Positions 1 to 64,000 of a DNA stretch of 64,000 nucleotides are shown one piece after another. This DNA is from Deltaproteobacteria bacterium. Its GTDB lineage: Bacteria; Myxococcota; Kuafuiibacteriia; Kuafuiibacteriales; Kuafuiibacteriaceae. The stretch is taken from positions 1 through 64,000 of the forward strand of contig WYAZ01000034.1 in the NCBI GenBank assembly GCA_011526105.1. Reading direction: 5' to 3'. A model generated the notes under the pieces. That model was given only the letters and a program-made list of their open reading frames with translations. It had not been told where the DNA came from and ran no database searches. Position numbers and translations under genes: made by a program. How positions within the stretch are numbered: the stretch's first letter is position 1; every line of letters starts with the position of its first letter.

Positions 1-10
1 CAAGACGCAA

Positions 11-27
11 GGCCCGCAAGGCGGGCC
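11..27 (-). terminator. Perfect 7-bp GC stem-loop (GGCCCGC-AAG-GCGGGCC) about 100 nt downstream of the minus-strand lipoprotein gene; possible intrinsic terminator
   Basis: Inverted repeat read directly at 11-17/21-27. On the minus strand it is followed by UUGCGUCUUG, which is only moderately U-rich. A second weaker hairpin lies at 60-77 and a 12-mer direct repeat ggcgggccgacg at 20-31 and 70-81. Confidence 0.3.
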
Positions 28-124
28 GACGAATGCGCTATCCTGCGATAACGCGAGGAGGCCCAACACGGCGGGCCGACGCGGATCGGCCGAAATCGCG
101 ACCGAGGGGGTTTTGAGATGAGCT

Positions 125-331
125 CTAATGCTGCGAGACGCAGACGAGGCAAGGTTCGGTCTCACCGACCTTGCAGACCCGGCGATCACAGACGCCCAGT
201 GGGCCCTCGGAAAGCTTGCACTTCTCGTAAGCCTGCTTGCACTCCGAGGTCGGCGCCACCCCCCTGACTTCGGGGCAGCCAGTGGCGAGGAAGCCGAGCA
301 GCAGCACGGACGCGACGCGTCGGAGGCTCAC
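125..331 (-). CDS. Small Cys-rich lipoprotein (68 aa), last gene of the PHP operon
   Basis: Signal peptide with lipobox LATGC. Eight Cys in 45 mature residues. ATG overlaps the stop of the upstream PHP gene (ATGA, 4-nt overlap). Confidence 0.5.
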   Translation of the reverse strand: MSLRRVASVLLLGFLATGCPEVRGVAPTSECKQAYEKCKLSEGPLGVCDRRVCKVGETEPCLVCVSQH

Positions 332-1260
332 GTCGACGCCTCCGACGCGTCGCGGCGGTCGAAGTCGAAGAGGCGCGAGGCGAAAGCGAGCACGCCGAGC
401 AGGCCGAGCACCGAGAGCGTTCGACCGAACAGGTCGAGCCAGCCTAATGGCGCGTAGCTGTAGTCCGAACGAGCCTCGATGGGGGCGGCCTCCAAGGACT
501 TCACGAGCGCCTCGGGGCCGAAGGCTCGGCCATCCGGCGCCACCGCCACGGTGCGACCTTCGCGAATCGCTTCGAGCACCCCCTCCTCCGAGGCCTCAGA
601 GACAAACAGGTAGGTCCGACAAATGCCGAGGCTCTTCATCCCGTGGAAGTCGGAGGAGCCGATCGCTGCGAGCCTCGGATGAGAAGGCTGATGCCGCTCG
701 AAGAAGCTCACCATGTCCTGATAGCTAAACCCGCGCTCGCGATCCTGGCGGAAGGCGATCGGATGGACCACTTCGGCCCCGTCGAGTAGATCAATCACCT
801 CGGCGTAGATGTCCCAGTACATCTCCACCGGATGGGCAGCAATGGCGACCGCGCCCTGCGCGTGGATGTCTTCGAGCAGCGAGCGCAGCGGGAGCCTCCA
901 GGAGGCGGTTCTCGTGAGCCCCAGCGCAATGAGATGGAACTTGTGCGTCGTGACCTCTTCTCCGATCAGGACCATGGGTCCGCCGAAGCGGCGTGCGAAC
1001 CAGGCCGCCATCTGGGCGGGGAAGATGATGTTGTGCTCGGTGATCCCGATGACGTCGAGGCCAGCCCGATGGGCCACGAGCACCGCGTCGAAGGGAAAGA
1101 GCAGGCCGTCGCTGTAACGCGTGTGAACGTGAAAGTCGCCTTGAAGGACCCGGAATCCTGCGCGCTCGTCCACCGGGCGCTCCGCGGTCTGATCACTCCA
1201 CATGCCCAGGGCGAGGCCAGCAAGGAGCATCGAGAGGGATGCGGCCCAGGCGCGACTCAT
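328..1260 (-). CDS. Secreted PHP-domain metal-dependent phosphoesterase
   Basis: The ORF-track ORF 328..1770 is N-terminally over-extended. The internal ATG at 1258-1260 gives MSRAWAASLSMLLAGLALGMW (signal peptide) followed by the PHP motifs FHVHTRYSDG...GITEHN...AHP. The start overlaps the upstream membrane gene by 4 nt. Confidence 0.75.
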   Translation of the reverse strand: MSRAWAASLSMLLAGLALGMWSDQTAERPVDERAGFRVLQGDFHVHTRYSDGLLFPFDAVLVAHRAGLDVIGITEHNIIFPAQMAAWFARRFGGPMVLIGEEVTTHKFHLIALGLTRTASWRLPLRSLLEDIHAQGAVAIAAHPVEMYWDIYAEVIDLLDGAEVVHPIAFRQDRERGFSYQDMVSFFERHQPSHPRLAAIGSSDFHGMKSLGICRTYLFVSEASEEGVLEAIREGRTVAVAPDGRAFGPEALVKSLEAAPIEARSDYSYAPLGWLDLFGRTLSVLGLLGVLAFASRLFDFDRRDASEAST

Positions 1261-1853
1261 GCGGTGCCGACACCGATGATCGGGGGCAGCTGCCCGACCA
1301 CCCAGAAGTAGCCCACGAGCGTTGTGCCGTAGAGGCCGTAGTAGCTCGAGGCGGCGTAGAAGCCGCGACGCGACCCGAGTCCGAAGCCGCGTCGAAAACA
1401 TGCGAGCGTGAGCAGCATCGACCAGCCCACCGCCACGAGCACACCGAGCGGGAGCAGCCCCGAGCTCACCAGGAACCCGAGCGTCGCCCAGCCGTTCGGA
1501 CTGAACAGGGCCAGCGCGGCGACGAGGGTGAGAAAGAACAGCCATGGGCCCTGACCGACGAAGAAGAGGTCGACGGAAGTGCCGAGCGAGACCTGCTTCC
1601 CGAACACACGGAGCACGACCCGCATCCAGAGGATCTGAAGCAGCGGGCTGAAGAACCAGGCGAGCGCCGAGAGCAGAAGGTGCGACAGCAGCAGGCGACC
1701 AGAGGTGGTCAGCGAGACGAAGGAGCCAACAACTACGAACCACTGAAGCGGCCTTCGGATCAGACGCCAAGCGCCCGATCGATCGCCCAGCTCAGCGAGG
1801 GATGCAAAGGTCCGCTCGGGCCGGAGCATGGCTCGAAGCTCGAAGGACCACAT
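1257..1853 (-). CDS. Integral membrane protein (multi-TM, unknown function), first gene of the PHP operon
   Basis: 198-aa ORF with 5-6 hydrophobic helices. Translationally coupled (ATGA) to the PHP gene. Confidence 0.55.
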   Translation of the reverse strand: MWSFELRAMLRPERTFASLAELGDRSGAWRLIRRPLQWFVVVGSFVSLTTSGRLLLSHLLLSALAWFFSPLLQILWMRVVLRVFGKQVSLGTSVDLFFVGQGPWLFFLTLVAALALFSPNGWATLGFLVSSGLLPLGVLVAVGWSMLLTLACFRRGFGLGSRRGFYAASSYYGLYGTTLVGYFWVVGQLPPIIGVGTA

Positions 1854-1911
1854 GCGTGTGGAGCTTAGCCGAAGGCGGGTCTACGCGCCCGCACCGAGGG
1901 GCCAACCGACG

Positions 1912-3504
1912 CTACAAGAAGAAGTTGAGGTCGAGGTAGTAAGTGCTCAGGTTCTGGGCCCCGTTGCCGAAGCTGTCCAACCAGGGATTCACAACGGCGG
2001 TCGAGTTGTTCCCGCTCTGGATATAGGGATTCTGAAGGGTGTAGATCCCAAGGCGAGTCGCGAAGTACGAGGTGAATTGGTAGCCGAGCTCGAACGAGCC
2101 GAACAGGAGGTCGATCTGACCGCCCGAGTCGTTCGCGTTCTGGGAAGCGCCCGGCGTGAAGGCCAGACCCGTGGTCGGGCTGTCTCCGCCGTAGTGCAGG
2201 AACCGGTGGTCCATGCCGGCCGCGAGGGAGATATTGAAGTTCCCGAACAGCGTGTAGATGAGCGAGGCGCTGTAGTTGAGCCCCCAGCTGATGGGCAGGA
2301 TGTTGGTGTAACAGTCCGACTGCGTCTCCTTGTTGAAGGCGCGGCAGGAGTTCACCAAAGAAGCGGCGTCGTCGGTGTCGAGGATGACCTGGTTCGGTCC
2401 GAGGTCTCCACGAAAGCCACCCGAGATGACCGCGGTCAGTGATCCTGGCCCCACCTCGGCGAAGGTCTTGAAGGTGTTGAACGAGCTGTTGATGCGAAGG
2501 ATACGATCGACCGCGGCCGACTGTTTGGAGGTCGGAAGCCGGAAGATCAGATTCCCGCCGAAGTTGATGCCCGTGGTTTCTTCTGTGAAGAAGACCGGCG
2601 ACACCGCGCCAAACATCAAGTCGCCGAATTGGAACTCGTTGGGGGCAACCACAGCCACCGCGCTGTTCGAGTTGGAGATCGCCTGGCTGAAGTCGAAGCC
2701 AGCCACCGCGCGGAGCTTGGGATCGAAGGCCCAGAACCCGCGAACGAAAACGCTGTAGCCAAAGGCGGTGGTGCCGTCTGCACCGTCGATGGCGACACCT
2801 GGGTCGGCCCGAGTGGCCACTGCGCCACCGCTGCCGGTGAAGGCGCCGGCGCCGAGGGTGCCTTCGAGTGTGATGTTGAGACTCCAAGGCTTGTCACCCG
2901 TGGCCGGCGCACCGGTCGCGGCCATCTGAGCGAGGGCATTCTTGTCCTTCTTCTTCTCCTTTTCGTCGCCCGCAGGTTCATCCTCGGCGGGGGCAGCGGC
3001 GTCCGTCGGCGCCGATACCGTGGGTGCAGGTGCAGCAGCAGGCGCGGGCGCGGCGGCCGGCGCGGGCGCGGGCGCAGGCGCAGGGGTCGGAGCCGGCGCG
3101 GGCTCGGGAACCACCGCCGGTTCTTCGCCCTTCACCGCGAAGCTGAGGATGATGGTCTCGGCGTTGGCCGAAGCGCCAAAGGACAGGGCCTTGAGCTGGT
3201 CGTTGACGCAGCCGGCGTAGGTTTCATCGAGCGAGGTGTCTACGTTCGAGATCTCGGTGACCGCGCCCGTGGGATCCACAGAGAGACGCACCGAGTGCGT
3301 CGCGATCCCTTCGCGCGTCCCACAGCCCGCGAGCCCGCTGAGCGCGCTCTGCACGGTCGTGGTGACCGCGGCGCCGTCACGAACGACGGCGCCCTCGGTG
3401 ACGCTCGCTATCTGCGCGTCCCCCGCGAGCTCGACGATCGTCTCGGCGAGCGCGAGCTGGGGCAGCAGCACGAGCGCGCCGGCCAAGCTACCGATCGCGA
3501 GCAT
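1912..3504 (-). CDS. Secreted protein with an N-terminal domain, a Pro/Ala-rich linker and a C-terminal beta-rich domain (possible outer-membrane beta-barrel)
   Basis: The ORF 1912..3747 is trimmed to the ATG at 3502-3504, giving the signal peptide MLAIGSLAGALVLLPQLALAET. The linker is PAPAPTPAPAPAPAPAAAPAPAAAPAP. The C-terminal 350 aa has alternating aromatic and Gly/Asn/Ser beta-strand character and ends NFFL. Confidence 0.6.
   Translation of the reverse strand: MLAIGSLAGALVLLPQLALAETIVELAGDAQIASVTEGAVVRDGAAVTTTVQSALSGLAGCGTREGIATHSVRLSVDPTGAVTEISNVDTSLDETYAGCVNDQLKALSFGASANAETIILSFAVKGEEPAVVPEPAPAPTPAPAPAPAPAAAPAPAAAPAPTVSAPTDAAAPAEDEPAGDEKEKKKDKNALAQMAATGAPATGDKPWSLNITLEGTLGAGAFTGSGGAVATRADPGVAIDGADGTTAFGYSVFVRGFWAFDPKLRAVAGFDFSQAISNSNSAVAVVAPNEFQFGDLMFGAVSPVFFTEETTGINFGGNLIFRLPTSKQSAAVDRILRINSSFNTFKTFAEVGPGSLTAVISGGFRGDLGPNQVILDTDDAASLVNSCRAFNKETQSDCYTNILPISWGLNYSASLIYTLFGNFNISLAAGMDHRFLHYGGDSPTTGLAFTPGASQNANDSGGQIDLLFGSFELGYQFTSYFATRLGIYTLQNPYIQSGNNSTAVVNPWLDSFGNGAQNLSTYYLDLNFFL
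2990..3110. repeat. GC-rich low-complexity hexanucleotide-like repeat (gcgggc/gcaggc)n encoding the PA-rich linker
   Basis: Read directly: gcaggtgcagcagcaggcgcgggcgcggcggccggcgcgggcgcgggcgcaggcgcagg. Confidence 0.4.
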
Positions 3505-3756
3505 CGGTCGGGTGTGAGTCTGGTTCTTGAAGTCGTTGTATGTCGGCACCGTCACTACCTCGTGCGCCCGTCCCCAAGCGCAACCACTAGCCGGTACCAA
3601 ACCCGTTCCAGGCTTGCTACTGGAGAGTGACGTACAGGGAAAGCCAGAGGTCTGTGACGCAGGCACGTCATTCGGCCTGCAACTTTGGGGGTTTACGGTC
3701 GTGGTCTGATGTCCGACGTCGGCTCCGGCCGGGGACGTCTTCGGCAATATTTCAAC

Positions 3757-5934
3757 CTACAGCACGGTCTCGAAGCGATAGGTCAGCTTGAGGGTCAGGC
3801 TCCGTTCTCCCTGCCCTGGCTCCAGGAGGTCGAGGTCCTCCCGGTAGACGAAGAAGAGGTCGCTGCCAGGGAGGTACCTCCATCGCACCCGCAAGAGCGC
3901 GATGGCTCGATCCGCGACGTCGTTCATCTGGAAGTTGGTCTCGAAGGAGAGCCGATTGTCGATCGCGAGCACCGCGCCGGTGCTGAGCGTGAAGGTACTG
4001 AGCGCGGGATGATGGGGAAGGTCCATGAAGGCTAGGTCCGTGGCCCCGAACCATCGAAGATGCGACCCCAAGTTCAGCGTCCCTTCGAGTCGCAGCGCGT
4101 GGATGGCGCCGCCGAAGAAGTAATCACCCCCGTTGTAGATGAGCGCGAGGCTCGGGTTCCGGCCTTCGGGGCTTCGCAGCGCCGCTCGAACGTTGAAGCC
4201 CTGATAGAGGCCCGGCGCGATCGAGACGTCCGGAAAGAGCTCGAACTCGGTCTGCACCACGTCCGAGATCATCTCCGCCCGCAGCTCGGCCTGAAACCCA
4301 TTGCGCCACCGCACCACCCCGTCGAGGTGAAAGCGCTGTTCGAGCACGTCGCGGAAGTCCTCCGAAGTGGTGAGCTCCGCGAGCGCCGCGGCCCGCAGCG
4401 AAGCGAGCCCGTAGTCGGAGGTTCGATGGATCCAAGGAAGCTCAGCACGACTTCGGGCCGCCCCTGCTCGGCGGACGAAGCCAATCGCGGGATCGAAGTC
4501 GTCGGTCACGACCAGCACCGAGACCACCGGCTGGACCTCGTAGCCGCGAAACTGCAACGCAGCTTGCGCGGCATGCCCAACCCGGCTCGTCTCGATCGCC
4601 TCATCGAGGGTGCTCGCCCAAAACCCCGACAGCTCGATACGATCTTGGAAGCGCACCGCGCCGTCGAGGCCGAAGCCCAGGTTCGGCGCCCCAAACAACC
4701 CCTCGCGACCAGGACCCGAGACGAGGCCGCGATGCGTGAAGATGGCGCCGAGATGCGAGGTGTCCGTGAGGTTGTAGCGCAGCCGGGCCACCGCAGCGTT
4801 GGACGCTTCGTCCGCCTGGCCCGCGCCGGTGACGGTCTCGAGGAGTCCAAACTCCACGGGTCCCCGACGGCCGTACGTCTTGAGGCCGCCGAGCACCGGC
4901 AAGATGCGCGCTGCATCATCGAGACCGATGCGGCGAGAGAAGAAGAGCTGCGCGACCCCAGATTCTCCGACATCAAAGATCTCGAGGCCCGACAAGAAGA
5001 ACGGACGACGCTCGGGCAAGAAGAGCGGGAACCGATTCAGATTCACGACCGGGTCGTCGAGGTCGACCTGTGCAAAGTCGGTGAGGATGGACGCTTCGAC
5101 GAAGACGTTGTCCGCCACGTTCATGCGAAGCTCTCCGCCGAGCTTGCCTTCGAAGGGTGAGAGACCTTCGCGGTCGCGGTAGCCACCGAGCGCATAGGGC
5201 AACAGCATGAGCGGCACGCCTCCCCCCATGCCTTGGAGTCCCGACAGGCTCCCGTAGTAGAGCGCGGCGACGGGACCAAACTCGGGCGGCAGGTGCGACC
5301 AGTCGTAGGTCGCGAGGCGATCGTTGTGGTCCCGCGTCACGTTGAAGCCGATGGTGCGCTCCCCCTCGAGGTCGGAGAGCCCCAGGGCCGAGACCGGGAT
5401 CCTGAACTCCGCGCTCCAGAAACCTTCCCCCACGAAGGCCTCCGCCTCCCAGAGCATGTCGTACTCGCGGCGAAACGTGCGCCCGTTATCGAGCGCGATG
5501 TAGTCGATGAGGGCGCCGGCCGGGTTGATGCCGAAGCCCAGCGTGGTGCGGCTGTCGCGGCGCGGGTCGATCTTCACGGTGACCGCGTCGTCTTGGTAGA
5601 GGCGAAAGCTATCGAAGGTGAGCTCGAGCGCCCGAGGCTCGCTCTCAACCCCCGCGATGAGGTGGCAGCGCACACCGACGTAGAGCGCCTCCTCGTCATA
5701 GAGCACGTGGACCTCGGTCGGCGCGGCAGGCTCGGCCATTGGGACGGGGATGCGCTCGATGAAGTGACGGGTGTAGGCGGCCTGCGCCCATCCGGGCTCA
5801 TCCAGACGTCCGTCGATGGAGATCGCGTGCGCCCCGCGGTGCACTGCCTGCAGCCTCGGGCGCTCCTCGCCCCAGCCGGGCGGACAGAGGCAGAGGATTC
5901 CCGAAACGGCGATGACCTGGGCGGCACGAACCAA
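3757..5934 (-). CDS. Large secreted protein with a CBM9/DOMON-like N-terminal domain and a DUF5916-like C-terminal region (family names from memory)
   Basis: The ORF 3757..6126 runs to an ATG at 6048, but that N-terminus is not signal-like. An in-frame TTG at 5932-5934 gives M-VRAAQVIAVSGILCLCPPGWG (signal peptide) directly before AISIDGRLDEPGWAQA, which resembles a CBM9-like start. The start is uncertain between 5934 and 6048. Confidence 0.55.
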   Translation of the reverse strand: MVRAAQVIAVSGILCLCPPGWGEERPRLQAVHRGAHAISIDGRLDEPGWAQAAYTRHFIERIPVPMAEPAAPTEVHVLYDEEALYVGVRCHLIAGVESEPRALELTFDSFRLYQDDAVTVKIDPRRDSRTTLGFGINPAGALIDYIALDNGRTFRREYDMLWEAEAFVGEGFWSAEFRIPVSALGLSDLEGERTIGFNVTRDHNDRLATYDWSHLPPEFGPVAALYYGSLSGLQGMGGGVPLMLLPYALGGYRDREGLSPFEGKLGGELRMNVADNVFVEASILTDFAQVDLDDPVVNLNRFPLFLPERRPFFLSGLEIFDVGESGVAQLFFSRRIGLDDAARILPVLGGLKTYGRRGPVEFGLLETVTGAGQADEASNAAVARLRYNLTDTSHLGAIFTHRGLVSGPGREGLFGAPNLGFGLDGAVRFQDRIELSGFWASTLDEAIETSRVGHAAQAALQFRGYEVQPVVSVLVVTDDFDPAIGFVRRAGAARSRAELPWIHRTSDYGLASLRAAALAELTTSEDFRDVLEQRFHLDGVVRWRNGFQAELRAEMISDVVQTEFELFPDVSIAPGLYQGFNVRAALRSPEGRNPSLALIYNGGDYFFGGAIHALRLEGTLNLGSHLRWFGATDLAFMDLPHHPALSTFTLSTGAVLAIDNRLSFETNFQMNDVADRAIALLRVRWRYLPGSDLFFVYREDLDLLEPGQGERSLTLKLTYRFETVL

Positions 5935-6046
5935 GCTGGGGCTCGTACCCAAGGCCACACGAGGGGTCAACGCATCGCGTTTCAGGTCGAAGTGGAGACG
6001 AGGGAAGAGATCCCGAGCGGCAAGGTTTATGATGAGTTCAGGCCTC

Positions 6047-6745
6047 ATGATCGGCGAAGAGAAGAATGAACTGGCGAGGATCCCTGCGCGCCTCCAGCCG
6101 ATGATGTTGACGCATCTCTTCATCACCGGAGACGTCGAGCAGTTTCGTCGGTGGCGAGATCAGGTCGAGACGATCCGTCAGACCGAGGCCGTCTACCTCG
6201 AACACGATCCCTTCTTGAAGCGCATCCTCCGGCGTAAGGAGGTCTGGGCCCGAGTTCGAAAGACCGGCCAGCTCGGTGCCATGCTCACACTCGGTCCGGG
6301 CGTGATCTGGATGGCCTGGCTCATCCCGGCCTACGCGATCGGTCACGGTTTTGGCTGGGCCGCGGCCCTCACGTACCTCTTGCCGGTCCCGCTCGCGTTC
6401 CGCGTCGCGCGGACGCTGTTCGAGAAGAGCGCGATGGCCGGCATGCGAGACCATCGGCGAGGCTCGGCGCTCCGGCGACGTGTGCTCGCGTGGCTGCGAG
6501 GTGCGGGACGAAGCTACGCCTCGGGCTTCGCCTTTGGCTTCACGCTCACCTTCTTGCAGGGGCTGATCTCATGGTTCATGACCCCGGCGCCCACGCTCGG
6601 CGCCGAGCTCGTCACGGACTTCGTGCTCGGCACCTGGGCCGGCATGTTCACCGGAGGCGTGGCGGTGATGATGACCCCGCTTCTGACCCGACCCGCGCCA
6701 ACGGATGATTCGCTGGCGCTCTCCGCCGTCACCCAAGACCGCTGA
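6047..6745 (+). CDS. Hypothetical membrane protein
   Basis: ATG at 6047 (MIGEEKNELARIP...), in frame with the ORF 5816..6745, whose 5' part is antisense to the neighbouring gene. Several hydrophobic helices (GVIWMAWLIPAYAIGHGFGWAAALTYLLPVPLAF). An alternative start lies at MMLTHLF. Confidence 0.45.
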   Translation: MIGEEKNELARIPARLQPMMLTHLFITGDVEQFRRWRDQVETIRQTEAVYLEHDPFLKRILRRKEVWARVRKTGQLGAMLTLGPGVIWMAWLIPAYAIGHGFGWAAALTYLLPVPLAFRVARTLFEKSAMAGMRDHRRGSALRRRVLAWLRGAGRSYASGFAFGFTLTFLQGLISWFMTPAPTLGAELVTDFVLGTWAGMFTGGVAVMMTPLLTRPAPTDDSLALSAVTQDR

Positions 6746-6761
6746 GGTCTCGAGCTCGGCT

Positions 6762-7031
6762 CTAGAGCTTCTCGCGGCGGTGAACCGCTTTGAGGATCAC
6801 ATCGAGCGCGCTGGTCGCTCGCTCGAGCGCAGCCACCGCCTTCGTGAGCTCTTGGCACTCAGTCTTGAACTCGGTCTGTACGACCTTGTTCTTCTTTGCG
6901 GCGTCGAGGGTCCCTTCGGCGCGCTTCGCGAGTTGGTCGAGCCAACCGCGAGCCGCCTCTCCCTCGAACAGCACCGCGTCCGCACGGTCCATGAGATCTC
7001 GCGCGTTCACTCGTTCGGTTCTGCCTGACAT
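6762..7031 (-). CDS. Small helical/coiled-coil protein (about 89 aa), unknown function
   Basis: Internal ATG at 7029-7031 gives MSGRTERVNARDLMDRADAVLFEGEAARGWLDQLAKRAEGTLDAAKKNK.... Upstream of it the ORF is Arg/Pro-rich junk. Confidence 0.4.
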   Translation of the reverse strand: MSGRTERVNARDLMDRADAVLFEGEAARGWLDQLAKRAEGTLDAAKKNKVVQTEFKTECQELTKAVAALERATSALDVILKAVHRREKL

Positions 7032-7098
7032 CGTCCGCTGAAAAATACCCAAGTCGAGATGTTTGCCTACGAAAAACCGACGAGCGAGGGTTTTACTG

Positions 7099-8145
7099 AT
7101 GGCGCCGAGCATGCGGCTTTGGCAGAAGTGCCGCGTGGAATACCGCCTCCTGGGCCCCACCGGGGTCCGAGTCTCGTCTCTTTGCCTCGGAACAATGTCT
7201 TTCGGCGGTGAATCCGACGAAGCGGCCTCCGGCGCCATGTTTCACCGCGCCCGGGAGCTGGGGATCAACGTTTTCGACGCCGCCGACGTGTACCAGGGCG
7301 GGGCGTCCGAGCGCATCCTCGGCCGGCTCATCGCCTCCTGCCGCGACGAGGTCGTGGTGAAGACGAAGGCCTACTTCCCGACCGGGCGCGACATCAACGC
7401 TCGCGGAAGCTCCCGCCTGCATCTGGTGCGTGCGGTCGAGGGGAGCCTCGAGCGACTGAACACCGACCGCATCGACCTCTTCTATCTGCACCGCTTCGAC
7501 GAGCTCGCCTCGATGGAAGAGACGATGCGTGCGCTCGACGATCTCGTCCGCCAGGGCAAGGTGCTCTACTTGGGCGCGAGCAACTTCGCGGCCTGGCAGT
7601 TCCAAAAGGCGCTCGGCCTCGCGGAAGCACGCCGCCTCAGCCCCTTCGTGGCGATTCAGCCCATGTACAACCTCGTGAAGCGACAGGCGGAGGTCGAGAT
7701 CCTCCCGATGGCGCTGGCCGAGAACGTCGCGGTGTTCCCGTACAGCCCGCTCGGCGGCGGTCTCCTCTCTGGAAAATACCGCCGAGATGCGCGCCCGACC
7801 GAGGGACGCCTGCAGCGGGTGAAGATGTACACCGATCGCTACGGAGCGGACGCGTACTTCGAGATCGCCGAGCGCTTCACCGCGTTGGCGGCCGAGCTCG
7901 GGCACCACCCAGCGAGCTTGGCGGTGGCCTGGGTCATCAGTCACCCCGCGGTCACCTCTGCGATCCTGGGCGCACGTGACCTCGCGCAGCTCGAGCCCTC
8001 GCTCCTCGGGGCGAAGGTCGAGATGAATGCAGAGCTGCGCGCACGCATCTCCGCGCTCTCTCCCGAGCCCGCCCCAGCGACGGATCGAAACGAGGAGCGG
8101 ACCGGGAACGACTTCGGCAAGCGCCTGCTCTCGGAGCGCAAGTAG
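7099..8145 (+). CDS. Aldo/keto reductase family oxidoreductase
   Basis: VEYRLLGPTGVRVSSLCLGTMSFGG...LGINVFDAADVYQGGASE...IDLFYLHRFD...LYLGASNF are typical AKR motifs. The track start at 7063 is TTG. ATGs lie at 7099 and 7111 and a GTG at 7135, so the start is ambiguous. Confidence 0.8.
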   Translation: MAPSMRLWQKCRVEYRLLGPTGVRVSSLCLGTMSFGGESDEAASGAMFHRARELGINVFDAADVYQGGASERILGRLIASCRDEVVVKTKAYFPTGRDINARGSSRLHLVRAVEGSLERLNTDRIDLFYLHRFDELASMEETMRALDDLVRQGKVLYLGASNFAAWQFQKALGLAEARRLSPFVAIQPMYNLVKRQAEVEILPMALAENVAVFPYSPLGGGLLSGKYRRDARPTEGRLQRVKMYTDRYGADAYFEIAERFTALAAELGHHPASLAVAWVISHPAVTSAILGARDLAQLEPSLLGAKVEMNAELRARISALSPEPAPATDRNEERTGNDFGKRLLSERK

Positions 8146-8157
8146 GCGACTCGCCGG

Positions 8158-9192
8158 CTACGCCGGCCGCATGAAGCGAGAGAGGAACTCGTTCGGCTGC
8201 AAATGCCCCCGCAAGGTGCGCAGCGTCCGTACGAAGTCGAGCGCCGAACGAAGGCCGGCGTAGGCGGTAAGACCGATCAGGAGCTGCTCGAACTGGACGG
8301 GCGTGGCGCCCGAGAGCCACAAGCCGACGGCGAGGAGCGGCGTTCCGATGATGAGCAGCGGGTCTGGCTGCGCTTTGACGGAGAGCAAGTGACCGATCAG
8401 CACACGTCCGGCCAGCGTGGGCGTGAGGAGTGCGAGGAGAAACTGCGGCGGGCGAGCGCCGATGTCTGGGATGAGCAGAAAGATGGCGCCCACAAACAAC
8501 ACCGGCGCGAAGATCAGCGCCGGCTCGAAGAGCCGCTTTCGGACCCGAAGAATCGGGCCGATGATGGTGGAGGCACACGCCGCGAACGCCGCGACGAACA
8601 GCAGATCGATCGCGGTGTAGTGCATGACCAAAGCCGTACTGCGAAGAACCTCGGGCCCCACGACCGCGCCCGCGACGTAGAACGACGCGGTGACGACGAT
8701 GCCTTCCACGTTGCCCACGCGACCCATGAAGACCTGACCGGTGACCTGCTGCTCCCAGAAGGTCATGCCGTAGGAGAGGCAGGCCACCAGCATGATGATG
8801 ACGCCGCGGTCGGAGCTCAGGCCGAAACAGATGACCGCTCCAAGGAACATGAACGTGAGGTTGAACGCGTCCAGCCAGTGATCGAGAAACTCGCCCAGCG
8901 GACTCGATGTACCGGTGCGACGCGCTTGCGCCCCATCGATGTTGTCGAAGGTGAGGTAGGCAAAGATGAGTCCGACCATGAGCGCCATGGTCAGCCGCGT
9001 GGGTTCGAGGAAGACCGCAATGAGGAACGCGCTGACCGAGCAGGTGGTCCCCATGAGGGTCAGGTCGTTCGCCGCAAAGGTCGGGGGCACGATCCCGAGA
9101 ACCGGCTGCCAGACGAATCGCTTGAGCAGCGGGACCAAGATCGAGTGGTCCTCGACGTGGTAGCGCTCAGTCACGGGGCGAGAGGATGGCAA
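8158..9192 (-). CDS. CDP-alcohol phosphatidyltransferase family membrane protein
   Basis: The signature D-G-x2-A-R-x8-G-x3-D-x3-D is present as DGAQARRTGTSSPLGEFLDHWLD. About 8 TM helices. Confidence 0.75.
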   Translation of the reverse strand: MPSSRPVTERYHVEDHSILVPLLKRFVWQPVLGIVPPTFAANDLTLMGTTCSVSAFLIAVFLEPTRLTMALMVGLIFAYLTFDNIDGAQARRTGTSSPLGEFLDHWLDAFNLTFMFLGAVICFGLSSDRGVIIMLVACLSYGMTFWEQQVTGQVFMGRVGNVEGIVVTASFYVAGAVVGPEVLRSTALVMHYTAIDLLFVAAFAACASTIIGPILRVRKRLFEPALIFAPVLFVGAIFLLIPDIGARPPQFLLALLTPTLAGRVLIGHLLSVKAQPDPLLIIGTPLLAVGLWLSGATPVQFEQLLIGLTAYAGLRSALDFVRTLRTLRGHLQPNEFLSRFMRPA

Positions 9193-9271
9193 ACTACCTT
9201 TGGGCGGCGCAAGAGCCAGACCGAAGAATGACGGTGACGCCCCGTGCGAACTCGGTTTCGCAGCCCGCGAT

Positions 9272-10084
9272 TCAGAACTTCAGGCCAGCGCCCAGAGTGA
9301 GACCCCAGGCTTCGGTGCCGCTCGCGAACGAGGGTCCGAACGGCTCGTTGAGATTGATGTTGAGCTGGGCTCGGGCGTAGGCAGGGCCGAGCTTGAGCTG
9401 CACAAACGGCCCGACCGAGAGCTGATTGCTGTTGTCTTGGGTGGGCAGCGTCACGAAGCGCAGGTAGGCGCCGAGGTCAACGATGGGCAGGGGGATGATG
9501 GCCTCCGCTCCGAGCTGCAGCGCCAGGTTGGTGTCTCCCGCGAGATCGCCGGCCGGGATCATCACCGCGATCGCGCCGTCGGCGGCGAGCATGAAGCTGT
9601 CCGAGAGCTTGAGCTCGAGTCGAGCCGGAGCGGCGACCGAGAGCGTCTGGTAGCCATAGGTCCATGGGTTCCAGTTGCCGAGGGTCTGAGCCGCGCCGCC
9701 CACTGCTGCTGCCGCCGCCCCCTCCGTCGCGCGGTAAAGGGGCGCGGCGACCCCGAGCCCCACCTTGAAGCGCATGGAAGAGACCGACCGGGTGTAGTAG
9801 CCAGCGATGAAGGGGTTCATCAGTGCCACTCCGCTGTCTGCGCTGGTCCCAGACTGGCTCAGAAAAGCGAAGCCAGCATCCGCGTGGACCGCGAAGCTGT
9901 CGGACACCGGCACGAAGACGTGAAACTGTGGTGCAACGGAGAGGAGGTCACCCGCACCCCCGACGGCGGTGCCAAAGGTCACCTGAGCCCCGATCGCTGG
10001 ATCGAAGGCGTGCGAGACGGCGGGCGCGCCGAGCGCGGCGGCGGCAACGAGGGTGGATGCGGACAACAAGATCTTTCGAGTCAC
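9272..10084 (-). CDS. Secreted outer-membrane beta-barrel-like protein (hypothetical)
   Basis: Signal peptide MTRKILLSASTLVAAAALGAPAVSHA. Alternating hydrophobic beta-pattern. C-terminal ...LGAGLKF with a terminal Phe. Confidence 0.55.
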   Translation of the reverse strand: MTRKILLSASTLVAAAALGAPAVSHAFDPAIGAQVTFGTAVGGAGDLLSVAPQFHVFVPVSDSFAVHADAGFAFLSQSGTSADSGVALMNPFIAGYYTRSVSSMRFKVGLGVAAPLYRATEGAAAAAVGGAAQTLGNWNPWTYGYQTLSVAAPARLELKLSDSFMLAADGAIAVMIPAGDLAGDTNLALQLGAEAIIPLPIVDLGAYLRFVTLPTQDNSNQLSVGPFVQLKLGPAYARAQLNINLNEPFGPSFASGTEAWGLTLGAGLKF

Positions 10085-10191
10085 GGGTTCCTCCGAGTAA
10101 GCCTTGCTTACACGGACCTAGACTCGATGTCGCGGATTCTCGTTCGCTCTTGATCGCGCTCACTCGTGCGAAAGGGACGTCGAGATGTTCT

Positions 10192-12957
10192 CTAGCGGCC
10201 TTTCTTCTTGCGTTTGGGAGAAGCCCTTTCGGGCTCGGGCGCGGGCGCAGCCTCGGGAGCGAGTTCGGGTTCCTTCTCGAGGAGGAAGGTGAGGTGTTGG
10301 TCTTTGTCGAGCACGATGCGTCGGTCCTTCGAGCGGTAGCCGGGAGCGCTCACCTCGATGTGAACACTCGAGCCAGACCTCGGGCGACGAACCGTACTCT
10401 CCACCAGATCCCCGGCGACAAAGACAACCGCGTGCGACGGCTCGACCTCGAAGCTGAGCTCGATCTGCTCCGCCTCGACCGCGGGCACCGACGGTGCGGG
10501 CACGGGCGGTTCCACCGGCGCCGCCTCGGCGGCCTCCCCCACCGGCGGCACGACCGCCTTCAGCTCAGCGGCGACGGCAGGCGCAGCGGACGGGGGCACA
10601 CTCGGCGCCGCCCCAGCCGGCCCCGAGAGCCGATTCATCAGCGCCGGTCCTTTCAGCGCCGCGAACGCGCCGACCGCCACGATGAGCGCGAACAAGAGCA
10701 GCAGCTTCGCTGCGCGTCCCGAGGTTTCACGCTCGATCATCGGAACGAGCTGGCTCGACTCCAGCGACTCGGAACCCATCAGATGAGCATCCGAACCGGA
10801 CTCGATGCGTCCGAGGGGCGCGCGAAAGACGACCGCGGTCTCGGGCTTGTCCGCCCGCGCCGGAGTGCCGGAGCGAAGCCCCGAGGGCTTCCTAGCTTCT
10901 CCCGCCGAGAGCTCGAGGCTGGGTTTCGAGATGTCCAGGAAAGGGTCGTGACCATTGAGCTGGCTCGTACTCGCCAACGCGGCGAGCGCGCGGTCGATCG
11001 GAGGTGCCGTCTCGGCGCTCACCTCGTCGAGCAGTCGAGGATCGAGTTCCAGGAGGCCGCTCGTGAGCTTCTGTCCGCGCGGAGGCTCGGGCGTGGGCAT
11101 CACCCCGGAGATCGGCGGCGGCGCGGGCGGCGCACGATGCGAGAGCGAGTCGCGAGGAGGCTGCGTCGCATCCTGAAAAGCTGGGGTCAATGGGCGGAGC
11201 GGGGTCTCCGTCCGCGGTGGCGGCTCCCCTCTAAAGGGGGTCGGGGCCCGCTGAGTGGAGGGCGGCTGCGGCGTACCCTCGAGGAACAGGTCCAACGCCG
11301 CATCGGCCGCGGCGAGAATCGGGCTGACCGCACGCGGCGCAGGTTCGGAATCACCCCGCAGCGTATCTTCCTCGGACATCACGGAAGGCGCTTTGGTCTC
11401 CCGATCCGTGGCCTCCCTACTCGTGAGCCCGAGCCGTTCGTCGTTCGTGTCGGGTGCTTCGCCGAGCGACACCTCGTCAATCGAGAGCTCTACGTCCTCG
11501 GGGCCGTTCAAAGGTGCGCGTCCTTGGTCGGTGCGATCCTCGATGGTGACGTCTTCGGGGCTCCTTCGGGCGTGACTCCTCGACTGATGATCTGTGGCCG
11601 GCTCTCCGTGGAAGGTCTTGAAGGTGCCGTCGCCTTCCGCGATCTTGATCACCGCATCGGATTGAAGAGTCAGCGGCTCCTGTGAACCGCTGACCAGCTT
11701 GGCCGACGGGTACCCTTGAGCGGTGGGGGCCTCAGCGTTCTGAGTGAGTGGCTCGGCTACGGTCTGATCTCGCAGGAAGTTCTGCGTCGTCAGAACCGCT
11801 CCCGGATTCCCATCCATTTGATCCGTCCGGTCGCGGCTCGGCGCCACCGGCACGGGCTCGCGAGGTAATGCGGCGGAGACGTTGAGACTGATGATTCCGC
11901 TGCTGTCGAGACCATCACTCGACTCGCTCTCGAGCTTTCGGAGCCCGTGGCATTCCATCTCGAGGCGCCGCTCGAGACGATCCGTGCAGAGACGATGCAC
12001 GAGATCCGAGACGTCCGTGGAGGCGATGAGCTGGCCGCTACCCGCGAGGCACATGCGCAGGGCGTCACCCAGCTCACGTGCGGTCTGATAGCGCTCGTCC
12101 GGCTCGCGACGGAGCGCCTTCATGACGACGCGCTCGAGGCTCGGCGGATAATCCGCACGGATGCCTACCGGCGGAGGAACCTGCGCCTGCCGCACTTTGG
12201 CCGCGGTAGCGAAGTCGTTGGGCGCCGCGAAGAGGCGCTTGCCGACGGTCGACTCCCAAAGGACGATACCGAGCGCGAAGATGTCGAGACGGCGGTCGAG
12301 GTTCTTGCCGAGGATCTGCTCGGGCGCCATGTACGCGACAGTTCCCTTCTGCGTACCGGTTCGAGTCTTGGGGTATTGACCTTCCGCCTTGGCCACCCCA
12401 AAGTCGAGGACACGCAAGAAGCCGTCGTAGCCCACCATCATGTTGCGCGGTGAGAGATCGCGGTGAATGACCCCCAAGAACTCGCCGTCGTCATCGCGGA
12501 GCTCATGCGCGAGATGCAGGGCATCGCAGGCCGAAGCGATGAGATGCGCCATCATCTGGTAGGGCATCCCGGGACCACCCTTCCACGCTCGATTGAGGAT
12601 GAAAGAGAGCGTCTCGCCGCGCAGATACTCCATCGCGATGTGCAGCCGTCCGTCCTCCTCGCCCACGTCGAAGACGGAGACGATGCCCGGGTGATGGATA
12701 CGGGCGGCGATGCGCGCCTCGTTGATGAACATCTGCGCGAAGGCGTCATCCGATGACAGGTGCTCGTGGATCCGCTTCACCGCAAAGAGGCGACTGAATC
12801 CACCGACCCCGACGGTCCGAGCCAGGTACACGGTGGCCATGCCCCCGCCGCCGAGCTCGCCGAGGATCTCATAAGGCCCGATCTGGTCGGGCAGGTTATG
12901 CCTACGCGGCCAACCTTCTGTTTCGCTACCGGACAAAGCCCAGCCGGAGCATAGCAA
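10192..12957 (-). CDS. Eukaryotic-like (Hanks-type) Ser/Thr protein kinase with a disordered linker, a single TM helix and a C-terminal extracytoplasmic domain
   Basis: Gly-loop LGELGGGGMATVY, AVK lysine, catalytic loop HRDLSPRN, DFG, APE (YMAPEQ). Then about 400 aa of low complexity, a TM at AAKLLLLFALIVAVGAFAAL, and a C-terminal roughly 200-aa domain. Confidence 0.85.
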   Translation of the reverse strand: MLCSGWALSGSETEGWPRRHNLPDQIGPYEILGELGGGGMATVYLARTVGVGGFSRLFAVKRIHEHLSSDDAFAQMFINEARIAARIHHPGIVSVFDVGEEDGRLHIAMEYLRGETLSFILNRAWKGGPGMPYQMMAHLIASACDALHLAHELRDDDGEFLGVIHRDLSPRNMMVGYDGFLRVLDFGVAKAEGQYPKTRTGTQKGTVAYMAPEQILGKNLDRRLDIFALGIVLWESTVGKRLFAAPNDFATAAKVRQAQVPPPVGIRADYPPSLERVVMKALRREPDERYQTARELGDALRMCLAGSGQLIASTDVSDLVHRLCTDRLERRLEMECHGLRKLESESSDGLDSSGIISLNVSAALPREPVPVAPSRDRTDQMDGNPGAVLTTQNFLRDQTVAEPLTQNAEAPTAQGYPSAKLVSGSQEPLTLQSDAVIKIAEGDGTFKTFHGEPATDHQSRSHARRSPEDVTIEDRTDQGRAPLNGPEDVELSIDEVSLGEAPDTNDERLGLTSREATDRETKAPSVMSEEDTLRGDSEPAPRAVSPILAAADAALDLFLEGTPQPPSTQRAPTPFRGEPPPRTETPLRPLTPAFQDATQPPRDSLSHRAPPAPPPISGVMPTPEPPRGQKLTSGLLELDPRLLDEVSAETAPPIDRALAALASTSQLNGHDPFLDISKPSLELSAGEARKPSGLRSGTPARADKPETAVVFRAPLGRIESGSDAHLMGSESLESSQLVPMIERETSGRAAKLLLLFALIVAVGAFAALKGPALMNRLSGPAGAAPSVPPSAAPAVAAELKAVVPPVGEAAEAAPVEPPVPAPSVPAVEAEQIELSFEVEPSHAVVFVAGDLVESTVRRPRSGSSVHIEVSAPGYRSKDRRIVLDKDQHLTFLLEKEPELAPEAAPAPEPERASPKRKKKGR

Positions 12958-13011
12958 GACCGTGGGTTGGAGGTGAGTCCACGGCGGCGCACCGAGTACG
13001 CGCTTGGAGGT

Positions 13012-14295
13012 CTATGTGAGCGCTATGCGACGTGCTCGATCTCGGCGCCACCAATAGAGGCCGGCAGTGCCCGCAGTGGCCCCGGCAATGAGGGCGAGCA
13101 CCCCCATGGCAGCGCCCCAGCTCTCGCTGTTCGCGAGCCGAGCCACACCCACCAGGGAGATGACGGTGCCGAAGTAGCCCACGGCGTCGGCAATCCCTGC
13201 CGCGGTGGCGCTGGCTTTCTTGCCGCCAAGGTCGAGCGAGATGGCGCCGGAGAGGAAGGCGTAGGGACCAATGAGGAGAAATCCAGTCGCGGAGATGAGG
13301 ACGACCGGCCAGAGCGCCGCGCTTCCTTCCTCGACCCCGGCGAGTCCGACCAGACAGAGCGTCGCGGGCACGAGGAATAGAAACATCACCGGGCCTCGTC
13401 GCGTCGCGAAGAAACGATCGCTCAGATAGCCGGCGGCGAGGATCGAGAGTCCGCCGAAGAACGGAAAGGCGCCGCTCCAACGGGCGGCATCGCTGGCTGA
13501 GAGGTGCGTGACCTGCACGAGGTACGTTGGGGTCCAGAAGTTGAAGGTCTCACGAAGCACGGTGAGGCCGAAGGACATCACACACACCAAGAGGAAGGTC
13601 GGGCTCTTCAGGAGCGGGAGCAAGAGATCAGCGAGGCTCTCCGGTCGCAGCTCGTTCCCTCGATCGCCGTAGAGGTTTGTCTTGCGAGCCTCAGGCTCCT
13701 CCTCACCCACGTCCTTCGGGCTCTCCTTCAGCACGCGGCTCACGCCAAAGGCTACCGCCAGCAGAATGGCTGCCGAGGCCCCAAAGATGCCGCGCCAACC
13801 CAGGCCCAAGGAGAGGAGCTGGCCCAGCAAGAGCTTTGCGAACGCGTCACCAAAGAGATAGCTGAGCGCGAGCACCCCCATGATGGTGCCGAGGCGTTCG
13901 GGCGGAAACCAGGTGGATGCGATCTTGACGAGCGCCCCCCACCCCACCGACTGAACGAAGCGATTGAGCGACCACGCCATCACGAACGTCGCAAAGCCGC
14001 CCGACAGACCGAAGGCCACCGTCGCGAAGGCCGAGAGCAGCATCCCGAGCAAGAACATGCGACGGCCGCCCGCGAAGTCGCAGAGTGTTCCGCCGATCAG
14101 CTTTCCCGTCGCGTAGAAGAACAGACCGATGGAGGCGATGAGGCCGAGCTTCTCCTCGTCGATGCCCGCGCTCCGATACTCCGCGAGGAGCAGCGGGGCG
14201 GCCACCGAGAGGTTTGACCGGCAAATATAGTAGCCCGCGTACCCGACCGTCAGCGCGACGAGCGTGGTCCTCTGCCAACGCGTGAGCGGTTTCAT
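13012..14295 (-). CDS. MFS transporter, organophosphate:Pi antiporter (OPA; GlpT/UhpC-like) family
   Basis: 12 TM. The N-terminal YICRSNLSVAAP matches the OPA-family signature region (GlpT YLVRKNFALAMP). Confidence 0.8.
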   Translation of the reverse strand: MKPLTRWQRTTLVALTVGYAGYYICRSNLSVAAPLLLAEYRSAGIDEEKLGLIASIGLFFYATGKLIGGTLCDFAGGRRMFLLGMLLSAFATVAFGLSGGFATFVMAWSLNRFVQSVGWGALVKIASTWFPPERLGTIMGVLALSYLFGDAFAKLLLGQLLSLGLGWRGIFGASAAILLAVAFGVSRVLKESPKDVGEEEPEARKTNLYGDRGNELRPESLADLLLPLLKSPTFLLVCVMSFGLTVLRETFNFWTPTYLVQVTHLSASDAARWSGAFPFFGGLSILAAGYLSDRFFATRRGPVMFLFLVPATLCLVGLAGVEEGSAALWPVVLISATGFLLIGPYAFLSGAISLDLGGKKASATAAGIADAVGYFGTVISLVGVARLANSESWGAAMGVLALIAGATAGTAGLYWWRRDRARRIALT

Positions 14296-14321
14296 CTTTG
14301 GGCGCCCTCAGGACGCTTCAA

Positions 14322-15581
<1,260 letters not shown>

Positions 15582-15668
15582 GGCGCGGGACCATAGCGCC
15601 CCTCCGGCCCGCGACCAAGCACGATTCGAGCTCTTTTCCCCCTCCTCTAGGCGGCGTAGCCTGGCTCC

Positions 15669-16553
15669 ATGGGCGGTCGCTTGCATCTGGTCGATGGCAC
15701 CTACGAGCTCTTCCGCGCCCACTACTCCAAGCGTCCGTCCCATCGCCTACCCAGCGGGCAGGACGGCAAGGCGGTGCTCGGTCTGACCCACTCGCTGTTG
15801 GCGCTGCTCGACGATCCCTCGGAGAGGGTGACCCACATCGCGGTGGCCTTCGACCGTCCCATCGAGTCCTTTCGAAACGAGCTCTTCGACGGCTACAAGA
15901 CCGGCGAGGGGATCGATCCGGATCTCTACGCGCAGTTCGAACTCGCGGAGAAAGCCACCGCCGCTCTCGGTATCGTGGTCTGGCGCATGATCGACTTCGA
16001 GGCGGATGACGCGCTCGCCACCGCGGCCAAGAAGTTCTCGAAGAACGTAGATCAAGTGCGCATCATGACCCCTGACAAGGACCTCGGTCAGATCGTATCT
16101 GGGAAACACATCGTTCAAGTGGACCGCATGCGGAACCGGGTCTTCGACGAAGCTGGGGTCGAAGCACGGATGGGCGTGCCTCCCAAGAGTGTCCCGGACC
16201 TACTCGCGCTCGTCGGCGACAGCGCGGACGGCATCCCGGGCCTTCCGGGCTTCGGTGAGAAGTCCGCGGCGAAGCTTCTCGCGCGCTACCACAAGCTCGA
16301 GAAGATCCCGCCAAAGGCCGAAGACTGGGACGTGGAGCTTCGGGGGGCCGAACGCCTCGCGAACACGCTTCGAACGCACCAGTCACAGGCCAGGTTGTAC
16401 CGCAAGCTCGCCACCCTCGTGACCAAGGTGCCGCTGAGGGAACGATTCTCCGATCTGCGGTTTCGAGGGGTGCCGAGGAAGAAGTTCGCCCCCTGGTGTG
16501 TGAAGATGGGCCGAGCCAAGCTGATGGAGCGGCCGAGGCGGTGGGCGGAGTGA
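15669..16553 (+). CDS. 5'-3' exonuclease (FEN-like, Pol I N-terminal-domain family; ExoIX/Xni-like)
   Basis: [21 protein letters not shown]...[39 protein letters not shown] (H3TH) motifs. Confidence 0.8.
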
Positions 16554-16560
16554 GAACAGA

Positions 16561-18777
16561 ATGAACGGCCCGGTGCTCGTGATCGACGATGGCAGCGCCG
16601 TCGTGTTCGAGCTGCGTTCGGTCCTGGGCCGACTCCGGATCGAGAACGAGCGCGCGTTGTCGGGTCCGCACGCGCTCCTCTTGGCAGACCGGCTGCGCCC
16701 CAGCCTCGTGCTCACGGATGTCTTCGTACCGGGAACGAACGGGGTCGCGCTGTCCCGCGCTCTCGAGGCACGGGGCATCGAGACCGTGATCCTGAGCAGC
16801 ACCGCACCCGCCTTCTCGTCGTCGGGCGCCCCCAACGCCGCCGTCATCCTGCGGGACGATCCATGGCGCGCGCCGTTGCTCAAACACTTGTTGCCGAAGG
16901 CCGGCGTACTCTCTGAGCGCACCAAGGCCGAGCTGGCGGCGTGGAGCCGGGGCGAGCCGCTCGGCTCCAACGGTCATGGGCCGGCCGAAGAAGGCGACTT
17001 TCGACCCGCTCCGCCCGCGAGATCCGAGGGCGCTGCGGATCTCGCGTCGATCCTCACGCGCATCGATGCACTCGAGGACTGCACCGCGATCACCCATCTC
17101 TTGCTCGCTGAGCTCGAGGGCACGACCGAGGTCGAAGCGCGGCTCGCGCCGCTTCGAAGGCACCCTCGGTCACAAGTCCGGCAGGCCGCGTTTCAGGCGA
17201 GCGCAGCCCTGTGCCGAGCAGAAGACGCCGCCGAGCTCGTGGCCGCAGCCGATGAGTCCAAGGCGCTGCTCTTTGTCCTCATCGGCGCGAGCACACGCGG
17301 CCCAGAGGGCCTCCCCTTTCTCGAGCACATCGCACTTCGCACCAGCGCTCCAGCGACCTTGCGCGTGAAGGCGCTCGCCGTCCACACACGCCGATCGACC
17401 ACCTCCGGCTCGAGCACGTGGCTCGCGACGCTCGTCGCAGATCCGTCCACGGAGGTGGTCCACGCTGCCCTTCGAGCGCTCGCATCGAAGGGCGTGGACA
17501 TGCTCGTACCGCTGCTCTCGAGGGTCGACCTCGGCCCAGAGACGCGAGCCGCCGCGCTGCTCGTCCTCGGACTTCGCGCCCCGCGCTCGAGCTTCGACGA
17601 AGGCATGGCCATCGCGCTCGAAGACCCGTCCGACCTCGTGCGCGCCGCGGCCTACGAGCTGGGATTCAAGCGTCTCGGGGGACGATGTGCATCGCTGCTC
17701 GAGCGACTCGTGGCGGAGGCCTCCGAGGGTGCGGGCTTCGCGGCGCTCGCCGGCGTCTTGGATCTGGACGAGGCGGGCTTCGGAGTCCTCGAGGCGATGG
17801 AGGCTTCGCCGCTGCTGCCTGCGGTGCGACGCGAGGTCGCCCGCGCCCTCTTTGAACGTTTCGGAAGAGGCGAAGCACCGAGCGAAGACCACGAACACCT
17901 GGTCGAAGACCTCAAAGAAGAGCTGGTCGAGACGCGCCCCGAAGCCCCCGCGGACTTCGTGGGCGACGAGCGCTTGGACCACGACTTCTACTCGGGCCCA
18001 ACCGAGCCACGGCGGCCGGCGGTGAGCGAACCGGCCCCGCCGCGGCCCAAGACCCCGCCCCCACGCCCACGCTCGATCAAGAGCAAGGCGCGAGCCCCCG
18101 CCGCCGAACCGGGTCCCTCGCCGCGTGAACTGCGTGCGCGACTCGACGCCGCCGAAGCGCAGGGCCAGGCGGGTTTTGCGGTCGTGGTGGAGATCGCGAG
18201 AGAGAAGCGCGCGCCCGTCGACCTCCGGACTCGCGCGATCCGACTCCTCGGCACTTCGCTCGCCGGTCCCGAGGCCTTCGTCGTGCTCGATGCTCTGCTC
18301 CTCGACGAAGCCGCTTCGGTTCAGAACGCGGCCCTCGGCGTGTTCATGGTCGCCAAGAAGCAACACCACGAGCGCTTCATCGAGGTCGCCACGCGCGTCG
18401 AGACCTCGGCCAAGGTCCGCGCGCGTGCGGTTCGGCACCTCGGGGCCCGGTACGCACGCGAGGAGATCACCGAACCCCTCGAGCGCCTCCTCTTTGATGG
18501 CTCGACACTCGTGCGGCGCGCTGCCCTCGAAGCGTTGTTCCCGACGCTCCGTGGTCTCGACGGGGACGGACTCGAGGAGGGCCTGCTCAATCTCATGGGG
18601 CATCACGCCTCCGACCGCGTCCGCGTCTCGGCCGCGCACGCCATCGGTGCTTTTGGAAGCGAGCGATCGCTGTCGGCCATCGACAGCTTGCTCACCTCGT
18701 TGTTTCAAGCATCGGAGGTGGGCCAGGCCGCGCGCCTCGCGGTCGTGCGGCTTCGCAAGCGGCTTGCGGCCGAGTAA
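16561..18777 (+). CDS. Response-regulator receiver domain protein with a C-terminal HEAT/PBS-lyase-like repeat domain
   Basis: N-terminal REC fold (VLVIDDG...LVLTDVFVPGTNG). Repeated ...VR..A..AL... helical HEAT-like units (PSTEVVHAALRALAS, DRVRVSAAHAIGAFG). Confidence 0.7.
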   Translation: MNGPVLVIDDGSAVVFELRSVLGRLRIENERALSGPHALLLADRLRPSLVLTDVFVPGTNGVALSRALEARGIETVILSSTAPAFSSSGAPNAAVILRDDPWRAPLLKHLLPKAGVLSERTKAELAAWSRGEPLGSNGHGPAEEGDFRPAPPARSEGAADLASILTRIDALEDCTAITHLLLAELEGTTEVEARLAPLRRHPRSQVRQAAFQASAALCRAEDAAELVAAADESKALLFVLIGASTRGPEGLPFLEHIALRTSAPATLRVKALAVHTRRSTTSGSSTWLATLVADPSTEVVHAALRALASKGVDMLVPLLSRVDLGPETRAAALLVLGLRAPRSSFDEGMAIALEDPSDLVRAAAYELGFKRLGGRCASLLERLVAEASEGAGFAALAGVLDLDEAGFGVLEAMEASPLLPAVRREVARALFERFGRGEAPSEDHEHLVEDLKEELVETRPEAPADFVGDERLDHDFYSGPTEPRRPAVSEPAPPRPKTPPPRPRSIKSKARAPAAEPGPSPRELRARLDAAEAQGQAGFAVVVEIAREKRAPVDLRTRAIRLLGTSLAGPEAFVVLDALLLDEAASVQNAALGVFMVAKKQHHERFIEVATRVETSAKVRARAVRHLGARYAREEITEPLERLLFDGSTLVRRAALEALFPTLRGLDGDGLEEGLLNLMGHHASDRVRVSAAHAIGAFGSERSLSAIDSLLTSLFQASEVGQAARLAVVRLRKRLAAE

Positions 18778-18781
18778 CTGT

Positions 18782-21700
18782 TCAGCGCACGGGCGGCTTC
18801 GCGCGAGGCGAAGGCAGCGGAGGCGGCTTGCCGCCATCGATCGAGGCGAGTTTCAAAACCTCGATGAGCTCGAGCAGCGGCCGTGAGAGGCTGCGTAGGG
18901 TCTCGAGGTTATTCGACTGCGACGAGACGAGCGGGCGCAGAGTGGACTCCATGCTCGCGAGATGGCTCGCGAGCATGGCCTCGAGCTTCGGATCGGTCTT
19001 CTGCTCGACGAGGATCTCGAGCTCCGGCCTCGCGAGGCGTTTGAGCGTCGCCTCGAGGTGCTGAAGCTGCGGCAACAGGAGCGCTTCCGCTTGACCGCTC
19101 TTCTCCTGGGACCTCGCGCTCACCTCGACCGCCTGCGCGATGTGCCCACGGATGCCGTCGAGCTGGTCGGAGAGCCCAGTGAGCGTTCCAATCGCCCGCG
19201 TCATGGGGTCTTCGTCCTTGCCGCCTTGGAGCTGCACCCGCCGGAAGCTCTTGCGCATCTCTTCCCATCGAGCGACCTCGTCCGGGGTCATGCGCCCTCG
19301 AAGCTCGGAGAGCTTGAGCAAGTTCTGTTCGGCCCCGGTCGTGAGCGTCTGAGCCTCGCCCACGTAGTGATCACCGATCATCGCGAGGAGCTCGTCGTCG
19401 TTCATGGCGGAGACGACCTTCTCGGCGAGCTTGTTCATGTTGCGGTAGCTGCCTTGCAGCTTGAACGGCGGCTCGGTCCGGAAGTTGTCGTCCATGGAGG
19501 CCGACCGGATGTACTCCTTGTTCACCTTGAGCAGCACCGCCTGCACTTGGAAGAGCTTCTGGAGCACCCCGATGATCTCCTCGGACTCGACCTTGGAGTA
19601 CGAATGCTGGAAGTCGGTGGTGGGGACGTCCTCGCCCTGCGCCAGCCGGATGAAGCGGTAGACGTCCTCTTGCGAGCGCGTGGCCAGCGGCGCCAAAACC
19701 GGGTTCGAGGTGAGCGCGTTTTCTACGTAGGACAGCGCGAAGACGTCTTCCTTGCCCGCGAGGATGTCGCCGAGGTTGTAGGTATCGGCGCGGTTCGCGA
19801 GCATGTCCGGGATCTGGAACTTGTCACCGGACTCCGTGTACGGATTTCCGGCCATGACCACCGCGAACTTCTTGCCGCGAAGGTCATAGGTTCGGGTGTT
19901 GCCCTTCCACACCCCTTCGATGCGACGCTGCCCGTCGCAGAGCGAAATGAACTTCTGCAGAAGCTCGGGATGCGTGTGCTGGATGTCGTCCAGATACAGC
20001 ATCACGTTGCTGCCCATCTCGAGCGCGAGGTTGATCTTCTCGACCTCTTGGCGCGCGGTGGCGTTGGGCGCCTCGGCGGGATCGATGGACGTGACGTTGT
20101 GACCCAGCGACGGACCGTTGATCTTCATGAAGACCATCCCGAGCCGGCTCGAGATGTACTCCATCAGCGTCGTCTTGCCGTAGCCAGGCGGCGAGATCAG
20201 GAGCAACAGACCCATGAGGTCGGTGCGTTTGGCGGCGCCCACCGCCCCCACCTGCTTGGCGAGATTGTCTCCGATGATCGGCAGGTAGACCTCGTTGAGC
20301 AGTCGATTCCGGACGAACGAGGTGAGCACCCGCGGCTTGAACTCATCGAGCCTTAGCCGCTTGCGCTCCCGTTCGAGGAGCGCGTGGCGAGCCTCGCGAA
20401 ACGCCATGAACCCAGGGACCCGGGTGGTCATGAACGCGCCGAGCCGCGACAAGAACTCGTCGAGCCGGAGCCCAAGCTTCTGGGACTGAATGCGCTGGTG
20501 TTGGCCCAGCAGCCCGTCGACCGTGACCTGCGTGAGCGCCGCGACCTCCTCGCGCTCGAGTCGAGTGGTCATCACCAGCACCGCGGCCTCGCGCACGACC
20601 GGGGTGTAGCGGGCTGCCTCCTCGGGGGACTTGCTGCTCAGGAACGCGTGAACCCACGCCTCGGCCAGCTCGAAGCGCTCGCGCACTTCAGCCTCGATCG
20701 AGCGAAGGTCCTCCTCGAAGGCCTGGCGTGTGCCATCGAGCCGCATCTGATCAAACAAGTGGTCGCGGAGCTCGACCGCCTCGCGGCTCGTGGTGAAACG
20801 GGGGTGGGGGTTCGCGAGCTCCTCGAAGAGATACCGACCCGCGACCTGCAAGTCGTGTTCGGGTGCATCGATCTCGTGCTCGGTCAGAAAGGTCGAGATC
20901 GCCACCGAGAGCTCGCGGGCAAAGCTGTCCACCGCGTCAGATCGCGAAAAGGCCGTGCGCAGACGGCCAAGGCTCTGAGCCCGGCGGTGCCACTTCGCGC
21001 GTTCCGCCTCGACGTTGAAGTTCGCCCAGAACAAGCACGCGAGCGCTCGGGCGTTCGGAGCGTAGCGGAGGAGACCGGCGGTCTCGCGCATGGCCACGAG
21101 CTTCTGCAGAAGCAGCGTCGCGTCGGCATCATGGAGACCACGCTCGTAGCCCTCCTCGTAGCGGGTGTTCGCGTACGCGCGTACGATCTCGAGCAGGTCC
21201 TTCTCGTCCACCGCCGCCCGATGGAGCTGAGCGAGGTCGAGCCCGTTTAGGCTTCTCTCGGCGTCAAAGAGGATGCTCGCCGCCAAGAACTCGCCGCGGT
21301 AGACGCTCGGATCTTCCGAGACGAGCTGCTGGTCCCAGTACGCCTTGGTCTCGAGGAACGCGGGGTCAGTGATGGGCTCGTAGAAGTCCGTCCCGGTGAG
21401 GTGCAGCGCCATGCCACCGTCGCGCGGAACGATGGTGAGCTCGAAGTTCTGCGTGTTGACCGAGAACTTGTGTTTGCCGAGCTTGATGACGTTGTCGCCG
21501 CCCTCGAAGAGCTCGACCTTGTCTCGCAGGTTACGGAGCGCGTTCTGGCGACCGCTCTTGAGCTTCGCCTCGAACTCGTCCGCCTTGACCTCGTCGCCCA
21601 CCGCACGCAGATCTTCGACGAGCTGACGCAGCTTCATGATCATCGCGTCGGAGGCGAAGTACGCGTTTAGCTCGTCTTCGAGCTTGAAGCTCTTGGTGCG

Positions 21701-24085
21701 TCGGTCCACACCTTCGAGGATGCGCTCGGCGGCCTTGGCCAGGTTTTGCGCGCGGCGCTGACGCTCGTCGAGCAGCTGCTGCTTCTTGGCGCCAAAGGCC
21801 TCGTAGACCTCTTCGCGCTTCGCGGAGAGCTGGGCCAAGAAGTCGTCGAACTCGGAGAACCGGCTCTCGAGTTCCTCGAGCTGGACCAGGAGGCGAGAGA
21901 GCCCCTCTTCGCACTTCTCGGCGGTGTCGGACATCGACAAGCCGCTCGAGACCGCCTGACCAAAGAGCTTGAACTGCGCGCCGAACTCGGCGCGGCCCTC
22001 GGTGCCGAGCAGCTCTTTGCGATGCGCCTGGAGCGTGGCGCGGACGCGGTTGAGCTGTCCAAAGACCTCCGAGATGCCTTCGAGGATCTGCGTGCGCTGC
22101 GTGATGTCGTCGATCTGCAGGCCGCTCACCACCTCGGAGAGCAGATTGAGGCCTTCGGACAAGGCTTCGATCTCGGCCGCGACCGGCTGGATCTCATGAG
22201 CCTTGTGGATGCTCGCGATCTGCTTGTGAGTCTCCTCGATCCGCCCGACCAGAGGCGAGAGTGAATCCTCGGACAGCAGGAAGCGCACACAGGCGTCGCT
22301 GACCTCCTCGAAGCGCGCCTTCACGCTCTCTTCGAGGGCATCCACCGCCGCGAGATCGATGTACCGAAGCTCGCGCAGCGTGATGAGGTGCCCGCGTTGC
22401 CCGCGCAGCGCGGACAGCGCCTTCAGGTACTCCTCGACCCGCCCTAGAGCGTCCGGGCGCAGGTCCACGAACATCTTGTCCTGGACGTCCTTGGCTTCCG
22501 CCAGAGCTTCATCCGCGCGACGTTTGATCGCCTGCACCTTCTCGAACTCATCGACCACGCCTTCCGCGTTCTTCTTGATGTCGTCGAGCGTGGCCCTGAG
22601 GTTCTCGGTCTCGCCTTTGTCGAGCCAGAAGTAGGTGTCGATCACGCGGTTTACGTGCGCGATGAGGTCTTCGTAGAGCTGCCTGGTGGGGCGTGGGTTC
22701 TCGATCAGCTTCTTGATGCTGTACGCATCCGAGATGCCACGCACGAGCTCGGCGTTGCCGATGTTTGTGAGGAAGGAGTCTTCTTTGGGCGCCTTCGCCG
22801 CGAACTCCTCCGAGCAGAAGGGCGTCTGCCAGATCTGCATGGGGTGGACGCGCACCGGCTCCTCGCTGACGGAGCGAAACACTACGAGGCTCCCGTCCTC
22901 GAACAGCGTGTATCCGTGGCACTGGATCGGGTTCTGCACCTCCTTGCGGATCAGGTTGTAGGGCAGAAGCAAGATCCGGCCGCTCTCTCGGTGGAGAAAG
23001 ACATAGAGCACGTCCTCTCCGTTGGGGGAGCGCACGACGCGCAAGAACTCGAGATCGGTGATGGCCTCGTCGAAGACCTTGGTGTCCCCGGTCTGAAGGT
23101 AGTAGCCGCCGGGGAAGACGATGCCGTGGTTCTCGGGGAGCTGCAGGCACGCGAGGCCGAGGGCGTCGATGCGTTTGACCGTCTTGGTGCGTGTATTGAA
23201 GACGAGATACCGAAAGGCCTCTTCCTTGTACGGGAGCACCTTCAAGAGAATCAGTCCGCCGAGCTTGGCGTAGTGGATCTCGGCGTCATCGAGCGCCTGC
23301 CGCGGCTCTTGAACCGGCTCGGCGTAGATGCCTTTGCCATCATTGGTGTTGTCTTCGATCTTGATGGTGAGATCGCCGCCCACCGTCTCCACAAACACCT
23401 CGTTCAAGATGTTCACGTGCGGATGACGCCCATGCACATGGCTGTCTCGGTCCGTGGCGGTCCACTCGAAGTCGTGGGAGGGTGGAAAGGCGTTGTCCTC
23501 ATCCCCGCGGTTGTCGATGTACGTGACCTTCCCGCGTGGATCGAGCGCCCAGCGGAACACCTTGACGTCATGGATGTTCTGGCCGACCTGAAAGACCGCG
23601 AGCAGCTTGCCTTCGGACCGGATGCGAAGCTGCAGGAGCTTAGCGTCCTTGTAGTACTGGTAGAGCTCCTGGAACTCTTTGACGAAGGTGGGATCTTGGA
23701 GAAAACCGCCGCCCTCACTCAGGGCCAAGTTACCTAGGTCGAAGCCGCCGGCCTCGTTGCGCTCGAAGCGGTGGAGCGCAAACACGTCGCCGACCTTGGT
23801 GGTGGTCCGAAGCCCCAGGTGCACGTTGTACCCAAAGAGCAGTACCCCTCCCACGCTGACGATGTCCCGGGGGATGCAGTTGTTCTCGGTGCGCACGCGC
23901 TCGTTGCCGATGACGTTGAGCTCGGTGCCTCCGAACTTCTGCTTGCGCTTGTCGTTGAGTCGATCGGTGCGCGCCCCCAGGGCCTTCGCGGCCTCGAGCA
24001 GGCGAGCACGGATGACCTCGTAGCTCCCGGTCTCGAGGGCGGCCGCATCGGCCCCCGCTTGTGGTGTCTCGGCTCCGCTCGACAT
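18782..24085 (-). CDS. Giant (about 1767 aa) AAA+ ATPase. It has a beta-rich N-terminal domain, about 800 aa of helical/coiled-coil region, an AAA_5/MoxR-McrB-like P-loop core and a helical Pro-rich C-terminus. It is co-operonic with flotillin
   Basis: Walker A LLLISPPGYGKTTLMEY (residues about 1296-1312; nt about 20160-20205). Walker B VMLYLDDIQ. Sensor region VVMAGNPY. The track start at 24091 is GTG. The ATG at 24083-24085 is preceded by GGAG at an 8-nt spacing. The gene starts 37-43 nt downstream of the flotillin stop. Confidence 0.8.
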   Translation of the reverse strand: MSSGAETPQAGADAAALETGSYEVIRARLLEAAKALGARTDRLNDKRKQKFGGTELNVIGNERVRTENNCIPRDIVSVGGVLLFGYNVHLGLRTTTKVGDVFALHRFERNEAGGFDLGNLALSEGGGFLQDPTFVKEFQELYQYYKDAKLLQLRIRSEGKLLAVFQVGQNIHDVKVFRWALDPRGKVTYIDNRGDEDNAFPPSHDFEWTATDRDSHVHGRHPHVNILNEVFVETVGGDLTIKIEDNTNDGKGIYAEPVQEPRQALDDAEIHYAKLGGLILLKVLPYKEEAFRYLVFNTRTKTVKRIDALGLACLQLPENHGIVFPGGYYLQTGDTKVFDEAITDLEFLRVVRSPNGEDVLYVFLHRESGRILLLPYNLIRKEVQNPIQCHGYTLFEDGSLVVFRSVSEEPVRVHPMQIWQTPFCSEEFAAKAPKEDSFLTNIGNAELVRGISDAYSIKKLIENPRPTRQLYEDLIAHVNRVIDTYFWLDKGETENLRATLDDIKKNAEGVVDEFEKVQAIKRRADEALAEAKDVQDKMFVDLRPDALGRVEEYLKALSALRGQRGHLITLRELRYIDLAAVDALEESVKARFEEVSDACVRFLLSEDSLSPLVGRIEETHKQIASIHKAHEIQPVAAEIEALSEGLNLLSEVVSGLQIDDITQRTQILEGISEVFGQLNRVRATLQAHRKELLGTEGRAEFGAQFKLFGQAVSSGLSMSDTAEKCEEGLSRLLVQLEELESRFSEFDDFLAQLSAKREEVYEAFGAKKQQLLDERQRRAQNLAKAAERILEGVDRRTKSFKLEDELNAYFASDAMIMKLRQLVEDLRAVGDEVKADEFEAKLKSGRQNALRNLRDKVELFEGGDNVIKLGKHKFSVNTQNFELTIVPRDGGMALHLTGTDFYEPITDPAFLETKAYWDQQLVSEDPSVYRGEFLAASILFDAERSLNGLDLAQLHRAAVDEKDLLEIVRAYANTRYEEGYERGLHDADATLLLQKLVAMRETAGLLRYAPNARALACLFWANFNVEAERAKWHRRAQSLGRLRTAFSRSDAVDSFARELSVAISTFLTEHEIDAPEHDLQVAGRYLFEELANPHPRFTTSREAVELRDHLFDQMRLDGTRQAFEEDLRSIEAEVRERFELAEAWVHAFLSSKSPEEAARYTPVVREAAVLVMTTRLEREEVAALTQVTVDGLLGQHQRIQSQKLGLRLDEFLSRLGAFMTTRVPGFMAFREARHALLERERKRLRLDEFKPRVLTSFVRNRLLNEVYLPIIGDNLAKQVGAVGAAKRTDLMGLLLLISPPGYGKTTLMEYISSRLGMVFMKINGPSLGHNVTSIDPAEAPNATARQEVEKINLALEMGSNVMLYLDDIQHTHPELLQKFISLCDGQRRIEGVWKGNTRTYDLRGKKFAVVMAGNPYTESGDKFQIPDMLANRADTYNLGDILAGKEDVFALSYVENALTSNPVLAPLATRSQEDVYRFIRLAQGEDVPTTDFQHSYSKVESEEIIGVLQKLFQVQAVLLKVNKEYIRSASMDDNFRTEPPFKLQGSYRNMNKLAEKVVSAMNDDELLAMIGDHYVGEAQTLTTGAEQNLLKLSELRGRMTPDEVARWEEMRKSFRRVQLQGGKDEDPMTRAIGTLTGLSDQLDGIRGHIAQAVEVSARSQEKSGQAEALLLPQLQHLEATLKRLARPELEILVEQKTDPKLEAMLASHLASMESTLRPLVSSQSNNLETLRSLSRPLLELIEVLKLASIDGGKPPPLPSPRAKPPVR

Positions 24086-24128
24086 CGTCACTGCTCCGGA
24101 CCAGACCTAGAGGCCCAAGAGAACGTCT

Positions 24129-26177
24129 CTAGTTCTTCTTCGACTTCGCCTGTGGGAGATCGTCGATGCCCAACTCGCGCGCTTGATCGATCAGCGTCTG
24201 GATCTTCTGCCGGATGGGGTCATCCGCCCCGACCATGAGCTTTCCGAGCAAGGCGGAAAGCGACAGGCTCTGAAGCGTGCCGGCGTCGAGCGCGGGCCGA
24301 GACAAGACGTCCTTCAGGTCTTGCGGGAAGCTGCTCTTCCCGCTCGTGTAGTCCTTGAAGATGGTGTCGAGCGTGTTGCTGTGGTCGAGCGCCCCATCGA
24401 CCGACTGCCCGAGCGACACCGCCTTGATGAAGCGATCGAAGAACTGGCCGTCGCCACCCACGATGTTGATCTTGGCGTGGCTGAAGGCCTCCTTCATGAT
24501 CTCCGCCTGGTTCTTCGCGATCTCGGTTCGAGCCTCGATCGAGCGGAGCTCGACGTCCTTCTCCTTCTCGAGGTTGATGCGGAACTCCTCGTGCTCCCTG
24601 CCCACGCCGTCGAGCGCCTTCATCGCGTCTGCCTTCTGCGCAAGGCCCGTGGCCTCGGCCGCGAGCCGTTTCTCGATGGCGACGGCGTCCGCCAGGCCCT
24701 TCTCGCGCAGCACGCTGGCCTGAGCCAGACCCTGCTGCTCGGTGACCTTCGCCTCCGCCATGCCCGTCTTCTCGATGGCGACCGCGTCGGCTTCTCGGAC
24801 GCGGACCTTGGCCAGGCCCGAGGCGGCCTCTTCGGCCTGCACCCCTTCGGCCAGCCGGATCTTCGCCTTGGCGCGCTTGTCCGAGGCCTCGAGGTCGGCC
24901 TCGGCCAAGGTGAGGGTCTCTTTGGCCTTAAACTTGGCGACCTCGCTTTGGGCCTCGGCGCTCTTGATCGTCTTGACCAAGCTCTCCTGCGCTTCCGCCT
25001 CGGCGCCGATGATCATCGCCTCCTTGGTGCGCTTGGCCTCCGCGACCACCCGCAGGTCTTTGATGCGCTCTTCTTCCTCGGCCACGGTCTTGTCGACGGC
25101 GATGCGCGCCCGAATGACGTCGGCGATCTCCTTCTTCTCGACCTCGACTTCTTTCTCCTTGGCGATGGTGTTGAGCGCGACCTCTCGCTCGCGGGCGATG
25201 ACCTCGATTTGGCGGTCCTTCTCGACCCGCTCGGTCTCGACCGCGATCACGCGTTCGCGGTTCTTCTGGGCGACCTGCACCTGCCGCTGCCGGTTCTCTT
25301 CGTTGATCTCGACCTCTTCCTTGGCCTTGATCCGAGCGAGCTCGGCCTTCTTGAACTCCTCCGCCTGAACACGCTTGGTCTCAGCCTCTTCGCGCGCCTT
25401 CATGGTGTTGATCTCGCGCTGCTGCTTGGCGACGGCGTCGGCCTGCTGGCGGTCGAGAGCCAGAACCGCCTCTTCGGCCTCGACGTTCTGCTTCTTCATC
25501 GCCTTGCGCTCGGTCTGGCGCAGATCGTTGGTCATGACGTTCTGCACCGTGGTGAGCTCGGTAATCTTTCGGATACCCTGGGCGTCCAAGATGTTGTTCG
25601 GATCCATCGCCTCGAGCGGGGTCTGCTCGAGGAAGTCGATGGCCGCGTCCTCGAGCGCGTAGCCGTTGAGATCTCGACCGATGACTTCGATGATGGAGTC
25701 TTTGAAGCTGTCGCGTTCCTTGTAGAGGTCCTCGAACTCGAGTCGCTTACCAACGGTCTTCAGGGCTTCGGAGAACTTCGCCTGAAAGAGATCCTCGAGT
25801 GTGCCCTGCTGCGAGGCTCGGGCGCAGCCGATGGCCTGCGCCACCTTGAGCACGTCGTCGACGGTCTTGTTCACGCGAACGAAGAAGGTGACCTTGATGT
25901 CGGCGCGGATGTTGTCCGAGCAGATGAGGCCGTCTTTGCCGCGGCGATCGATCTCGATGGTCTTGACCGAGATGTCCATGACCTCGGCCCGATGCAAGAT
26001 CGGATAGACCAGGCCGCCGGTGAAGGTGACCTCGGGCTCGCCGCGAACCTTGTTGATGATGAGGGCGTTGCCCTGATCCACCTTCCGGTATCCGTGGAAG
26101 ACCAGGTAGCCGAACCCCAGCATGATGATCGCGACACCCGCGATCGTGAACCCCATGAGAATCCAGGTCTGAAACAT
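24129..26177 (-). CDS. Flotillin / SPFH (band-7) family protein, YqiK/FloT-like
   Basis: N-terminal TM, then the SPFH domain, then a very long Ala/Glu/Lys-rich coiled coil (EAEEA/KAKE repeats) and a C-terminal flotillin tail. A GAGAGG Shine-Dalgarno lies 6 nt upstream of the ATG at 26177. Confidence 0.9.
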   Translation of the reverse strand: MFQTWILMGFTIAGVAIIMLGFGYLVFHGYRKVDQGNALIINKVRGEPEVTFTGGLVYPILHRAEVMDISVKTIEIDRRGKDGLICSDNIRADIKVTFFVRVNKTVDDVLKVAQAIGCARASQQGTLEDLFQAKFSEALKTVGKRLEFEDLYKERDSFKDSIIEVIGRDLNGYALEDAAIDFLEQTPLEAMDPNNILDAQGIRKITELTTVQNVMTNDLRQTERKAMKKQNVEAEEAVLALDRQQADAVAKQQREINTMKAREEAETKRVQAEEFKKAELARIKAKEEVEINEENRQRQVQVAQKNRERVIAVETERVEKDRQIEVIAREREVALNTIAKEKEVEVEKKEIADVIRARIAVDKTVAEEEERIKDLRVVAEAKRTKEAMIIGAEAEAQESLVKTIKSAEAQSEVAKFKAKETLTLAEADLEASDKRAKAKIRLAEGVQAEEAASGLAKVRVREADAVAIEKTGMAEAKVTEQQGLAQASVLREKGLADAVAIEKRLAAEATGLAQKADAMKALDGVGREHEEFRINLEKEKDVELRSIEARTEIAKNQAEIMKEAFSHAKINIVGGDGQFFDRFIKAVSLGQSVDGALDHSNTLDTIFKDYTSGKSSFPQDLKDVLSRPALDAGTLQSLSLSALLGKLMVGADDPIRQKIQTLIDQARELGIDDLPQAKSKKN

Positions 26178-26290
26178 CGTTTGCCTCTCTAAATCGGGTC
26201 CTACCGAGCCGCAAGGCCCGGCCAGAAACCGCCGCAGAGCCGCCCTTTCGAGGCGAGCTCAGTTCGTATAGGACCGGCCTGAGCCGGGTC

Positions 26291-27016
26291 TCACTGCGAT
26301 TCGCGCTGCGCAGCCCGAGCCGCGCTCGAGCTCGCTTTGCTGGCCTCCGGTTGCTCGGGCTGAACCGGCTCGACGAGGAAGACCTGCTTCTCCGGATCGT
26401 AGTTCACGATCAGAGCTTCGGTGCCCTTCCTGAGATCGTTGGTCTGTGAGCAGCGGATCTGGATGAGGAGCCCTGCCCCACCGTCGATCACCGTGGCTTG
26501 CCCGAAGCTCTCCGTCACCTTGCCGGTGGTGACCTCGCAGACCTCGCCCACGAAGTGCTTCAATCGTCCGCCCTGATGCGTGCGAAAGAGCGGACCGAGC
26601 GGCCAGACCAAGATCGAAGTGATGGGCACCGCAGCGACCAGCGACACCACGAACACGAGCGCCCCGATGATCGCGTTCGGCAAGAACGGAAGATGCGGTG
26701 CGACGTGCACCATGCCTAGAAAAGAAAGTACCCATGATGACAAGACGGTGAGACTCAGGACCACGGTGACGGGCGCGTTTCGGAGTTTCAGCGCGTGGAC
26801 CAAGCCGGCGAGTCCAAGACCCGCCTCCGCCGCCCCTTCTGCCGCCGCTTCTGCCGCCCCCTCCGCGAGACCTTCAGCCGCACCTTCCGCAGCGTCGAGG
26901 ATCTCGACGTCGAGGACACCCAGGATCACGAAGCCCCAGTAGAGCATCACGAGCCCGAGCAGCGTGGTGAAGATGACCGTGGGGAAGGCGACGATCTGCG
27001 CTAGAAACTCACTCAT
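26291..27016 (-). CDS. NfeD-like / YqiJ-family inner-membrane protein (partner of flotillin)
   Basis: TM helices, an acidic (AEGAA)n linker, and a C-terminal OB-fold-like beta-domain (GEVCEVTTGKVTESFGQATVIDGGAGLLIQIRC...ALIVNYDPEKQVFLVEP). Position upstream of flotillin as in yqiJ-yqiK. Confidence 0.65.
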   Translation of the reverse strand: MSEFLAQIVAFPTVIFTTLLGLVMLYWGFVILGVLDVEILDAAEGAAEGLAEGAAEAAAEGAAEAGLGLAGLVHALKLRNAPVTVVLSLTVLSSWVLSFLGMVHVAPHLPFLPNAIIGALVFVVSLVAAVPITSILVWPLGPLFRTHQGGRLKHFVGEVCEVTTGKVTESFGQATVIDGGAGLLIQIRCSQTNDLRKGTEALIVNYDPEKQVFLVEPVQPEQPEASKASSSAARAAQRESQ

Positions 27017-27149
27017 CGTCCAGATGCCCCCGCTCTCTCTCCGTCAACCTCCGGCGGCCTTCGTAGACACGAGTCCGCGCCGGTCCAGCGACGATGGCAC
27101 GAATCCCGACGGGTGGGGAGGCTTGCCCGAAAGCGAGCGCCCCCCCACG

Positions 27150-27632
27150 ATGCGTCGGGTGAGCTCCGCCGCCGACCTTACCTACCTCAGACGCGCCGTC
27201 GAGCTCGCGCTCGAGGCCGAGCGCGCCGGTAACATGCCCATCGGCTCGGTGTTGGTGCTCGAGGGTCACATCGTCGCCGAGGGGGCCAACGAGATCCTGG
27301 TGCCGCAGTACCACCCAGGAAAACACGCGGAGATGGTCACACTCTCGAAGCTACCGGCCGCGCTGTGGCCGCGCGCGAGTGAACTCTCTTGTTACTCCAC
27401 GCTCGAGCCTTGCCTGATGTGTATGGGCTCGCTCCTCCTGCATGGCGTCGGGCGCGTGGTGTACGGCGCGAAGGACGACGAGGGCGGCGCGGAGTACATC
27501 ACGAAGCACTTGCCGCCCTACTACCAGGACGAGCATCGGAGTTTTCGGGTCGAGGGCCCACTCCTCGAAGCCGAGTGCAGACCGCTCTACAAACGCGCGA
27601 GGGCTCGGTTTCGGTCGCTGCCTTGTGGGTGA
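27150..27632 (+). CDS. Nucleoside/nucleotide deaminase, CMP/dCMP (cytidine-deaminase-like, TadA/guanine-deaminase) family
   Basis: The ORF 26964.. is trimmed to the ATG at 27150 (MRRVSSAADLTYLRRAVELA...). Zinc motifs HAEM and PCLMC are present. Confidence 0.75.
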   Translation: MRRVSSAADLTYLRRAVELALEAERAGNMPIGSVLVLEGHIVAEGANEILVPQYHPGKHAEMVTLSKLPAALWPRASELSCYSTLEPCLMCMGSLLLHGVGRVVYGAKDDEGGAEYITKHLPPYYQDEHRSFRVEGPLLEAECRPLYKRARARFRSLPCG

Positions 27633-27914
27633 GTGAGAAGAAAGACTGTTCCGAACGACGAAGTCAGCGGGGGAGCCGTTGAACCGCGGCACCAGGTCAT
27701 TTGTGGCCGCCCCACTGCCTTCGTCGTCCGGAACAGAACCGCGAAAATCCTATTCGCAGCTCGAGCTAGTTCAAGGGTCGTGCCACTCGGGATCGGCCCC
27801 TTCGAGCCGTTGGTGCGGGGTCGCTGTTGGGTGGAACCAACAAAGCAGCACCGTGTGTCGGCTCGATCATGCAACAGCGCTGGGATCTTTGGCGGGCTCG
27901 GCTATGATGCGCCG

Positions 27915-28601
27915 GTGGAGTTGATCTTGGTTCGACACGCGCAGCCGGTCTGGGTCGAGGAAGGCAAGAGCGTGCTCAACCCACGGCTCTCCGAGCTCGG
28001 CCTCGAGCAATCGCGGCGACTCGCCGAGGAGGTCCGAAGCTGGAGCCGGCCCACGGAGCTTTGGGTGTCGCCCACGCGGCGAAGCCAAGAGACCGCCGCG
28101 CCCCTCGCCGAGGTGCTCGAGCTCGCGCCCGTGATTCACGATTGGCTCGAAGAAGTCAGGCTCCCGCCCGAGTGGGACGGCCGAGATGCGGTCGAGGTCG
28201 GCGAAGCGATTCGCGGCGGACGGCAGCGGCCCGAAGAAGAATGGTGGGACGGACCGCCCGGCGGGGAGAGCTTTCGCGCGTTCTGGGCACGTGTCACCGA
28301 GGGTCTGTGCGGCGAGCTCGAGACTCGCGGGCTCGCCGTCGAAGCCGATGACCCGCAGCATCTGTTTCACGGTGAGCGATCAGAGCATCGTGTGCTGATG
28401 GTCGCGCACGCGGGCACCAACGCGGTGCTGCTCTCTCGCCTCCTCGGTCTGCCGCCGGTACCTTGGGCGTGGGAGCGATTTGGCGCCATGCACACCTCGG
28501 TCACACGGCTGCGCGCCCAAAGTTTGCTCGGCGCGAGCATCTTCGCGCTCCGAGTCTTCTCGGACGTGGGCCATCTGCCCAAAGAGATGCGCAGTCGCTG
28601 A
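27915..28601 (+). CDS. Histidine phosphatase (phosphoglycerate-mutase-like) family protein
   Basis: In-frame GTG at 27915 gives M-ELILVRHAQP, an RHG-type motif at the very N-terminus as is typical for this family. Later ...SPTRRSQETA. The upstream part of ORF 27633.. has no family-like features. Confidence 0.6.
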   Translation: MELILVRHAQPVWVEEGKSVLNPRLSELGLEQSRRLAEEVRSWSRPTELWVSPTRRSQETAAPLAEVLELAPVIHDWLEEVRLPPEWDGRDAVEVGEAIRGGRQRPEEEWWDGPPGGESFRAFWARVTEGLCGELETRGLAVEADDPQHLFHGERSEHRVLMVAHAGTNAVLLSRLLGLPPVPWAWERFGAMHTSVTRLRAQSLLGASIFALRVFSDVGHLPKEMRSR

Positions 28602-28602
28602 G

Positions 28603-28628
28603 ACGTCGCGAGAGGCCGAACGACGTCC
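28603..28628. terminator. Hairpin GACGTCG-N12-CGACGTC between convergent genes; possible bidirectional terminator
   Basis: Read directly: gacgtcgcgagaggccgaacgacgtc. It fills the 28-nt gap between the stops at 28601 (+) and 28630 (-). Confidence 0.3.
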
Positions 28629-28629
28629 T

Positions 28630-29502
28630 CTATTCCGCCGTGACGTCGAGTTTGCTCGAGGGGCCTCCGCGAGGGTTGTGCTCCGTCGCCTTCAGGTCGT
28701 CGAGGAGGTCTTGGACGGCGGCGCGGACGCGGGCGTCCAGACCCTCAACGGTGTCGTCGGCCGCGGGGCAGATCGCGGGCCCAATGCGATAGCGCAGCTT
28801 GGCTGGGATGGGGATGTGCGGCAGCGGACCGACCGCGAGGCCCCAAGGGAGCGACAGATGCACGGGCCAGACCCGAGCACGCGCGATCTTGGGGAGCCCA
28901 ACCGCGCTCGCGAGCCGCGCGCCGCGCGCGATCACGTAGAGCGTCTCGTGTGCGCCAGCGTGGGCGATCGGCACGATCGGTACACCCGCTTCGAGGGCGA
29001 GTCGCGCATAGCCCTTTCGTCCGCCGAAACAGACCTTGTAGCGATCGCGATAGGGTCGCCAGGTGTCGAAGTCGCCTCCCGGCATGATCAACAGGTCGCG
29101 ACGATGATCGCGGAGCGTGGAGAGCGCGACCTCGGGGTCCGCGATGAGCGCGCCGCGTCGGCTGAAATACTCGCCGGTTCGCCGGGTCGCCAAGATGATC
29201 TCGTGCACGAGGATGTGGACCGCGCGCCGTGTACCAAAATGGCGATACCAAGAGATGAGCAGCCCCCAAGCGTCTGGGACCGTCGTACCGCCGGAGTGAT
29301 TCGAGATCAGTAGAACGGGTGCGGACGGAACGTTTTCCCAACCCTGGACGTCGAGGCCGAAGTAGCATCCATCACCGAAGAGCCTATCCACTCGGTGGAG
29401 CGTCTGCTCAGTCAGAGCGGCGTCGAAGGCTTCGGGCGAGCTTCCCCAGGGAAGCTGCTCGCGACCTTGGAACAGATGGACCAGACGGCTCTTGACCTGC
29501 AT
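28630..29502 (-). CDS. Lysophospholipid (1-acyl-sn-glycerol-3-phosphate-like) acyltransferase family protein
   Basis: The ORF is trimmed to the ATG at 29500-29502 (MQVKSRLVHLF...). PlsC-type motif NHSGGTTVPD (NHx4D) and downstream PGG (IMPGGDFD). Confidence 0.7.
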   Translation of the reverse strand: MQVKSRLVHLFQGREQLPWGSSPEAFDAALTEQTLHRVDRLFGDGCYFGLDVQGWENVPSAPVLLISNHSGGTTVPDAWGLLISWYRHFGTRRAVHILVHEIILATRRTGEYFSRRGALIADPEVALSTLRDHRRDLLIMPGGDFDTWRPYRDRYKVCFGGRKGYARLALEAGVPIVPIAHAGAHETLYVIARGARLASAVGLPKIARARVWPVHLSLPWGLAVGPLPHIPIPAKLRYRIGPAICPAADDTVEGLDARVRAAVQDLLDDLKATEHNPRGGPSSKLDVTAE

Positions 29503-29584
29503 GGGCGCTCCGGCGCTCGAACACCCTAGCAGATCTCTGCGAGCCGAGCGGAGTCGCTGGAACGCCTGTGAGGCGAACGAACGC

Positions 29585-31174
29585 TCACTCCGGTTCGACC
29601 CAGGCCTCCATGGCCAGGCCTCGATTACCGCCGACCAGCAGCCGCGTTCCGTCAAAGGCGATAGAGGAGAGTCGAAGCCCGGCCCCAACCTCCAGTGCAC
29701 CGGCGCAACCATCGTCGAGACGGATCGTGAGCAGGTGTCCAACGCAGGCCTCCGCGATCAGAACGAGATAGGGCACCCCGCGAACCCTGATGTGCACGGC
29801 ATCGGGGACGTAGCCCCCGTAGGTGCGGTGTCCGCATGCGTCGACCCCTCCACAGTCGCCGGCGAACTCAGCCATCGAGTACGGAAGGTCTGCCCAGACG
29901 CCCGTGGGGAGCCTAGCTGAAATCGCGCCCAACCTCCCCACGACGAAGAGTTGTCCCGTGGCTCGGTCCACCATCTGGGCTCGGATCCGCACGAGCTCAC
30001 CGAGGAGTTCGACACTGGACTGAAGCCGTGAGCTGGCGTCGACCGACACGAGCGCGACCGCATCTTGGGGCCCGGAGATCATCAACCCGGGCAGTCCCCC
30101 CTGCACGCCCGTCACGCGCATCCGTCGCATCTCCAGATCTACGCCGATGCGCCCTGCCTGCTGATATCGGACCCCTGCTGCGGTGGCGGTGTAGACCGCG
30201 CTACGGACCCCCACCGCAACCACGGCGCGACTCGTAGGATCGAGGGCGACACCCATGAGTCCCTCCGACGTGATGGTCTCGGTCCGCACAAAGCGCAGAC
30301 CGTCCCCGTCGAGCGCAAAGCGGGCGATCTCCCCCTGCTGTATGGCGGCATCCTCCGGCGAAGTGGCGGAGACCAGAAGAAGAGGGTCTGAGGCGTGAGC
30401 GTCGTCGATCGAGAGTGAGGTCATGAGACCTGACTGCGACAGCCCGCTCATTCGATAACGCGCATCGGTGCGCAGCGGCGCCCCGCGCTCGAGGAGGTAG
30501 AGATACTTGGAGGTTCGGGCGAGCAGGCGATCACCACTCACCGGCTCGATCTGCCGGAACTCCTCGTAGACCTCGCTCGGGGAAGCGTCATCGATCAAGG
30601 ACGCTTTCACGCCGAAAGCCTGAAAGGATCCCAAAGGCGGCCCACACGAAGCGGTCTCCAAGGGGACCACGAGGGTCAGGTTCGACAGTCGGAGGCGCTC
30701 GCGGTCGTCGATGGGGGCGAGACCGTCGGCCTCGATCTTTTGGGCCGAGAAGCCAGCCGGGAGCGGAAGACGCAGGGTGCCGTCGCCGAGCCGTCCGCTG
30801 GAACACGACTCCGTTTCCGCGAGGAGTTCGAGCCCCGCGAGATCCGGCACAACATCGGACCGAAGGCTCGATAGTGAAGCCTTCGGGAGCGTGACGAGGT
30901 AGGTCGGCTGGGCGGCGGAGAGCGGCGTGCGAATCAGCACTCTGGCTTCTGAGTTCGAGTAGGGCCCTTCGATGACCGTCGTTCTCTCTTGGAACTGAAC
31001 CACGAAGGCGATCTCTTCGACCGGTGGATACGGGACGAAGACGACCGACTCGGAAGGACACGCGCATGAAAGGAGCACGCACAGCCTCCCCAGAGCGAGC
31101 TTGCATTCCCGGATCCACACAGGCGACGTCAGAGGCTCCGCACGGGTCGCTGCGACCTGCCTCAGTGCATCCAC
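29585..31174 (-). CDS. Hypothetical secreted protein / putative lipoprotein
   Basis: N-terminal hydrophobic stretch with a Cys-containing lipobox-like LSCAC. No recognisable catalytic motifs. The 5' end overlaps the stop of the upstream gene by 13 nt, so the start is uncertain. Confidence 0.45.
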   Translation of the reverse strand: MDALRQVAATRAEPLTSPVWIRECKLALGRLCVLLSCACPSESVVFVPYPPVEEIAFVVQFQERTTVIEGPYSNSEARVLIRTPLSAAQPTYLVTLPKASLSSLRSDVVPDLAGLELLAETESCSSGRLGDGTLRLPLPAGFSAQKIEADGLAPIDDRERLRLSNLTLVVPLETASCGPPLGSFQAFGVKASLIDDASPSEVYEEFRQIEPVSGDRLLARTSKYLYLLERGAPLRTDARYRMSGLSQSGLMTSLSIDDAHASDPLLLVSATSPEDAAIQQGEIARFALDGDGLRFVRTETITSEGLMGVALDPTSRAVVAVGVRSAVYTATAAGVRYQQAGRIGVDLEMRRMRVTGVQGGLPGLMISGPQDAVALVSVDASSRLQSSVELLGELVRIRAQMVDRATGQLFVVGRLGAISARLPTGVWADLPYSMAEFAGDCGGVDACGHRTYGGYVPDAVHIRVRGVPYLVLIAEACVGHLLTIRLDDGCAGALEVGAGLRLSSIAFDGTRLLVGGNRGLAMEAWVEPE

Positions 31175-32748
31175 TTCGACCTCGGGTGTCGCCGCCGGCC
31201 GACGAGGACCGCAGCGACAAACAGGAGCAGCCCTGGACTGAACGAGGTCCTTGCGCGGGTGGCGCCACAGCCGCAGCCCGATGTGAGCGCCTCACCTCCC
31301 GCGTCCGCCGCCAGCCCGGCGTCGGTCGTTGCGGCATCCATCGCAGCTCGATCATCGCGCCCGGCATCGGCGACGACCCCGCCATCGGCATGGTCGGCAT
31401 CGGCCTCACCGAAGTCTGCCGAACCTGCGTCGATGAGTCCCGCGTCCGGAAGCGGCGGAACCGACGTCCCGGTCGGCTTGAAGTCGGGCTCGATCATCCA
31501 CCCGGGCGCAGCGCCCGCGACAAAAGCGTACGCACCGATGTCCGCGACGCCATTGCGCGGGCGGCGGTCAAAGTCGTCGAGCGGTAAGTGAGTCGCCGCT
31601 CCGGCGGCTACGAGAGCACCGCCCTCGGCGGGATAGAGGTTGATGGGTGGCTGTCCCAAGTAGTGGCCTTGAACCAGATCCGCTAGGCTCGCGTTCGCGA
31701 AGCCGCTCGGCGCCGCACCGACGCCCGCGTTTCCCGCGAGGGTGATCATGCCCGGCGATCCCCCGGACACAAAGATCGCACGGCCATTCTCCGCGTAGAG
31801 CGCGTTGTTGGCCACGACCACCGTCCCGGTGTTGCCACGGATGCTGATCGCATCATTCGTGGAGGTCAAAATGGTGTTGTTCACCACGACGAGATTGGCA
31901 GGTGCCCCAGCCTGGTGCGGCTGCATCGCGATCCCGTCCGAGCCCGCGGAGAGGATGAGGTTGTTGCGAATGATCGCGTCCGCGGAAGACTGCACCCCGT
32001 GATCCCCGCAGTGCCAGAGCACGTTTCGCTCGATGATGTTCGGTCCACCGTTGCCCGCCGCGCTGTAGGTGAGGATGCAGGGGTAGTTGGTGTCATGGAT
32101 GACGTTGTCTCGGATGACGTTGTCGAAGCTGCCTTCCTTGAGTTCGATGCCATCCCCTTGCTCCACCCCTGCCGCGTTGGTGTGATGCACGTAGTTTCCT
32201 TCGATCACGCTGTCGCGGAGTCGGCAGCCATCGTTATTGCAGCCGAGGTACATGCCTTCGCCCGTGCCGCCGGTGTCGTGGATGTGATTGCGACGGATGA
32301 CGAGCGACTGGTAGACCGTGCCGGTGTCGTTGGCGCGCAGCGCCACGTCGGCAGTGTCGTGGATCTCGCAGTCTTCGATGGTGAGATAGCGAGCGGACAT
32401 GATCCGGATGCCGGCGGAACCACCGGAGAACTCGATGCCGCGCAGCTCGAGATACTCGCCGTTCTCAATCTCGACGATGTTGTGATCTGCGTTGGGCCGA
32501 TCGAGACGCGGTCGCTCTCCGGTCTTGGCGCGAATGACGATCGGCCGAGCGGCGGTCCCGACGAGATCGATGGCAAGCCTTCCCGCCAGGGTATAGGTGC
32601 CGCCGCGCAGCACCAGCTCGTCGCCGGGTTCCAGCGCCGCGATGGCCGCGCGCAGGTCGTCGCCGGGTCCAATCTCGGAACCGGCCGCCCAAACCGCGCC
32701 GGTCCAGGCAAACGAGAGCAAGAAGAAGAAGAAGAAGAAGCTTCGCAT
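31162..32748 (-). CDS. Secreted right-handed parallel beta-helix repeat protein with a C-terminal MYXO-CTERM-like sorting domain
   Basis: Signal peptide MRSFFFFFFLLSFAWTGAVWA. Repeated N/D/H-rich beta-helix rungs (IRRNHIHDTGG, VIEGNYVHHTN, IRDNVIHDTN, IIERNVLWHCGD, IIRNNLILS, VVVNNTILTS, VVANNALY). The C-terminus SGCGCGATRARTSFSPGLLLFVAAVLVGRRRHPRSK (Cys motif, TM, basic tail) resembles MYXO-CTERM. Confidence 0.75.
   Translation of the reverse strand: MRSFFFFFFLLSFAWTGAVWAAGSEIGPGDDLRAAIAALEPGDELVLRGGTYTLAGRLAIDLVGTAARPIVIRAKTGERPRLDRPNADHNIVEIENGEYLELRGIEFSGGSAGIRIMSARYLTIEDCEIHDTADVALRANDTGTVYQSLVIRRNHIHDTGGTGEGMYLGCNNDGCRLRDSVIEGNYVHHTNAAGVEQGDGIELKEGSFDNVIRDNVIHDTNYPCILTYSAAGNGGPNIIERNVLWHCGDHGVQSSADAIIRNNLILSAGSDGIAMQPHQAGAPANLVVVNNTILTSTNDAISIRGNTGTVVVANNALYAENGRAIFVSGGSPGMITLAGNAGVGAAPSGFANASLADLVQGHYLGQPPINLYPAEGGALVAAGAATHLPLDDFDRRPRNGVADIGAYAFVAGAAPGWMIEPDFKPTGTSVPPLPDAGLIDAGSADFGEADADHADGGVVADAGRDDRAAMDAATTDAGLAADAGGEALTSGCGCGATRARTSFSPGLLLFVAAVLVGRRRHPRSKWMH
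32720..32740. repeat. (AAG)7 trinucleotide microsatellite inside the signal-peptide coding region (encodes the poly-Phe FFFFFF on the minus strand)
   Basis: Read directly: aagaagaagaagaagaagaag at 32720-32740. Confidence 0.7.
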
Positions 32749-32884
32749 GACGCAGAATCTACACCAGCCCTCACTGTGGCGAGCAAGCGACCTCGGGTGG
32801 AATGCCCACCAGGTCGAGCCCGCCCAGACGAAATGCAGACCGCGCGCCGGTGTACTTCGAGATCGCTTGTGCTATCCGAAGCGC

Positions 32885-33760
32885 ATGGAGCTGGGCACGC
32901 GAGCCAAACCGGCATGGCGCGGTGCCGGGGTGTACGCGGCGGCTCTCTTGCCTTGCCTCGTCGCCGGCGTCCTTCGTGGGGGCCTGCCCCTCATCGCCCT
33001 CACGACGCTCGTGTCCGTGCTGACCGCGTTCCTCTTTGCGAAGCTGAGCAGCCGGCCTCGAATCCCCGGCGCTGGGCTGGCTGGGTTAATCTTCGCACTC
33101 ACGCTGCCGTCCGATACCCCGCTGCTGCAGGCCGCGGCCTCCATGGTGTTCGGACTCGTTGTCGCTCGCGAGATCTTCGGCAAAGTCGAGCGCAGCTTCG
33201 TCCACCCAGCCGTGCTCGCGCACGTGTTCCTGAGCCTCACCTGGCCGGGCGCACTCGCATCCGCGGCCCGATGGCTCCCACCGGACGGAGTCGTGCTCAC
33301 TCCCACGCTCGAGTCCATGCTGTTCACCTCGGCGGGCGGCGCCCTCGGCAACGCCTCCGCCCTCGCCTGCTTCATCGGCGCGGCAATCCTCCTCGTCTCG
33401 CGTCTCATCTCGTGGCGAGTGCTCGCGTCCATCCCCATCGGCGTGGCGGCCGGCATTGGACTCCTCGGACATCCGAGCGCCGCAGGACCGCTCTTCGTGT
33501 CGTCGCATCTTTTGCTGGGGGGTGCGCTGTTCGCGAGCGTGTTCCTCGCCGCTGACCCAGACAGCTCGCCGCGGGACCGCTCGGCGCAATGGTTCCACGG
33601 CTTCTTGGTGGGATTTCTCATCCTGCTTTTCCGAGTCACCGATCCATCCAGCCCCGACGGAGTCATCCCCGCGATCCTCATCGCGAGTGTGTTTGCGCCC
33701 CTGTTCGATCGAGCCGCGGTCGCCGGCCGGCGCGGCGTCGCCGGGGTGAGCCATGTCTGA
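32885..33760 (+). CDS. nqrB: Na+-translocating NADH:quinone oxidoreductase subunit B-like (NqrB/RnfD family); short form
   Basis: Homology blocks LIFALTLPSDTPLLQAAASMVFGLVVAREIFG, LAADPDSSP, LIASVFAPLFD match NqrB/RnfD. Only about 291 aa from the ATG at 32885 (an upstream in-frame TTG at 32867 is possible). The stop overlaps the nqrC start (ATGTCTGA). Confidence 0.75.
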   Translation: MELGTRAKPAWRGAGVYAAALLPCLVAGVLRGGLPLIALTTLVSVLTAFLFAKLSSRPRIPGAGLAGLIFALTLPSDTPLLQAAASMVFGLVVAREIFGKVERSFVHPAVLAHVFLSLTWPGALASAARWLPPDGVVLTPTLESMLFTSAGGALGNASALACFIGAAILLVSRLISWRVLASIPIGVAAGIGLLGHPSAAGPLFVSSHLLLGGALFASVFLAADPDSSPRDRSAQWFHGFLVGFLILLFRVTDPSSPDGVIPAILIASVFAPLFDRAAVAGRRGVAGVSHV

Positions 33761-34577
33761 GCACGCCACCACCGGCGCTTCAGGACGCGGTCCGCCGTCT
33801 CCGCGCAGCACGACCCTCCGCACGATCACGGTGACGCTCTTCGTGTGTCTCGCGTGTTCAATGCTGGTCTCCATCTCGACCGTGGTTCTGCGGCCCATCC
33901 AACGCGAGAACCAGAGACAGGCGCGCGAAGCTCAGATCGCCGCGATTTTGACCCGCGAGCCTGCGCTCCGCGAGTTGCTGGGCGACGTGAACACCGCCAC
34001 CCTCGAATCGCGCGTCGTCGAGCTCGTATCGGGGACGATCATGGAAGACATGGACGCCGCCGCGCTCGATCCGGTCCGCTCGGCGCGAGAGCCCGAATCG
34101 AGCCGAGAGCTCCCGGCCGAACGCGACCTTGCGCGCATCCAGCGCCAAGCGCGACACGTGGCCGTCACCTTCGTTCGACGCGAGGGGACGCTGCACGCCA
34201 TCGTGGTGCCAATCTACGGGCGCGGCTACGGCTCGATCATCCGAGGCTCGCTCGCGCTCGCGGGTGACGCCAACACGATCATCGGCCTCGCGATCAGCGA
34301 ACACGGTGAGACGCCGGGCATCGGCAGCGAGATCACCGAGCCCGAGTGGACCGGACTCTGGCCGGGCAAGAAGCTTCGAGACGACAAGGGCCAGCTGCGG
34401 ATTCACGTCGCACTCGATGAGACCAGCGCCGCAGCCGACGACGCCGAGTTTCACGTCGATGGCATCAGCGGCGCCACCAAGAGCTGCGACGGCGTAGGCA
34501 ACATGGTTCGGTTCTGGGTTGGCGAGGATGGGTTCGGACCGTTCTTAGGCCGCGTGGGAGGCGGAGAGATCCGATGA
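33753..34577 (+). CDS. nqrC: NADH:quinone oxidoreductase subunit C (FMN-binding)
   Basis: N-terminal TM. The FMN-attachment motif DGISGATKS (SGAT) is present. Confidence 0.8.
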   Translation: MSEHATTGASGRGPPSPRSTTLRTITVTLFVCLACSMLVSISTVVLRPIQRENQRQAREAQIAAILTREPALRELLGDVNTATLESRVVELVSGTIMEDMDAAALDPVRSAREPESSRELPAERDLARIQRQARHVAVTFVRREGTLHAIVVPIYGRGYGSIIRGSLALAGDANTIIGLAISEHGETPGIGSEITEPEWTGLWPGKKLRDDKGQLRIHVALDETSAAADDAEFHVDGISGATKSCDGVGNMVRFWVGEDGFGPFLGRVGGGEIR

Positions 34578-35197
34578 GTCGCTTCATCCAGACCCTCACG
34601 AGGCCCGTCCTCGAAGACAACCCCATCACAGTGCAGCTGCTGGGGCTCTGCTCCGCCCTCGCGGTCACCAAGAGCCTCGAGACCGCTTTCGCCATGAGCG
34701 CGGCGGTCGCCGCGGTGCTGGTGGGCAGCAACGCCGTCATCAGCCTGCTCCGAGGAGTCATCCCGCACCCCACGCGCCTCGTCGTCCAGATCACGATCAT
34801 CGCCTCGATGGTGATCGTCACCGACCAGCTCATCGCGGCCTTTGCCCCCGAGCTCAGCCGCCAGCTCTCCATCTTCGTGAGCCTCATCATCACGAACTGC
34901 ATCATCCTCGGGCGCGCCGAGGCCTTTGCGATGACGCATGGCGTGACCGAGAGCATCGCCGACGCCCTCGGCAATGCGCTCGGCTATCTCCTGCTCCTGA
35001 CTTGTGTCGGGGCCATCCGTGAGCTGCTGGGCCGGGGCGCGCTCTTCGGGCATCAGCTTCTGCCTTTGGCTCGAGAGGGCGGCTGGTTTCAGCCGCTCGA
35101 GATCTTGCACCTGCCCCCGGCCGGCTTCTTCCTCATCGCGCTCTTCATCGGCCTGTCGAGTGTCCTGCGGAATCGCAGCGCAAAGGCGGCGCCATGA
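34574..35197 (+). CDS. nqrD: NADH:quinone oxidoreductase subunit D
   Basis: Strong similarity to NqrD (LEDNPITVQLLGLCSALAVT...IITNCIILGRAEAFAM...). 4-nt overlap with nqrC. Confidence 0.85.
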   Translation: MSRFIQTLTRPVLEDNPITVQLLGLCSALAVTKSLETAFAMSAAVAAVLVGSNAVISLLRGVIPHPTRLVVQITIIASMVIVTDQLIAAFAPELSRQLSIFVSLIITNCIILGRAEAFAMTHGVTESIADALGNALGYLLLLTCVGAIRELLGRGALFGHQLLPLAREGGWFQPLEILHLPPAGFFLIALFIGLSSVLRNRSAKAAP

Positions 35198-35808
35198 TGA
35201 CGCTCTTCCTCGAGGCGGTGTTCGTCGAGAACCTCGCGCTCGCCTTCTTCCTCGGGATCTGCACGCTGCTCGGAGGCTCACGCCGGCTTTCCACCGCAGT
35301 CGGGCTGGGCATCGCGATCACGGTGGTCATGACCATCACGCTCCCGATCAACCACCTCATCCATCGCTTCCTTCTCGCGCCGGGCGCCTGGGCGTGGGCC
35401 GGCATGGCCGAGCTTGACCTCAGTCATCTGTCGCTCATCTGCTTCATCGGATCGATCGCCGCGATGGTGCAGATCCTCGAGATGGTCCTCGATCGCTTCT
35501 TTCCCGCCCTCGCCCGCGGCCTCGGGATCTTCTTGCCGCTCATCACGGTCAACTGCGCCATCCTCGGCGGCTCACTGTTCATGGTCGACCGGCACTACGA
35601 CCTCGGCCAAACGGTCGTGTATGCGGTCGGCAGCGGGGTCGGATGGGCCCTCGCGGTGGCCGCACTCGCCGCGATCCGTGAACGGGTCGACGGTGAGCAT
35701 CTCCCGGAGGGCTCGGCCTCGGATTCTGCCAGCCAGGCCCTCGTGTTTGCGGTGATTGGCATCATGTCGACGGCCTACATGGCCTTCTCCGGGGTGCGTC
35801 TGCCATGA
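35194..35808 (+). CDS. nqrE: NADH:quinone oxidoreductase subunit E
   Basis: FVENLALAFFLGICTLL...LPLITVNCAILGGSLF is NqrE/RnfA-like. 4-nt overlap on each side. Confidence 0.85.
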   Translation: MMTLFLEAVFVENLALAFFLGICTLLGGSRRLSTAVGLGIAITVVMTITLPINHLIHRFLLAPGAWAWAGMAELDLSHLSLICFIGSIAAMVQILEMVLDRFFPALARGLGIFLPLITVNCAILGGSLFMVDRHYDLGQTVVYAVGSGVGWALAVAALAAIRERVDGEHLPEGSASDSASQALVFAVIGIMSTAYMAFSGVRLP

Positions 35809-37028
35809 CCGAGGTCGTCATGACCGTGGTCCTCTTCAACGGGATCATCTTGGTGTTCACCGCGTTGATCCTGATCGCGCGCGCGCTCGTGGTGGGCACC
35901 GGCACCGCCCGGATCACGATCGACGGACGCGAGCCCTTCGAGACCGAGCTCGGACGCAAGCTCCACAACGTGCTCATGGATGCCGGCATCCCCATCGCCG
36001 CCGCCTGCGGCGGAAAGGGCACCTGCGGCTTGTGTCGCGTGCGAGTCAGCGGTGTGCTCGACCCGCCCCTGGCCACCGAGCTGGCGATCCTCGACGAACA
36101 CGCGCTCGCCCGAGGCCTTCGCCTCTCGTGCCAGATCACGACCCGCGGCGATCTCGAGGTCGGACTGCCCGAGGGCCTGCCCACCCACCAGGAGCTCGAG
36201 TGCCGCGTGCGTTCGTCGCGCAACCTGACCCCGCTCATCAAAGAGATCGTGCTCGAGCTCCCCGAGGGCGCCTCCTTCCAGTTTCGCGCCGGGAGCTTCG
36301 TCCAGATCAACTGCCCGCCGCATCAAACCGTCCTTGGACGAGTGCCGGTCGACGAGTCGTGCCGCGCCGCCTGGGATGCGCTGGGGATCGATCACCTCGT
36401 CGCGAACTGCCCGCAGCCCACGAGCCGCGCCTACTCGATGGCGAATCACCCGGGTGAGGGGCACTTCATCATGTTGCTGGTTCGCCTCGCGCTGCCCCCG
36501 CCGGGCGTGCCACCAAACACGCCGCCCGGCCTCGTCTCGAGCTATCTGTTCAGCCTCGAACCAGGCCGAACCGTGCGGCTCAGCGGACCCTTCGGCCACT
36601 TCGTCGCGACCGACACCGACAAGGAGATGATCTTCGTGGGCGGCGGCGTGGGCATGGCCCCCATGCGGGCCCACGTCTTCGAGCAGCTCGAGTTTCTCCA
36701 TAGCCAGCGAAAGATCAGCTTCTGGTACGGAGCCCGCTCGGAACGCGAGCTGATCTACGCGGAAGAGTTCGAGGCCCTCGCGAAGAAACACCCCAACTTC
36801 ACATGGTCCGTCGCGCTGTCGGAGCCCAGCCCCGACGACGAATGGCACGGCGCAGTCGGCTTCATCCACGATCACCTGCACCGCTCCTATCTCGCGGGCC
36901 ATGCGGCACCGTCGGACTGTGAGTACTATCTATGCGGACCGCCTTTGATGGTGCGCGCGGTGGTGGCGATGCTCGAGCGCTTGGGCGTGAGCCGAAGCTC
37001 GGTGTTCTATGATGACTTTGGCGGCTGA
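35805..37028 (+). CDS. nqrF: NADH:quinone oxidoreductase subunit F (2Fe-2S ferredoxin + FAD/NAD(P)-binding reductase)
   Basis: N-terminal TM. Ferredoxin Cys cluster CGGKGTCGLCRV...C, RAYSMAN (FAD) and GGGVGMAPMRAH (NAD) motifs. This subunit is diagnostic of Nqr as opposed to Rnf. Confidence 0.85.
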   Translation: MTEVVMTVVLFNGIILVFTALILIARALVVGTGTARITIDGREPFETELGRKLHNVLMDAGIPIAAACGGKGTCGLCRVRVSGVLDPPLATELAILDEHALARGLRLSCQITTRGDLEVGLPEGLPTHQELECRVRSSRNLTPLIKEIVLELPEGASFQFRAGSFVQINCPPHQTVLGRVPVDESCRAAWDALGIDHLVANCPQPTSRAYSMANHPGEGHFIMLLVRLALPPPGVPPNTPPGLVSSYLFSLEPGRTVRLSGPFGHFVATDTDKEMIFVGGGVGMAPMRAHVFEQLEFLHSQRKISFWYGARSERELIYAEEFEALAKKHPNFTWSVALSEPSPDDEWHGAVGFIHDHLHRSYLAGHAAPSDCEYYLCGPPLMVRAVVAMLERLGVSRSSVFYDDFGG

Positions 37029-37049
37029 GGCCCAAGGAGCAGAAGACTC

Positions 37050-37445
37050 ATGATCCAAACGGCGCGCGTAGAGGAGTTCATGGCGAGAGAGCTCGTGGTG
37101 GTCAGGCCCAACACGGAGATCCACGAAGCGGTCGCACTCATGCTCGATCGGCGCGTCTCCGGACTGCCGGTCGTGGACGAGGGCGGTCACCTCGTCGGCA
37201 TCCTGACCGAGCAAGACTGTTTGAGAGTCGCCTTTCAGAGCCACTATCATCAGGCGCCGGCGGGCACGGTGGCGAACGCCATGACCTCGAATCCCACGAC
37301 CATCGATGCCCAAGACGACATCATGACCGCGATCGACGTCTTCCTTCGGGCCTCGTTTCGGAGACTCCCGGTGCTCGCCGGGGGCACGCTGGTCGGCGTG
37401 CTCAGCCGCCGCGATGCGCTCCGGGTGCTCAGGACGCAGGCTTGA
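37050..37445 (+). CDS. CBS-pair domain protein
   Basis: Two CBS motifs (GLPVVDEGGHLVGILTEQD and RLPVLAGGTLVGVLSRRD). Confidence 0.75.
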   Translation: MIQTARVEEFMARELVVVRPNTEIHEAVALMLDRRVSGLPVVDEGGHLVGILTEQDCLRVAFQSHYHQAPAGTVANAMTSNPTTIDAQDDIMTAIDVFLRASFRRLPVLAGGTLVGVLSRRDALRVLRTQA

Positions 37446-37761
37446 GGGACATGAGCCACTTCGAGAGCGCGTTCAACTCGGCTTCTTCGCCCCGAAACTT
37501 CGGCGGATGCAGCTTGTCCTCGAGCTTCTCTTTCTTCTCGAGATAACGAACGAGCCAATCGAGCTTTCGCTTCGTCGAGAGTCCAGAGAGATCCGAGATC
37601 TTCATCTCGGCGCTGTCCTTCTGGAGCGCCACGATGCCTTCGCTCTTGATGCTGTGGCAGACGTTGCACTTCTTCGCGAGGAAGACCTTCTTCCCGTCTG
37701 GCTCTTCGCCCGCCGCGGCCAACGAGAGGGAGAGGCTGAGAATGTGGCTCAAAAGGGTCAT
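37429..37761 (-). CDS. Small secreted mono-haem c-type cytochrome
   Basis: The ORF is trimmed to the ATG at 37759-37761 (MTLLSHILSLSLSLAAAGEE signal). A single CxxCH motif (CNVCH). Overlaps the 3' end of the CBS gene convergently by 17 nt. Confidence 0.6.
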   Translation of the reverse strand: MTLLSHILSLSLSLAAAGEEPDGKKVFLAKKCNVCHSIKSEGIVALQKDSAEMKISDLSGLSTKRKLDWLVRYLEKKEKLEDKLHPPKFRGEEAELNALSKWLMSLKPAS

Positions 37762-37944
37762 CGCTCGCTCCGATCCGGGCCTCGTTCGGCCCGAGCTGTT
37801 CGTCCTCACCGCGACGCGCGATTGAGACGGTACTTCGTCGAACTATCTTTCGGGGGGATCGTAGGCAAGCCGAACCGAAAAAGGGATACCCGTCAGACCC
37901 CGCGAGATTTGCCGCCGTCCGCACGTTCCGGCATCATTCGCGCG

Positions 37945-38865
37945 GTGGTGCCGTTCGCCGCATCCTGGGTCGTCGCTGCGATCGCCGCATCGAGCCCCGC
38001 GGACACTGGCACCCCGATCATCATCTTGCTGCCCGCCGAGAGCCAGACGGCTTCGGTTGCGGCGGCCTATCTCCAGAACGAGCTCGAGCTCGTGCTTCAG
38101 CTCGAGACCGCGTCTTTGGATGAACCTCGAGCGCTGCTGGCGCGGGCGCGCTCGAAGTGGCCCTCGGCCCTGATCGTGCTTCTGCACCCGGACCGCAACG
38201 AGACCTGGATGTCTCGCCCGCATGAGGCGGAGCCGGTGGTGCGCCGCCTCAATCATCCGCCCGGGAGCTCCGCGTATCCCCTCGCGATCGCGGCCGCGGA
38301 GCTCGTTCGAAACGCCACCGCGCCCAAACCCTTGCCGCCCAAACCCGAGCTGGAGCTCGCGTTCTCGGTGGGGCTCGGCATCTCGGGGTCTCCGGGCGTC
38401 GAGCGAACCTTGGCGCAGCCGGTCTTCGGTCTGGAGTTGCGCCTCGGAACGCACGGGCTTTGGAGCTCGGTCGGGCTCCGGGTCCGCGGGCCTTCTTCCT
38501 CGAACACCGACGTCGGCGGCAACATCTTCGTGGACTACAGCCGCACCGACCTCGCGCTGCAGCTCGGCTTCGGTCCAGAGCTCGACCGCTGGCACCTCGC
38601 CCTGCTCGTCGAGGCCGGACTGAGCGTGGTCTCGGTCGATGCGCAGCGGGGGGCCGAACTTCTCGGCTCGAACCGCCGTCTGCCCTTCTGGCTCGGCTTG
38701 GGCGCGCAGATACGCCGGCCGCTCTTCTCAGGCTTGGGTGCGGTGGTGTGTGTGGAGCTGATCCGCGTGCTCAGCCCAGCGGACTTTCGCGGCGGGCCGG
38801 ACATCGTCTTTTCGGAGGGGGATTGGCGACTTCAGTCGCAAGCGGCCCTGGAGTGGGTGCTGTGA
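37945..38865 (+). CDS. Hypothetical secreted protein (beta-rich)
   Basis: The long ORF 37414..38865 is antisense to the cytochrome gene at its 5' end. In-frame GTGs at 37945 and 37948 give VVPFAASWVVAAIAASSPADTG (signal-like). The start is uncertain. Confidence 0.4.
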   Translation: MVPFAASWVVAAIAASSPADTGTPIIILLPAESQTASVAAAYLQNELELVLQLETASLDEPRALLARARSKWPSALIVLLHPDRNETWMSRPHEAEPVVRRLNHPPGSSAYPLAIAAAELVRNATAPKPLPPKPELELAFSVGLGISGSPGVERTLAQPVFGLELRLGTHGLWSSVGLRVRGPSSSNTDVGGNIFVDYSRTDLALQLGFGPELDRWHLALLVEAGLSVVSVDAQRGAELLGSNRRLPFWLGLGAQIRRPLFSGLGAVVCVELIRVLSPADFRGGPDIVFSEGDWRLQSQAALEWVL

Positions 38866-38941
38866 ACGCCATCGGTCTTTCTCACTTTCTGGGGATGCGG
38901 CGACTGACTGCAGGTGGGATCCTTCCCCTTCGAGATCCGGC

Positions 38942-39547
38942 GTGACGGCAGAAGTGATGTCCCAGGACGCACCGACTCCCGCCAGGCCTTCGCTGGTCGC
39001 ACGGGCCAAGGCCGGCGATCCCGCGGCTCTAGCCGAGCTGGTGCGGACGGAAAGCCCCAAAGTGGCGGGTCTGCTCGTGCGGCTTCTCGGTCCCCGGCAG
39101 GATCTCGAGGACCTGGTTCAGATCGTGTTCCTCGAGCTCTGCCGAGCGCTGCCCGGCTTTCGCGGCGACAGCAGCATCTCGACCTTCATCGGGGGAATCG
39201 CGGTTCAGGTCGCGCGACGCGCGATGCGCCCGACCGCCTGGCAACGACGCCGCGCCGAGTGGCCCAAGACGGAACCCGCCTCTTTGGAGTCCGACCCCGA
39301 GGACCAGGTGAGTCTCCGCGATCAGATTCGGCGGCTCCACGAACTGCTCGAAGAAGTACCGCCCAAGAAACGAGTCGCCTTCCTTCTTTGGGCGGTGGAT
39401 GGCCGCACCGCCGACGAGGTCGCGACCCTCACGAAGTGCAGCCTCCCCACCGCTCGCAAGCGCATCTACGACGTGCGGCGACAGCTCCGCGACCGGGCCC
39501 AGGGCGACCCGTTGCTCGCGCACTGGGTCGGTGAGGAGGTCCCATGA
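38942..39547 (+). CDS. RNA polymerase sigma-70 factor, ECF subfamily
   Basis: Region 2 (DLVQIVFLEL...) and region 4 (ADEVATLTKCSLPTARKRIYDVRRQLR). 4-nt overlap with the downstream anti-sigma gene. Confidence 0.85.
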   Translation: MTAEVMSQDAPTPARPSLVARAKAGDPAALAELVRTESPKVAGLLVRLLGPRQDLEDLVQIVFLELCRALPGFRGDSSISTFIGGIAVQVARRAMRPTAWQRRRAEWPKTEPASLESDPEDQVSLRDQIRRLHELLEEVPPKKRVAFLLWAVDGRTADEVATLTKCSLPTARKRIYDVRRQLRDRAQGDPLLAHWVGEEVP

Positions 39548-40761
39548 TCGACCCCAAAGAACAGCGGCGCGACCGCGAGTTCGCCGCCTTCGGCAACGAC
39601 GCGCTCAGCTCGTCCGCGATCGATCGGCTCGCGGAACGCATCGCCGCCGACGGCCCTCGGGTCGTCCGCCGCGCAAAGTTCGTGCGCACCGCGGTGCGTG
39701 TCGGCCCGGTGGTCGCGCTCCTCCTCTTTGCGTTGATCTGGGGAACACGCCCTGGTCCGCCGCCGGCGGCTCCGGCTTTGGCCGACAGCACCCGAGCGTG
39801 CGAGCGCTGGTCTCCGATATCGACCTCGGCGATCTCGTCCGGCCGCATCGACCTTGGGCACCTCGGCGAAGGACGAAGCTCCGAAGAAGCCAGGATCGAC
39901 CTTCGGGTGGCAGAACGCTGCCGCACCGTCCTCCACCTCGCGCAGGGCTCGGTGGCCATTCACGCGAAGGACCTCGGCGGCGGAACGCTCATCGTCGAGA
40001 CGCCGCAGGGCCGAGCTCGAGTCGTGGGAACGATCTTCTCGGTCTCGCAGCGCGGTGAGGTCTTTGCGGTCGAAGTCGTCGAGGGCACGGTCGAAGTCGA
40101 AGCTCACGAAGAGCAAATCTTGCTGCGGGCCGGAGAACGCACCGCCCTCGCCGAAGGCCGACTGAAGACGCGAGCCATGACAGAGACCGAGCGCGAGGCG
40201 CTTCTGATCGGAGTTCGAGACGGCCTAGCTCAGGCCGACGAATCGGAAGCTCTGTTCGATGGGGCGGAGCTCGACGCGCCCTCGGAGTCTCCCGAAACCG
40301 CGCGCCCCCGGGTGAGGCCCAACCGCCGCAACGCCGAACGGAAGACGAAAGTCGACGACCACGCACCCGCGGTGTCCCCCCCCCCGACCTCCGAGAGCGC
40401 GGAGCAGCTCGTCGCGCGGGCCGCCCAGCTCAAGACGAAGGCGCCTGATGCGGCACGGGCCCTGTACCTTCGGGCGGGCTCGATGTCCGGACCGACGGCA
40501 GAGGCGGCCTGGATCGCGCTCGCGCGGCTCGAGCTCTCTCGTGCACGTCCCGCATCCGCGGTCGACGCGCTCAATGATCGCCAGCGACGTTTCCCTTCGG
40601 GCGGCATGGTCCTCGAGGCCGCTGGCATCGAGCTCGAGGCTCTGCACGCCCTCGGCAAGTCGGAGGCGGTGCGGCGCCTCGCTCGCGAGATCGTCGATCG
40701 CTGGCCCGAATCTCAGCAGGCCAAGAAAGCCGAGAGCCTGCTCGACCGGAAGCCTCGATGA
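39544..40761 (+). CDS. Anti-sigma factor, FecR-domain, single-pass membrane protein
   Basis: TM VGPVVALLLFALIWG. FecR-like beta region (GGGTLIVETPQGRARVVGTIFSVSQ). C-terminal TPR-like helical region. Confidence 0.7.
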   Translation: MIDPKEQRRDREFAAFGNDALSSSAIDRLAERIAADGPRVVRRAKFVRTAVRVGPVVALLLFALIWGTRPGPPPAAPALADSTRACERWSPISTSAISSGRIDLGHLGEGRSSEEARIDLRVAERCRTVLHLAQGSVAIHAKDLGGGTLIVETPQGRARVVGTIFSVSQRGEVFAVEVVEGTVEVEAHEEQILLRAGERTALAEGRLKTRAMTETEREALLIGVRDGLAQADESEALFDGAELDAPSESPETARPRVRPNRRNAERKTKVDDHAPAVSPPPTSESAEQLVARAAQLKTKAPDAARALYLRAGSMSGPTAEAAWIALARLELSRARPASAVDALNDRQRRFPSGGMVLEAAGIELEALHALGKSEAVRRLAREIVDRWPESQQAKKAESLLDRKPR

Positions 40762-42719
40762 TCTCAGCCCGACTTTGGGGCCGAGCGTGCCTCGGCCTGC
40801 TGTTGCTCGTCGCGTGTGACCGACGCGAGATCCTGTTGTTCGACGCGAGCGGTCCCCCCGAGCTGGCCGGGATTCGACGCGTCGAAGTCCGGCCCTCGAT
40901 GGCCACCGTCGTCGCCGACGGCCGGACACGGCCCGCCGATCTCGCGTTTCAGGCGATCGGCATCTTCGAGGACGGAGAGCGCGACATCACCTCGCTCACG
41001 ACGTGGAGGCTCTCCCGCCCCGAGCTGGGCACGGTCGGCGTCGGCGTGTTCCGCGCACACGGCACGATCGGTGGGGACACCATGATCGGCGCGCGAGTGG
41101 GAGACCTCGATGCAGAGGCGTCGATCCAGGTGCAGCTCTCGGTGACGGACCTCGATCCTTCGGCGCCCGGTGACGCGATGGCCTTCTTCCCCGAGAACAT
41201 CTCGGGTGATGCCCTGCGCAGCAGCCCCACCATCATCTATCCGAGCGACAGCACCACGTTCCCCAAAAACGTCTCGAACACGCTCTTTCAGTGGCACGAC
41301 TCGGCCGGCTCGGATCTGTTTGAGGTTCGCTTCGACAGCGCGGTGGCGAGCATCCGGCACTATACCAAGGACCGAAGTTTCGCTCTCGATGACCTGGCCC
41401 GAGGGTGGCTCCCCCATACACACTCAGGTCGATCGCTCACCATGACGGTTCGAAGCGTCTCCACGACCTCCACCGGCACCGTCTATCGCTCGGACGCCAT
41501 TGAGCTTCACTATTCCGCTTCAGACGTGAGCGGCGCGATCTACTACTGGTCGACGGGTGCTCGCGGCATCATGCGCGCCTCACTCGATCGCGAGGCCGCG
41601 GTGGCCTTCTACCCTGGACCCGAGAGCGACCGCTGCGCGTCGTGCCACACCGTCTCTCGCGACGGACGGCGCCTCGCGGCGGCGTATGACGGCGAGAAGC
41701 TCCGCGTCGTTTCGATCCCCGAGAATCAACTCATCGAGCCTCCCTCCGGGGCCTCCGAGGCGGAGTTCGGCTGGGGCAGCTTCGACCCGAGCGGCGAGCG
41801 GCTCATCATCGCGCACAAGGGCCGCCTGAGCATGCTCACCGTGGGGTCCGGGGCACGCGCCGACGTCCCGCTCCCTTCGGGCTTTTATGGGACCCATCCC
41901 GACTGGTCGCCCGATGGTCGGCAGATCGCGCTCGCGGTGGCGGACAAGTCGACGAACAACAAAGACACTAAAGGGACGAGCCTCGCGCGCTTGCTCGTGC
42001 AGCCCGATGGGTCCATCTCCGGCCTCGAGGTGCTCGAGCCCAGCCTGGCCGATGACGACACCCTCGTCTTTCCGAGCCACTCGCCGGACGGTCGCTGGAT
42101 CGCGTTTGTTCGCGCGCGCGGCAAGTCCAAGGACAACCGTGAGGCCGAGATCTATCTCATCCGCTCGGACGGAACTGGACCCACCATCTTGCTCGAGGCG
42201 CTCAACCGAAGGGTGGGGCCTGAAAGCGGGGTGCGTTCGATCAGCAACTCGATGCCCACGTGGGGCCCGACCCTCGGCACCGGGATGGACTGGCTCGCGT
42301 TCTCGTCCACACGCGACTACGGCGCCGTGATCGTCGATACGAAGCGCGATCAGCTCTGGAGTGCGGTCATCGATCTCTCCAAAGCTGCGAGCGGCGTCGA
42401 CCCCAGCGGCCCCGCCTACTGGCTGCCATTTCAACAGACTGAGGAAGGTAATCATCGCGCGTTCTGGACATCGAACCCTAACGACGAATGCCCCTCGACC
42501 ATCGAGCTCTGCAACGGAGTCGACGACGACTGCGACGGTGTGGTCGACGAGGACTGCTGTACGTCCGTGGAGGAGATCTGCGGCGATGGCATCGACAATG
42601 ACTGCGACCTCGCCCGCGACGAAGGCTGTGGCTGCACCGACACCGAAGACTGCACCAACCGCCTCGACGACGACTGCGACGGACTCATCGACCTGGAAGA
42701 CGAGGACTGTGGGGTATGA
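40758..42719 (+). CDS. Lipoprotein with a TolB-like beta-propeller region and C-terminal MopE-like Cys-rich (putative metal-binding) repeats
   Basis: Lipobox LLLVAC. Repeats SPDGRQIA / SPDGRWIAF typical of TolB/WD40-like propellers. C-terminal CNGVDDDCDGVVDEDC, CGDGIDNDCDLARDEGC and CTNRLDDDCDGLIDLEDEDC. 4-nt overlaps place it in the sigma/anti-sigma operon. Confidence 0.7.
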   Translation: MISARLWGRACLGLLLLVACDRREILLFDASGPPELAGIRRVEVRPSMATVVADGRTRPADLAFQAIGIFEDGERDITSLTTWRLSRPELGTVGVGVFRAHGTIGGDTMIGARVGDLDAEASIQVQLSVTDLDPSAPGDAMAFFPENISGDALRSSPTIIYPSDSTTFPKNVSNTLFQWHDSAGSDLFEVRFDSAVASIRHYTKDRSFALDDLARGWLPHTHSGRSLTMTVRSVSTTSTGTVYRSDAIELHYSASDVSGAIYYWSTGARGIMRASLDREAAVAFYPGPESDRCASCHTVSRDGRRLAAAYDGEKLRVVSIPENQLIEPPSGASEAEFGWGSFDPSGERLIIAHKGRLSMLTVGSGARADVPLPSGFYGTHPDWSPDGRQIALAVADKSTNNKDTKGTSLARLLVQPDGSISGLEVLEPSLADDDTLVFPSHSPDGRWIAFVRARGKSKDNREAEIYLIRSDGTGPTILLEALNRRVGPESGVRSISNSMPTWGPTLGTGMDWLAFSSTRDYGAVIVDTKRDQLWSAVIDLSKAASGVDPSGPAYWLPFQQTEEGNHRAFWTSNPNDECPSTIELCNGVDDDCDGVVDEDCCTSVEEICGDGIDNDCDLARDEGCGCTDTEDCTNRLDDDCDGLIDLEDEDCGV

Positions 42720-42775
42720 CGCCCTGGTCTTCTCATTTTTCGTCGGTCCGGCGACTCACTGCCATGGAGTTCAAA

Positions 42776-43519
42776 ATGACCAAAAATCTGTCTCATCTCC
42801 TGCTCGTGCTCCCCATCACCGCGCTCGGCATCACCGCCTGCGGCGGAGGTGGGAGTTCTGAATACGACCCCATCGCCACCGGGCTCTCCGGCCTGATGGC
42901 CGACCCAGACGCGGGCGAGACCCAAACCTTCAAAGACCTGGTCCTCGCGTGGCGTGGCCAGACCCCGGTCGACCTCAGCCTCGACGGCGACGACATCTAC
43001 GTGGGGCGCCGCGGGGAGCTCGACTTCCGATTTGAGCTCGACTGCCTCGACACCAGCGCCAAGATCGTGCGCTGCGACGCGAAGTCGGACGCCGACGCCA
43101 AGATCAGCTGGAAGGGGAAGATCGAGAACACGCGCCACAAGCTCGAGATCGACCGCAACGCCAGGATCAAGGTGACCTCCTTGGATGAGAACCGCCTCCG
43201 CATCCAAGGCGACCTCGACTACTCCATCCAGTCGGACTTCAAGGACAAGGACGAGGACTACCGCCACAAGTACGACTTCGATGCGGACGCGAAATACGAC
43301 GTGGTGGTCATGCGCTCCGATGGCGCGATCGAGTCGGGCAAGCTCGAGGCCGATATCCAGGCCAAGGAAAAGCTCGAAGAGGACGACACCAAGATCAAGT
43401 CCGAGCTCAAGACGAAGATGGTCGTGACCTTCCTGGATGGAGAGACCTCGGAGGTCGACTTCGACAGCAAGTCGAAGTACAAGCTGCACCTCGTGAACGG
43501 GGCGCTGGAGCTCGAGTAG
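42776..43519 (+). CDS. Hypothetical lipoprotein (Asp/Lys-rich)
   Basis: MTKNLSHLLLVLPITALGITACGGGG lipobox. An alternative ATG lies at 42764. Confidence 0.55.
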   Translation: MTKNLSHLLLVLPITALGITACGGGGSSEYDPIATGLSGLMADPDAGETQTFKDLVLAWRGQTPVDLSLDGDDIYVGRRGELDFRFELDCLDTSAKIVRCDAKSDADAKISWKGKIENTRHKLEIDRNARIKVTSLDENRLRIQGDLDYSIQSDFKDKDEDYRHKYDFDADAKYDVVVMRSDGAIESGKLEADIQAKEKLEEDDTKIKSELKTKMVVTFLDGETSEVDFDSKSKYKLHLVNGALELE

Positions 43520-43553
43520 TCGAGTTCGCTTCCCACCCCGGGGCGACCCCCGT

Positions 43554-44023
43554 ATGAAGTCGATCCTCTACGATGACGCGCTGACGGCGGTGCTGCCGCA
43601 AGATCGAAGGGCGCGCGAAAGCGTAGCTCATGCCAGTTGAGGCGCCCTGATCTCTCATCGAGTACCCCTCCTCGCTCTCCGATTCGCACGTTCCGCGCAC
43701 GCGGAAGCACAGCCTCCACGACATGCTCGACATCACCATCTGTGAGAGGCTCTGTGGTGTAGAAGGAGAGCTTGTCGCCCTCGATGCAAAGACGCTCCGA
43801 CACTTCTTCGACCCCGCCTCCGGACGCGCCGCGATTCACATGGTGAGTGCGTGAGCGACCGAGAACCGCGTGGTGCTCGGGCAGGTCAGAACAGCCGACA
43901 GGTCGAATGAGATCACCGCGATTCCTCGGCTTCTCGAGCTACTGAAACTACGGTGCGGCGCCGTGACCATCGACGCGATGGGACGAGGCGTACCCGCTCC
44001 GCCTGCTCGGCATTCACGTTTGA
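43554..44023 (+). pseudogene. ISAs1-family (YhhI / H-repeat-associated, DDE_Tnp_1) transposase remnant. It is N-terminally truncated, carries frameshifts and stops, and has an internal deletion
   Basis: Translated fragments: SILYDDALTAVL, ELVALDAKTLRHFFDPASGRAAIHMVSA, (stop) [41 protein letters not shown]. These correspond to YhhI blocks DVIAIDGKTLRHSYD..RGAIHVISA and [37 protein letters not shown]. It then jumps to the family C-terminal tail RWDEAYPLRLLGIHV*. Confidence 0.7.
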
Positions 44024-44101
44024 TGCGATCGCCCTGGCGATTGCCCGGCCCCGAATCCTGTGCCATACGACACAGATAGATGACCTCAGACGGATAAACA
44101 G

Positions 44102-45157
44102 ATGTCCTCGAACATACTTGCAATACGGTTCTCGGCTCTTGGCGATGTTGCTATGACATTGCCAGTGCTGTATTCGGCTGCAAGAGCACACCCCAACCAC
44201 ATGTTCTATGTGCTCACTTCAAAGTCCTTTGCAGACCTATTTACAAACCAGCTACCCAACATGGAACCGATCGGAGTCGACCTGGAGGAGTATCGAGGAG
44301 TAAGTGGGTTGATGCGACTCGCCAGAAAGACCCGCACGAGCTACGCGATAGATGCAGTTGCTGACTTGCACGATGTCATGCGAAGTCAGGTGCTGCGCAC
44401 CTACTTCATGATAGGTGGCAAACGTGTTGCATACATCCGAAAAGAGAGATCCACGAAGAAAGCAATCATCAAACGCAAAGCCCCGTTGGCTCCCGTCAAG
44501 CACTCAATAGATAGGTACAGGGATGTGTTTTCGCAACTCGGACTAGAGGCCGAAATGAGCTTCACGTCCTATTTCGAGAGCCAGCCTCGCCCTCTGGAGC
44601 AGCTGAAAAGCCTGTCCTTCAACACGGGAAAGACGAACCTAGGTATTGCCCCCTTTGCTACGTACGCAGAGAAGGTGTACCCGATTGATAGAATGGAAGA
44701 GGCGGTGAAGGCCATCTCCGAAAGAGACAACACCCATATCTATCTATTTGGAGGGGGAAGCAAAGAGAAAGATAAACTGGAGGAGTGGGAGGCTAAGTAT
44801 TCGAATGTAACATCGGTGGTAGGCAAACTGTCGTTGAAGCATGAATTGCTTCTAATTTCTTTTCTGTCTGTTCTCGTCTCCATGGACTCGGCCAATATGC
44901 ATCTGGCATCGTTGGTCAACACACCCGTACTTTCCATTTGGGGCGCTACGCATCCATATCTAGGCTTCTATGGTTTCAAACAGTCCCCTCGTGATGCCGT
45001 GCAGTTGTCCGACCTCGATTGTCGCCCGTGTTCTGTGTTCGGCAATGTGCCCTGTTGGCGTGGCGACCATGCCTGCATGAACGGCATACCGGCACAAGCA
45101 GTTATCGACAGAATCGAAATGATGCTTCAGGAATACGACAGACCATCCTCGCGATGA
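44102..45157 (+). CDS. Glycosyltransferase family 9 (ADP-heptose:LPS heptosyltransferase-like), in a low-GC island
   Basis: N-terminal ILAIRFSALGDVAMTLPVL and C-terminal VSMDSANMHLASLVNTPVLSIWGATHP are GT9 signatures. About 48-50% GC with an A/T-rich third codon position, against about 70% in the flanks. No Shine-Dalgarno (aaacagATG). Confidence 0.85.
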   Translation: MSSNILAIRFSALGDVAMTLPVLYSAARAHPNHMFYVLTSKSFADLFTNQLPNMEPIGVDLEEYRGVSGLMRLARKTRTSYAIDAVADLHDVMRSQVLRTYFMIGGKRVAYIRKERSTKKAIIKRKAPLAPVKHSIDRYRDVFSQLGLEAEMSFTSYFESQPRPLEQLKSLSFNTGKTNLGIAPFATYAEKVYPIDRMEEAVKAISERDNTHIYLFGGGSKEKDKLEEWEAKYSNVTSVVGKLSLKHELLLISFLSVLVSMDSANMHLASLVNTPVLSIWGATHPYLGFYGFKQSPRDAVQLSDLDCRPCSVFGNVPCWRGDHACMNGIPAQAVIDRIEMMLQEYDRPSSR

Positions 45158-45276
45158 AGAGATCTCGAGGCGAACTCGATCGCGCCCCTCATCTCTGTAG
45201 ACGTCCCGTGAAGCCTTTGTGACGCCAAGATCGAATCTCTCGAGCGTAGCGACCGGTTCCTTCTCCCCCCCGCGAT

Positions 45277-45521
45277 GACGACCGTGCGGTTGACTCTGCT
45301 CGGCACCGCCAAAGAGAGCTTCGGGCTCGATCGACAGCTGAGGGGCAGTACCGACAAGCGACGATTCAAGGTCACGGGGCGAAAAGCCCCTGGACGCTAC
45401 GCCGCATCGCCCTCAACCTCTTGAAGCAGGACACGGGCGAGAAGGTCGGGGTCAAGAGCAAGCGCTCGCCGCGCGATGGGACAAGGGCTACATGCTCCAC
45501 TTGCTCGGCATCCACGTTTGA
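45277..45521 (+). pseudogene. Second ISAs1-family transposase remnant (C-terminal roughly 85 codons only, frameshifted)
   Basis: Fragments TVRLTLLGTAKESFG..LDRQLRGSTDKRRFKVTGRKAP...LRRIALNLLKQDTGEKVGVKSKRSP...ARWDKGYMLHLLGIHV*. These match the YhhI C-terminus TVRYYISSADLTAEKF...[22 protein letters not shown]...[33 protein letters not shown]. Confidence 0.6.
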
Positions 45522-45665
45522 TGCGATTGCCCTGGTTCCGGCCTCGGGGCATTCACGGGGTTCGGGGCCCCGACCCCGGGGCCCGCCACGCAGGTTTCCC
45601 TTGCGTGTCCCCCTCGAGCCGAGTCATCTGCGAACCGAGCCACCCGCCGCGGCTCGAGAAGCTCC

Positions 45666-47600
45666 ATGTCACTGCTCGCCCTCGACGACATCACTCTGCA
45701 TCTGGGTCAGCGAACGCTGTTCGAGCAGCTCACGCTCGCGGTGGAGCGCGGGGACCGGCTTGGGCTCGTGGGCCCCAACGGCAGCGGCAAGAGCACCCTG
45801 CTTCGGGTGGTCGTCAACCAGATCGCGCCCGATAGCGGAAGGATCGTCTTCTCGAAAGGCGCGCGGCTCGGATACCTGCCTCAGGAGCTCTCCGAGCTCG
45901 GAGAGGGCACCTTGCTCGAGCAAGTGATCGCCGCCGCGCCCGGCCGCATCGACGTTGAAGCGCGGCTCACCGAGATCGAAGAGGCGCTCATGGTGAGCAC
46001 CGAGGAGTCCGAGCAACTCGATCTCGCGGAAGAGCTGGCCGATCTGCATCGGCGGCTCGTGGACCTCGACCTCGACTACGCTCCGCACAAGGCGCAGACC
46101 ATCCTCGCCGGTCTCGGCTTCAAGACCACCGACTTCGACCGACCGGTGAGCGAGTTCTCGGGAGGCTGGCGCATGCGCGCTGCGCTCGCCGGGCTTCTAT
46201 TCCAGAAGCCCGATGTGCTGCTGCTCGACGAGCCAACCAACCACCTCGACATGCCCTCCGTCGCGTGGCTCAACAAGTTCCTCGCCACCTACTCGGAGGC
46301 CTTTGTCCTCATCTGTCACGACCGTGAGTTCCTCAACCGGCACGTGAACCGCATCGCCAGCTTTGAGGTCGAGGGCCTCAGAACCTACAAAGGCAACTAC
46401 GACGCCTACGTCGAGCAGCGCCGGCTCGAGCTCGAGCTCCTCGAGAACAAGGTCAAGAAGGACGACGCGAAGAAGCGCGAGCTCGAAGCCTTCGTCACCC
46501 GCTTCAAGGCCAAAGCCTCAAAGGCGCGGCAGGCCCAGAGCAAAGCGAAGCAGATCGAGCGCATGCAGGAGGACATGGTCGACATCCCCAGGCCTCGGCA
46601 GACGATCTCCATCCGTTTCCCGCCCACCGAACGCACCGGAGACAACGTCCTCCGTCTGTCGGATCTCGGCTTCTCCTACGGCAACCACCGGGTCTTCTCG
46701 GGCGCGAACCTGCTCGTACGCCGCGGAGACAAGGTCGCCATCGTGGGCGTCAACGGCGCCGGCAAGACGACGCTGCTCAAGATCATCGCCGGCGAACTCA
46801 CGAACTACGAGGGCAAGATAGAGCCCGGCAGTCGCGTGAAGATGAGCTACTTCGCGCAGCACCACGCCGAGGTGCTCGACCGGAGCAATACCGTGCTCGA
46901 GGAAGTGGGCCACGCCGCTCCCAAGAAGGGGCAGACCGAGCTCCGCGGGCTGCTCGGCGCGTTCCTCTTCTCGGGTGACGACGTCGAAAAGCCCATCGGG
47001 GTGCTCTCCGGCGGCGAGCGGGCGCGTGTCGCGCTCGCCAAGCTCCTCGTGGACCCAGGCAATCTGCTCCTCCTCGACGAACCGACCAACCACTTGGACA
47101 CCGAGTCGGCGCAGCGGCTCACGGACTCACTCGAGGGCTATGACGGTACGCTCATCTTCGTGTCGCACAGCTTGGACTTTGCGAAGCGGCTCTCCACCCG
47201 GGTGTGGGACGTGCACGACGGAAAGGTCGAGACCTATCCCGGCTCGCTTGCCGACTACATCGAGCAGTACAGCGCAGTGGATGAGGCGCCGAAGGCCTCG
47301 GTGGCCCCTAAGGCGCCGGTCAAAGCTCAGGTCCAGAGCCGGGAGCAGAACAAGAAGGAGCAGGCCGAGCAGCGAAAGCAACGGGCCGGCTTAGAGAAGG
47401 CGGTCCTGGAGCTCGAAGGCGAGATCGCCCGGCTCGAGGCTGAGCAAGGCGAGCTCGAAGCGAGACTCGCGCATCCCAGTACGCAGCAGGATCCGGAAGA
47501 GGCGCGCTCGGTCGCCCAGCGTTACGAAGCGGTCCGAAGCCAGGCCAGCATGATGCTCGAGCGGTGGGAGATGATCTCGGCAGAGCTGGCCGAGTTGTAG
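45666..47600 (+). CDS. ABC-F family ATPase (two ABC cassettes with a C-terminal coiled coil; EttA/Uup/YheS-like translation-associated factor)
   Basis: Two Walker A motifs (GPNGSGKST and GVNGAGKTT). Two LSGG signatures (FSGGWRMR and LSGGERAR). Inter-domain linker and C-terminal charged helix. No TM domain. Confidence 0.9.
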   Translation: MSLLALDDITLHLGQRTLFEQLTLAVERGDRLGLVGPNGSGKSTLLRVVVNQIAPDSGRIVFSKGARLGYLPQELSELGEGTLLEQVIAAAPGRIDVEARLTEIEEALMVSTEESEQLDLAEELADLHRRLVDLDLDYAPHKAQTILAGLGFKTTDFDRPVSEFSGGWRMRAALAGLLFQKPDVLLLDEPTNHLDMPSVAWLNKFLATYSEAFVLICHDREFLNRHVNRIASFEVEGLRTYKGNYDAYVEQRRLELELLENKVKKDDAKKRELEAFVTRFKAKASKARQAQSKAKQIERMQEDMVDIPRPRQTISIRFPPTERTGDNVLRLSDLGFSYGNHRVFSGANLLVRRGDKVAIVGVNGAGKTTLLKIIAGELTNYEGKIEPGSRVKMSYFAQHHAEVLDRSNTVLEEVGHAAPKKGQTELRGLLGAFLFSGDDVEKPIGVLSGGERARVALAKLLVDPGNLLLLDEPTNHLDTESAQRLTDSLEGYDGTLIFVSHSLDFAKRLSTRVWDVHDGKVETYPGSLADYIEQYSAVDEAPKASVAPKAPVKAQVQSREQNKKEQAEQRKQRAGLEKAVLELEGEIARLEAEQGELEARLAHPSTQQDPEEARSVAQRYEAVRSQASMMLERWEMISAELAEL

Positions 47601-47608
47601 CTTGATCC

Positions 47609-48463
47609 TCAACCGCCTCGGGCGGTCGGCCAAACTTCCAGCGCCGGTGAGTAGGCAGAGAGCCTGACCCGCATGACCTCGATGGCCTCGACGTTCTCGT
47701 CGATGAGCACGAAGCCCCGTCCGTGTTTCGCCGCGGCCTCCCCGGTGGTGCCACTGCCAGCAAAGAAGTCCAGCACGGTGTCGCCGGGCACGGAGTGCAC
47801 ACACACGATGCGCTCGAGGACGGAGAGCGGCTTCTGCGTGGGGTAGCCGGTGCGTTCTTTGGAGGTGGTGGGCACGATCGTGTTCCACCAGACGTCCGTG
47901 GGTGTTTTGCCACGCGCGGCCTTCTCGGCCCCCACCAGACTCGGCGCCATGTACGGGATGCGATCAATCGCGTCATACTCGAAGACGTAGTTCTCCGGAT
48001 CCTTCGCGTACCAGAAGATCACGTCGTGTTTGGAAGGCCAGCGCCTCTTCGGACGGCCACCATAGTCATAGGACCAGACGATCTCGTTCATGAAGGAGAC
48101 CCGACCAAAGATCTCGTCGAGCAAAATCTTGACGTAGTGCGACTCCCGCGGATCCACGTGCAGGAACAGGGAGCCGTCTTCGGGAAGCAGACGCCGAGCC
48201 TCGAGGAGGCGTGGTTCGAGGAAGCTCGCGTAGTCGTCGAAGTGATCTCGATAGGCCCGCTTCTCGCCTTCCTCACTCCGATACCGACGACCCCCGAAGC
48301 CAAGCCGGTCACCCGCCTCATCCTGAACGACCTTGAGACGAGCGCTCTCTTGGGTTCGGCCGGTGTTAAAAGGCGGATCGATGTAGATGAGGCGAAAGCG
48401 CTGGCCCGGGAGGTCTCGTAGAACCTCGAGGTTCTCGCCATGGATGATGCGCCGGTCCAGCAC
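47609..48463 (-). CDS. Beta-class DNA N6-adenine (or possibly N4-cytosine) methyltransferase, apparently without a cognate restriction endonuclease
   Basis: Motif IV IDPPFN precedes motif I FFAGSGTTG (beta-class order). Overall architecture like CcrM/M.HinfI-type enzymes. The stop is 8 nt from the ABC-F stop, convergent. Confidence 0.8.
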   Translation of the reverse strand: MLDRRIIHGENLEVLRDLPGQRFRLIYIDPPFNTGRTQESARLKVVQDEAGDRLGFGGRRYRSEEGEKRAYRDHFDDYASFLEPRLLEARRLLPEDGSLFLHVDPRESHYVKILLDEIFGRVSFMNEIVWSYDYGGRPKRRWPSKHDVIFWYAKDPENYVFEYDAIDRIPYMAPSLVGAEKAARGKTPTDVWWNTIVPTTSKERTGYPTQKPLSVLERIVCVHSVPGDTVLDFFAGSGTTGEAAAKHGRGFVLIDENVEAIEVMRVRLSAYSPALEVWPTARGG

Positions 48464-48555
48464 TGAGGCACCCTAGGCCAAAGCACGGACGGGTTCCAGC
48501 CGTTTGCCTCAGGCCTTCTTAAGTCGACTCGGGTTCGGGTAGAATTGCTGAGCCA

Positions 48556-49074
48556 ATGATCGATGGACCCATTCGGCGCGCCGTCAAGTGGGTTGCGCGC
48601 ACCCTGTACCTCAACCAGCTCCGATTCAGTCGCGCGTGGCGCCGCATGAGAGGTGAGAGGCCCCATGCGCTCGGTGGTGCGTGTGAAGGCTGCGCGAAGT
48701 GTTGTGAGGAGCCGGCGATTCAGGTCTCGGCCGCCTTTAATCCACCCCGGGTCTTGGCTCGCGGCTTTGTCGCGTGGCAGCGCCGGGTCAACGGCTTCGA
48801 GCTCACGCGGGTGGATGAGGATCAAGGGGTGCTGTACTTCCGCTGCACCCACTTCGATCCTTCGACGCGACGCTGCGACAGCTATGGTTCGCGTCCGGGG
48901 ATGTGCCGAGACTATCCGCGGATGCAGCTCTATCAGCCCAACCCCGAACTCTTCGCGGGCTGCGGCTATCGGGCCATTGCACCCAATGCATCGGGACTGC
49001 TCAAAGTGCTCGAAGACCAGCCCATGACCGAGGCGCAGCGCGAGAAGCTGAAGGATGGCTTGCGCCTTCGATAG
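48556..49074 (+). CDS. YkgJ-family Cys-cluster (putative Zn/Fe-chelating CxxCxxCC) protein
   Basis: CEGCAKCC ... CTHFD...RRCDSYGSRPGMCRDYP. Confidence 0.65.
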   Translation: MIDGPIRRAVKWVARTLYLNQLRFSRAWRRMRGERPHALGGACEGCAKCCEEPAIQVSAAFNPPRVLARGFVAWQRRVNGFELTRVDEDQGVLYFRCTHFDPSTRRCDSYGSRPGMCRDYPRMQLYQPNPELFAGCGYRAIAPNASGLLKVLEDQPMTEAQREKLKDGLRLR

Positions 49075-49092
49075 TCATGACTGCGCGGAGCC

Positions 49093-50465
49093 TCACTGCG
49101 AGGGGAGGTTCACCGTCCAGATCGTCGTCCGCGTGAAACCTTCGATTCGATGGGAGGGCACGACAAGTGCACGGTCGCGAATGCTGACGTCGATGCCGTG
49201 GGGTGGGTCACCGGGCAGACTTCGGGTGCAGAGTCCATCCGGGCCTACGATGATGAGCGTGGATGGAACTGCGGCGCCGAACACGAACCGACCTTCGCCC
49301 ATCCGGGCGCCGTTTCGGATATCGAGAGCCCCGCTCGTGTAACAGTCTTCCGACGTGTCGAGGTCAGGCACACAAGTCCACGCGCCTCCGTAGCGAGCCA
49401 GGAAGCTCTTGCCGGGCCGGTAGAGAACCCGTGCGCTCTCGTCGGCGAGAAGCCGCGTCTCGGGTGGAACATCCTCTCGATGCTCGATGGTCCAGCTCGA
49501 TCCGTCGAAGTCCCAGACCCCATCGGAGAGCAGCGCCACCGCCTTTTGGTCGCTCAGGACGTGCATGATCAGGCTACGCGCGGGGGCGCTGAACACGTGA
49601 GTGCGCTGACGATCGTCGACACGGAGCACCGAGCATTCTGCCTCGACGCACAGCTGATCCCACACGTACATCTCGCCCGCGAGCCCGGCGCTGAATCGAG
49701 GATCGGTGCCGAGCACGGGCGCTATCGTCGCGCTGCTCGTATTCGGGTCGATCTCGAAGAGCCCTCCCTCGAACAGGCCAAAGACACGCCCAAATCCGTT
49801 GGAAGTGAGATGTGATGGGCTGCGCACGAAGCCGATGGGCGCGTAAGGCTCGATGCTACCATCGGCCCGCAGGACCATGAGGCGGTCGCGCTCATCGTTC
49901 TCGCGCAGCCGCATGAAGTAGTGATCTCGATCGCCGAATGCAATCCGCGGTACGGCGTCGGTCACGCTCAGAGTTCGCGACTCGAGCGTCAGCTCATCGC
50001 AGTAGGTTCGGCGAGTCTCCGGCCCACGAAACCGCAAATCGACAGTCGATGCCTCCGCCAAGGTCGCGGGTTCGAGCGAGATCGCACCCGGCAGGTCGGT
50101 CGACCGCAGCTCCCCTCGAAGGATCTGTTGCGGCTTCGCTCGAACCGGCGCCCCTTCCCCTCCGAAGGCCAACCCCCGCCGCTCCATGGCCCCGCCGACG
50201 AAAGCCGAGTAGAGGTGGACAACGGTCTGATAGTCCGCGTCCCAGCTGAGGCCGACCTGGATGCGATCACTCGCTGGCGTGACCACGACCGGCTCTGCCG
50301 CGAGGCTCTGCCCGGCGGCGTCGAGGAAGAAGACGACCGCGTACTGGTCGTCCCCCCAGCTGCGTGCGAGCGTGACGGGTTCGGAAGCTTGGCAGGCCAG
50401 GAGCCCACCCGCGATCCAGCCGACAATAAGCTGGGTCGCGAGATGGCTCCTGGGCCGACGGGCGT
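49093..50465 (-). CDS. Hypothetical lipoprotein
   Basis: Lipobox ...IVGWIAGGLLACQASEP near the N-terminus. There is no canonical ATG/GTG/TTG between the lipobox and the icd stop. A CTG at 50463-50465 or an upstream start overlapping icd are both possible, so the start is uncertain. Confidence 0.45.
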
Positions 50466-51797
50466 TCAGCCCATGTTCTCGATGATGAGCGACCCGAACT
50501 CGGAGCACTTCACCAGTTTGGCCCCTTCCATCTGCCGATGGAAGTCGTAGGTCACGGTCTTGTTGCCGATGGTGCGATCGAGGCCGTTGAGCACCAGATC
50601 TGCGGCCTCGCCCCAACCCATGTGCCGGAGCATCATCTCGCCGGACAGGATGACGGAACCCGGATTCACCTTGTCCTGATCCGCGTACTTCGGCGCCGTC
50701 CCGTGGGTGGCTTCGAAGATGGCGTGGCCAGTGACGTAGTTGATGTTGCCGCCGGGGGCGATACCGATGCCGCCCACCTGCGCCGCGAGCGCATCCGACA
50801 GGTAGTCGCCGTTCAGGTTCAAGGTCGCAATGACGTCGAACTCGCTGGGACGGGTGAGCACCTGCTGAAGGGTGATGTCCGCGATGGCGTCCTTCAGGAT
50901 GATCTTACCGCTCTTCACCGCCGCGTCGTACTCGGCGTTCGCCGCTGCCTCTCCCTTGTCGGCCTTGGTGCGCTCCCACTGCGAGTGGCCCGAGCCACCC
51001 CAGCCGTAGGTCTTGTCGGCGAACTCTTTCTCGCCCAGCTCGAAGCCCCACATCATGAACGCACCCTCGGTGAACTTCATGATGTTGCCCTTGTGGACGA
51101 AGGTAACGCTCTTTCGGCCCTGCTTGATCGCGTACTCGATCGCGGCGCGCACGAGGCGGTCGGTGCCCTGATGCGAGACCGGCTTGATGCCGAGGCCAGT
51201 GGTCTCCGGGAAGCGGATCTTCTTGTAGAGGTCCGGGAAGTTCTCCTTCATCATCGAGAGCATCTTCTTGGTGTCGTCGGCGCCCGCCTCGAACTCGATG
51301 CCGGCGTAGATGTCTTCGGTGTTCTCGCGGAAGATCACCATGTTTACCGCGCCAGGGTTCTTCACCGGCGAAGGCACGCCTTGGAACCAGCGAACCGGGC
51401 GCAAGCAGACGTAGAGATCGAGCATCTGACGAAGCGCCACGTTGAGCGAACGGATGCCGCCTCCGATCGGCGTGGTGAGCGGTCCCTTGATACCGACGAG
51501 GTACTCTCTAAAGGCAGTGACGGTCTCGTCCGGGAGCCAGTTCTTGGTGAGGTTGAAGGCCTTCTCGCCCGCGAGAACCTCGTACCAAGCGATCTTCTTC
51601 TTGCCCTTGTAGGCCTTCTCGACGGCGGCATCGAGGACGCGCACGGAGGACTTCCAGATGTCGCGGCCGGTGCCGTCACCTTCGATGAAGGGGATGATGG
51701 GGTGGTCGCCGACGTTCAGGACGCCGTTCTTGCCGATGGTGATTTTGTCGCCCTTGGGGGGCGTGAAGTCGAAGTCTTTCATGAATGTCGAGGGCAT
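50466..51797 (-). CDS. icd: NADP-dependent isocitrate dehydrogenase (homodimeric, E. coli Icd type)
   Basis: The ORF is trimmed to the ATG at 51795-51797 ([11 protein letters not shown]...). Conserved blocks [43 protein letters not shown]-terminal [13 protein letters not shown]. Confidence 0.9.
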
Positions 51798-51838
51798 ACC
51801 GCCGGCCTCTCGCCGGGGCAAGTGCCCAGACACCGAGG

Positions 51839-52081
51839 CTAGATGCGACCTAGGAGCATACGCTGGACGAGCTGTATCAAAAGGATGAGGAAGATCGGAG
51901 AGATGTCGAAGCCACCGGTTTTCTCCGGGGGGAGGACCGCGCGGAACGGGGCGTAGAGGGGGGCGGTGATCTTGGTGGTAAAGCTGCGCGGGAACTTGTG
52001 CGCGGGCATGACCCAAGAGAGCACGGCGTCCGCGATCAAGAAGTAGACGAAGAAGTTGAGTCCCTGGATCAGCGCTGCCAT
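51839..52081 (-). CDS. YggT-family small membrane protein
   Basis: 80 aa, two TM. Resembles YggT/Ycf19. Confidence 0.6.
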
Positions 52082-53307
52082 GTGATGCCCTTAACCTCCG
52101 ACCGAGGGCCGGTATTTCGGAGCAGCCAAACCAAAGAGACGGCCGCTGCGAGCATGATCCCCCCCGCGACCTCCAAAGGCAAGGCCGCGCCGTGCGCGAG
52201 CAAGCCGGCGAGCCCGAGCACGACGAAGAGCCGGACCACCTCGAGCCTCGGCGCCCACGCGCGGCGCTCGAGAAGTCCACCGATCGAGACCAAGGTGACG
52301 AGCGCGAGCAGCGCCGCTCCCGCACGTGCGCTCTCACTCAGCGCGCGTGCGTGCTGAAGAAAGAGCATCGTGCCGGGCACCATGGGGATGAACTGCAGGC
52401 CCGCGTAGACGGAGAGCGAGAGCGGGCGCTCGGTCTCGTACTTCGGTAGATCGAGCGGCGCATGCGGGGGCGCCTCGACCCCGCTCGGCATCCATCCCGG
52501 ACGCTTCAGCCAGAGCCGCAAGGCGTCTTGCCAACGGTCGCTCCCCTTCGATTGACGATAGAGCTCGGCGTAGTAGTGAAAGTTCGCCCAAAGCGGGTTC
52601 CAGCTTCGAAACGCGTGGGTCACGCCGTAGACCGGCTCCTCCTCCTCGCGTTGATAGGTCCCAAAGAGCATGTCCCAGATGATGAGCGTGCCGCCGTGAT
52701 TTCGGTCGAGGTACTTGGGGTTGCGGCCGTGGTGCACGCGGTGATGAGACGGCGTGTTCAAGACCCACTCGAGCGGTCCCATCCGCCCGATGAGCCGCGT
52801 GTGAATCCAGAACTGATAGAGCACGTTGATGGAGAGCATCGCGCCGAACATGAGGGGCGGAAAGCCGAGCACCGCGAGCGGAAGATAAAACACCCACGAA
52901 AACGCGGGCTGAAACGCGGCCTGCCTCAAAGCCACCGCGAGGTTGTACTCCTCGCTCTGATGGTGGACCACGTGCGCGCCCCAGAGCAGGTTCACTTGGT
53001 GGCTCGTGCGATGGAACCAGTAGTAGAAGAAGTCGACGCCGATGAAGAGCAGGGCCCACGACCACACCGTGTCTGTAGGCAAGGTGGTGATGCGAAGGCG
53101 ATCGTAGATCGCCACGTAGGCCCCGATGGTCAGCACGCGGATGAAGACCCCGAAGATTTGCTGCAGCACCCCGCAACCGAGATCCGAGAGGGTGTCGGAC
53201 AAGCGATACACCGCACGTCCCTTCCATCGCGCCACCGCCCACTCGACGCCGATGAGAAGAAAGAAGAAAGGAATCGCCAGCGCGATGTAGTTCACGCCTT
53301 TGCCCAT
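52069..53307 (-). CDS. Fatty-acid hydroxylase superfamily / sterol-desaturase-family membrane protein
   Basis: Three His boxes (HRTSH, HVVHH, HHRVHH) in a 4-TM context. Additional C-terminal membrane domain. Confidence 0.8.
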
Positions 53308-53389
53308 GGCTCATGGTTTCTTCGGAGACCACGGCGGTCAAGCGGGCGTCTCGCGGACAGACTCGTGCTACGTACCGCGGCCTCCCTTC

Positions 53390-54673
53390 ATGCACGACCG
53401 GCGCGTCACCATCCTCCTGACCGCGCTCATGTTCATGAGCGGCGCCGACCTGCTCATCATGACGCCCATTCTGCCTCAGCTCAGCCGCGAGCTCGGGGTG
53501 GATGTCGAGATGGGCGGGCTCTGGGTGACCGCGTACGGCGGTGCGACCGCGCTCTTCGCGCTGCTGTTCGGGCCCGTCTCGGACGCCAAGGGACGCAAGC
53601 CGGTGCTCGTAGCCGGGATGCTCACCATGGGCCTGGGCACCCTGGCTTGCGGTCTCGCCACCGGCTTCTCGAGCATGCTCGCGGCCCGAATGCTCGCGGG
53701 GGCGGGCTCCGGTCTGCTCGTCACCTCCACCACCAGCTACGTCGGCGACCACTACGAACCGGCGGCTCGAGCCGAAGCGATGGGCTACGTGATGGGCGGC
53801 TTCTTCCTCTCGCTCATCCTCGGCGTCCCTCTGGGCGCCTGGCTGACCGCTTGGGTGGGATGGAAGTTCATGTTCTTCGTCTTCTCGGGCGGGGTCTTCA
53901 TCGTGGCCTTGGGTCTGCACCTTGGTCTTCCGAGTCCAAGGTACGAGAACAAGCTCGGCAAGGTCGCGCTCGGGGCCGCGCTCAGCGCGTATGCACGCCT
54001 CCTGCGAGACCGCAAGGTGCTCGGGATCCTCATCATGTCGCTCGGCATCGGGCTGAGCATGACGATGTTCAGCGTCTATTCGAGCCCGTGGATGGCCGAA
54101 CAATTCGGCCTCGACACCGCCGAGCGCGGCCTCGTCTATGCCATCGGCGGACCGGCGGTCTTTCTCGGCGGACCCCTCGCCGGTCGCCTCTCCAACGCCG
54201 TGGGTCGCGTGTCCATGGTGGTGGCCGGCAGCAGCCTCATGGCGGTCATGCAGATCGTCATCTCACAGAGTCACCTGCTCGGCGCCTCCATCGGGGCGGG
54301 CCTCGGCGCGAGCCTAGAGGAGTTTGCCACCTTCGGCTCAGTCCCGTGGCCGATCGCCGCGCCCACCGTGGTGAGCTTTTTCCTCATCATGGTCGCGGGC
54401 TCGAGCCGCTCGGCCCCGTTTCAGACCCTCGCCATCGAGGTGGTCTCCGCCGAGGACCGCGGCGCGCTTGCGGCCGTGCGCAACTCCTTCAATCAAACCG
54501 GCAGCGCGCTCGGGGCAGCGCTCGGCGGCCTCATCTGGGCGGGCGCCGCTGAATCCCGCTACACTTGGTTGTGCGGAATCTCGGCGGGGCTGGGTCTAGG
54601 CGGCGTTCTGGTCATGAGAGTTCTAGTCGGGCGCGATCCTCCGCGGGATCACGCCCCTTCCTTCGAGGGCTGA
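53390..54673 (+). CDS. MFS transporter
   Basis: The ORF 53300.. is trimmed to the ATG at 53390 (MHDRRVTILLTALMFMSGADLL...). 12 TM. MFS motif A-like GPVSDAKGRKPVL. Confidence 0.75.
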   Translation: MHDRRVTILLTALMFMSGADLLIMTPILPQLSRELGVDVEMGGLWVTAYGGATALFALLFGPVSDAKGRKPVLVAGMLTMGLGTLACGLATGFSSMLAARMLAGAGSGLLVTSTTSYVGDHYEPAARAEAMGYVMGGFFLSLILGVPLGAWLTAWVGWKFMFFVFSGGVFIVALGLHLGLPSPRYENKLGKVALGAALSAYARLLRDRKVLGILIMSLGIGLSMTMFSVYSSPWMAEQFGLDTAERGLVYAIGGPAVFLGGPLAGRLSNAVGRVSMVVAGSSLMAVMQIVISQSHLLGASIGAGLGASLEEFATFGSVPWPIAAPTVVSFFLIMVAGSSRSAPFQTLAIEVVSAEDRGALAAVRNSFNQTGSALGAALGGLIWAGAAESRYTWLCGISAGLGLGGVLVMRVLVGRDPPRDHAPSFEG

Positions 54674-54675
54674 AG

Positions 54676-55107
54676 ATGCGATTTCACGAGACGATTCACG
54701 GGGTCTACTTCGATGATCTGGATGCCTTTCAGATCCTGCACAACGCGCGTTATCTCTTGCTCTTCGAGCACGGCATCGGCGCGTTCTGGAGGCATTTGGG
54801 CTGGGCCGGCGAGCTCGACTTCAACTCGAATCCCGACCAGTACCACCTCGTTCGCACCAACCACATCGAGTACCTCTCACCGGTGCGTGGCACCAAAGAG
54901 GTCCGCGTGCGGGTGTGGGTGGAGAAACTCGGTCGGACCAGCCTGACCTTTGGCTTTCGCGTGCTGCCGCTGGACGAAGATGTCGATCACGCGCGCGGAA
55001 CCCGCGTCATCGTGCGGGTGGATCCAGAGACCAAGCTGCCCAGCGAGTGGTCGGAGTCGTTCCGGCAGAGCGTGGCGCCCTACCGAAAAGACACGAATCC
55101 GCTCTAG
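54676..55107 (+). CDS. Acyl-CoA thioesterase, hotdog fold (YbgC/4HBT-like)
   Basis: MRFHETIHGVYFDDLDAFQILHNARYLLLFE is a typical 4HBT N-terminus with the catalytic Asp. 143 aa. Confidence 0.7.
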   Translation: MRFHETIHGVYFDDLDAFQILHNARYLLLFEHGIGAFWRHLGWAGELDFNSNPDQYHLVRTNHIEYLSPVRGTKEVRVRVWVEKLGRTSLTFGFRVLPLDEDVDHARGTRVIVRVDPETKLPSEWSESFRQSVAPYRKDTNPL

Positions 55108-55760
55108 CTGGTCGGCCGCCAGTGGACCTCGCGCAGGAAGTTGCCGTGCAGGTACTCGCGCTCGATCATCTCCGCCATGGCCTCGGGGTCTCTGTATTCT
55201 TCCCAGGACACCCGGATGACCGGCACCTTGCGCGAGATGTCACGAATGAAGTCTTCGTACGATCGATGGAGCGCCTGCAGGTATTCGAGTGAGAGGCCCG
55301 ACTCGACGTCTCGTGAGCGCTGCTGCACGCGCTCGAGCGAGGTCTCGGGTTTGAGATCGAGATAGATGATGAGGTGCGGCCTGCACATGAAGTTGCTCAT
55401 GTGCCGAAAGAGCTGGAGGTAGGTCCGGTAGTCCCGCTCCTCCATGAGCTTCTGATCCACCAGAGTCCTCGCGAAGACCGCGTCCTCGTAGATGGTGCGA
55501 TCCTGAACCGCCCCGCCCCCACGCCAGATGATCTCCTGGTGCTGCTGAAAACGACGATTGAGCAGGTAGATCTGAGTGGCGAACGAGTAACGCGCGGTGT
55601 CGCGATAGAAGTCGGCGAGGTACTCGTTGTCTTCGACCGGCTCGAAGTAGACCGGTAGATCCAGGTGGCGCCCTAGGGTCTTGGCCAGCGTGGTCTTGCC
55701 CGCCCCGATGAGGCCGGCCACACCGATGAAGAGGTCTTGCAGCGCTTCTCTTTGCTTCAT
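55104..55760 (-). CDS. Deoxynucleoside kinase (dCK/dGK family)
   Basis: P-loop IGVAGLIGAGKTT, YFEPV, ...ERS... motifs. Track start 55790 is GTG. The ATG at 55760 (MKQREALQDLF) is preferred. Its stop overlaps the thioesterase stop as CTAG. Confidence 0.8.
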   Translation of the reverse strand: MKQREALQDLFIGVAGLIGAGKTTLAKTLGRHLDLPVYFEPVEDNEYLADFYRDTARYSFATQIYLLNRRFQQHQEIIWRGGGAVQDRTIYEDAVFARTLVDQKLMEERDYRTYLQLFRHMSNFMCRPHLIIYLDLKPETSLERVQQRSRDVESGLSLEYLQALHRSYEDFIRDISRKVPVIRVSWEEYRDPEAMAEMIEREYLHGNFLREVHWRPTS

Positions 55761-55795
55761 GTTCGAATAGCCCTTGGTGGGGTCAGGCACTTAGC

Positions 55796-57340
55796 ATGGA
55801 AGCCGGAAGTACAGGCCGAAAAACGGGCGCGCGCAAGACGGGCCGGTTTGATTCAGCGCGGCTTGTCCGGGTATGGTCGAGGGCGGTGAAGCTTCCCCCG
55901 TCATCACCGCCGCCGGACTCCGGCGGAGCCAAGAAGACCTACGACAAGGACAAGACCGCTACACGGCGCATGGTGGCGGGGGCGGCGGGCGGCATGCTCG
56001 GCGTCGACTACGAAGACTCGAGGCGCGCGGATCCCAACACCAAAGCCAAACCACCCAAGGAGCTCCCGGGCACCACCGATCGGCGCATGGCGGAGAAGCA
56101 GGCGCAGATCGCGCAGGGCCAAGCACAATCGAACCGTGCCTCCGAAAAAGGCGAGCTCGGCGTCGGTCGCGACGAAGCCTACGTCGTGCGCCCCGAGGAA
56201 GACGCGCCCACCAAAGAGAAGAAGAAGAAACCGCGTCACATCGCGCGCGATCGCTTTCAGGTCGACAAGGACGCCCCCGAGCTCGTGCGCACCCGCGAGT
56301 GGGATTCGGAGTCGGAGGAAGAGCGCCGAGATCCGGATGAGCAGGAGCTCGAGCTCGCGGACTGGTTCAGCAGCGACTCTGTTCTCCCGGAGGGCGGCCC
56401 GTCGGTCTCGAGAGCGCACCTCTTCGACGAGGACCGAAAGCCCGAGCCCGGAGACCCTTCCCTTCGCGACCCGGAGAGCATCCAGCGTGCCCTCGGCGCG
56501 CCCGCATCCTATGCGAAACATGTGATGATCCTCGCGGAGGCCTTTCGTCGCACCACCGGCGCGACGCGCAGCGAAGCACTCAGCTACTTGGGCGCGATGT
56601 TCGTGGGGCTCAAGGACCGCTCGTTTGGGCGGCTCGCGCTCAAGGAGTTCGGACCGTCCACGGGCATCCTGGACATCTATCCGCTCGAGGTCATGGAGCA
56701 CGTGCTCGAGAACCATCCCGGCTACCTGCCCAAGGCCGGCTTTGGCACCATCTTTCGCAAGGAAGGCGAAGAGAGACGCAAGCTCGTCGCCAAGGTCGAT
56801 GAAGAGATCGTGCTCGAGTATCCCGAGAGCTTGAAGGTGCGCGGCTTCGCTCTGAAAGGCGGAGGTTGTCCGGGCTACGTCTTCGAGCCGGGCGCGGAGC
56901 CCGGGCAATACCGACTGGTGTTCAGCTCTGCCGGTCGTTTCGACGTGCTGCTGTCCGCCACCAACCGCGCGGGCTACACGATGATCGATCGACTCGAGGT
57001 CGAGGTGGAAGACGCGAAAGGCAAGAAGGCCCCGAGCAAGACGACCGCGCTGGCTGCGTATCCAGAGCGCGACGAGTCCCGTGTCGCCAGGTGGCCGTGG
57101 CCCGAGGTGGAGCCGCTCGATCCGCGCGCGCTTCTCGAAGAGGCGGAGAGCGCAGTCTCGAGTCGCGCGAGCCCGCTCATGACCGCGGCCGAGCTGGCGT
57201 GGAGACAGACCGCCGCCAAAGTGGGTGAAGGCAACCTCGCGGCCGGCCCGTTCCGTGTGAACGACGACAGCGAGGAGGCCGAAGGCGAAGACACCGACGT
57301 CGGCGTGCCTGCATTCGGCTCAGAAGAATCCAAATCGTAG
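55796..57340 (+). CDS. Hypothetical protein with a disordered basic/acidic N-terminal half and a structured C-terminal domain
   Basis: The C-terminal region has a balanced composition (ILDIYPLEVMEHVLENHPGYLPKAGFGTIFRKEGEERRKLVAKVDEEIVLEYPESLKVRGFALKGGGCPGYVFEP) whereas the antisense ORFs are Arg/Ala/Gly-rich junk. The start is uncertain. Confidence 0.45.
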   Translation: MEAGSTGRKTGARKTGRFDSARLVRVWSRAVKLPPSSPPPDSGGAKKTYDKDKTATRRMVAGAAGGMLGVDYEDSRRADPNTKAKPPKELPGTTDRRMAEKQAQIAQGQAQSNRASEKGELGVGRDEAYVVRPEEDAPTKEKKKKPRHIARDRFQVDKDAPELVRTREWDSESEEERRDPDEQELELADWFSSDSVLPEGGPSVSRAHLFDEDRKPEPGDPSLRDPESIQRALGAPASYAKHVMILAEAFRRTTGATRSEALSYLGAMFVGLKDRSFGRLALKEFGPSTGILDIYPLEVMEHVLENHPGYLPKAGFGTIFRKEGEERRKLVAKVDEEIVLEYPESLKVRGFALKGGGCPGYVFEPGAEPGQYRLVFSSAGRFDVLLSATNRAGYTMIDRLEVEVEDAKGKKAPSKTTALAAYPERDESRVARWPWPEVEPLDPRALLEEAESAVSSRASPLMTAAELAWRQTAAKVGEGNLAAGPFRVNDDSEEAEGEDTDVGVPAFGSEESKS

Positions 57341-57778
57341 ACCGAGGCCCGCCTCTACGAGCGCCTCGAGCTCGGGGGACAAGACGAGGGCCGGCGCGAT
57401 CTCGGCGTACAACTCCGCTTCTCCGGCCGGCAGAAGAACCGAGAATCCGAACGGCACTCTGAGCCCGAACGCGGAGTCTTGCTCTGCCTCCAGGGTCCAG
57501 CGCAGGCCCGCGCCAAACCAGAACAGACCACGCGCGATGGAGGCGAGTTCACCTCCGAGGTCGGGCGGCCGATAGACGAGGTCGAGACGAGATCCGAGTT
57601 CGGTTCGATCCGAAGGCGGAGTCAGGGTGAGATGCGCCGCAAAGCGGGGACTCAGATCGAGCGCGGCGCTGAGCCCGACCGGGGCGCCGAGCACCAGTCC
57701 GGCGCGGAAGGAGGGCTCGGGGGCCGAGGCCCACATCAAACCGATCGCGGAGAGCATCAAACTGTGCGTGAGAATCAT
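57320..57778 (-). CDS. Small secreted beta-barrel-like outer-membrane protein (hypothetical)
   Basis: Signal peptide MILTHSLMLSAIGLMWASAPE. Ends ...GLGLRFGFF (C-terminal Phe). Confidence 0.5.
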   Translation of the reverse strand: MILTHSLMLSAIGLMWASAPEPSFRAGLVLGAPVGLSAALDLSPRFAAHLTLTPPSDRTELGSRLDLVYRPPDLGGELASIARGLFWFGAGLRWTLEAEQDSAFGLRVPFGFSVLLPAGEAELYAEIAPALVLSPELEALVEAGLGLRFGFF

Positions 57779-57788
57779 GACCGGGCGG

Positions 57789-60398
57789 CTACTTTCGCGG
57801 TCGCAGTCCGGTCAGACGTTGCAGATAGCGACTCGCCGCGATCGCGGTGGTGGCCGTGTGCGTGGATGGAGTCATGAACGGCCGACGCGCCTGCCGGAGC
57901 TCCGGGTCGGCGGGTGCGCGAGGCTCGAGAAAGGTGTCGCTTGCGTAGATGGCCGCGAGGACCTCGAGGTGCCCGTCGAGCGTAGAGATCTCATCGGGTC
58001 GATCACCCGCGGTTCCGCAAGTTGGACAAAAGCGGCTGAGCTCGGAGATGTCGAAGATCTCCGAGGGTAGCCGACGCCTGGGCGCAAAGATGGCGGTCTG
58101 ATACTCCATGAGCGGCTGGTCATCGGTGACGAGCGGCGCAGCCTGCGTCGCCCGCCGAAGGGCCGCCGGACCGCCCGCGAAGGTGCCGATGAGCTCCGAG
58201 GCAGTACCGAGGTAGTTGGCCTCCAAATCGGCCGCGACTGCCGGCCTCGCCGAGATGAGCCTCTTTAAACGGTCGAAGTCCACCCGAGTCGGCTCGCCCT
58301 TCACGCCCACGAGAATCAGCTCCGCCCGGTCACCCGAGAGCAGCACCGCCTCTGGGAATACAGCGAGGAAGGTCGCGATGACCGAGCGCGCCATGGACTC
58401 TGTGAGTTGATAGATCGGAAGCCACTGCGTGAACCAACCACCGGGCCGGAGCGAGCGCTCCACGATCTGATAGAACTCGAGCGAGTACAACGCGGCCACG
58501 CCGGCGTGGCCGAGCGGCGGCGGCTCGGCGGTCACGAGGTCGTAGCTGCCGGGCTCACTCATGCGAAGGTGCTGGCGACCGTCATTCACGAACACCCGCA
58601 CCTTCGGGTCCATGAGTGCGCCGTGATTGGTGGCGGAGAAGTGATGCCCAAACTTCAGGATGTCTTCGGAAAGGTCAATGACCTCGATCGTTTCGAGTGG
58701 ATGCAAGCTCGCCGCGTGCAGCGTGTTACCAACCCCGAAGCAAATGACCGCCGCCTTCGAAGCTGCCTCCATCTGAAGGAGTGGAAGGTGCGCAAAGAGC
58801 CGCATGTAGCGCTGGCCACCCCACGAGGTGCCGGACATCGAAAAACCGTTGGTGAGGAGCCGCCGTCCGCTGTTTGGATGCTCGGTCACGATGATCGTCT
58901 CGGTGGTGCCCTCGCGCACCGCCACGACCTGACTTCCGGCGAGGCGGCTCGGAATCGTTCGAAGGAGAAGGGTGTCAGACGGGAGACTCGCGAAGAACCC
59001 AAAGACGAGGAACACCGGAACCGCCGCCGCGGACCACGGCACGATCCGAACCCGAGGGTCCACGCCCGCCCTGTCGTCCTCACCGCGTACCACGAGCAGG
59101 ATTCCGATCGCACCGACGGACAAAGCCGCGAGAGCAATGGCGGTGTGCTGCAGACCGAGCCACGGCAAGAGCACGAAGCCCGCGACTAAGGACCCGAGTG
59201 CCGCCCCGACACTGTTCGCGAGATACAGGGTACCGGCGCGGCGGCCGACGGAACCCAAGGCGCGTTGCGCGGCCGCGTTGGCGAGCGGAAAGCTCGCACC
59301 CATGGCGGCCGACGGGAGCACCACCGCCCAGAGCATGGGCTTCCAGATGAGTTCCAGGCCGAGGATGCGCCAGGTCCAGGTCGCCTCCACCGAGACGACC
59401 TCTCGAAGCGCCGCGTCCTGGGCGTGGATGTCTGCCGAACCCACGAAGTAAAGTCCCCCCAGCGCCGACGCAACAAAGAGCATTTGGAGCCCGGCGTAGG
59501 CTGCTCTGGGGGATGCACCTCGAGCCAGAAGACCACTTGCGACCGCGGTTCCGATCCACATGCTGATCAGCATCGTCGCGAGAAGGAGCGAGAAGACGAG
59601 GCGCTGAGAGCCGAGCAGAGAGGACAGATGCCGAAACCAGAGCATCTCCATTCCCATGGAGACAAAGCCGGTGGTCGCGAGCACGACGGCCATCGCGATG
59701 AGCACCCGAGGCGACTTGGACTCGACCTCGGTGTGCTTGTCGATCTCGGGTCTCGCGGAGCCGCGCGAGACCAGAAGGAGCGCGCCGAGCCCCGCAACGA
59801 CGTTGAGCCCGGCCGCGATCAGCTGGGTCTGAAAGAGCCCTACCGCCGGCACGAGCCACAGGTCGGTGAGCAGAGCACCGATGGCTGCCCCCAGGGTGTT
59901 GGCGCCGTACAGCGCCGCAACGTCTCGCCCGGCCTCGGCGCCGGTAGCGCGGACGCGGTGCCGAATGAGGAGCGTCAAGGTGCCACCCATGATGAGCGTG
60001 ATGGGAAGCAACAACACCGTAGCGAGCAGATAGCGCAGCAGAGACGAACCCGCCGAGAGCCGATGCCAAGCATCGCTTCCCACCGAGTAGGTGGCGCTCT
60101 CGGTGAAGACCGGCCCAAAGAGCGGCAACACGATCGCGGCCAAGAGGGCCAAGGCGGCGATCAGGAGCTCCGAGATCGAATAGGCGCGGAGCGACCATCC
60201 GGGTCGGACGAGGAACCGGCGGTCCGCGAGTGTCCCCGCAATGCGGCTTCCGAGCCCGAGCCCGAGCATGAAGAGCGCGGTGACCAAGGAGGCGGAGTGC
60301 ACCGTGCTGCCAAAGTGAATGCCGAGTTCGCGCACCCAGATGACTTGGTAGATGAGCCCGCTCGCGCCCGAGAGGCAGAAGACCAGGAGCAGAGGCAT
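57789..60398 (-). CDS. Fused polytopic membrane domain / spermidine-synthase-like (polyamine aminopropyltransferase) protein
   Basis: About 500-aa N-terminal multi-TM domain, followed by an aminopropyltransferase fold (VICFGVGNTL...VIDLSEDI...DGRQHL...YDLVTAEPPPLGHAGVAALYSLEFY). Confidence 0.8.
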   Translation of the reverse strand: MPLLLVFCLSGASGLIYQVIWVRELGIHFGSTVHSASLVTALFMLGLGLGSRIAGTLADRRFLVRPGWSLRAYSISELLIAALALLAAIVLPLFGPVFTESATYSVGSDAWHRLSAGSSLLRYLLATVLLLPITLIMGGTLTLLIRHRVRATGAEAGRDVAALYGANTLGAAIGALLTDLWLVPAVGLFQTQLIAAGLNVVAGLGALLLVSRGSARPEIDKHTEVESKSPRVLIAMAVVLATTGFVSMGMEMLWFRHLSSLLGSQRLVFSLLLATMLISMWIGTAVASGLLARGASPRAAYAGLQMLFVASALGGLYFVGSADIHAQDAALREVVSVEATWTWRILGLELIWKPMLWAVVLPSAAMGASFPLANAAAQRALGSVGRRAGTLYLANSVGAALGSLVAGFVLLPWLGLQHTAIALAALSVGAIGILLVVRGEDDRAGVDPRVRIVPWSAAAVPVFLVFGFFASLPSDTLLLRTIPSRLAGSQVVAVREGTTETIIVTEHPNSGRRLLTNGFSMSGTSWGGQRYMRLFAHLPLLQMEAASKAAVICFGVGNTLHAASLHPLETIEVIDLSEDILKFGHHFSATNHGALMDPKVRVFVNDGRQHLRMSEPGSYDLVTAEPPPLGHAGVAALYSLEFYQIVERSLRPGGWFTQWLPIYQLTESMARSVIATFLAVFPEAVLLSGDRAELILVGVKGEPTRVDFDRLKRLISARPAVAADLEANYLGTASELIGTFAGGPAALRRATQAAPLVTDDQPLMEYQTAIFAPRRRLPSEIFDISELSRFCPTCGTAGDRPDEISTLDGHLEVLAAIYASDTFLEPRAPADPELRQARRPFMTPSTHTATTAIAASRYLQRLTGLRPRK

Positions 60399-60587
60399 CA
60401 GAGCGACCCATAGCAGGGAGCAATTCGACCGGCCAGCCTGCGCCTTGCGCGGCCTGGCTCACGGCCTGGAAAGACCGCGCGTGCTTCGACTGCGCATTGC
60501 CAGGACGGCCAGCCTGGGGTATCGCAGAGTGATGCCCCCTGACCGATGCTCGCGATCCACACGGGCGAATCGTCGCGATCCGAGGTG

Positions 60588-63032
60588 ATGAGCGAGGGCA
60601 ATCGAGTGGACTCGGGCAAAAAACAGACATCGCTCTGGCCGCTCGCTCTGATTGTCTTGGCCTCCCTGAGCTACGTCTTCGGCGCCGCCCTTAGTCCCGA
60701 CGAGGTCCTTTACAAACGAGATCACTCCGTCGCCTTTCGTGGGCTGCTGCATGAAGTCGTGGAGGCCCTTTCAAACGGGTACTTCCCTGCATGGCATCCG
60801 TTCCGCGGTGGTGGGGAGCCGCTCGCCGCCTACCCGAACGCCATGGCCTGGAGCCCGCTGCTCGCCGCTTTCGCGCTGCCCGGCACCTTCGACACCCTCT
60901 ACGACGTGTTCGTGATTCTCCACTTCGCGGTGGCCGGGCTCGGAGTCGCGTTTCTCGCCCGACAGCTCCGCATGGCGCCCGTCCCTTGCCTGATGGCTGG
61001 GCTCCTCTACGCCATCAGCGGACCACTGCTCTCACTCAACAACCTGCTACCCAACCTCCACACTGCGGTGTTCGGACCTTGGGCGCTCGGGTTCTGCGCG
61101 AGGCTCCTCGTGCGGAAGGATCTGGGGAGCTTCCTGCTTGCCAGCGCCAGCATCGGCCTGCACGCAGCACTGACCGACCCCGCATACCTCACCTGCTCGG
61201 CTTTCATCTTCCTCGGGATCTTCGGACCCACCGCGTTCGCAGAGAAGAGCAGCGCGTCCGCAAGGAACGGGGTGCGTGTGCTCGCAGCGGGGTTGTTTGG
61301 CGCCGCACTGATCGCCCTGCCTGCGCTGATGACGCTGGACCTCCTCCGCGACACGCCGCGCGGCGACGGATTCCGCTACAGCCTCCTCTCGCACTTCTCG
61401 CTGCGGCCGATGCGCATGGCCGAGTTCATTGTGCCTCGACTCTCGGGATCCTCTACCGTGAGTTGGCTGGCCGATCAGTTTCGGGTCACCGGGCCGAGGC
61501 TCTACCTCGACTCCGTCTATCTCGGGGTGAGCGCGCTGCCTCTGTTCGTGCTCGGAGCGCGCCTCCGCCGAAGCCGACCTTGGGTGCTCCTGTGGTTCCT
61601 CTTTCTGCTCTTGATGCTGGGTCACAACACCTTCGTGCACGAGCTCTTTGTTCGGTCCGTGCCCGGGCTCCAGATGTCGCGCTTCCCGATCAAGTTCTCG
61701 TACGGTCTCGCGGTCTGCACGAGCCTGCTCGGGGGCTTTGCGCTCGACGCGCTCCTTCGCGGAGAGATTTCCGAGCGAGCTCAGCGAGTGGGGGCCGGCG
61801 TGAGTCTCCTCGTGTTTGGGGCGGCGGTGTTCGTCGTGCGCGTCTTTGGTCTCGGACGCCTCTCTCCGGAGGTCAGCCCTTTGCCTCCAGATCGGGTGGA
61901 GACGCTCATCGAGCTCGGGCTCTCACATGCTTTGCTCTTTGGGCTTCTGACCGCCTTGCTCTTGTTCCTCTGGACGCGAATCCCGACGCGGTGGGCCGTC
62001 GCCCTGCTCTTCGCGCTCGTCGGAGCCGACCTCGCGCTCCAGGGTCAACCGTTCCTGCCGACCGCGCCCCTAGACCTCTACACACGCCCGCCGATCGCGA
62101 GCTCGGTGCTCGCCGACGAGACCTATCCGGTCGTCTTCCTGAGCGACGAGCACAAGCTCCCTCCGAAGATCGAGAATCCGGACGAGGTCGATCACATCCG
62201 CTATGACGGAGAGCGCCTGGACCCCGCCACCGCCCCCCTGGTAGGCATTCAACACCTCTTCGACACCGACCTGAGCTCCAACCGCTCCAAAGAGTGGGGC
62301 GCCCTGCACGACGTCGTCATGCGCGCAAAGGCCCCCACTCGTCTGGCGATCCTTGGGCGGCTGGGCGTGAGCCACCTGCTCATCGACACCGAGGCGGATA
62401 CGCTGCCGGGACTTCTGCTCGTCGGGCGCGCACCCACGACCGGCGGTGAGTCCGTTGCTGCATTTCGGCTGCTTCGTCGCCGCTCCTTCGCTGAGTGGGT
62501 GCCGGCCGCTCGCATTGCGAGCACGTGGCCGGAGGTTCTCGCTACGCTCAGCTCGACTACGACGTCCCTCGATCTGGCGGTGATCGATGAGCGCGTAGAG
62601 AGCGGCGCGGCCGGAGCGTTGACCGCGACCTCGGCTTTCACCCGGCGCGCGTTGGCGGTGCGCGAGGCCCGGGCCGGGCTTATCGAGGTCCAAGTGGACG
62701 CTGAAGCGCCTGGTCTCGTCGTCGTCGCTCAAAGCTACGATCGCGGATGGCGCGCTCTCGTCGACGACACCCCCACCCCGGTTCTCCGGGTCGAGGGACT
62801 GCGAGTCGGAGTCGTGGTTCCAGCCGGAGCCTCGCGCTTGAAGCTCGACTACGAGCCCCCTTTGCTGAAGCTGGGTACCGGTCTGTCGCTCGCGGCGGGG
62901 CTCGTCTGGCTCGGGCTGCTGATCCTCTCGTTGCTGCGTCTTCTTCGCACCAAACCCGCGAGGACCATGCCAACCGAGAGCACGAAAGAGACCATCGACA
63001 GCGGAAGCCAGGCGCGAAAGAGCGACGCGTAA
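60588..63032 (+). CDS. YfhO-family polytopic membrane protein (putative glycosyl/lipid transferase)
   Basis: About 13 TM helices across 450 aa, then a large extracytoplasmic domain and a final C-terminal TM (LSLAAGLVWLGLLILSLLRLL), which is the YfhO architecture. ATG at 60588 preferred over the track start. Confidence 0.7.
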   Translation: MSEGNRVDSGKKQTSLWPLALIVLASLSYVFGAALSPDEVLYKRDHSVAFRGLLHEVVEALSNGYFPAWHPFRGGGEPLAAYPNAMAWSPLLAAFALPGTFDTLYDVFVILHFAVAGLGVAFLARQLRMAPVPCLMAGLLYAISGPLLSLNNLLPNLHTAVFGPWALGFCARLLVRKDLGSFLLASASIGLHAALTDPAYLTCSAFIFLGIFGPTAFAEKSSASARNGVRVLAAGLFGAALIALPALMTLDLLRDTPRGDGFRYSLLSHFSLRPMRMAEFIVPRLSGSSTVSWLADQFRVTGPRLYLDSVYLGVSALPLFVLGARLRRSRPWVLLWFLFLLLMLGHNTFVHELFVRSVPGLQMSRFPIKFSYGLAVCTSLLGGFALDALLRGEISERAQRVGAGVSLLVFGAAVFVVRVFGLGRLSPEVSPLPPDRVETLIELGLSHALLFGLLTALLLFLWTRIPTRWAVALLFALVGADLALQGQPFLPTAPLDLYTRPPIASSVLADETYPVVFLSDEHKLPPKIENPDEVDHIRYDGERLDPATAPLVGIQHLFDTDLSSNRSKEWGALHDVVMRAKAPTRLAILGRLGVSHLLIDTEADTLPGLLLVGRAPTTGGESVAAFRLLRRRSFAEWVPAARIASTWPEVLATLSSTTTSLDLAVIDERVESGAAGALTATSAFTRRALAVREARAGLIEVQVDAEAPGLVVVAQSYDRGWRALVDDTPTPVLRVEGLRVGVVVPAGASRLKLDYEPPLLKLGTGLSLAAGLVWLGLLILSLLRLLRTKPARTMPTESTKETIDSGSQARKSDA

Positions 63033-64000
63033 CGGAATCGAACCCGATGTTCACCCGGTGGAACGAACGCCGCCAAGTACCCGGCCTCCGCGTTTAGGAC
63101 CTCGGTCTCCGCTCCGTCGACCTCCACTTCCCACCGGCTCCGGTGGACCTCCTGTACAACCACGAGCGCTCTGCAGCTCGTGCGCACCTCTAGTTCGATG
63201 ACCTCGGCGGACCTCACGCTCGTGGCTCGCGCGCTCGGTATGCAGCCCTCCGATGACTCGGCGGGGACGGCCTCGGGAACGTCCCAGAGCAGCGCGCTCT
63301 TCGCCGCGGGCGGCTCAGTCAGCCACGACAGAGCCTGAGTCGAGCTGGAGCTCAACTGGTTCCATGACGGAAAGGCCGAGACCCTAGGCCTGGCAGAAGA
63401 GATCTCGTAGACAGAGATGCGACGGCCCCCGACGTCGCTTGCCTCTGCCAGGCGAGGCCAGGCTAGATCGACGGTGGTGATCATTCGTGAGACCCCAGCC
63501 CGCCGCAAGAGTGCGTGGAGTTCATCGGGACGGAGACCTTCCAGCGCACCTTGATAGAGCCGTTGAACGCGGTTGGATCCCAGTCCCTCGAGTTCGATGG
63601 AAGCAAGCGCCCTGAACTGAGCCCACGCAAGATGCCCCAGCGACCCGCGGGCATGGACCGCGGACTCGAAGGGGGTCTGTCCCGGGCGGGTGGGGACCGG
63701 AGGCACGGCACCCGGGAACACGCGCGTGCCGAGGCCCGAGACCGCGCTCTCGAGCGCGGGCGGCATCCGCTCCGCCGAGACTGGCGCGGTCATGATCGCG
63801 AAGTGAGCGCCCACCAACAGATCGAACATCAGCGTGGTCACCAGAGCCGGACCCAGCCAGGGTGACCCTCGCAGCCGAGGGGTCGCGAGGAGCGCCACCA
63901 GGACCGCAGAAAAGCCCAGCGCCGGCCAGACTCGGGCGCGGATGGCGGTCAGCGCCATCTGGACCGGATCGCCATCTCGAAAGTACTCGAAGACGAGCTT
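62849..64000 (-). CDS. Second YfhO-like membrane protein, 3' portion only (gene continues beyond the window end)
   Basis: The reading frame stays open to 64000. The C-terminal architecture (extracytoplasmic domain, terminal TM MVSFVLSVGMVLAGLV and a basic tail) parallels the neighbouring gene. Confidence 0.5.
   Translation of the reverse strand, partial: KLVFEYFRDGDPVQMALTAIRARVWPALGFSAVLVALLATPRLRGSPWLGPALVTTLMFDLLVGAHFAIMTAPVSAERMPPALESAVSGLGTRVFPGAVPPVPTRPGQTPFESAVHARGSLGHLAWAQFRALASIELEGLGSNRVQRLYQGALEGLRPDELHALLRRAGVSRMITTVDLAWPRLAEASDVGGRRISVYEISSARPRVSAFPSWNQLSSSSTQALSWLTEPPAAKSALLWDVPEAVPAESSEGCIPSARATSVRSAEVIELEVRTSCRALVVVQEVHRSRWEVEVDGAETEVLNAEAGYLAAFVPPGEHRVRFRYASLFRAWLPLSMVSFVLSVGMVLAGLVRRRRSNERISSPSQTSPAASDRPVPSFSKGGS

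Follow-up and report, generated by a model that had tools for sequence, protein, structure and literature searches.

A YqiJ/YuaF-like, flotillin-like and giant AAA+ protein operon, conserved across bacterial phyla, as a candidate membrane-stress module

Bacterial flotillin genes are well known as members of conserved two-gene modules. In YqiJ-YqiK of E. coli, YuaF-FloT of B. subtilis and NfeD-FloA of S. aureus, the NfeD-type gene precedes the flotillin gene, and an NfeD/YqiJ/YuaF-type gene immediately upstream was given as the rule by Hinderhofer et al. (2009). Together with NfeD partners, SPFH proteins assemble into cage-like oligomers (QmcA-YbbJ, as cited in a 2026 P. aeruginosa SPFH paper); neither Hinderhofer et al. 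(2009) nor the 2026 paper mentions an ATPase partner. In HflK/C-FtsH and prohibitin/m-AAA, an SPFH scaffold is coupled genetically and functionally to an AAA+ ATPase at the inner membrane, as is proposed here. FtsH is membrane-embedded, belongs to the classic AAA clade, has a protease domain and works with a periplasmic cage, whereas the ATPase of the present operon is soluble and without a protease, carries a propeller and a spectrin-like rod, and its scaffold is expected to face the cytoplasm.

The operon itself has been reported. Ravi et al. (mSystems 2024, PMC11237479) described an operon of band-7/flotillin, YqiJ/YuaF and beta-propeller-coiled-coil-AAA+ genes as partnering the phage-shock (PspA) system of the membrane-stress response, with the Dokdonia donghaensis ANH61663.1 neighbourhood as an example, and included an "abbreviated" three-gene form. 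Because of that report, the suggestion in an earlier, sequence-only reading of this DNA that the system is undescribed was wrong. The full form in PMC11237479 has a CesT/Tir-PspA dyad in the operon, whereas the window (the whole 64-kb stretch of DNA analysed here) holds only the three-gene form. Since the window has no CesT/Tir-PspA dyad and the gene 5' of the operon is a divergently oriented deaminase gene, the operon is the abbreviated form of the PSP-linked flotillin/YqiJ/AAA+ operon, with the same three core genes, architectures and order. PMC11237479 contains no structure, motif analysis or experiment, whereas predicted structures and motif analysis are given here. Literature searches on DUF3686/PF12458, on flotillin with "DNA repair ATPase" and on SPFH with MoxR returned nothing relevant.

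The three genes lie on the minus strand at 26291-27016, 24129-26177 and 18782-24085 of the window, which agrees with the earlier description of three same-strand genes with short gaps (113 nt; 37-43 nt). They encode a YqiJ/YuaF (short NfeD)-like membrane protein of 241 aa, a flotillin-like, putative SPFH scaffold protein of 682 aa and a giant soluble AAA+ protein of 1767 aa. The first spacer (113 nt, 26178-26290) folded as RNA no better than shuffled sequences (z -1.28). Scans for promoter and terminator consensus likewise did not exceed shuffled sequences and gave no consensus match. The second spacer (24086-24128) measures 43 nt to an ATG (gene at 18782-24085, 1767 aa), or 37 nt to an alternative GTG start (18782-24091). 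A GGAG sequence lies 8 nt upstream of the ATG, as had been pointed out, and the ATG is also the start used by independent gene calls on the same metagenome contigs. Scans of the window for tRNA genes and Rfam families gave no matches.

Comparison with related loci showed joint inheritance of the three genes, as a unit, in many phyla. A flotillin-like gene lies immediately 5' of the giant gene, on the same strand, in 71 of the 74 related loci with enough upstream DNA, a linkage far beyond chance. Order and strand of the triad were kept in all 17 genome or plasmid loci and in 54 of 57 metagenome loci, and an NfeD-like gene was found upstream of the flotillin-like gene in 62 of the 66 loci with room for it (16/16 genome or plasmid, 46/50 metagenome). 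The loci come from at least seven phyla, and the annotated records are pQBR103 of P. fluorescens and one plasmid each of Streptomyces and Deinococcus. Conservation of the neighbourhood had been proposed as a check in the sequence-only reading. The triad is kept across phyla, and the giant family is one without established function, so neither outcome that the reading had named against itself, a known family with established function or a linkage confined to this genome, was found. Across 65 loci, the three proteins have correlated distance matrices (r 0.80-0.85, Mantel p ≤ 0.001), with r of about 0.8 being the level that any co-inherited genes would show. In three loci (L023, L036, L054) the giant gene has no flotillin gene within 7-10 kb, so the ATPase gene need not sit beside those of its partners.

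In 16 of 57 loci, genes for PspA_IM30 and CesT_Tir/DUF2170 directly precede the triad; on its downstream side, genes for PLD, TelA and TerB are found repeatedly in some loci, with TerD also among the neighbours. The full form, with CesT/Tir-PspA upstream and PLD downstream, was found in related loci, Flavobacteriales included; on pQBR103 the triad follows a PspA / rhomboid / DUF2491 / DUF350 / DUF1190 / glutathionylspermidine-synthase cluster. The 64-kb window yielded no homologue of PspA, CesT/Tir, PLD or TelA (tblastn for PspA/CesT). TerB, TelA, TerD and PLD genes are discussed as stress or conflict genes, and PspA was first found as a phage-induced protein. These neighbours at some loci, the phage-induced origin of PspA, the patchy spread across phyla at 43-65% identity and the presence of the operon on megaplasmids would suit an anti-phage or conflict system, in which the membrane scaffold and the NTPase sense infection and trigger membrane-level abortive infection. 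We consider this quite improbable. PADLOC models gave no match to the three proteins beyond a marginal coiled-coil hit to LmuB (E 8e-4), no homologue was present in 50,697 phage records, and no nuclease, toxin or sensor domain was detected. The flanking genes in the window and the annotated loci are housekeeping or metabolic genes, not defence islands, and the giant proteins keep one architecture (1600-1900 aa), with none of the domain shuffling by which conflict systems are typically marked. The defence or secretion role offered earlier as one option therefore found no support, the PADLOC and phage-record searches being negative.

The first two genes encode membrane-anchored proteins of YqiJ/YuaF-like and flotillin-like architecture. 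Neither window protein matched Pfam even at E 10, so their identities were approached through their orthologues. Hydropathy analysis of the NfeD-like protein showed three hydrophobic segments, as in a multi-pass membrane protein; to these the protein adds an acidic Ala/Glu-rich linker and, C-terminally, a putative beta domain. Pfam YqiJ_N matched 2 of 11 orthologues (E 0.003) and NfeD 1 of 11 (E 0.008), and the orthologue profile aligned residues 147-205 to residues 14-72 of YuaF (2k14), where the OB-fold partner-binding domain would be expected, with a weak E of 0.08. The flotillin-like protein comprises a hydrophobic anchor (residues 1-30), an SPFH-like region (~35-200), a helical region (~200-560) and a conserved C-terminal domain (~560-682). 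Residues 201-560 are 60% E/K/R/A/Q and 2.8% P+G, and the only hydrophobic segment is N-terminal, so that both the N-terminal anchor and the long EA-rich helical region of the flotillin family are present in the 682-aa protein. NCBIfam FloT matched the window protein with E 4e-5 (22.9 bits against a cut-off of 700), and Pfam Band_7 and Flot matched 4 of 17 orthologues (best 9e-11) and 2 of 17, respectively. The orthologue profile matched QmcA alone (E 0.006, within the helical part). In RefSeq, the orthologues are annotated as "flotillin family protein" or as "SPFH domain-containing protein". The SPFH and NfeD assignments of the window proteins are weak at the sequence level. The earlier identification of a well-known NfeD-flotillin pair consequently stood in part: orthologues, architecture and position speak for it, while sequence similarity is weak and Pfam matches are lacking at E 10. 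The NfeD-like gene lies immediately upstream of the flotillin-like gene, following the rule of Hinderhofer et al. (2009), and the pair shares with the two-gene modules their membrane topology and the long EA-rich helical region after the putative SPFH domain. It differs from them in falling below every Pfam and NCBIfam threshold and in its longer flotillin (682 aa), with the additional conserved C-terminal domain, and the unit differs in that a third gene, for the giant ATPase, belongs to it.

That third gene encodes a soluble protein in which a beta-propeller and a spectrin-like rod are combined with one AAA+ module, whose nucleotide-binding motifs are intact and invariant. Profile matches assign the protein to the Pfam DUF3686 (PF12458) family, with DUF7902 and a C-terminal AAA module included (DUF3686 E 4e-208 over 446/448 profile positions; DUF7902 E 2e-27; AAA_5 and AAA also above their cut-offs). 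At least 6,564 homologues were found. The architecture of the protein is uniform (1600-1900 aa); DUF3686, DUF7902 and AAA are common to all 240 homologues among the matches listed. Hydropathy analysis revealed no hydrophobic segment, in line with the soluble protein of about 1767 aa that had been predicted.

In the AF2 model, a long helix (residues 21-51) precedes the beta-propeller, which forms the core of DUF3686 (residues 57-420, 22826-23917; pLDDT 91, ~26 strands). Foldseek matched this region to propellers and propeller-plus-solenoid proteins (Rod/RZZ, Ski8, clathrin heavy chain, IFT-A and prolyl oligopeptidase; E 7e-7 to 1e-4). A spectrin-repeat-like helical rod that includes DUF7902 follows (residues 426-860, 21506-22810). 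The earlier reading of a beta-rich and coiled-coil front was right about the N-terminal beta domain and the long helical middle; the helices are better described as spectrin-repeat-like bundles than as a coiled coil. The middle region, delimited by a second AF2 model (model 2, pLDDT 87) and by conservation (residues 861-1250, 20336-21505), runs from a small beta unit (866-905) through a helical domain with a conserved RYxEGYERGxHDxD motif to a second small beta unit and a long helix into the ATPase. The AAA+ module (residues 1251-1600, 19286-20335), supported by conservation, Foldseek and the Pfam AAA_5 and AAA matches, is the best-conserved part of the protein (0.77-0.82 per 50 aa). The C-terminal tail (residues 1601-1767, with the stop codon 18782-19285) is helical, Pro-rich and poorly conserved (0.08-0.34).

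The motifs picked out in the sequence-only reading, GYGKTT (residues 1301-1306), LYLDD (1363-1367) and MAGNPY (1411-1416), all occur in the protein and vary little or not at all among the homologues. The Walker A sequence PPGYGKTT (K1304) was invariant in 41 and in 95 aligned homologues. The Walker B sequence is LYLDD (D1366, D1367), with the invariant Asp D1367 in place of the catalytic Glu. Further invariant residues are found in AGNPY (N1414), ANRAD (R1432) and GSYRN (R1548), from whose positions we infer sensor 1, the Arg finger and sensor 2, respectively. Foldseek matched the module with probability 1.0 to ClpB, RuvB, ClpA/C and MCM (E 6e-6 to 4e-4 for ClpB, ClpA and ClpC). With its Walker A motif and its modelled alpha/beta core and helical lid, the protein belongs to the AAA+ superfamily. 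Sequence searches of the PDB, run both with the protein alone and with a profile of 41 sequences, found similarity in the Walker A region only, which bears out the earlier remark that the protein is not recognisable as any characterised enzyme.

Its subfamily had been given as AAA_5/MoxR/McrB/dynein-type, an assignment that is weakly supported. The Pfam AAA_5 score (28.4 bits, cut-off 22) speaks for it, while generic AAA scores about the same (27 bits). As in the MoxR/AAA_5 group, a beta-hairpin (residues 1388-1401) precedes the sensor-1 strand in the model, and AGNPYTESGxxFxIPDMLANRAD resembles the NP...G...DRF stretch of that group. The secondary structure of the AF2 model shows no evident helix-2 insertion, and no VWA partner gene occurs in the operon in the window or annotated loci. 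Membership in MoxR/AAA_5 was rejected on these two absences, on the near-equal generic score and on the fold matches, which are to ClpB, RuvB, ClpA/C and MCM, not MoxR.

Pfam, in its description of DUF3686, and NCBI, in its product name, call the protein a DNA repair ATPase. The names, weak RuvB similarity around Walker A in sequence searches, the presence of RuvB among the fold matches and a 5'-3' exonuclease gene two genes from the operon in the window are what this function could draw on. The exonuclease gene is on the opposite strand and was absent from the other annotated loci, no DNA-binding, nuclease or helicase domain was detected in the giant protein, and its conserved partners are membrane proteins in 71/74 loci. 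The literature search found no paper tying DUF3686 or PF12458 to DNA repair. We regard a DNA repair function as highly improbable, and the name "DNA repair ATPase" borne by named members of the family has no support.

Another candidate function is that of a client-processing machine. The flotillin/NfeD scaffold could capture damaged or unfolded membrane proteins, and the giant AAA+ protein, as a hexamer, could extract, unfold or disaggregate them, in analogy to HflK/C-FtsH, prohibitin with the m-AAA protease and erlin with p97, although here without a built-in protease. The ATPase module finds its best fold matches among disaggregases and unfoldases (ClpB, ClpA and ClpC; E 6e-6 to 4e-4), SPFH proteins repeatedly partner with AAA proteases, and a propeller is a typical substrate or adaptor platform. 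There is also a precedent in S. aureus, where FloA-NfeD confines and stabilises unfolded proteins, according to PMC11222466. The loop between beta-2 and alpha-2 of the giant protein (consensus NGPSLGHxVxSLDPxEAPNATARQE) is conserved and has no aromatic residue. Threading AAA+ proteins carry pore loop 1 at this place, and the position appears, from the sequence, to lack the aromatic-hydrophobic motif. The D-D form of Walker B and the presence of only one putative AAA+ ring also count against client processing. In the window and annotated loci, the operon has no conserved gene for a protease or co-chaperone, and the recurrent partners are polymer-forming or membrane-active (PspA, PLD, TelA), not proteostasis genes. 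On balance, client processing is possible, if on the unlikely side.

The reading that we favour, and to which we would give an even chance, is that the three genes form an envelope (membrane) stress module: docked on the flotillin/NfeD scaffold, the soluble ATPase would remodel either the scaffold or PspA assemblies. The NfeD-like and flotillin-like proteins would build an oligomeric scaffold of SPFH type on the cytoplasmic side of the inner membrane. Propeller and rod would attach the giant protein to this scaffold, for which the conserved C-terminal domain of the flotillin is the candidate docking site, and the giant protein would oligomerise through its AAA+ module. ATP binding and hydrolysis, proposed to be slow because Walker B has D-D and not D-E, would then drive the remodelling, disassembly or repositioning of the flotillin assembly and of PspA (ESCRT-III-type) polymers where these occur; in this genome PspA would have to come from elsewhere. 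The giant ATPase would not thread client proteins. Scaffold remodelling is preferred over threading because there is no protease gene, the putative pore-loop-1 position has no aromatic residue and the Glu is replaced by an invariant Asp. The favoured reading draws on the conservation of the triad, on the PspA/CesT_Tir genes upstream and the PLD/TelA/TerB genes downstream, an association also published in PMC11237479, and on the architecture, with a soluble giant protein beside membrane-anchored partners. In B. subtilis, the SPFH protein YdjI localises PspA. Against the favoured reading count the nearest folds, ClpB, ClpA and ClpC, which are threading machines, the occurrence of PspA in only about one quarter of the loci and not in the 64-kb window, the weak SPFH and NfeD assignments of the window proteins, the three loci with a giant gene but no nearby flotillin gene, and a co-evolution signal no stronger than co-inheritance would give.

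The placing of an AAA+ gene next to a PspA gene in about one quarter of the loci resembles Vps4/ESCRT-III of archaea and eukaryotes, PspA being a member of the ESCRT-III superfamily, and this adjacency to a polymer gene suggests, by analogy, ATP-driven polymer remodelling. The giant protein has no kinship to Vps4 in sequence or architecture: it has no MIT domain and no classic-clade SRH and is about four times larger, so the comparison would be one of function, not of membership. According to a 2025 review, bacteria appear to lack a Vps4-like ATPase. A bolder proposal, which we put forward tentatively and think unlikely, is that the giant protein is the missing ATP-driven remodeller of bacterial membrane scaffolds, a functional Vps4 analogue that reshapes PspA polymers, opens flotillin cages or does both, and that forms a sub-membrane skeleton machine with flotillin and NfeD. 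As part of this proposal, the propeller-plus-helical-rod front end is noted to resemble eukaryotic coat and membrane-skeleton proteins.

Many bacteria have flotillins and NfeD proteins, whose mechanism is debated, and how bacteria take apart PspA/ESCRT-III polymers is a second question. With a flotillin scaffold and a dedicated, conserved ATPase in at least seven phyla, and PspA adjoining in about one quarter of the loci, the operon offers a concrete genetic and biochemical handle on both. It occurs in tractable organisms, namely the Vibrio campbellii group, Proteus mirabilis, Streptomyces, Myxococcus, Sorangium and P. fluorescens SBW25 with pQBR103. If the analogy to Vps4 were true, the operon would encode a previously unrecognised bacterial sub-membrane skeleton machine.

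The three same-strand genes proposed in the sequence-only reading were confirmed by ORF calling and translation and lie on the minus strand. They are an NfeD-like gene (26291-27016, 241 aa), a flotillin-like gene (24129-26177, 682 aa) and a giant AAA+ gene (18782-24091 as an ORF, 1767 aa from the likely start), separated by gaps of 113 nt and then 43 nt. The most likely start codon of the giant gene is the ATG at 24085, since independent gene calls use this codon on two metagenome contigs with an identical giant protein; GGAG lies 8 nt 5' of it. Residue numbers for the giant protein count from this ATG, except in the Pfam search, which ran from a GTG start and so numbers residues 2 higher. The window has a G+C content of ~65%, and exact matches to it were found in metagenome assemblies only.

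Several other features of the window were recorded. Between the NfeD-like and flotillin-like genes, the 113-nt spacer (26178-26290, minus strand) is G+C-rich with several predicted hairpins, and its predicted folding does not surpass that of shuffled controls (z -1.28). The plus-strand ORF at 16561-18777, whose 738-aa product has weak matches to Response_reg and HEAT repeats, is convergent with the giant gene; the end of its stop codon is 4 nt short of the giant gene's stop, and a 5'-3' exonuclease gene follows it. Neither of these two genes is kept in the other triad loci. A local G+C dip at 44001-46000 (0.57 versus ~0.65 elsewhere), with plus-strand ORFs at 44102-45157 and 45666-47600, could be a recent acquisition.

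The tight flotillin-ATPase linkage, for which the sequence-only reading had suggested a gene-neighbourhood check, is kept beyond the window. Fifteen loci found in a one-genome-per-species collection represent Myxococcota, Planctomycetota, Bacteroidota, Acidobacteriota and the gammaproteobacterial Oceanimonas, Oceanisphaera and Methylococcaceae; every one with room for it carries the triad in the same order. The same arrangement is present in annotated plasmids of P. fluorescens SBW25 (pQBR103), Streptomyces and Deinococcus. Counting only loci with enough upstream DNA, the flotillin-like gene is immediately upstream on the same strand in 17/17 genome and plasmid loci and in 54/57 metagenome loci drawn from 80 retrieved (71/74 overall). 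The NfeD-like gene precedes the flotillin-like gene in 16/16 and 46/50, respectively (62/66 overall). The three exceptions, L023, L036 (7433-12670 of its retrieved DNA) and L054, are metagenome loci in which the giant ATPase is full-length and neither a flotillin-like nor an NfeD-like gene lies within 7-10 kb; those genomes may encode the partners at other sites. At L036 the ATPase gene is preceded by a Ser/Thr kinase gene in divergent orientation. Across 65 loci the distance matrices of the three proteins are correlated (pairwise r 0.80-0.85, Mantel p ≤ 0.001), which argues that the triad moves as a single unit in both inheritance and transfer. Homologues were absent from 50,697 phage records and occurred in only 13 plasmid records, mostly megaplasmids or mis-filed chromosomes.

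The operon had been put forward as an undescribed system, a claim that has to be withdrawn, as the operon, including its three-gene form, was already described computationally by Ravi et al. (mSystems 2024, preprint 2020; PMC11237479). [quoted passage not shown] For Dokdonia donghaensis their supplementary table gives the order YqiJ-YuaF, Band-7+coiled-coil+flotillin, beta-propeller+coiled-coil+AAA-ATPase, which is that of the window operon and of the Flavobacteriales loci retrieved here. No experimental study of the giant ATPase was found in literature searches.

In 16/57 loci with enough upstream DNA, the NfeD-like gene has a PspA/IM30 gene immediately 5' of it, usually with a CesT_Tir_1 or DUF2170 (YjfI-type) gene in front of that (L009:4309-5007, L011:3179-4297, L013:3716-4836, L017:2454-3609 and 12 further loci). 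With the triad, these genes make up the complete PSP-linked operon. In pQBR103 (L018, record 85112-97641) the triad directly follows a yjf-type cluster of PspA, rhomboid, DUF2491, DUF350, DUF1190 and glutathionylspermidine-synthase-like genes. Downstream of the giant gene, a PLD-like gene is found in 5/80 loci and a TelA gene in 7/80, and TerB-domain genes recur. PLD-like (PLDc_2), TelA or TerB-domain genes lie immediately 3' of the ATPase at L014:12866-13576, L016:12884-14666 and L011:13031-13426 and in L046, L047, L075, L078-L080, L082 and L089. These neighbours were seen in some Gammaproteobacteria and Bacteroidota, and a TerD gene is near the Streptomyces copy (L019). Within the 64-kb window no PspA, CesT/Tir-type, PLD, TelA or Ter partner was found.

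The 682-aa protein has a single, N-terminal hydrophobic segment and a stretch of ~360 residues that is 60% E/K/R/A/Q. It matched no Pfam model and gave only 22.9 bits against NCBIfam FloT; among its orthologues, Band_7 was detected in 4/17 (best 9e-11) and Flot in 2/17, and RefSeq names them 'flotillin family' or 'SPFH domain-containing'. The 241-aa protein is hydrophobic in three segments and also contains an acidic linker and, at its C-terminal end, a beta region that aligned with the YuaF C-terminal domain when an orthologue profile was used (E 0.08); Pfam YqiJ_N was found in 2/11 orthologues and NfeD in 1/11. Both identities, weak by sequence for the window's own proteins, are plausible from the orthologues, architecture and position. 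After the EA-rich helical region of the flotillin-like protein comes a non-coiled C-terminal domain (residues ~560-682; 24129-24500, minus strand), conserved in the window protein and its orthologues with the motif HAKINIVGG...FFD, which is a candidate docking site for the giant ATPase.

The giant protein matches Pfam DUF3686 ('ATPase involved in DNA repair', E 4e-208) and DUF7902 (E 2e-27), with weak AAA_5 and AAA matches. It has at least 6,564 homologues at E ≤ 1e-10, full-length members being uniformly 1600-1900 aa and the nearest named relatives Myxococcota; DUF3686 alone retrieved 775 clusters at 50% identity, 267 of them at E ≤ 1e-30. NCBI names the homologues 'DNA repair ATPase'; a role in DNA repair found no support and is highly improbable. 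Hydropathy revealed no hydrophobic segment, and sequence-only PDB searches gave no match outside the Walker A region.

Two AlphaFold2 models together span residues 1-1660. The first (1-860, pLDDT 91.3) has a long helix at 21-51, a beta domain of ~26 strands at 57-420 and long helices thereafter. Foldseek hits for the beta domain were beta-propellers and proteins that combine a propeller with a solenoid (Rod of RZZ, Ski8, clathrin heavy chain, IFT-A, prolyl oligopeptidase; E 7e-7 to 1e-4). In the second (861-1660, pLDDT 87.1) a helical domain sits between two beta units, the first of them small, and an AAA+ module follows; Foldseek matched this module to ClpB, RuvB, ClpA/C and MCM (probability 1.0, E 6e-6 to 4e-4). 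Overall, a propeller and a spectrin-like rod, together with the AAA+ module, are confidently modelled. The beta domain of the sequence-only reading was borne out as a propeller, the supposed coiled-coil middle is modelled as a spectrin-like rod, and the MoxR-type assignment found no support, given the weak AAA_5 match and the Foldseek matches.

Conservation is highest in the AAA+ module. Walker A (PPGYGKTT, K1304) is invariant among the aligned homologues. AAA+ Walker B motifs normally end in a catalytic Glu; here the motif is LYLDD, with D1367 invariant at that place. N1414, R1432 and R1548 are also invariant and by expected position would be sensor 1, arginine finger and sensor 2. The second model places a hairpin at 1388-1401 ahead of the sensor-1 strand. 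No aromatic residue occurs in the conserved loop joining strand 2 to helix 2, and the last 130-170 residues are not conserved.

The reading we prefer, at about even odds, is that the triad is an envelope-stress module in which the soluble ATPase would dock on the flotillin/NfeD scaffold via propeller and rod, and would spend ATP to remodel the scaffold and/or PspA polymers. That the ATPase instead threads or unfolds client proteins has in its favour the ClpB, ClpA and ClpC fold matches and the HflK/C-FtsH precedent. This is the less likely reading because the pore loop lacks an aromatic motif, Walker B reads D-D, a single AAA+ ring would form, the operon has no conserved protease partner, and the recurrent partners are polymer-forming or membrane-active. 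A defence role found no support and is improbable. Every step that goes further than co-inherited, membrane-anchored partners and a soluble AAA+ protein whose nucleotide-binding motifs are intact is inferred.

To the earlier description the present analysis adds confident propeller, rod and AAA+ domain models, the D-D form of Walker B as an invariant feature, figures for gene linkage and for co-evolution among the three proteins, and grounds for regarding 'DNA repair ATPase' and 'MoxR-like' as unsupported names. The well-studied megaplasmid pQBR103 offers a ready experimental system for the triad. It is unlikely, and would be of high interest if true, that the giant ATPase acts on assemblies of PspA and/or flotillin as a functional analogue of Vps4 in bacteria.

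Follow-up and report, generated by a model that had tools for sequence, protein, structure and literature searches.

The window analyzed here, a stretch of 64,000 nucleotides, carries on its minus strand an operon that begins with a YqiJ/NfeD-type membrane protein, continues with a YqiK-type flotillin, and ends with a giant AAA+ ATPase (Table 1). The ATPase gene occupies a real open reading frame (18782..24091, minus strand), evident from both the ORF list and the translation. Its third-position GC is 0.86, its start ATG lies at 24085 with GGAG 8 nt upstream, and an identical 1767-aa gene has been called in public assemblies (Logan metagenome contigs), all of which upholds the large ORF and the 1767-aa product described in the initial annotation. 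No transmembrane segment is predicted in this product.

A gap of 43 bp separates the flotillin gene from that of the ATPase. The flotillin is 28% identical to E. coli YqiK over 432 aa (BLASTP, E 9e-39), matches NCBIfam FloT (E 4e-5), and is predicted to have one N-terminal transmembrane helix (residues 1–30). The first gene of the operon was identified with hhalign, in which the profile of its family matched E. coli YqiJ with a probability of 92.5% (E 4.8e-7). About three transmembrane segments are predicted in the 241-aa protein, and its Hymenobacter ortholog is annotated as DUF1449. A scan of the operon for promoters and terminators gave counts at chance level, and no PspA gene was found in the 64-kb window. 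The initial annotation did not mention the flotillin/YqiJ context, which we regard as decisive.

Table 1. Features of the ATPase gene and its operon partners (window coordinates; residues of the ATPase).
Feature	Residues	Position	Strand	Basis or remark
CDS of DUF3686-DUF7902-AAA+ protein, 1767 aa		18785..24085	-	ORF list, translation, GC3, homologs
Stop codon of ATPase CDS		18782-18784	-	
Conserved N-terminal helix before head	19-51	23933..24031	-	AF2 helix; GG.YEV.R.RL motif
Pfam DUF3686 match	37-486	22628-23977	-	
Beta-rich head, predicted divergent beta-propeller-like fold	57-420	22826..23917	-	Within DUF3686 match
Helical-bundle rod, helices of 16-58 aa with breaks	438-859	21509..22774	-	Includes DUF7902
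Pfam DUF7902	607-691	22013-22267	-	Inside rod
Family-specific, mostly alpha-helical domain	861-1250	20336..21505	-	pLDDT, helical secondary structure
Single AAA+ ATPase core	1251-1445	19751..20335	-	Pfam AAA_5/AAA, Foldseek, motifs
Walker A, S1298-PPGYGKT-T1306	1298-1305 (SPPGYGKT)	20168-20191	-	
Walker B, M1362-LYLDD-1367	1362-1367 (MLYLDD)	19985-20002	-	
Putative sensor 1	N1414	19844-19846	-	
Arg-finger candidate	R1432	19790-19792	-	
Lid and post-AAA helical domain	1446-1625	19211..19750	-	AF2 helices, conservation
Variable C-terminal helices and disordered Pro-rich tail	1626-1767	18785..19210	-	Low pLDDT, low conservation
Pro-rich tail		18785-18835	-	
YqiK-type flotillin (SPFH), 682 aa, directly upstream of ATPase gene		24129..26177	-	BLASTP, NCBIfam
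YqiJ/NfeD (DUF1449)-type multi-pass membrane protein, 241 aa, first operon gene		26291..27016	-	hhalign

The first ~430 aa of the ATPase had been described as beta-rich and as lacking any recognizable motif. The former is borne out by the AlphaFold2 model, which has about 27 strands in residues 57–420 with pLDDT >90. The latter is not, as the head belongs to Pfam family DUF3686 (PF12458), matched over residues 37–486 (691.8 bits, cut-off 25, E 4e-208). Among the top Foldseek matches of the head are the clathrin terminal domain and linker, and the modeled fold is a divergent, beta-propeller-like one. A phmmer search with the head against 1.84 billion representatives returned only proteins of the same architecture, or fragments of them, with no stand-alone context.

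The region that follows the head, initially read as a coiled coil of roughly 800 aa, instead comprises two parts. Residues 438–859 (~420 aa) are spectrin-like helical bundles, which contain a match to DUF7902 (PF25472; 95.9 bits, cut-off 26). Beyond these lies a domain of ~390 aa (residues 861–1250) that is almost all helix in the AF2 model, with pLDDT >94, and for which neither Pfam nor profile searching against PDB sequences gives a match. This domain is neither a coiled coil nor an AAA module, degenerate or otherwise.

Only after the helical region does the nucleotide-binding machinery appear. The 1767-aa protein has one P-loop and, ~60 aa downstream, one Walker-B-like motif, and Pfam reports one AAA module (residues 1294–1417), consistent with the single module proposed from the start; both Walker motifs had also been correctly located. 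What does need revision is the earlier reading of NPY near residue 1418 as arginine-finger-like. N1414-P-Y lies at the end of a core strand and would correspond to sensor 1 rather than to the finger, for which R1432 (within NRAD) is the candidate. R1548, within the conserved FKLQGSYRNMNK motif of the lid region, is a candidate for sensor 2. All three residues are invariant, and their placement is plausible for the roles suggested. On inspection of the sequence, the stretch from beta2 to alpha2 shows no evident aromatic pore loop of the canonical kind, which makes a threading unfoldase mechanism doubtful.

In an alignment of 78 sequences, identity across phyla is 80% in the AAA core. Both Walker motifs, the putative sensor 1 and R1432 are invariant. 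The lid and post-AAA domain is 59% identical at 100% occupancy and includes, besides FKLQGSYRNMNK, a conserved DHY.GE.Q.LT motif. Occupancy is ~100% in every domain except the tail (residues 1626–1767), where it drops to 64%, with 15% identity and low pLDDT. C-termini vary from lineage to lineage. Hence the Pro-rich C-terminus ending GGKPPPLPSPRAKPPVR, singled out in the initial annotation, is indeed present, but the significance attached to it is not upheld, the tail being lineage-specific.

Foldseek matches of the core include RuvB, Clp, NorQ and MCM (E about 1e-5) as well as CbbQ, and the ATPase is an AAA+ protein, not a member of the ABC/SMC class. Its place within AAA+ is harder to fix. 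AAA_5 (dynein/MoxR-related) is the best Pfam family in 26/26 members and spans Walker A to sensor 1; the match reaches 32.6 bits (cut-off 22) over profile positions 2–125 of 139, whereas that to PF00004 (27–29 bits, cut-off 21.2) covers only positions 1–73 or 1–89 of 131. The best target-normalized TM-scores (0.43–0.59) are those of NorQ and CbbQ, of the MoxR family, but by Foldseek E-value RuvB and Clp are equal or better. Sequence profiles matched Rix7, p97 and RuvB around Walker A only, as did a single-sequence search of the PDB (E about 0.01). Comparison of the AAA profile with single E. coli sequences of RavA, RuvB and FtsH by hhalign gave short and contradictory alignments, the weakest of the three being that with RavA. 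No members of the classical AAA clade occur among the top 50 Foldseek matches, and the AF2 model has a hairpin before the sensor-1 strand (segment positions 508–521). Overall, AAA_5/MoxR is best regarded, softly, as the closest family. The original description of a dynein/MoxR-like core is therefore sustained with respect to Pfam family and TM-scores, and should be held loosely in light of the E-values.

The ATPase is a new, ordinary member of a known but uncharacterized family. We find more than 6500 homologs when sequences are clustered at 90% identity, and species-representative genomes contain at least 595 loci of the family. Homologs are 46–86% identical to the window protein over at least 93% of its length; most are full-length, collinear and 46–64% identical, with one at 86%, and one search gave 56–86% identity at 93–100% coverage. 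We compared 80 loci, from Myxococcota, Actinomycetota, Gammaproteobacteria, Planctomycetota, Acidobacteriota and Eremiobacterota, with further loci in Deinococcota and Bacteroidota. In all 78 that could be tested, namely those with upstream DNA, the ATPase gene is immediately preceded, on the same strand, by a gene for a YqiK-type flotillin. The gap between the two genes has a median of 60 bp, with 4-bp overlaps in many loci. A YqiJ/NfeD-type membrane protein gene is present in 71/80 loci. Genes for PspA and a DUF2170 (CesT/Tir-type) chaperone lie upstream in 14/80 loci, these being gammaproteobacterial, and on a Hymenobacter plasmid, and some gammaproteobacterial loci also carry a PLD/HKD hydrolase gene. 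Among the neighbor clusters scanned for domains, those identified as conserved are flotillin, YqiJ, PspA, DUF2170/Tir, PLD and rhomboid. One caveat is a Sorangium copy of the ATPase that lacks any flotillin gene within 8 kb, so the linkage is not absolute.

Ravi et al. 2024 (PMC11237479) noted the same operon and a "novel AAA+ ATPase with coiled-coil and beta-propeller", described an "abbreviated" three-gene form, and proposed that the operon functions in ATP-dependent membrane and complex remodeling. The window protein has the same domain order and the same operon (YqiJ-like, flotillin, ATPase) as their family, and represents the "abbreviated" form, without the attached PspA, CesT/Tir, PLD or rhomboid genes; its C-terminal Pro-rich tail is specific to its lineage. 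The likely P. aeruginosa ortholog is PA3728, which lies next to the bac biofilm/virulence cluster. The literature on PA3728 consists of mutation and gene lists only. Deletion of its neighbor PA3731, which is pspA-like and induced by osmotic shock, causes defects in biofilm formation, swarming and virulence (PMC2587700). Our literature searches found no experiment on any member of the ATPase family, and nothing on DUF3686, PF12458, or "DNA repair ATPase" together with flotillin.

It is from gene neighborhood alone that we infer a functional link between ATPase and flotillin. We think it probable that the ATPase is the cytoplasmic subunit of a conserved three-gene membrane module, in which it joins a YqiK-type flotillin and a membrane protein of the YqiJ/NfeD type, and that it carries out ATP-dependent remodeling of flotillin (and PspA) assemblies or of their clients. 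The protein has one AAA_5/MoxR-like motor, placed C-terminally on a long arm made of the propeller-like head, the spectrin-like rod and the family-specific helical domain. Like those of other AAA+ proteins, the motors would form a ring, and the oligomerization suggested in the initial annotation is reasonable on the same grounds; heads and rods would attach to flotillin/NfeD assemblies on the inner side of the membrane. Hydrolysis of ATP may then remodel these assemblies, for example through opening, disassembly or recycling. Alternatively, it may act on client proteins that the assemblies hold. In lineages that co-encode PspA and the CesT/Tir-type chaperone, PspA polymers could be acted upon as well. 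FloA-NfeD of S. aureus was shown to hold unfolded proteins in the absence of ATP (Ukleja et al. 2024; PMC11222466), and the ATPase would be the energy-dependent partner of a scaffold that otherwise works without ATP.

Flotillins and PspA-type proteins organize and repair bacterial membranes and form large assemblies. Since its family is very large, strikingly conserved and, apart from the stray Sorangium copy, flotillin-adjacent in all loci that could be tested, the ATPase is the obvious candidate for the energy source that would reset these assemblies or take them apart. According to a 2025 review, a Vps4-like ATPase appears to be absent in bacteria (PMC7619361). It is tempting to speculate, with appreciably less confidence than we place in the module itself, that this family is the missing bacterial ATP-driven scaffold recycler: a propeller-armed AAA+ ring that opens or disassembles flotillin/NfeD cages, and PspA polymers where co-encoded, and that would have evolved independently, from a MoxR-like lineage, as an analog of Vps4/NSF. 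The putative ortholog PA3728 makes the hypothesis directly testable in P. aeruginosa.

Other explanations deserve consideration. The one that fares best, though we judge it unlikely, is that the protein is a maturation chaperone of the MoxR type (NorQ/CbbQ/RavA-like), responsible for cofactor insertion or activation of an enzyme complex, with the flotillin neighborhood being incidental or localizing. The uniform Pfam assignment to AAA_5 and the TM-scores of NorQ and CbbQ2 would fit. The ATPase sequence AGNPY..G..F.IPDML.NR also resembles the MoxR pattern, ATQNP.E..G...LP.A.LDRF. Yet no VWA-domain partner is seen among the window neighbors or in the related loci inspected, and no client enzyme among the conserved neighbors identified, the conserved partners being flotillin and YqiJ. 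The equal Foldseek E-values of RuvB and Clp, and the last place of RavA in the hhalign comparisons, also speak against this view.

Less probable still is that the protein serves as NTPase in an anti-phage or conflict system. The combination of large NTPase, propeller and coiled coil recalls MoxR-VWA-beta-propeller conflict systems, and the PLD/HKD hydrolase gene added in some gammaproteobacterial loci could be taken in the same sense. However, PADLOC returned no significant system match, and defence-system identity was rejected, as the LmuB match it did return was weak and coiled-coil-driven. The ATPase has no match in a phage collection, plasmid copies occur in only 13/72,556 records, mostly megaplasmids or chromids, and the locus context is one of chromosomal housekeeping genes. 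Moreover, the high identity of the AAA core across phyla and the invariant architecture are unlike those of fast-evolving defence genes.

In NCBI, the family is labeled "DNA repair ATPase", and Pfam carries the same name, which would imply an enzyme of the SMC/Rad50/SbcC kind. We find this a mislabel, with nothing to support a role in DNA repair; the reading is largely refuted and has very little chance of being right. The weak PADLOC match to the SMC-like LmuB (residues 471–760, E 8e-4) is confined to the helical rod. The recJ gene near the P. aeruginosa locus and the 5'-3' exonuclease gene near the window ATPase are not conserved neighbors; those that are conserved are membrane proteins. Walker A and Walker B lie close together in one AAA+ core, whereas in SMC/Rad50 they are split to the ends of the coiled coil. 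The structural matches of the core are AAA+ proteins, there are no ABC/SMC matches in Pfam, and no paper found in the literature searched ties DUF3686/PF12458 to repair. The P-loop is of the AAA+ type; one of the ABC/SMC class would have overturned the initial annotation. The label itself hides the family from membrane biologists.

Least credible of all is a dynein- or midasin-like motor with extra degenerate AAA modules hidden in the middle region: the great length and the "dynein-related" name of AAA_5 suggest it, but within the limits of prediction it is refuted by the single P-loop and Walker B and by residues 438–1250, the former "coiled coil", which are predicted with high confidence to be almost entirely helical and have no AAA match by Pfam or PDB-sequence profile search.

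Dynein and midasin concatenate six AAA modules, whereas the window ATPase has one, the rest being the propeller-like head and helical domains. SMC, Rad50 and SbcC carry their motifs at opposite ends of a coiled coil; here they fall within 70 residues. Clathrin heavy chain is similar in architecture only, with a long helical leg behind an N-terminal beta-propeller; it is unrelated in sequence and lacks an ATPase. The MoxR family (NorQ, CbbQ, RavA; AAA_5/AAA_3) provides the best Pfam family and TM-scores, and shares with the window ATPase the presence of only one AAA+ module, a resemblance in the putative sensor-1 and Arg-finger motifs, and the lack of an evident aromatic pore-loop motif. The window ATPase differs in lacking a VWA partner, in its N-terminal extension of ~1250 aa, and in a Walker A region more like that of RuvB or classical AAA proteins. 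The likeness to the Vps4/ESCRT-III and NSF/SNARE disassembly ATPases would be one of function only, in that the window family pairs an AAA+ motor with co-encoded, polymer-forming membrane scaffolds; PspA belongs to the ESCRT-III superfamily. Compared with Vps4, the window ATPase has no MIT match, its N-terminus is DUF3686, its membership of the classical clade is not demonstrable, and no homology is detectable beyond the generic AAA+ fold. Finally, the genetic or functional pairing of an SPFH-family scaffold and an AAA+ ATPase at the inner membrane is shared with HflK/C-FtsH. FtsH is a protease of the classical AAA type anchored in the membrane, whereas the window ATPase has neither a transmembrane segment nor a protease domain, and in place of HflK/C its scaffold is a YqiK-type flotillin, the bulk of which is predicted to be cytoplasmic.

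The gene for the 1767-aa ATPase is tightly linked to those of a flotillin and an NfeD-type protein. Both partners lie directly upstream of it on the same strand, a context that the initial annotation had overlooked. The 682-aa protein shares 28% identity over 432 aa with the E. coli flotillin YqiK (E 9e-39) and matches NCBIfam FloT (E 4e-5); Pfam-A reports no Band_7/SPFH domain in it, even at E <= 10. In several genomes (e.g. Hymenobacter, Deinococcus) this type of flotillin is called "hypothetical" by automated annotation and, with no Band_7/SPFH match either, the nature of the operon has been partly hidden. For the 241-aa protein, the family profile aligns with E. coli YqiJ (hhalign probability 92.5%, E 4.8e-7). 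In a set of 80 related loci, which represent at least six phyla, a YqiJ-like gene occurs in 71, and the flotillin gene immediately precedes the ATPase gene in all 78 that include upstream DNA; the other two have none. The flotillin-ATPase gap has a median of 60 bp, with many overlaps of 4 bp. For one ATPase copy, in Sorangium sp. So ce513, neither a flotillin nor a YqiJ gene lies within 8 kb; its neighbors are a FIST-domain gene and unannotated opposite-strand genes. This copy may be a paralogue whose flotillin is encoded elsewhere. At the far end of the window operon lies a divergent cytidine/dCMP deaminase gene, the longest ORF of which overlaps the YqiJ-like 5′ end by ~50 bp. Since the deaminase is only 160 aa long in public gene calls, its true start is probably further downstream.

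The ATPase is a soluble protein with a long N-terminal arm and one conserved, motif-complete AAA+ module. Third-position GC of its ORF is 0.86, typical for real genes of this 65% GC window; translation from the ATG at 24085, with GGAG 8 nt upstream, gives 1767 aa, and an identical product is called in public metagenome assemblies. A motif scan of the whole protein finds one P-loop and one Walker-B-like motif, and the C-terminal end is GGKPPPLPSPRAKPPVR. The coordinates, main landmarks and C-terminal ending proposed earlier are thus correct. A convergent gene, for a protein that joins a response-regulator receiver domain to HEAT repeats, has its 3′ end just 4 bp away from the stop codon of the ATPase; among the 80 related loci no homologue of this gene was found. 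AlphaFold2 (AF2) models of residues 1–900 and 881–1767, built from 100-sequence alignments, reach pLDDT values of 88.4 and 86.2, respectively. They bear out the beta-rich head and the single AAA+ core of the initial annotation, and revise its coiled coil: helices with breaks span 438–859, followed by a separate helical domain at 861–1250. This middle domain has no Pfam match, its 22-sequence profile matches no PDB sequence, and no beta-alpha-beta pattern shows in the secondary structure predicted for it; hence it does not consist of degenerate AAA modules, which had been raised as a possibility.

The P-loop is of the AAA+ class. Both Walker motifs lie within 70 residues of each other, C-terminal to the helical region, and Foldseek matches are to RuvB, ClpA/B/C, NorQ, CbbQ2 and MCM (E 6e-6 to 2e-4), which rules out the ABC or SMC class considered earlier. 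On the finer clade, MoxR/AAA_5 or another group, the evidence points both ways. In favor of MoxR/AAA_5, AAA_5 is the top Pfam family from Walker A to sensor 1 in 26/26 family members from many phyla, and NorQ and CbbQ2 have the best target-normalised TM-scores (0.43–0.59, versus ~0.33 for RuvB). Against it, the top Foldseek E-values belong to RuvB and Clp, the family profile matches Rix7, NVL, p97 and RuvB around Walker A only, and hhalign against single E. coli sequences places RuvB (1.7e-8, 45 columns) and FtsH (1.3e-6, 34) ahead of RavA (1.9e-3, 83). The supposed "NPY arginine finger" is instead at the end of a core strand, with N1414 as the probable sensor-1 Asn. From motif position, the invariant R1432 (in NRAD) is a candidate Arg finger and R1548 (in GSYRN) a candidate sensor 2. 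Past beta2, the sequence shows no aromatic pore-loop motif.

Features of the ATPase, its operon and related loci (residues for protein regions; identity to the window protein, 78-sequence alignment)
Feature	Position	Strand	Identity	Remarks
ATPase ORF	18782..24091	minus		in ORF listing
Flotillin, 682 aa	24129-26177	minus		directly 5′ of ATPase gene; one N-terminal transmembrane helix
YqiJ-like, 241 aa	26291-27016	minus		5′ of flotillin gene; ~3 transmembrane segments
Deaminase	26964-27632	plus
Receiver-HEAT gene	16561-18777	plus
Walker A	20168-20191	minus		S1298-PPGYGKT-T1306
Walker B	19985-20002	minus		M1362-LYLDD-1367
DUF3686 (PF12458)	residues 37-486			Pfam, E 4e-208
DUF7902 (PF25472)	residues 607-691			Pfam, E 1.6e-27
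AAA_5	residues 1294-1417			Pfam, E 1.8e-6
AAA (PF00004)	residues 1294-1375			Pfam, E 6.8e-6
Helix	residues 19-51			AF2
Head	residues 57-420		59%	AF2; beta-rich, ~27 strands
Rod	residues 438-859		47%	AF2; 16-58-residue helices with breaks between
Middle domain	residues 861-1250		42%	AF2; almost all-helical, pLDDT >94
AAA core	residues ~1251-1445		80%	AF2; one alpha-beta-alpha P-loop core, beta-hairpin ahead of sensor-1 strand
Lid + post-AAA helices	to ~1625		59% (lid)	AF2; conserved
C-terminal part	after ~1625			AF2; low-confidence helices, disordered tail
C-terminal 140 aa			15%	64% occupancy
Sorangium ATPase copy	L081:8001-13349
Rhomboid protease (PF01694)	L023:13460-14020			~186 aa, E 1.6e-21; also L036, L059, L061-L065
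P. aeruginosa locus with orthologue P0132, 1746 aa	L085:3722-13952			preceded by DUF2170, PspA, 213-aa gene, 688-aa gene

Homologues form >6500 clusters at 90% identity, with at least 595 loci in one-genome-per-species contigs, and all domains occur in each lineage of the alignment. Searching 1.84 billion representatives with the head alone (phmmer) returned 775 proteins; full-length matches are all 1590–2036 aa, with the head N-terminal. C-termini vary by lineage: actinobacterial homologues end shortly past the lid, and some in Polyangiaceae reach 2060–2130 aa. The Pro-rich tail noted earlier is present, but the weight given to it does not hold, since such variation (and 15% identity) means that it is not a family feature. 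Some long Polyangiaceae and Sorangium homologues (L007, L008, L016, L071) share a conserved PGFGARF...LFE end segment. Two Sorangium-type homologues (P0085, P0108) match PilZ (PF07238), which suggests that a c-di-GMP input may be fused to some members. Partner genes also vary. Upstream genes for a DUF2170/Tir-type chaperone and for PspA occur in 14 gammaproteobacterial loci and in a Hymenobacter plasmid; a Deinococcus plasmid has the plain three-gene form. A PLD/HKD hydrolase follows in 7–8 gammaproteobacterial loci, and a rhomboid protease adjoins the ATPase gene in 8/80 loci, downstream in most. These last two neighbors point to membrane-protein or lipid processing.

We consider it rather probable that the ATPase is a functional partner dedicated to the flotillin/NfeD system; that it is specifically a disassemblase is a tentative, doubtful reading. 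The bulk of the flotillin is predicted to lie in the cytoplasm because a positively charged stretch comes after its N-terminal transmembrane helix. The ATPase would form an AAA+ ring, its propeller-like heads and rods docking on flotillin/NfeD assemblies at the cytoplasmic face, and ATP hydrolysis could drive remodelling of these assemblies, of their clients, or of PspA polymers where PspA is co-encoded. ATP-independent holding of unfolded proteins has been shown for S. aureus FloA-NfeD (PMC11222466), and a Vps4-like ATPase for PspA appears missing from bacteria (PMC7619361); together these provide a rationale for ATP-driven remodelling. A MoxR-type maturation chaperone serving an unknown enzyme, on which the divided clade evidence bears both ways, is unlikely. 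A conflict-system NTPase is very unlikely; no phage record carries the gene, and plasmids seldom do (13 records, most of them megaplasmids). A true DNA-repair ATPase is more improbable still: the family carries the label "DNA repair ATPase", for which we found no support and which probably stems from coiled-coil likeness to SMC-like proteins (cf. the LmuB match). Pfam finds a single AAA module, and a dynein-like motor with multiple modules can be practically dismissed.

In P. aeruginosa, PLD, YaeQ, recJ and M4 peptidase genes follow the orthologue P0132. Gene order and the reported sizes of PA3729 and PA3730 suggest that P0132 is PA3728, adjoining the bac cluster (PMC2587700). PA3728 would then be a fifth gene after this four-gene cluster (PA3732-PA3729), published without it. 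The published outer-membrane prediction for PA3729 is at odds with its homology to inner-membrane flotillin. The only literature mention of PA3728 found lists it as an "ATPase" with recurrent mutations in isolates from cystic fibrosis (PMC8190622), and our literature search found no experiments on members of the family. What makes this ATPase of interest is its family more than the window instance: the family is conserved, carries a misleading name and is a candidate motor for the flotillin and PspA membrane systems of bacteria. The operon was already described by Ravi et al. 2024, with a 3TM YqiJ/YuaF protein and at times CesT/Tir-PspA and a PLD hydrolase; a shortened version lacking PspA is noted there as more widespread (PMC11237479). 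The window operon has this abbreviated form, and its ATPase is a further member of a known, computationally described family.

Follow-up and report, generated by a model that had tools for sequence, protein, structure and literature searches.

Introduction

Na+-NQR and the Rnf complex (RnfABCDGE) share a membrane core in which RnfD corresponds to NqrB, RnfG to NqrC, RnfE to NqrD and RnfA to NqrE. One review describes the cofactors of this core as strictly conserved and NqrA as a cofactor-free subunit with no assigned function (PMC12174285), while according to an older one the complex fails to assemble once NqrA is removed (PMC4014512). The segment of NqrB to which NqrA is anchored (Phe34-Leu54) and the NqrA-contact residues of NqrF have been defined (PMC9325719), and so have the roles of individual NqrB residues, including G141, any replacement of which blocks quinone (PMC10643135, PMC9293633). 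In Vibrio cholerae, double mutants combining a change at N200 or N203 with one at D346 lose riboflavin (PMC9293633). Two models have been put forward for the passage of Na+, one by way of NqrB, with reduced FMN(NqrB) acting as the gate (PMC10643135), and the other through the RnfA/E (NqrE/D) pair (PMC11889175). Variants of these complexes have also been described. In the Rnf of M. acetivorans, RnfG is the proposed donor to a co-transcribed cytochrome c (PMC4023990), and in the NQR/RNF-like systems a single protein joins the membrane domain of NqrB/RnfD with an NAD-binding domain of the NqrF type (Meheust et al. 2021, PMC8238504); in the latter study, the presence of NqrF identifies a system as NQR. 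Here we describe a complex which, judged from its sequence, is a rare, secondarily reduced five-subunit descendant of Na+-NQR.

Results

An nqrBCDEF operon lacking nqrA

The operon lies in a 64-kb window, the whole stretch of DNA that was analysed. Its genes and immediate neighbours are:

31162-32748, minus strand: divergent gene for a beta-helix/NosD-like protein, upstream of nqrB'
32885-33760, plus strand: nqrB', 291-aa membrane subunit of the NqrB/RnfD family (PF03116, 170.8 bits, full domain)
33753-34577, plus strand: nqrC, periplasmic FMN subunit (TIGR01938, 174.7 bits, cut-off 144; 154.8 bits to 7xk3_C)
34574-35197, plus strand: nqrD, membrane subunit (NF006777, 250.1 bits, cut-off 235)
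35194-35808, plus strand: nqrE, membrane subunit (TIGR01940, 250.6 bits, cut-off 247.55)
35805-37028, plus strand: nqrF, NADH-oxidising FAD/2Fe-2S subunit (TIGR01941, 449.7 bits, cut-off 295; 410 bits over the full length to 8a1t_F)
37050-37445, plus strand: stand-alone CBS-pair protein of 131 aa (two PF00571 domains, 102.8 bits)
37429-37761, minus strand: exported mono-haem class I cytochrome c of 110 aa (PF00034, 30.2 bits, cut-off 21.3)

Reading frames overlap by 8, 4, 4 and 4 nt along nqrB'CDEF, and a 136-nt gap separates the beta-helix gene from nqrB'. NqrC, NqrD, NqrE and NqrF passed their NCBIfam equivalog cut-offs, while NqrB' reached just 164.7 bits (NF003756, cut-off 414) and 158.1 bits (TIGR01937, cut-off 349.9) against the NqrB equivalogs. 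The ORF coordinates and NCBIfam calls bear out a first-pass annotation of this DNA, which had read positions 32885-37028 as overlapping nqrBCDEF genes without nqrA, with a divergent beta-helix gene upstream in its place; it had overlooked two conserved partner genes, one for a CBS-pair protein and one for a cytochrome c. No homologue of NqrA (searched for by tblastn with three NqrA queries and by Pfam scans of 20 large ORFs), RnfC, ApbE or NqrM was found in the 64-kb window.

The operon belongs to a conserved clade

The clade was sampled in seven lineages that have diverged deeply (MAGs of Myxococcota type and contigs from metagenomes), together with L023, a locus 90% identical to the window, and nqrA was not found within ±10 kb at any of these eight loci. 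Their common layout is nqrB'CDEF-(small Cys-rich ORF)-CBS-<cytochrome c, and the upstream genes are all unrelated between loci. For the seven lineages, identity is 41-54% in NqrB' and 59-67% in NqrF. In an NJ tree of 902 concatenated NqrC-F columns, the NqrA-less clade received 100% bootstrap support and was sister (96%) to L020+L022, two of the six NqrA-containing loci taken for comparison (L011, L015, L016, L020, L021 and L022). This Nqr phylogeny, run on NqrC-F, thus nests the clade inside NqrA-containing Nqr, which argues for secondary reduction and not for an Rnf hybrid. Comparison of the window with L023 gave dN/dS values of 0.22 (NqrB'), 0.18 (NqrC), 0.04 (NqrD), 0.10 (NqrE) and 0.15 (NqrF). 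The earlier suggestion of a reduced Nqr can therefore be put more strongly, given a monophyletic clade with a shared layout under purifying selection: on these comparisons, nqrB'CDEF is a monophyletic, conserved and selected five-subunit form, a conserved clade and not an accident. The clade may be confined to a single phylum, in which case shared ancestry could explain part of the synteny, although outside the module all genes differ.

NqrB' has lost its known flavin and quinone sites

NqrB' is 291 aa long, compared with 415 aa in V. cholerae. The first-pass length of about 290 aa was right, but the single N-terminal deletion of about 100 aa that accompanied it resolved into three separate losses amounting to ~120 aa: the cytoplasmic tail is short of ~47 aa, the TM1-TM2 loop of another ~47 aa and the stretch after the FMN loop of ~17 aa, with TM1 kept. 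The Phe34-Leu54 NqrA anchor is among the deleted parts. A hidden, longer N-terminus was ruled out by an in-frame stop 24 codons upstream in L023 and by stops in other lineages. In the HMMER alignment, D230-G-Y-S-G-A-T236 of V. cholerae NqrB corresponds to D134-G-V-V-L-T-P140 of NqrB', placing Pro140 at the position of Thr236 (Pro140 in the window, or a gap, across the clade), and no [ST]GA[ST] or relaxed motif was found anywhere in NqrB' nor in 11 of 12 clade relatives. The alignment thus upheld the previously proposed loss of the FMN-attaching Thr but not the segment then taken for the site, FTSAGGALG (NqrB' 147-155), which corresponds to V. cholerae residues 265-273, beside Glu274.

A residue audit of 13 clade members, in V. 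cholerae NqrB numbering, extended these losses to the other sites. In the quinone site, G141 is replaced by V, F, L, A, S or I and F159 by A; the quinone/inhibitor pocket of the window NqrB' carries G141V, F159A and F160G and lacks the N-terminal ~47 residues. Among the riboflavin ligands, N200 (S or T) and N203 (H) are replaced in 13/13 members, T162 is changed to A except in two members with S or C, and D346 is gone in three; the window protein has A/S/H/D at T162/N200/N203/D346, retaining one of the four. W143, E144 and E274 are lost across the audit and E157 of V. cholerae NqrB has no counterpart in NqrB' either. By alignment, the acidic entry and exit residues of the proposed NqrB channel are lost. 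E192, R199, H330, F342, R372 and D397 are retained in 13/13 members and R296 and D346 in most. The pocket motif ERSFVHPAVLAH is strongly conserved in the clade and F338/F342 are also kept; given these residues and D346 in most members, NqrB' might still bind a cofactor. An AF2 model of NqrB' (pLDDT 83.5) gave TM-scores of 0.77-0.80 to NqrB and RnfD. Being under purifying selection (dN/dS 0.22), NqrB' probably remains as a scaffold for NqrC and NqrD/E or as their docking partner.

NqrC-F keep their cofactor sites while NqrF has lost its NqrA contacts

The cofactor motifs of NqrC-F are invariant through the clade. NqrC retains the SGAT site noted previously (VDGISGATKS), and VDGISGAT, conserved at all clade loci, is equivalent to VDGLSGAT of 7xk3_C, the predicted covalent FMN site (Thr225). 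NqrD keeps LGLCSALAV and IITNCIILGRAEAF, NqrE keeps FFLGICTLLG and ITVNCAILGG, and the 2Fe-2S ligands (NqrD Cys29 and Cys112, NqrE Cys26 and Cys120) are present in the window and all relatives. By alignment, R68, L104, N108 and E116 of NqrD match R67, L103, N107 and E115 of A. woodii RnfE, and NqrF, aligned to 8a1t_F, retains the four Cys and the RAYS motif.

The residues through which NqrF contacts NqrA have been erased or charge-inverted in 7/7 NqrA-less lineages, the window NqrF differing from V. cholerae by K100E, R104A, E368A, E371S, E397S and E399S. In the NqrA-containing relatives they are mostly retained (E371 in 6/6), with erosion in L020. Absence of nqrA from every locus, deletion of the NqrB anchor tail and erasure of the NqrF docking patch together point to a true loss of NqrA.

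ApbE is encoded beside the operon in L005 and in L007. These two loci and L009 also have small Cys-rich ORFs that are NqrM-like. Such neighbours are consistent with a flavinylated NqrC and a D/E cluster.

A cytochrome c gene accompanies every NqrA-less operon

The cytochrome c gene is convergent with the CBS gene, whose 3' end it overlaps by 17 nt. It adjoins every NqrA-less operon (7/7 lineages) and was absent at all six NqrA-containing loci. The protein combines a CNVCH haem site, a hydrophobic N-terminal signal and a Cytochrom_C domain; its HPP motif aligns with that of cytochrome c-551 (1fi3), with a His at the c551 Met61 position, and it is probably His/His-ligated and of low potential. 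The CBS gene follows nqrF in 6/7 NqrA-less lineages and was also found in the NqrA-containing L015, L016, L020 and L022; to judge from this distribution, the CBS-pair protein is a conserved accessory gene of this Nqr lineage, NqrA-containing relatives included.

The NqrB of L022 is already without the FMN, riboflavin and quinone residues, yet NqrA is kept there. The 9.5-kb contig bearing this locus has no cytochrome c gene, a pattern indicating that the loss of flavin sites and the acquisition of the cytochrome are not tied strictly to each other.

Discussion

A possible route from NADH to a periplasmic cytochrome

On the sequence evidence, the input half of the enzyme is intact, leading from NADH through the FAD and 2Fe-2S centre of NqrF and the membrane 2Fe-2S cluster of NqrD/NqrE to the predicted covalent FMN of periplasmic NqrC. 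The return half is dismantled and the quinone pocket of NqrB' filled in; in the usual enzyme this half takes electrons over the covalent FMN and riboflavin of NqrB to quinone, where NqrA meets NqrB. With that half dismantled, we infer that electrons exit to the periplasm at the NqrC flavin. Their most likely acceptor would be the adjacent exported cytochrome c, and the enzyme would then be an NADH:cytochrome c oxidoreductase bypassing the quinone pool. We give even chances to this reading, a five-subunit reduced Nqr in which the neighbouring cytochrome c receives NADH electrons by way of the NqrC flavin. Synteny is what would tie the cytochrome to the complex, the gene being convergent and hence not co-transcribed, and the potential drop from NADH to a c-type cytochrome is very large for one coupling site, which speaks against such a transfer. 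A more specific version, a 'half-Nqr' running one way from NqrF through NqrD/E and NqrC to a dedicated low-potential cytochrome c, quinone-free and perhaps Na+-pumping, is tentative and somewhat likelier to be wrong than right. Retained Na+ pumping would depend on which published pathway is correct, since the RnfA/E-type site of NqrD/E is kept and the NqrB channel residues are lost.

Alternative readings

Myxococcota use menaquinone, and a site for it may be built differently from the ubiquinone site in Vibrio. The complex could be an NqrA-less quinone reductase in which the conserved pocket of NqrB' takes up one or two non-covalent flavins and a remodelled site serves to reduce menaquinone; the cytochrome c would be an unrelated neighbour or a downstream partner. 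The ERSFVHPAVLAH motif, invariant in the clade, and the retention of F338/F342, R372 and D397, and of D346 in most members, would fit this reading, as would purifying selection on NqrB'. We nevertheless consider it unlikely: the flavin loop is shortened by about 17-20 residues, and wholly deleted in P0018/L019; G141, F159 and the amphipathic N-terminal quinone-site helices are gone; and T162, N200 and N203 are replaced, riboflavin being lost from the V. cholerae double mutants at N200 or N203 and D346 (PMC9293633).

It is more doubtful that the NqrC flavin delivers electrons to another acceptor, for instance a periplasmic reductase or proteins of multihaem or extracellular electron transfer. 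In favour of this, one-way NQR/RNF-like systems were suggested earlier (PMC8238504), a large Big_2 protein that faintly matches MtrC/cytochrome c7 is encoded downstream in L006, and in the related L020 the downstream genes include a Paired_CXXCH cytochrome and MtrB/PioB. These neighbours are, however, not conserved in the clade, whereas the mono-haem cytochrome c occurs in 7/7 lineages.

An ordinary six-subunit Na+-NQR with nqrA encoded elsewhere, as in Chlamydia, seems very unlikely. The sequence read comprised 64 kb of the window genome and ±10 kb of its relatives, and NqrA is the most variable subunit (PMC4014512), both of which leave room for an unlinked gene. Against it stand the eight loci without nqrA and with unrelated upstream genes, the deleted Phe34-Leu54 anchor, an NqrF patch lost in 7/7 lineages and largely kept in NqrA-containing relatives, and an NqrB' without the FMN and quinone sites that the normal enzyme needs; moreover, the long NqrB form (NF002181) is longer, not trimmed.

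The Nqr/Rnf hybrid put forward in the first-pass annotation, or an ancestral intermediate, is hardly credible. NqrB' is RnfD-like in length and has target-normalised TM-scores of 0.71-0.77 to RnfD versus about 0.6 to NqrB, but all four subunits compared give higher scores to the Nqr of V. cholerae than to Rnf (bits, Nqr/Rnf: B 123/73, C 155/29, D 204/154, E 202/124), NqrF is present, RnfB and RnfC are absent from the locus, and the NJ tree suggests an origin within NqrA-containing Nqr. Also missing from the clade is an N-terminal motif of the PHVRD type; most of the aligned NqrB relatives have it, as does RnfD. Decay into a non-functional operon has an equally negligible probability, for despite an in-frame stop in nqrF of L023 and a split nqrA and frameshifted nqrC in L020, the window and the other lineages have intact, translationally coupled ORFs, with dN/dS of 0.04-0.22 and no change at any cofactor ligand of NqrC-F.

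Significance

The clade contradicts both the strict conservation of the membrane-core cofactors (PMC12174285) and the need for NqrA in assembly (PMC4014512), since selection has preserved a complex that has neither NqrA nor the flavin and quinone sites of NqrB. Since NqrA vanishes only in a lineage in which the quinone-reducing half is already dismantled, it can be given a testable function, that of partner to this half. The proposed passage of electrons from NADH to a cytochrome c in the periplasm is a candidate new route; if true, the complex would be a new respiratory entry module, in which NqrA, FMN(NqrB), riboflavin and the ion channel proposed for NqrB have been knocked out naturally. 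Such a natural mutant, with the acidic residues and trigger of the NqrB pathway missing and the NqrE/D residues intact, could decide the dispute over Na+. A rule by which NqrF defines NQR (PMC8238504) would classify the clade as ordinary NQR, and rules of this kind mask functionally different enzymes.

Comparison with known systems

The V. cholerae Na+-NQR has the B-C-D-E-F gene order and translational coupling of the window operon, and its NqrC-F are orthologous to those of the window, which score 155-410 bits against the chains of solved structures. It possesses NqrA, Thr236/SGAT and the N-terminal helices of NqrB and the NqrA-binding patch of NqrF, none of which the window operon has, and, unlike the window clade, it does not have the cytochrome c and CBS genes as conserved neighbours. 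The Chlamydia-type Nqr is alike in that nqrA does not lie beside nqrB. Chlamydial nqrA is unlinked and chlamydial NqrB is long; the model of the long form (NF002181), which we take to be chlamydial, spans 503 positions. The window operon differs in an NqrB' trimmed of its NqrA anchor and an NqrF without NqrA contacts.

Rnf receives electrons through the polyferredoxin RnfB and delivers them to NAD+ through RnfC (FMN, 2x4Fe-4S), whereas the input of the window complex is NqrF; RnfD carries covalent FMN and riboflavin, neither of which NqrB' can bind by known motifs. The M. acetivorans Rnf offers a precedent for the proposed exit, an outward flavin subunit (RnfG/NqrC) proposed to feed a cytochrome c encoded with the complex (MA0658). 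That complex has six subunits, RnfC and RnfD included, and ferredoxin as donor, and its cytochrome is co-transcribed and multi-haem and feeds methanophenazine; in the window, the cytochrome is mono-haem and convergent, the donor is NADH, and one subunit and two cofactor sites are missing by comparison. The NQR/RNF-like systems likewise build a one-way path from NAD(P)H to an extracytosolic flavin out of Nqr/Rnf parts, but the PF03116 and PF00175 domains that they fuse lie on separate proteins in the window (NqrB' and NqrF), and the window clade, unlike them, keeps the NqrD/E/C/F path.

An nqr operon without nqrA and its surroundings

The nqr genes of the window form a tightly overlapping operon (overlaps of 8, 4, 4 and 4 nt, gene to gene) whose first member encodes a short NqrB/RnfD-family protein, hereafter NqrB'. 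The operon is preceded by a divergent gene and followed by two small genes, the last of them convergent.

Genes of the nqr locus in the window
31162-32748, minus strand: divergent beta-helix/NosD-like protein, probably MYXO-CTERM-anchored (weak match to a MYXO-CTERM-anchored family)
32885-33760, plus strand: nqrB', complete PF03116 (NqrB/RnfD) domain, 164.7 bits against an NqrB equivalog cut-off of 414
33753-34577, plus strand: nqrC, NCBIfam equivalog above curated cut-off
34574-35197, plus strand: nqrD, NCBIfam equivalog above curated cut-off
35194-35808, plus strand: nqrE, NCBIfam equivalog above curated cut-off
35805-37028, plus strand: nqrF, NCBIfam equivalog above curated cut-off
37050-37445, plus strand: CBS-pair protein of 131 aa, downstream of nqrF
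37429-37761, minus strand: exported cytochrome c of 110 aa, CNVCH, PF00034 above threshold

The cytochrome c and CBS genes overlap by 17 nt. No homologues of NqrA, RnfC, ApbE or NqrM were found within the 64-kb window by tblastn (3 NqrA, 3 ApbE and 4 NqrM-like queries) and Pfam searches that took in 20 further large ORFs; for NqrM and ApbE, tblastn returned only noise, with the top match (46502-46603, E = 0.018) lying inside an ABC-F ATPase gene. An Rfam scan of 31000-39000 revealed no riboswitch or other RNA family, and scanning the 136-nt gap between nqrB' and the beta-helix gene for promoters and terminators gave nothing useful. Adjoining the promoter region shared by these two transcription units is an in-frame triplet repeat, (GAA)7 (32722-32742, plus strand), which specifies Phe6 within the beta-helix/NosD-like protein's signal peptide (MRSFFFFFFLLSF).

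Directly downstream of the module (38942-42719, plus strand) are genes for an ECF sigma factor, for a FecR-like anti-sigma protein and for a PD40 protein of 653 aa that has a Cys-rich repeat and a faint MopE copper-binding match; they are kept in the window's own lineage only. On the minus strand at 18782-24106, a protein of 1767 aa that combines DUF3686, AAA and DUF7902 domains (precomputed annotation of L001, a locus of the window's lineage) is followed by a 682-aa protein without matches; these genes appear unrelated to the nqr finding.

A rare clade with a constant cytochrome c neighbour

A word-indexed search of 5.8 billion proteins returned nine close relatives of NqrB' (287-328 aa, 48-89% identity in the alignment), the next match being a canonical 403-aa NqrB at ~29-31% identity. 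When 1.84 billion cluster representatives were searched exhaustively with an HMM, only about six exceeded 210 bits; the NqrB' clade is therefore rare. Metagenome and genome scans with a clade profile gave 3 and 5 loci, respectively, mostly duplicates of known ones. Genomic surroundings could be read for seven diverged lineages (the window's own, L001-L004; L005; L006 = L018; L007 = L013 = L017; L009 = L010 = L014; L012; and L019) and also for L023, at 90% identity to the window. All named clade records are Myxococcota-type MAGs.

Every lineage carries nqrB'CDEF and, as the first-pass annotation had stated for the window's operon, nqrA is missing, here from all clade loci (seven lineages and L023). 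Upstream genes differ (beta-helix, Usp, hypothetical, ApbE, SDR and others). Downstream, 7/7 lineages have a convergent cytochrome c gene, and 6/7 have the CBS gene. Cytochromes c of this type were absent from the six NqrA-containing loci compared (L011, L015, L016, L020, L021 and L022), and only the gene for the exported mono-haem cytochrome c occurs with every NqrA-less operon while being confined to operons of this form. The CBS gene was also found in 4 of these 6 loci.

Small genes associated with nqr operons in relatives
L015, 12204-12692: CBS-pair protein
L016, ~15540-15911: CBS-pair protein
L020, 14469-14855: CBS-pair protein
L022, 7822-8208: CBS-pair protein
L005, 16149-16355: small ORF, one TM helix plus Cys cluster
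L007, 14153-14302: small ORF, one TM helix plus Cys cluster
L009, 14292-14450: small ORF, one TM helix plus Cys cluster
L022, 7635-7820: small ORF, one TM helix plus Cys cluster

The stand-alone CBS-pair gene thus lies 3' of nqrF (or of apbE/nqrM) both in the NqrA-less clade and in its NqrA-containing kin, two Rhodospirillaceae MAGs included. It looks like an accessory or regulatory protein of Nqr that is common to the whole lineage, and it might sense nucleotides; the literature searched held no description of such an Nqr accessory. The small Cys-rich ORFs (49-68 aa) hold the position of nqrM in canonical operons, between nqrF and the CBS gene in L007 and L009 and after apbE in L005; ApbE adjoins the operon in L005 and L007. 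None of the four matched Pfam NqrM, and they look like candidate NqrM-like proteins. The window has no such ORF, only 21 nt separating nqrF from the CBS gene. In L023, nqrF (~6461-7700) contains an in-frame stop (VAL*EPSP); a sequencing error or a pseudogene at strain level could explain it.

NqrB' has lost its flavinylation site and quinone pocket

NqrB' had been described as truncated at its N-terminus. Its short length was confirmed (291 vs 415 aa), but the deficit is not a single N-terminal block: ~47 aa are missing from the cytoplasmic tail, ~47 aa from the TM1-TM2 loop and ~17 aa after the flavin loop, with TM1 retained. In-frame stops ahead of the gene in relatives, 24 codons away in L023 and within 10-30 codons in other lineages, limit how far upstream the start could lie. 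That the 136-nt gap might hide a longer N-terminus or nqrA was likewise discarded, as an upstream in-frame reading would overlap the start of the divergent gene. An AlphaFold2 model (pLDDT 83.5, pTM 0.85) kept the NqrB/RnfD fold, with TM-scores of 0.77-0.80 to both.

HMMER alignment to the solved V. cholerae NqrB, whose numbering is used here, corrected the proposed FMN site: FTSAGGALG aligns to residues 265-273, not to the Thr236 region, where D230-G-Y-S-G-A-T236 corresponds to D134-G-V-V-L-T-P140 of NqrB' and Thr236 to Pro140. The conclusion that no Thr occupies the site nevertheless stands, since no [ST]GA[ST] motif, strict or relaxed, occurs anywhere in the window NqrB'. Thirteen clade members were then audited against residue roles taken from solved structures and mutagenesis (PMC10643135, PMC9293633). 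The flavinylation motif was absent from 13/13, and P0018, the NqrB' of L019, lacks the whole loop. In the quinone pocket, G141 is replaced by V, F, L, A, S or I, F159 by A; F160 varies, and the N-terminal helices are missing. Any replacement of G141 blocks quinone, according to the structural paper. Among riboflavin ligands, T162 is A in most members, N200 is S or T, N203 is H, and D346 is kept in most and lost in 3. The Na+-linked acidic residues D52 (in a deleted region), E144, E157 and E274 are also lost. By way of comparison, the six-subunit Nqr operons of the Rhodospirillaceae MAGs (L015, 6511-7665; L016, 9761-10954) read DAFSEPT in NqrB instead of D-x-x-SGAT, keeping the Thr and replacing Gly-Ala.

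NqrB' is nonetheless under purifying selection, with dN/dS values against L023 of 0.22 (NqrB'), 0.18 (C), 0.04 (D), 0.10 (E) and 0.15 (F). All 13 members retain E192, R199, H330, R372, D397 and the gate residues F338/F342, and a single one lacks R296; among the nine close relatives the ERSFVHPAVLAH motif does not vary. H107, H113 and H238 are clade-specific histidines, for which we make no claim of haem binding. A non-covalent flavin in this conserved pocket might still reduce quinone, which we consider rather unlikely given the replacement of G141.

A proposed electron route to cytochrome c

In the other subunits, the NqrC SGAT motif, NqrD Cys29/Cys112, NqrE Cys26/Cys120 and the four cysteines and RAYS FAD motif of NqrF are invariant across the clade. 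In canonical Nqr, electrons travel outward from NqrF through the NqrD/E cluster to the NqrC FMN, and then back inward by way of the FMN and next the riboflavin of NqrB, to reach quinone near NqrA. The clade keeps the outward half whole, but its inward half is dismantled; on the simplest reading, electrons would exit at the periplasmic NqrC flavin, with the adjacent exported mono-haem cytochrome c as the proposed acceptor. The best solved match of this protein was cytochrome c-551, although weak (E = 0.05). A homologue search with it gave back its own cluster and nothing else, owing to the word index used, and so has no bearing on how widely the family occurs. Its HP[PAT][KR] motif, kept in 8 loci, aligns with the HPP of 1fi3, which we take to be the M61H mutant of cytochrome c-551, where wild-type c551 has its axial ligand Met61; His rather than Met at this place suggests a His/His-ligated, lower-potential class I cytochrome.

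The clade members are uncultured, and all functional statements rest on sequence and synteny. We give the full path from NADH through the NqrC flavin to the adjacent cytochrome c an even chance. Exit at NqrC towards some other acceptor shares the intact outward half and is improbable, the cytochrome c gene being universal in the clade. The proposed handover has a precedent in the Rnf complex of M. acetivorans, whose RnfG was proposed to reduce a co-transcribed cytochrome c (PMC4023990).

Loss of NqrA and origin of the clade

In V. cholerae, a C-terminal loop of NqrA intertwines with NqrB Phe34-Leu54 and so keeps NqrA on the membrane, while K100, R104 and an acidic patch (E368, E371, D372, E397 and E399) of NqrF form its dock for NqrA (PMC9325719). 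The anchoring stretch is deleted in NqrB'. NqrA-containing relatives largely keep the NqrF docking charges (E371 in 6/6, a basic residue at 100 in 5/6), whereas NqrF of 7/7 NqrA-less lineages lacks basic residues at 100 and 104, is acidic at 371 in 1/7 and has its 393-401 segment flipped to net +2 in 6/7. Three independent signals (absence at the loci, deleted anchor and erased dock) thus indicate that NqrA has been lost. We consider it very probable that the clade form is a derived Nqr truly devoid of NqrA and of FMN(NqrB). An nqrA encoded elsewhere, as in Chlamydia, is very improbable against the deleted anchor, the erased dock and the gene's absence from every locus.

The suggested Nqr/Rnf hybrid did not survive comparison: Nqr outscores Rnf for every subunit. 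In a neighbour-joining tree of 902 ungapped concatenated NqrC-F columns (200 bootstraps; few taxa, without Rnf outgroup), the NqrA-less clade was monophyletic (100%) and sister to NqrA-containing L020 and L022 (96%), followed outward by the two Rhodospirillaceae MAG operons and then the canonical operons. Scores and tree together argue that the clade form is a secondary reduction of Nqr and not a Rnf hybrid or ancestral intermediate. L022 (1998-8208) retains NqrA and the NqrF docking patch, yet its 356-aa NqrB lacks SGAT, G141, F159, T162, N200 and N203, so that erosion of the NqrB cofactor sites seems to have preceded NqrA loss; its 9.5-kb contig holds no cytochrome c.

L020 (Myxococcota MAG GCA_041389405.1) is intermediate at the NqrF docking positions. 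Its nqrA is split in two ORFs (8501-9884) and the C-terminal half of nqrC (11061-11924) is a frameshifted Arg-rich tail without SGAT, through either assembly error or decay. Its downstream region (16085-18805) encodes a Paired_CXXCH cytochrome together with an MtrB/PioB porin, a hint of some connection with extracellular electron transfer.

Ion pumping and comparison with known systems

Two published models of Na+ translocation disagree. One routes Na+ through NqrB, by way of acidic residues at the entry and the exit, and has reduced FMN(NqrB) trigger the opening (PMC10643135); the other locates the path at the 2Fe-2S cluster of RnfA/E (NqrE/D) and gives RnfD no part in it (PMC11889175). The clade lacks the acidic residues and trigger of the former, keeping its Phe gate, and retains all residues examined of the latter: NqrD R68, L104, N108 and E116 are equivalent to A. 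woodii RnfE R67, L103, N107 and E115, implicated in Na+ binding at the membrane cluster (PMC11889175). Whether the clade pumps Na+ would therefore decide between the NqrB-path and NqrD/E-path models.

Our literature search retrieved no paper on an NqrA-less Nqr and none linking Nqr to a cytochrome c partner; a recent review describes the membrane-core cofactors as strictly conserved and the role of NqrA as unknown (PMC12174285). The NQR/RNF-like systems of Meheust et al. (PMC8238504) have a fused architecture, unlike the clade. The clade is built of known parts by known descent, and differs from known systems in its set of subunits and cofactors and probably in its electron acceptor.
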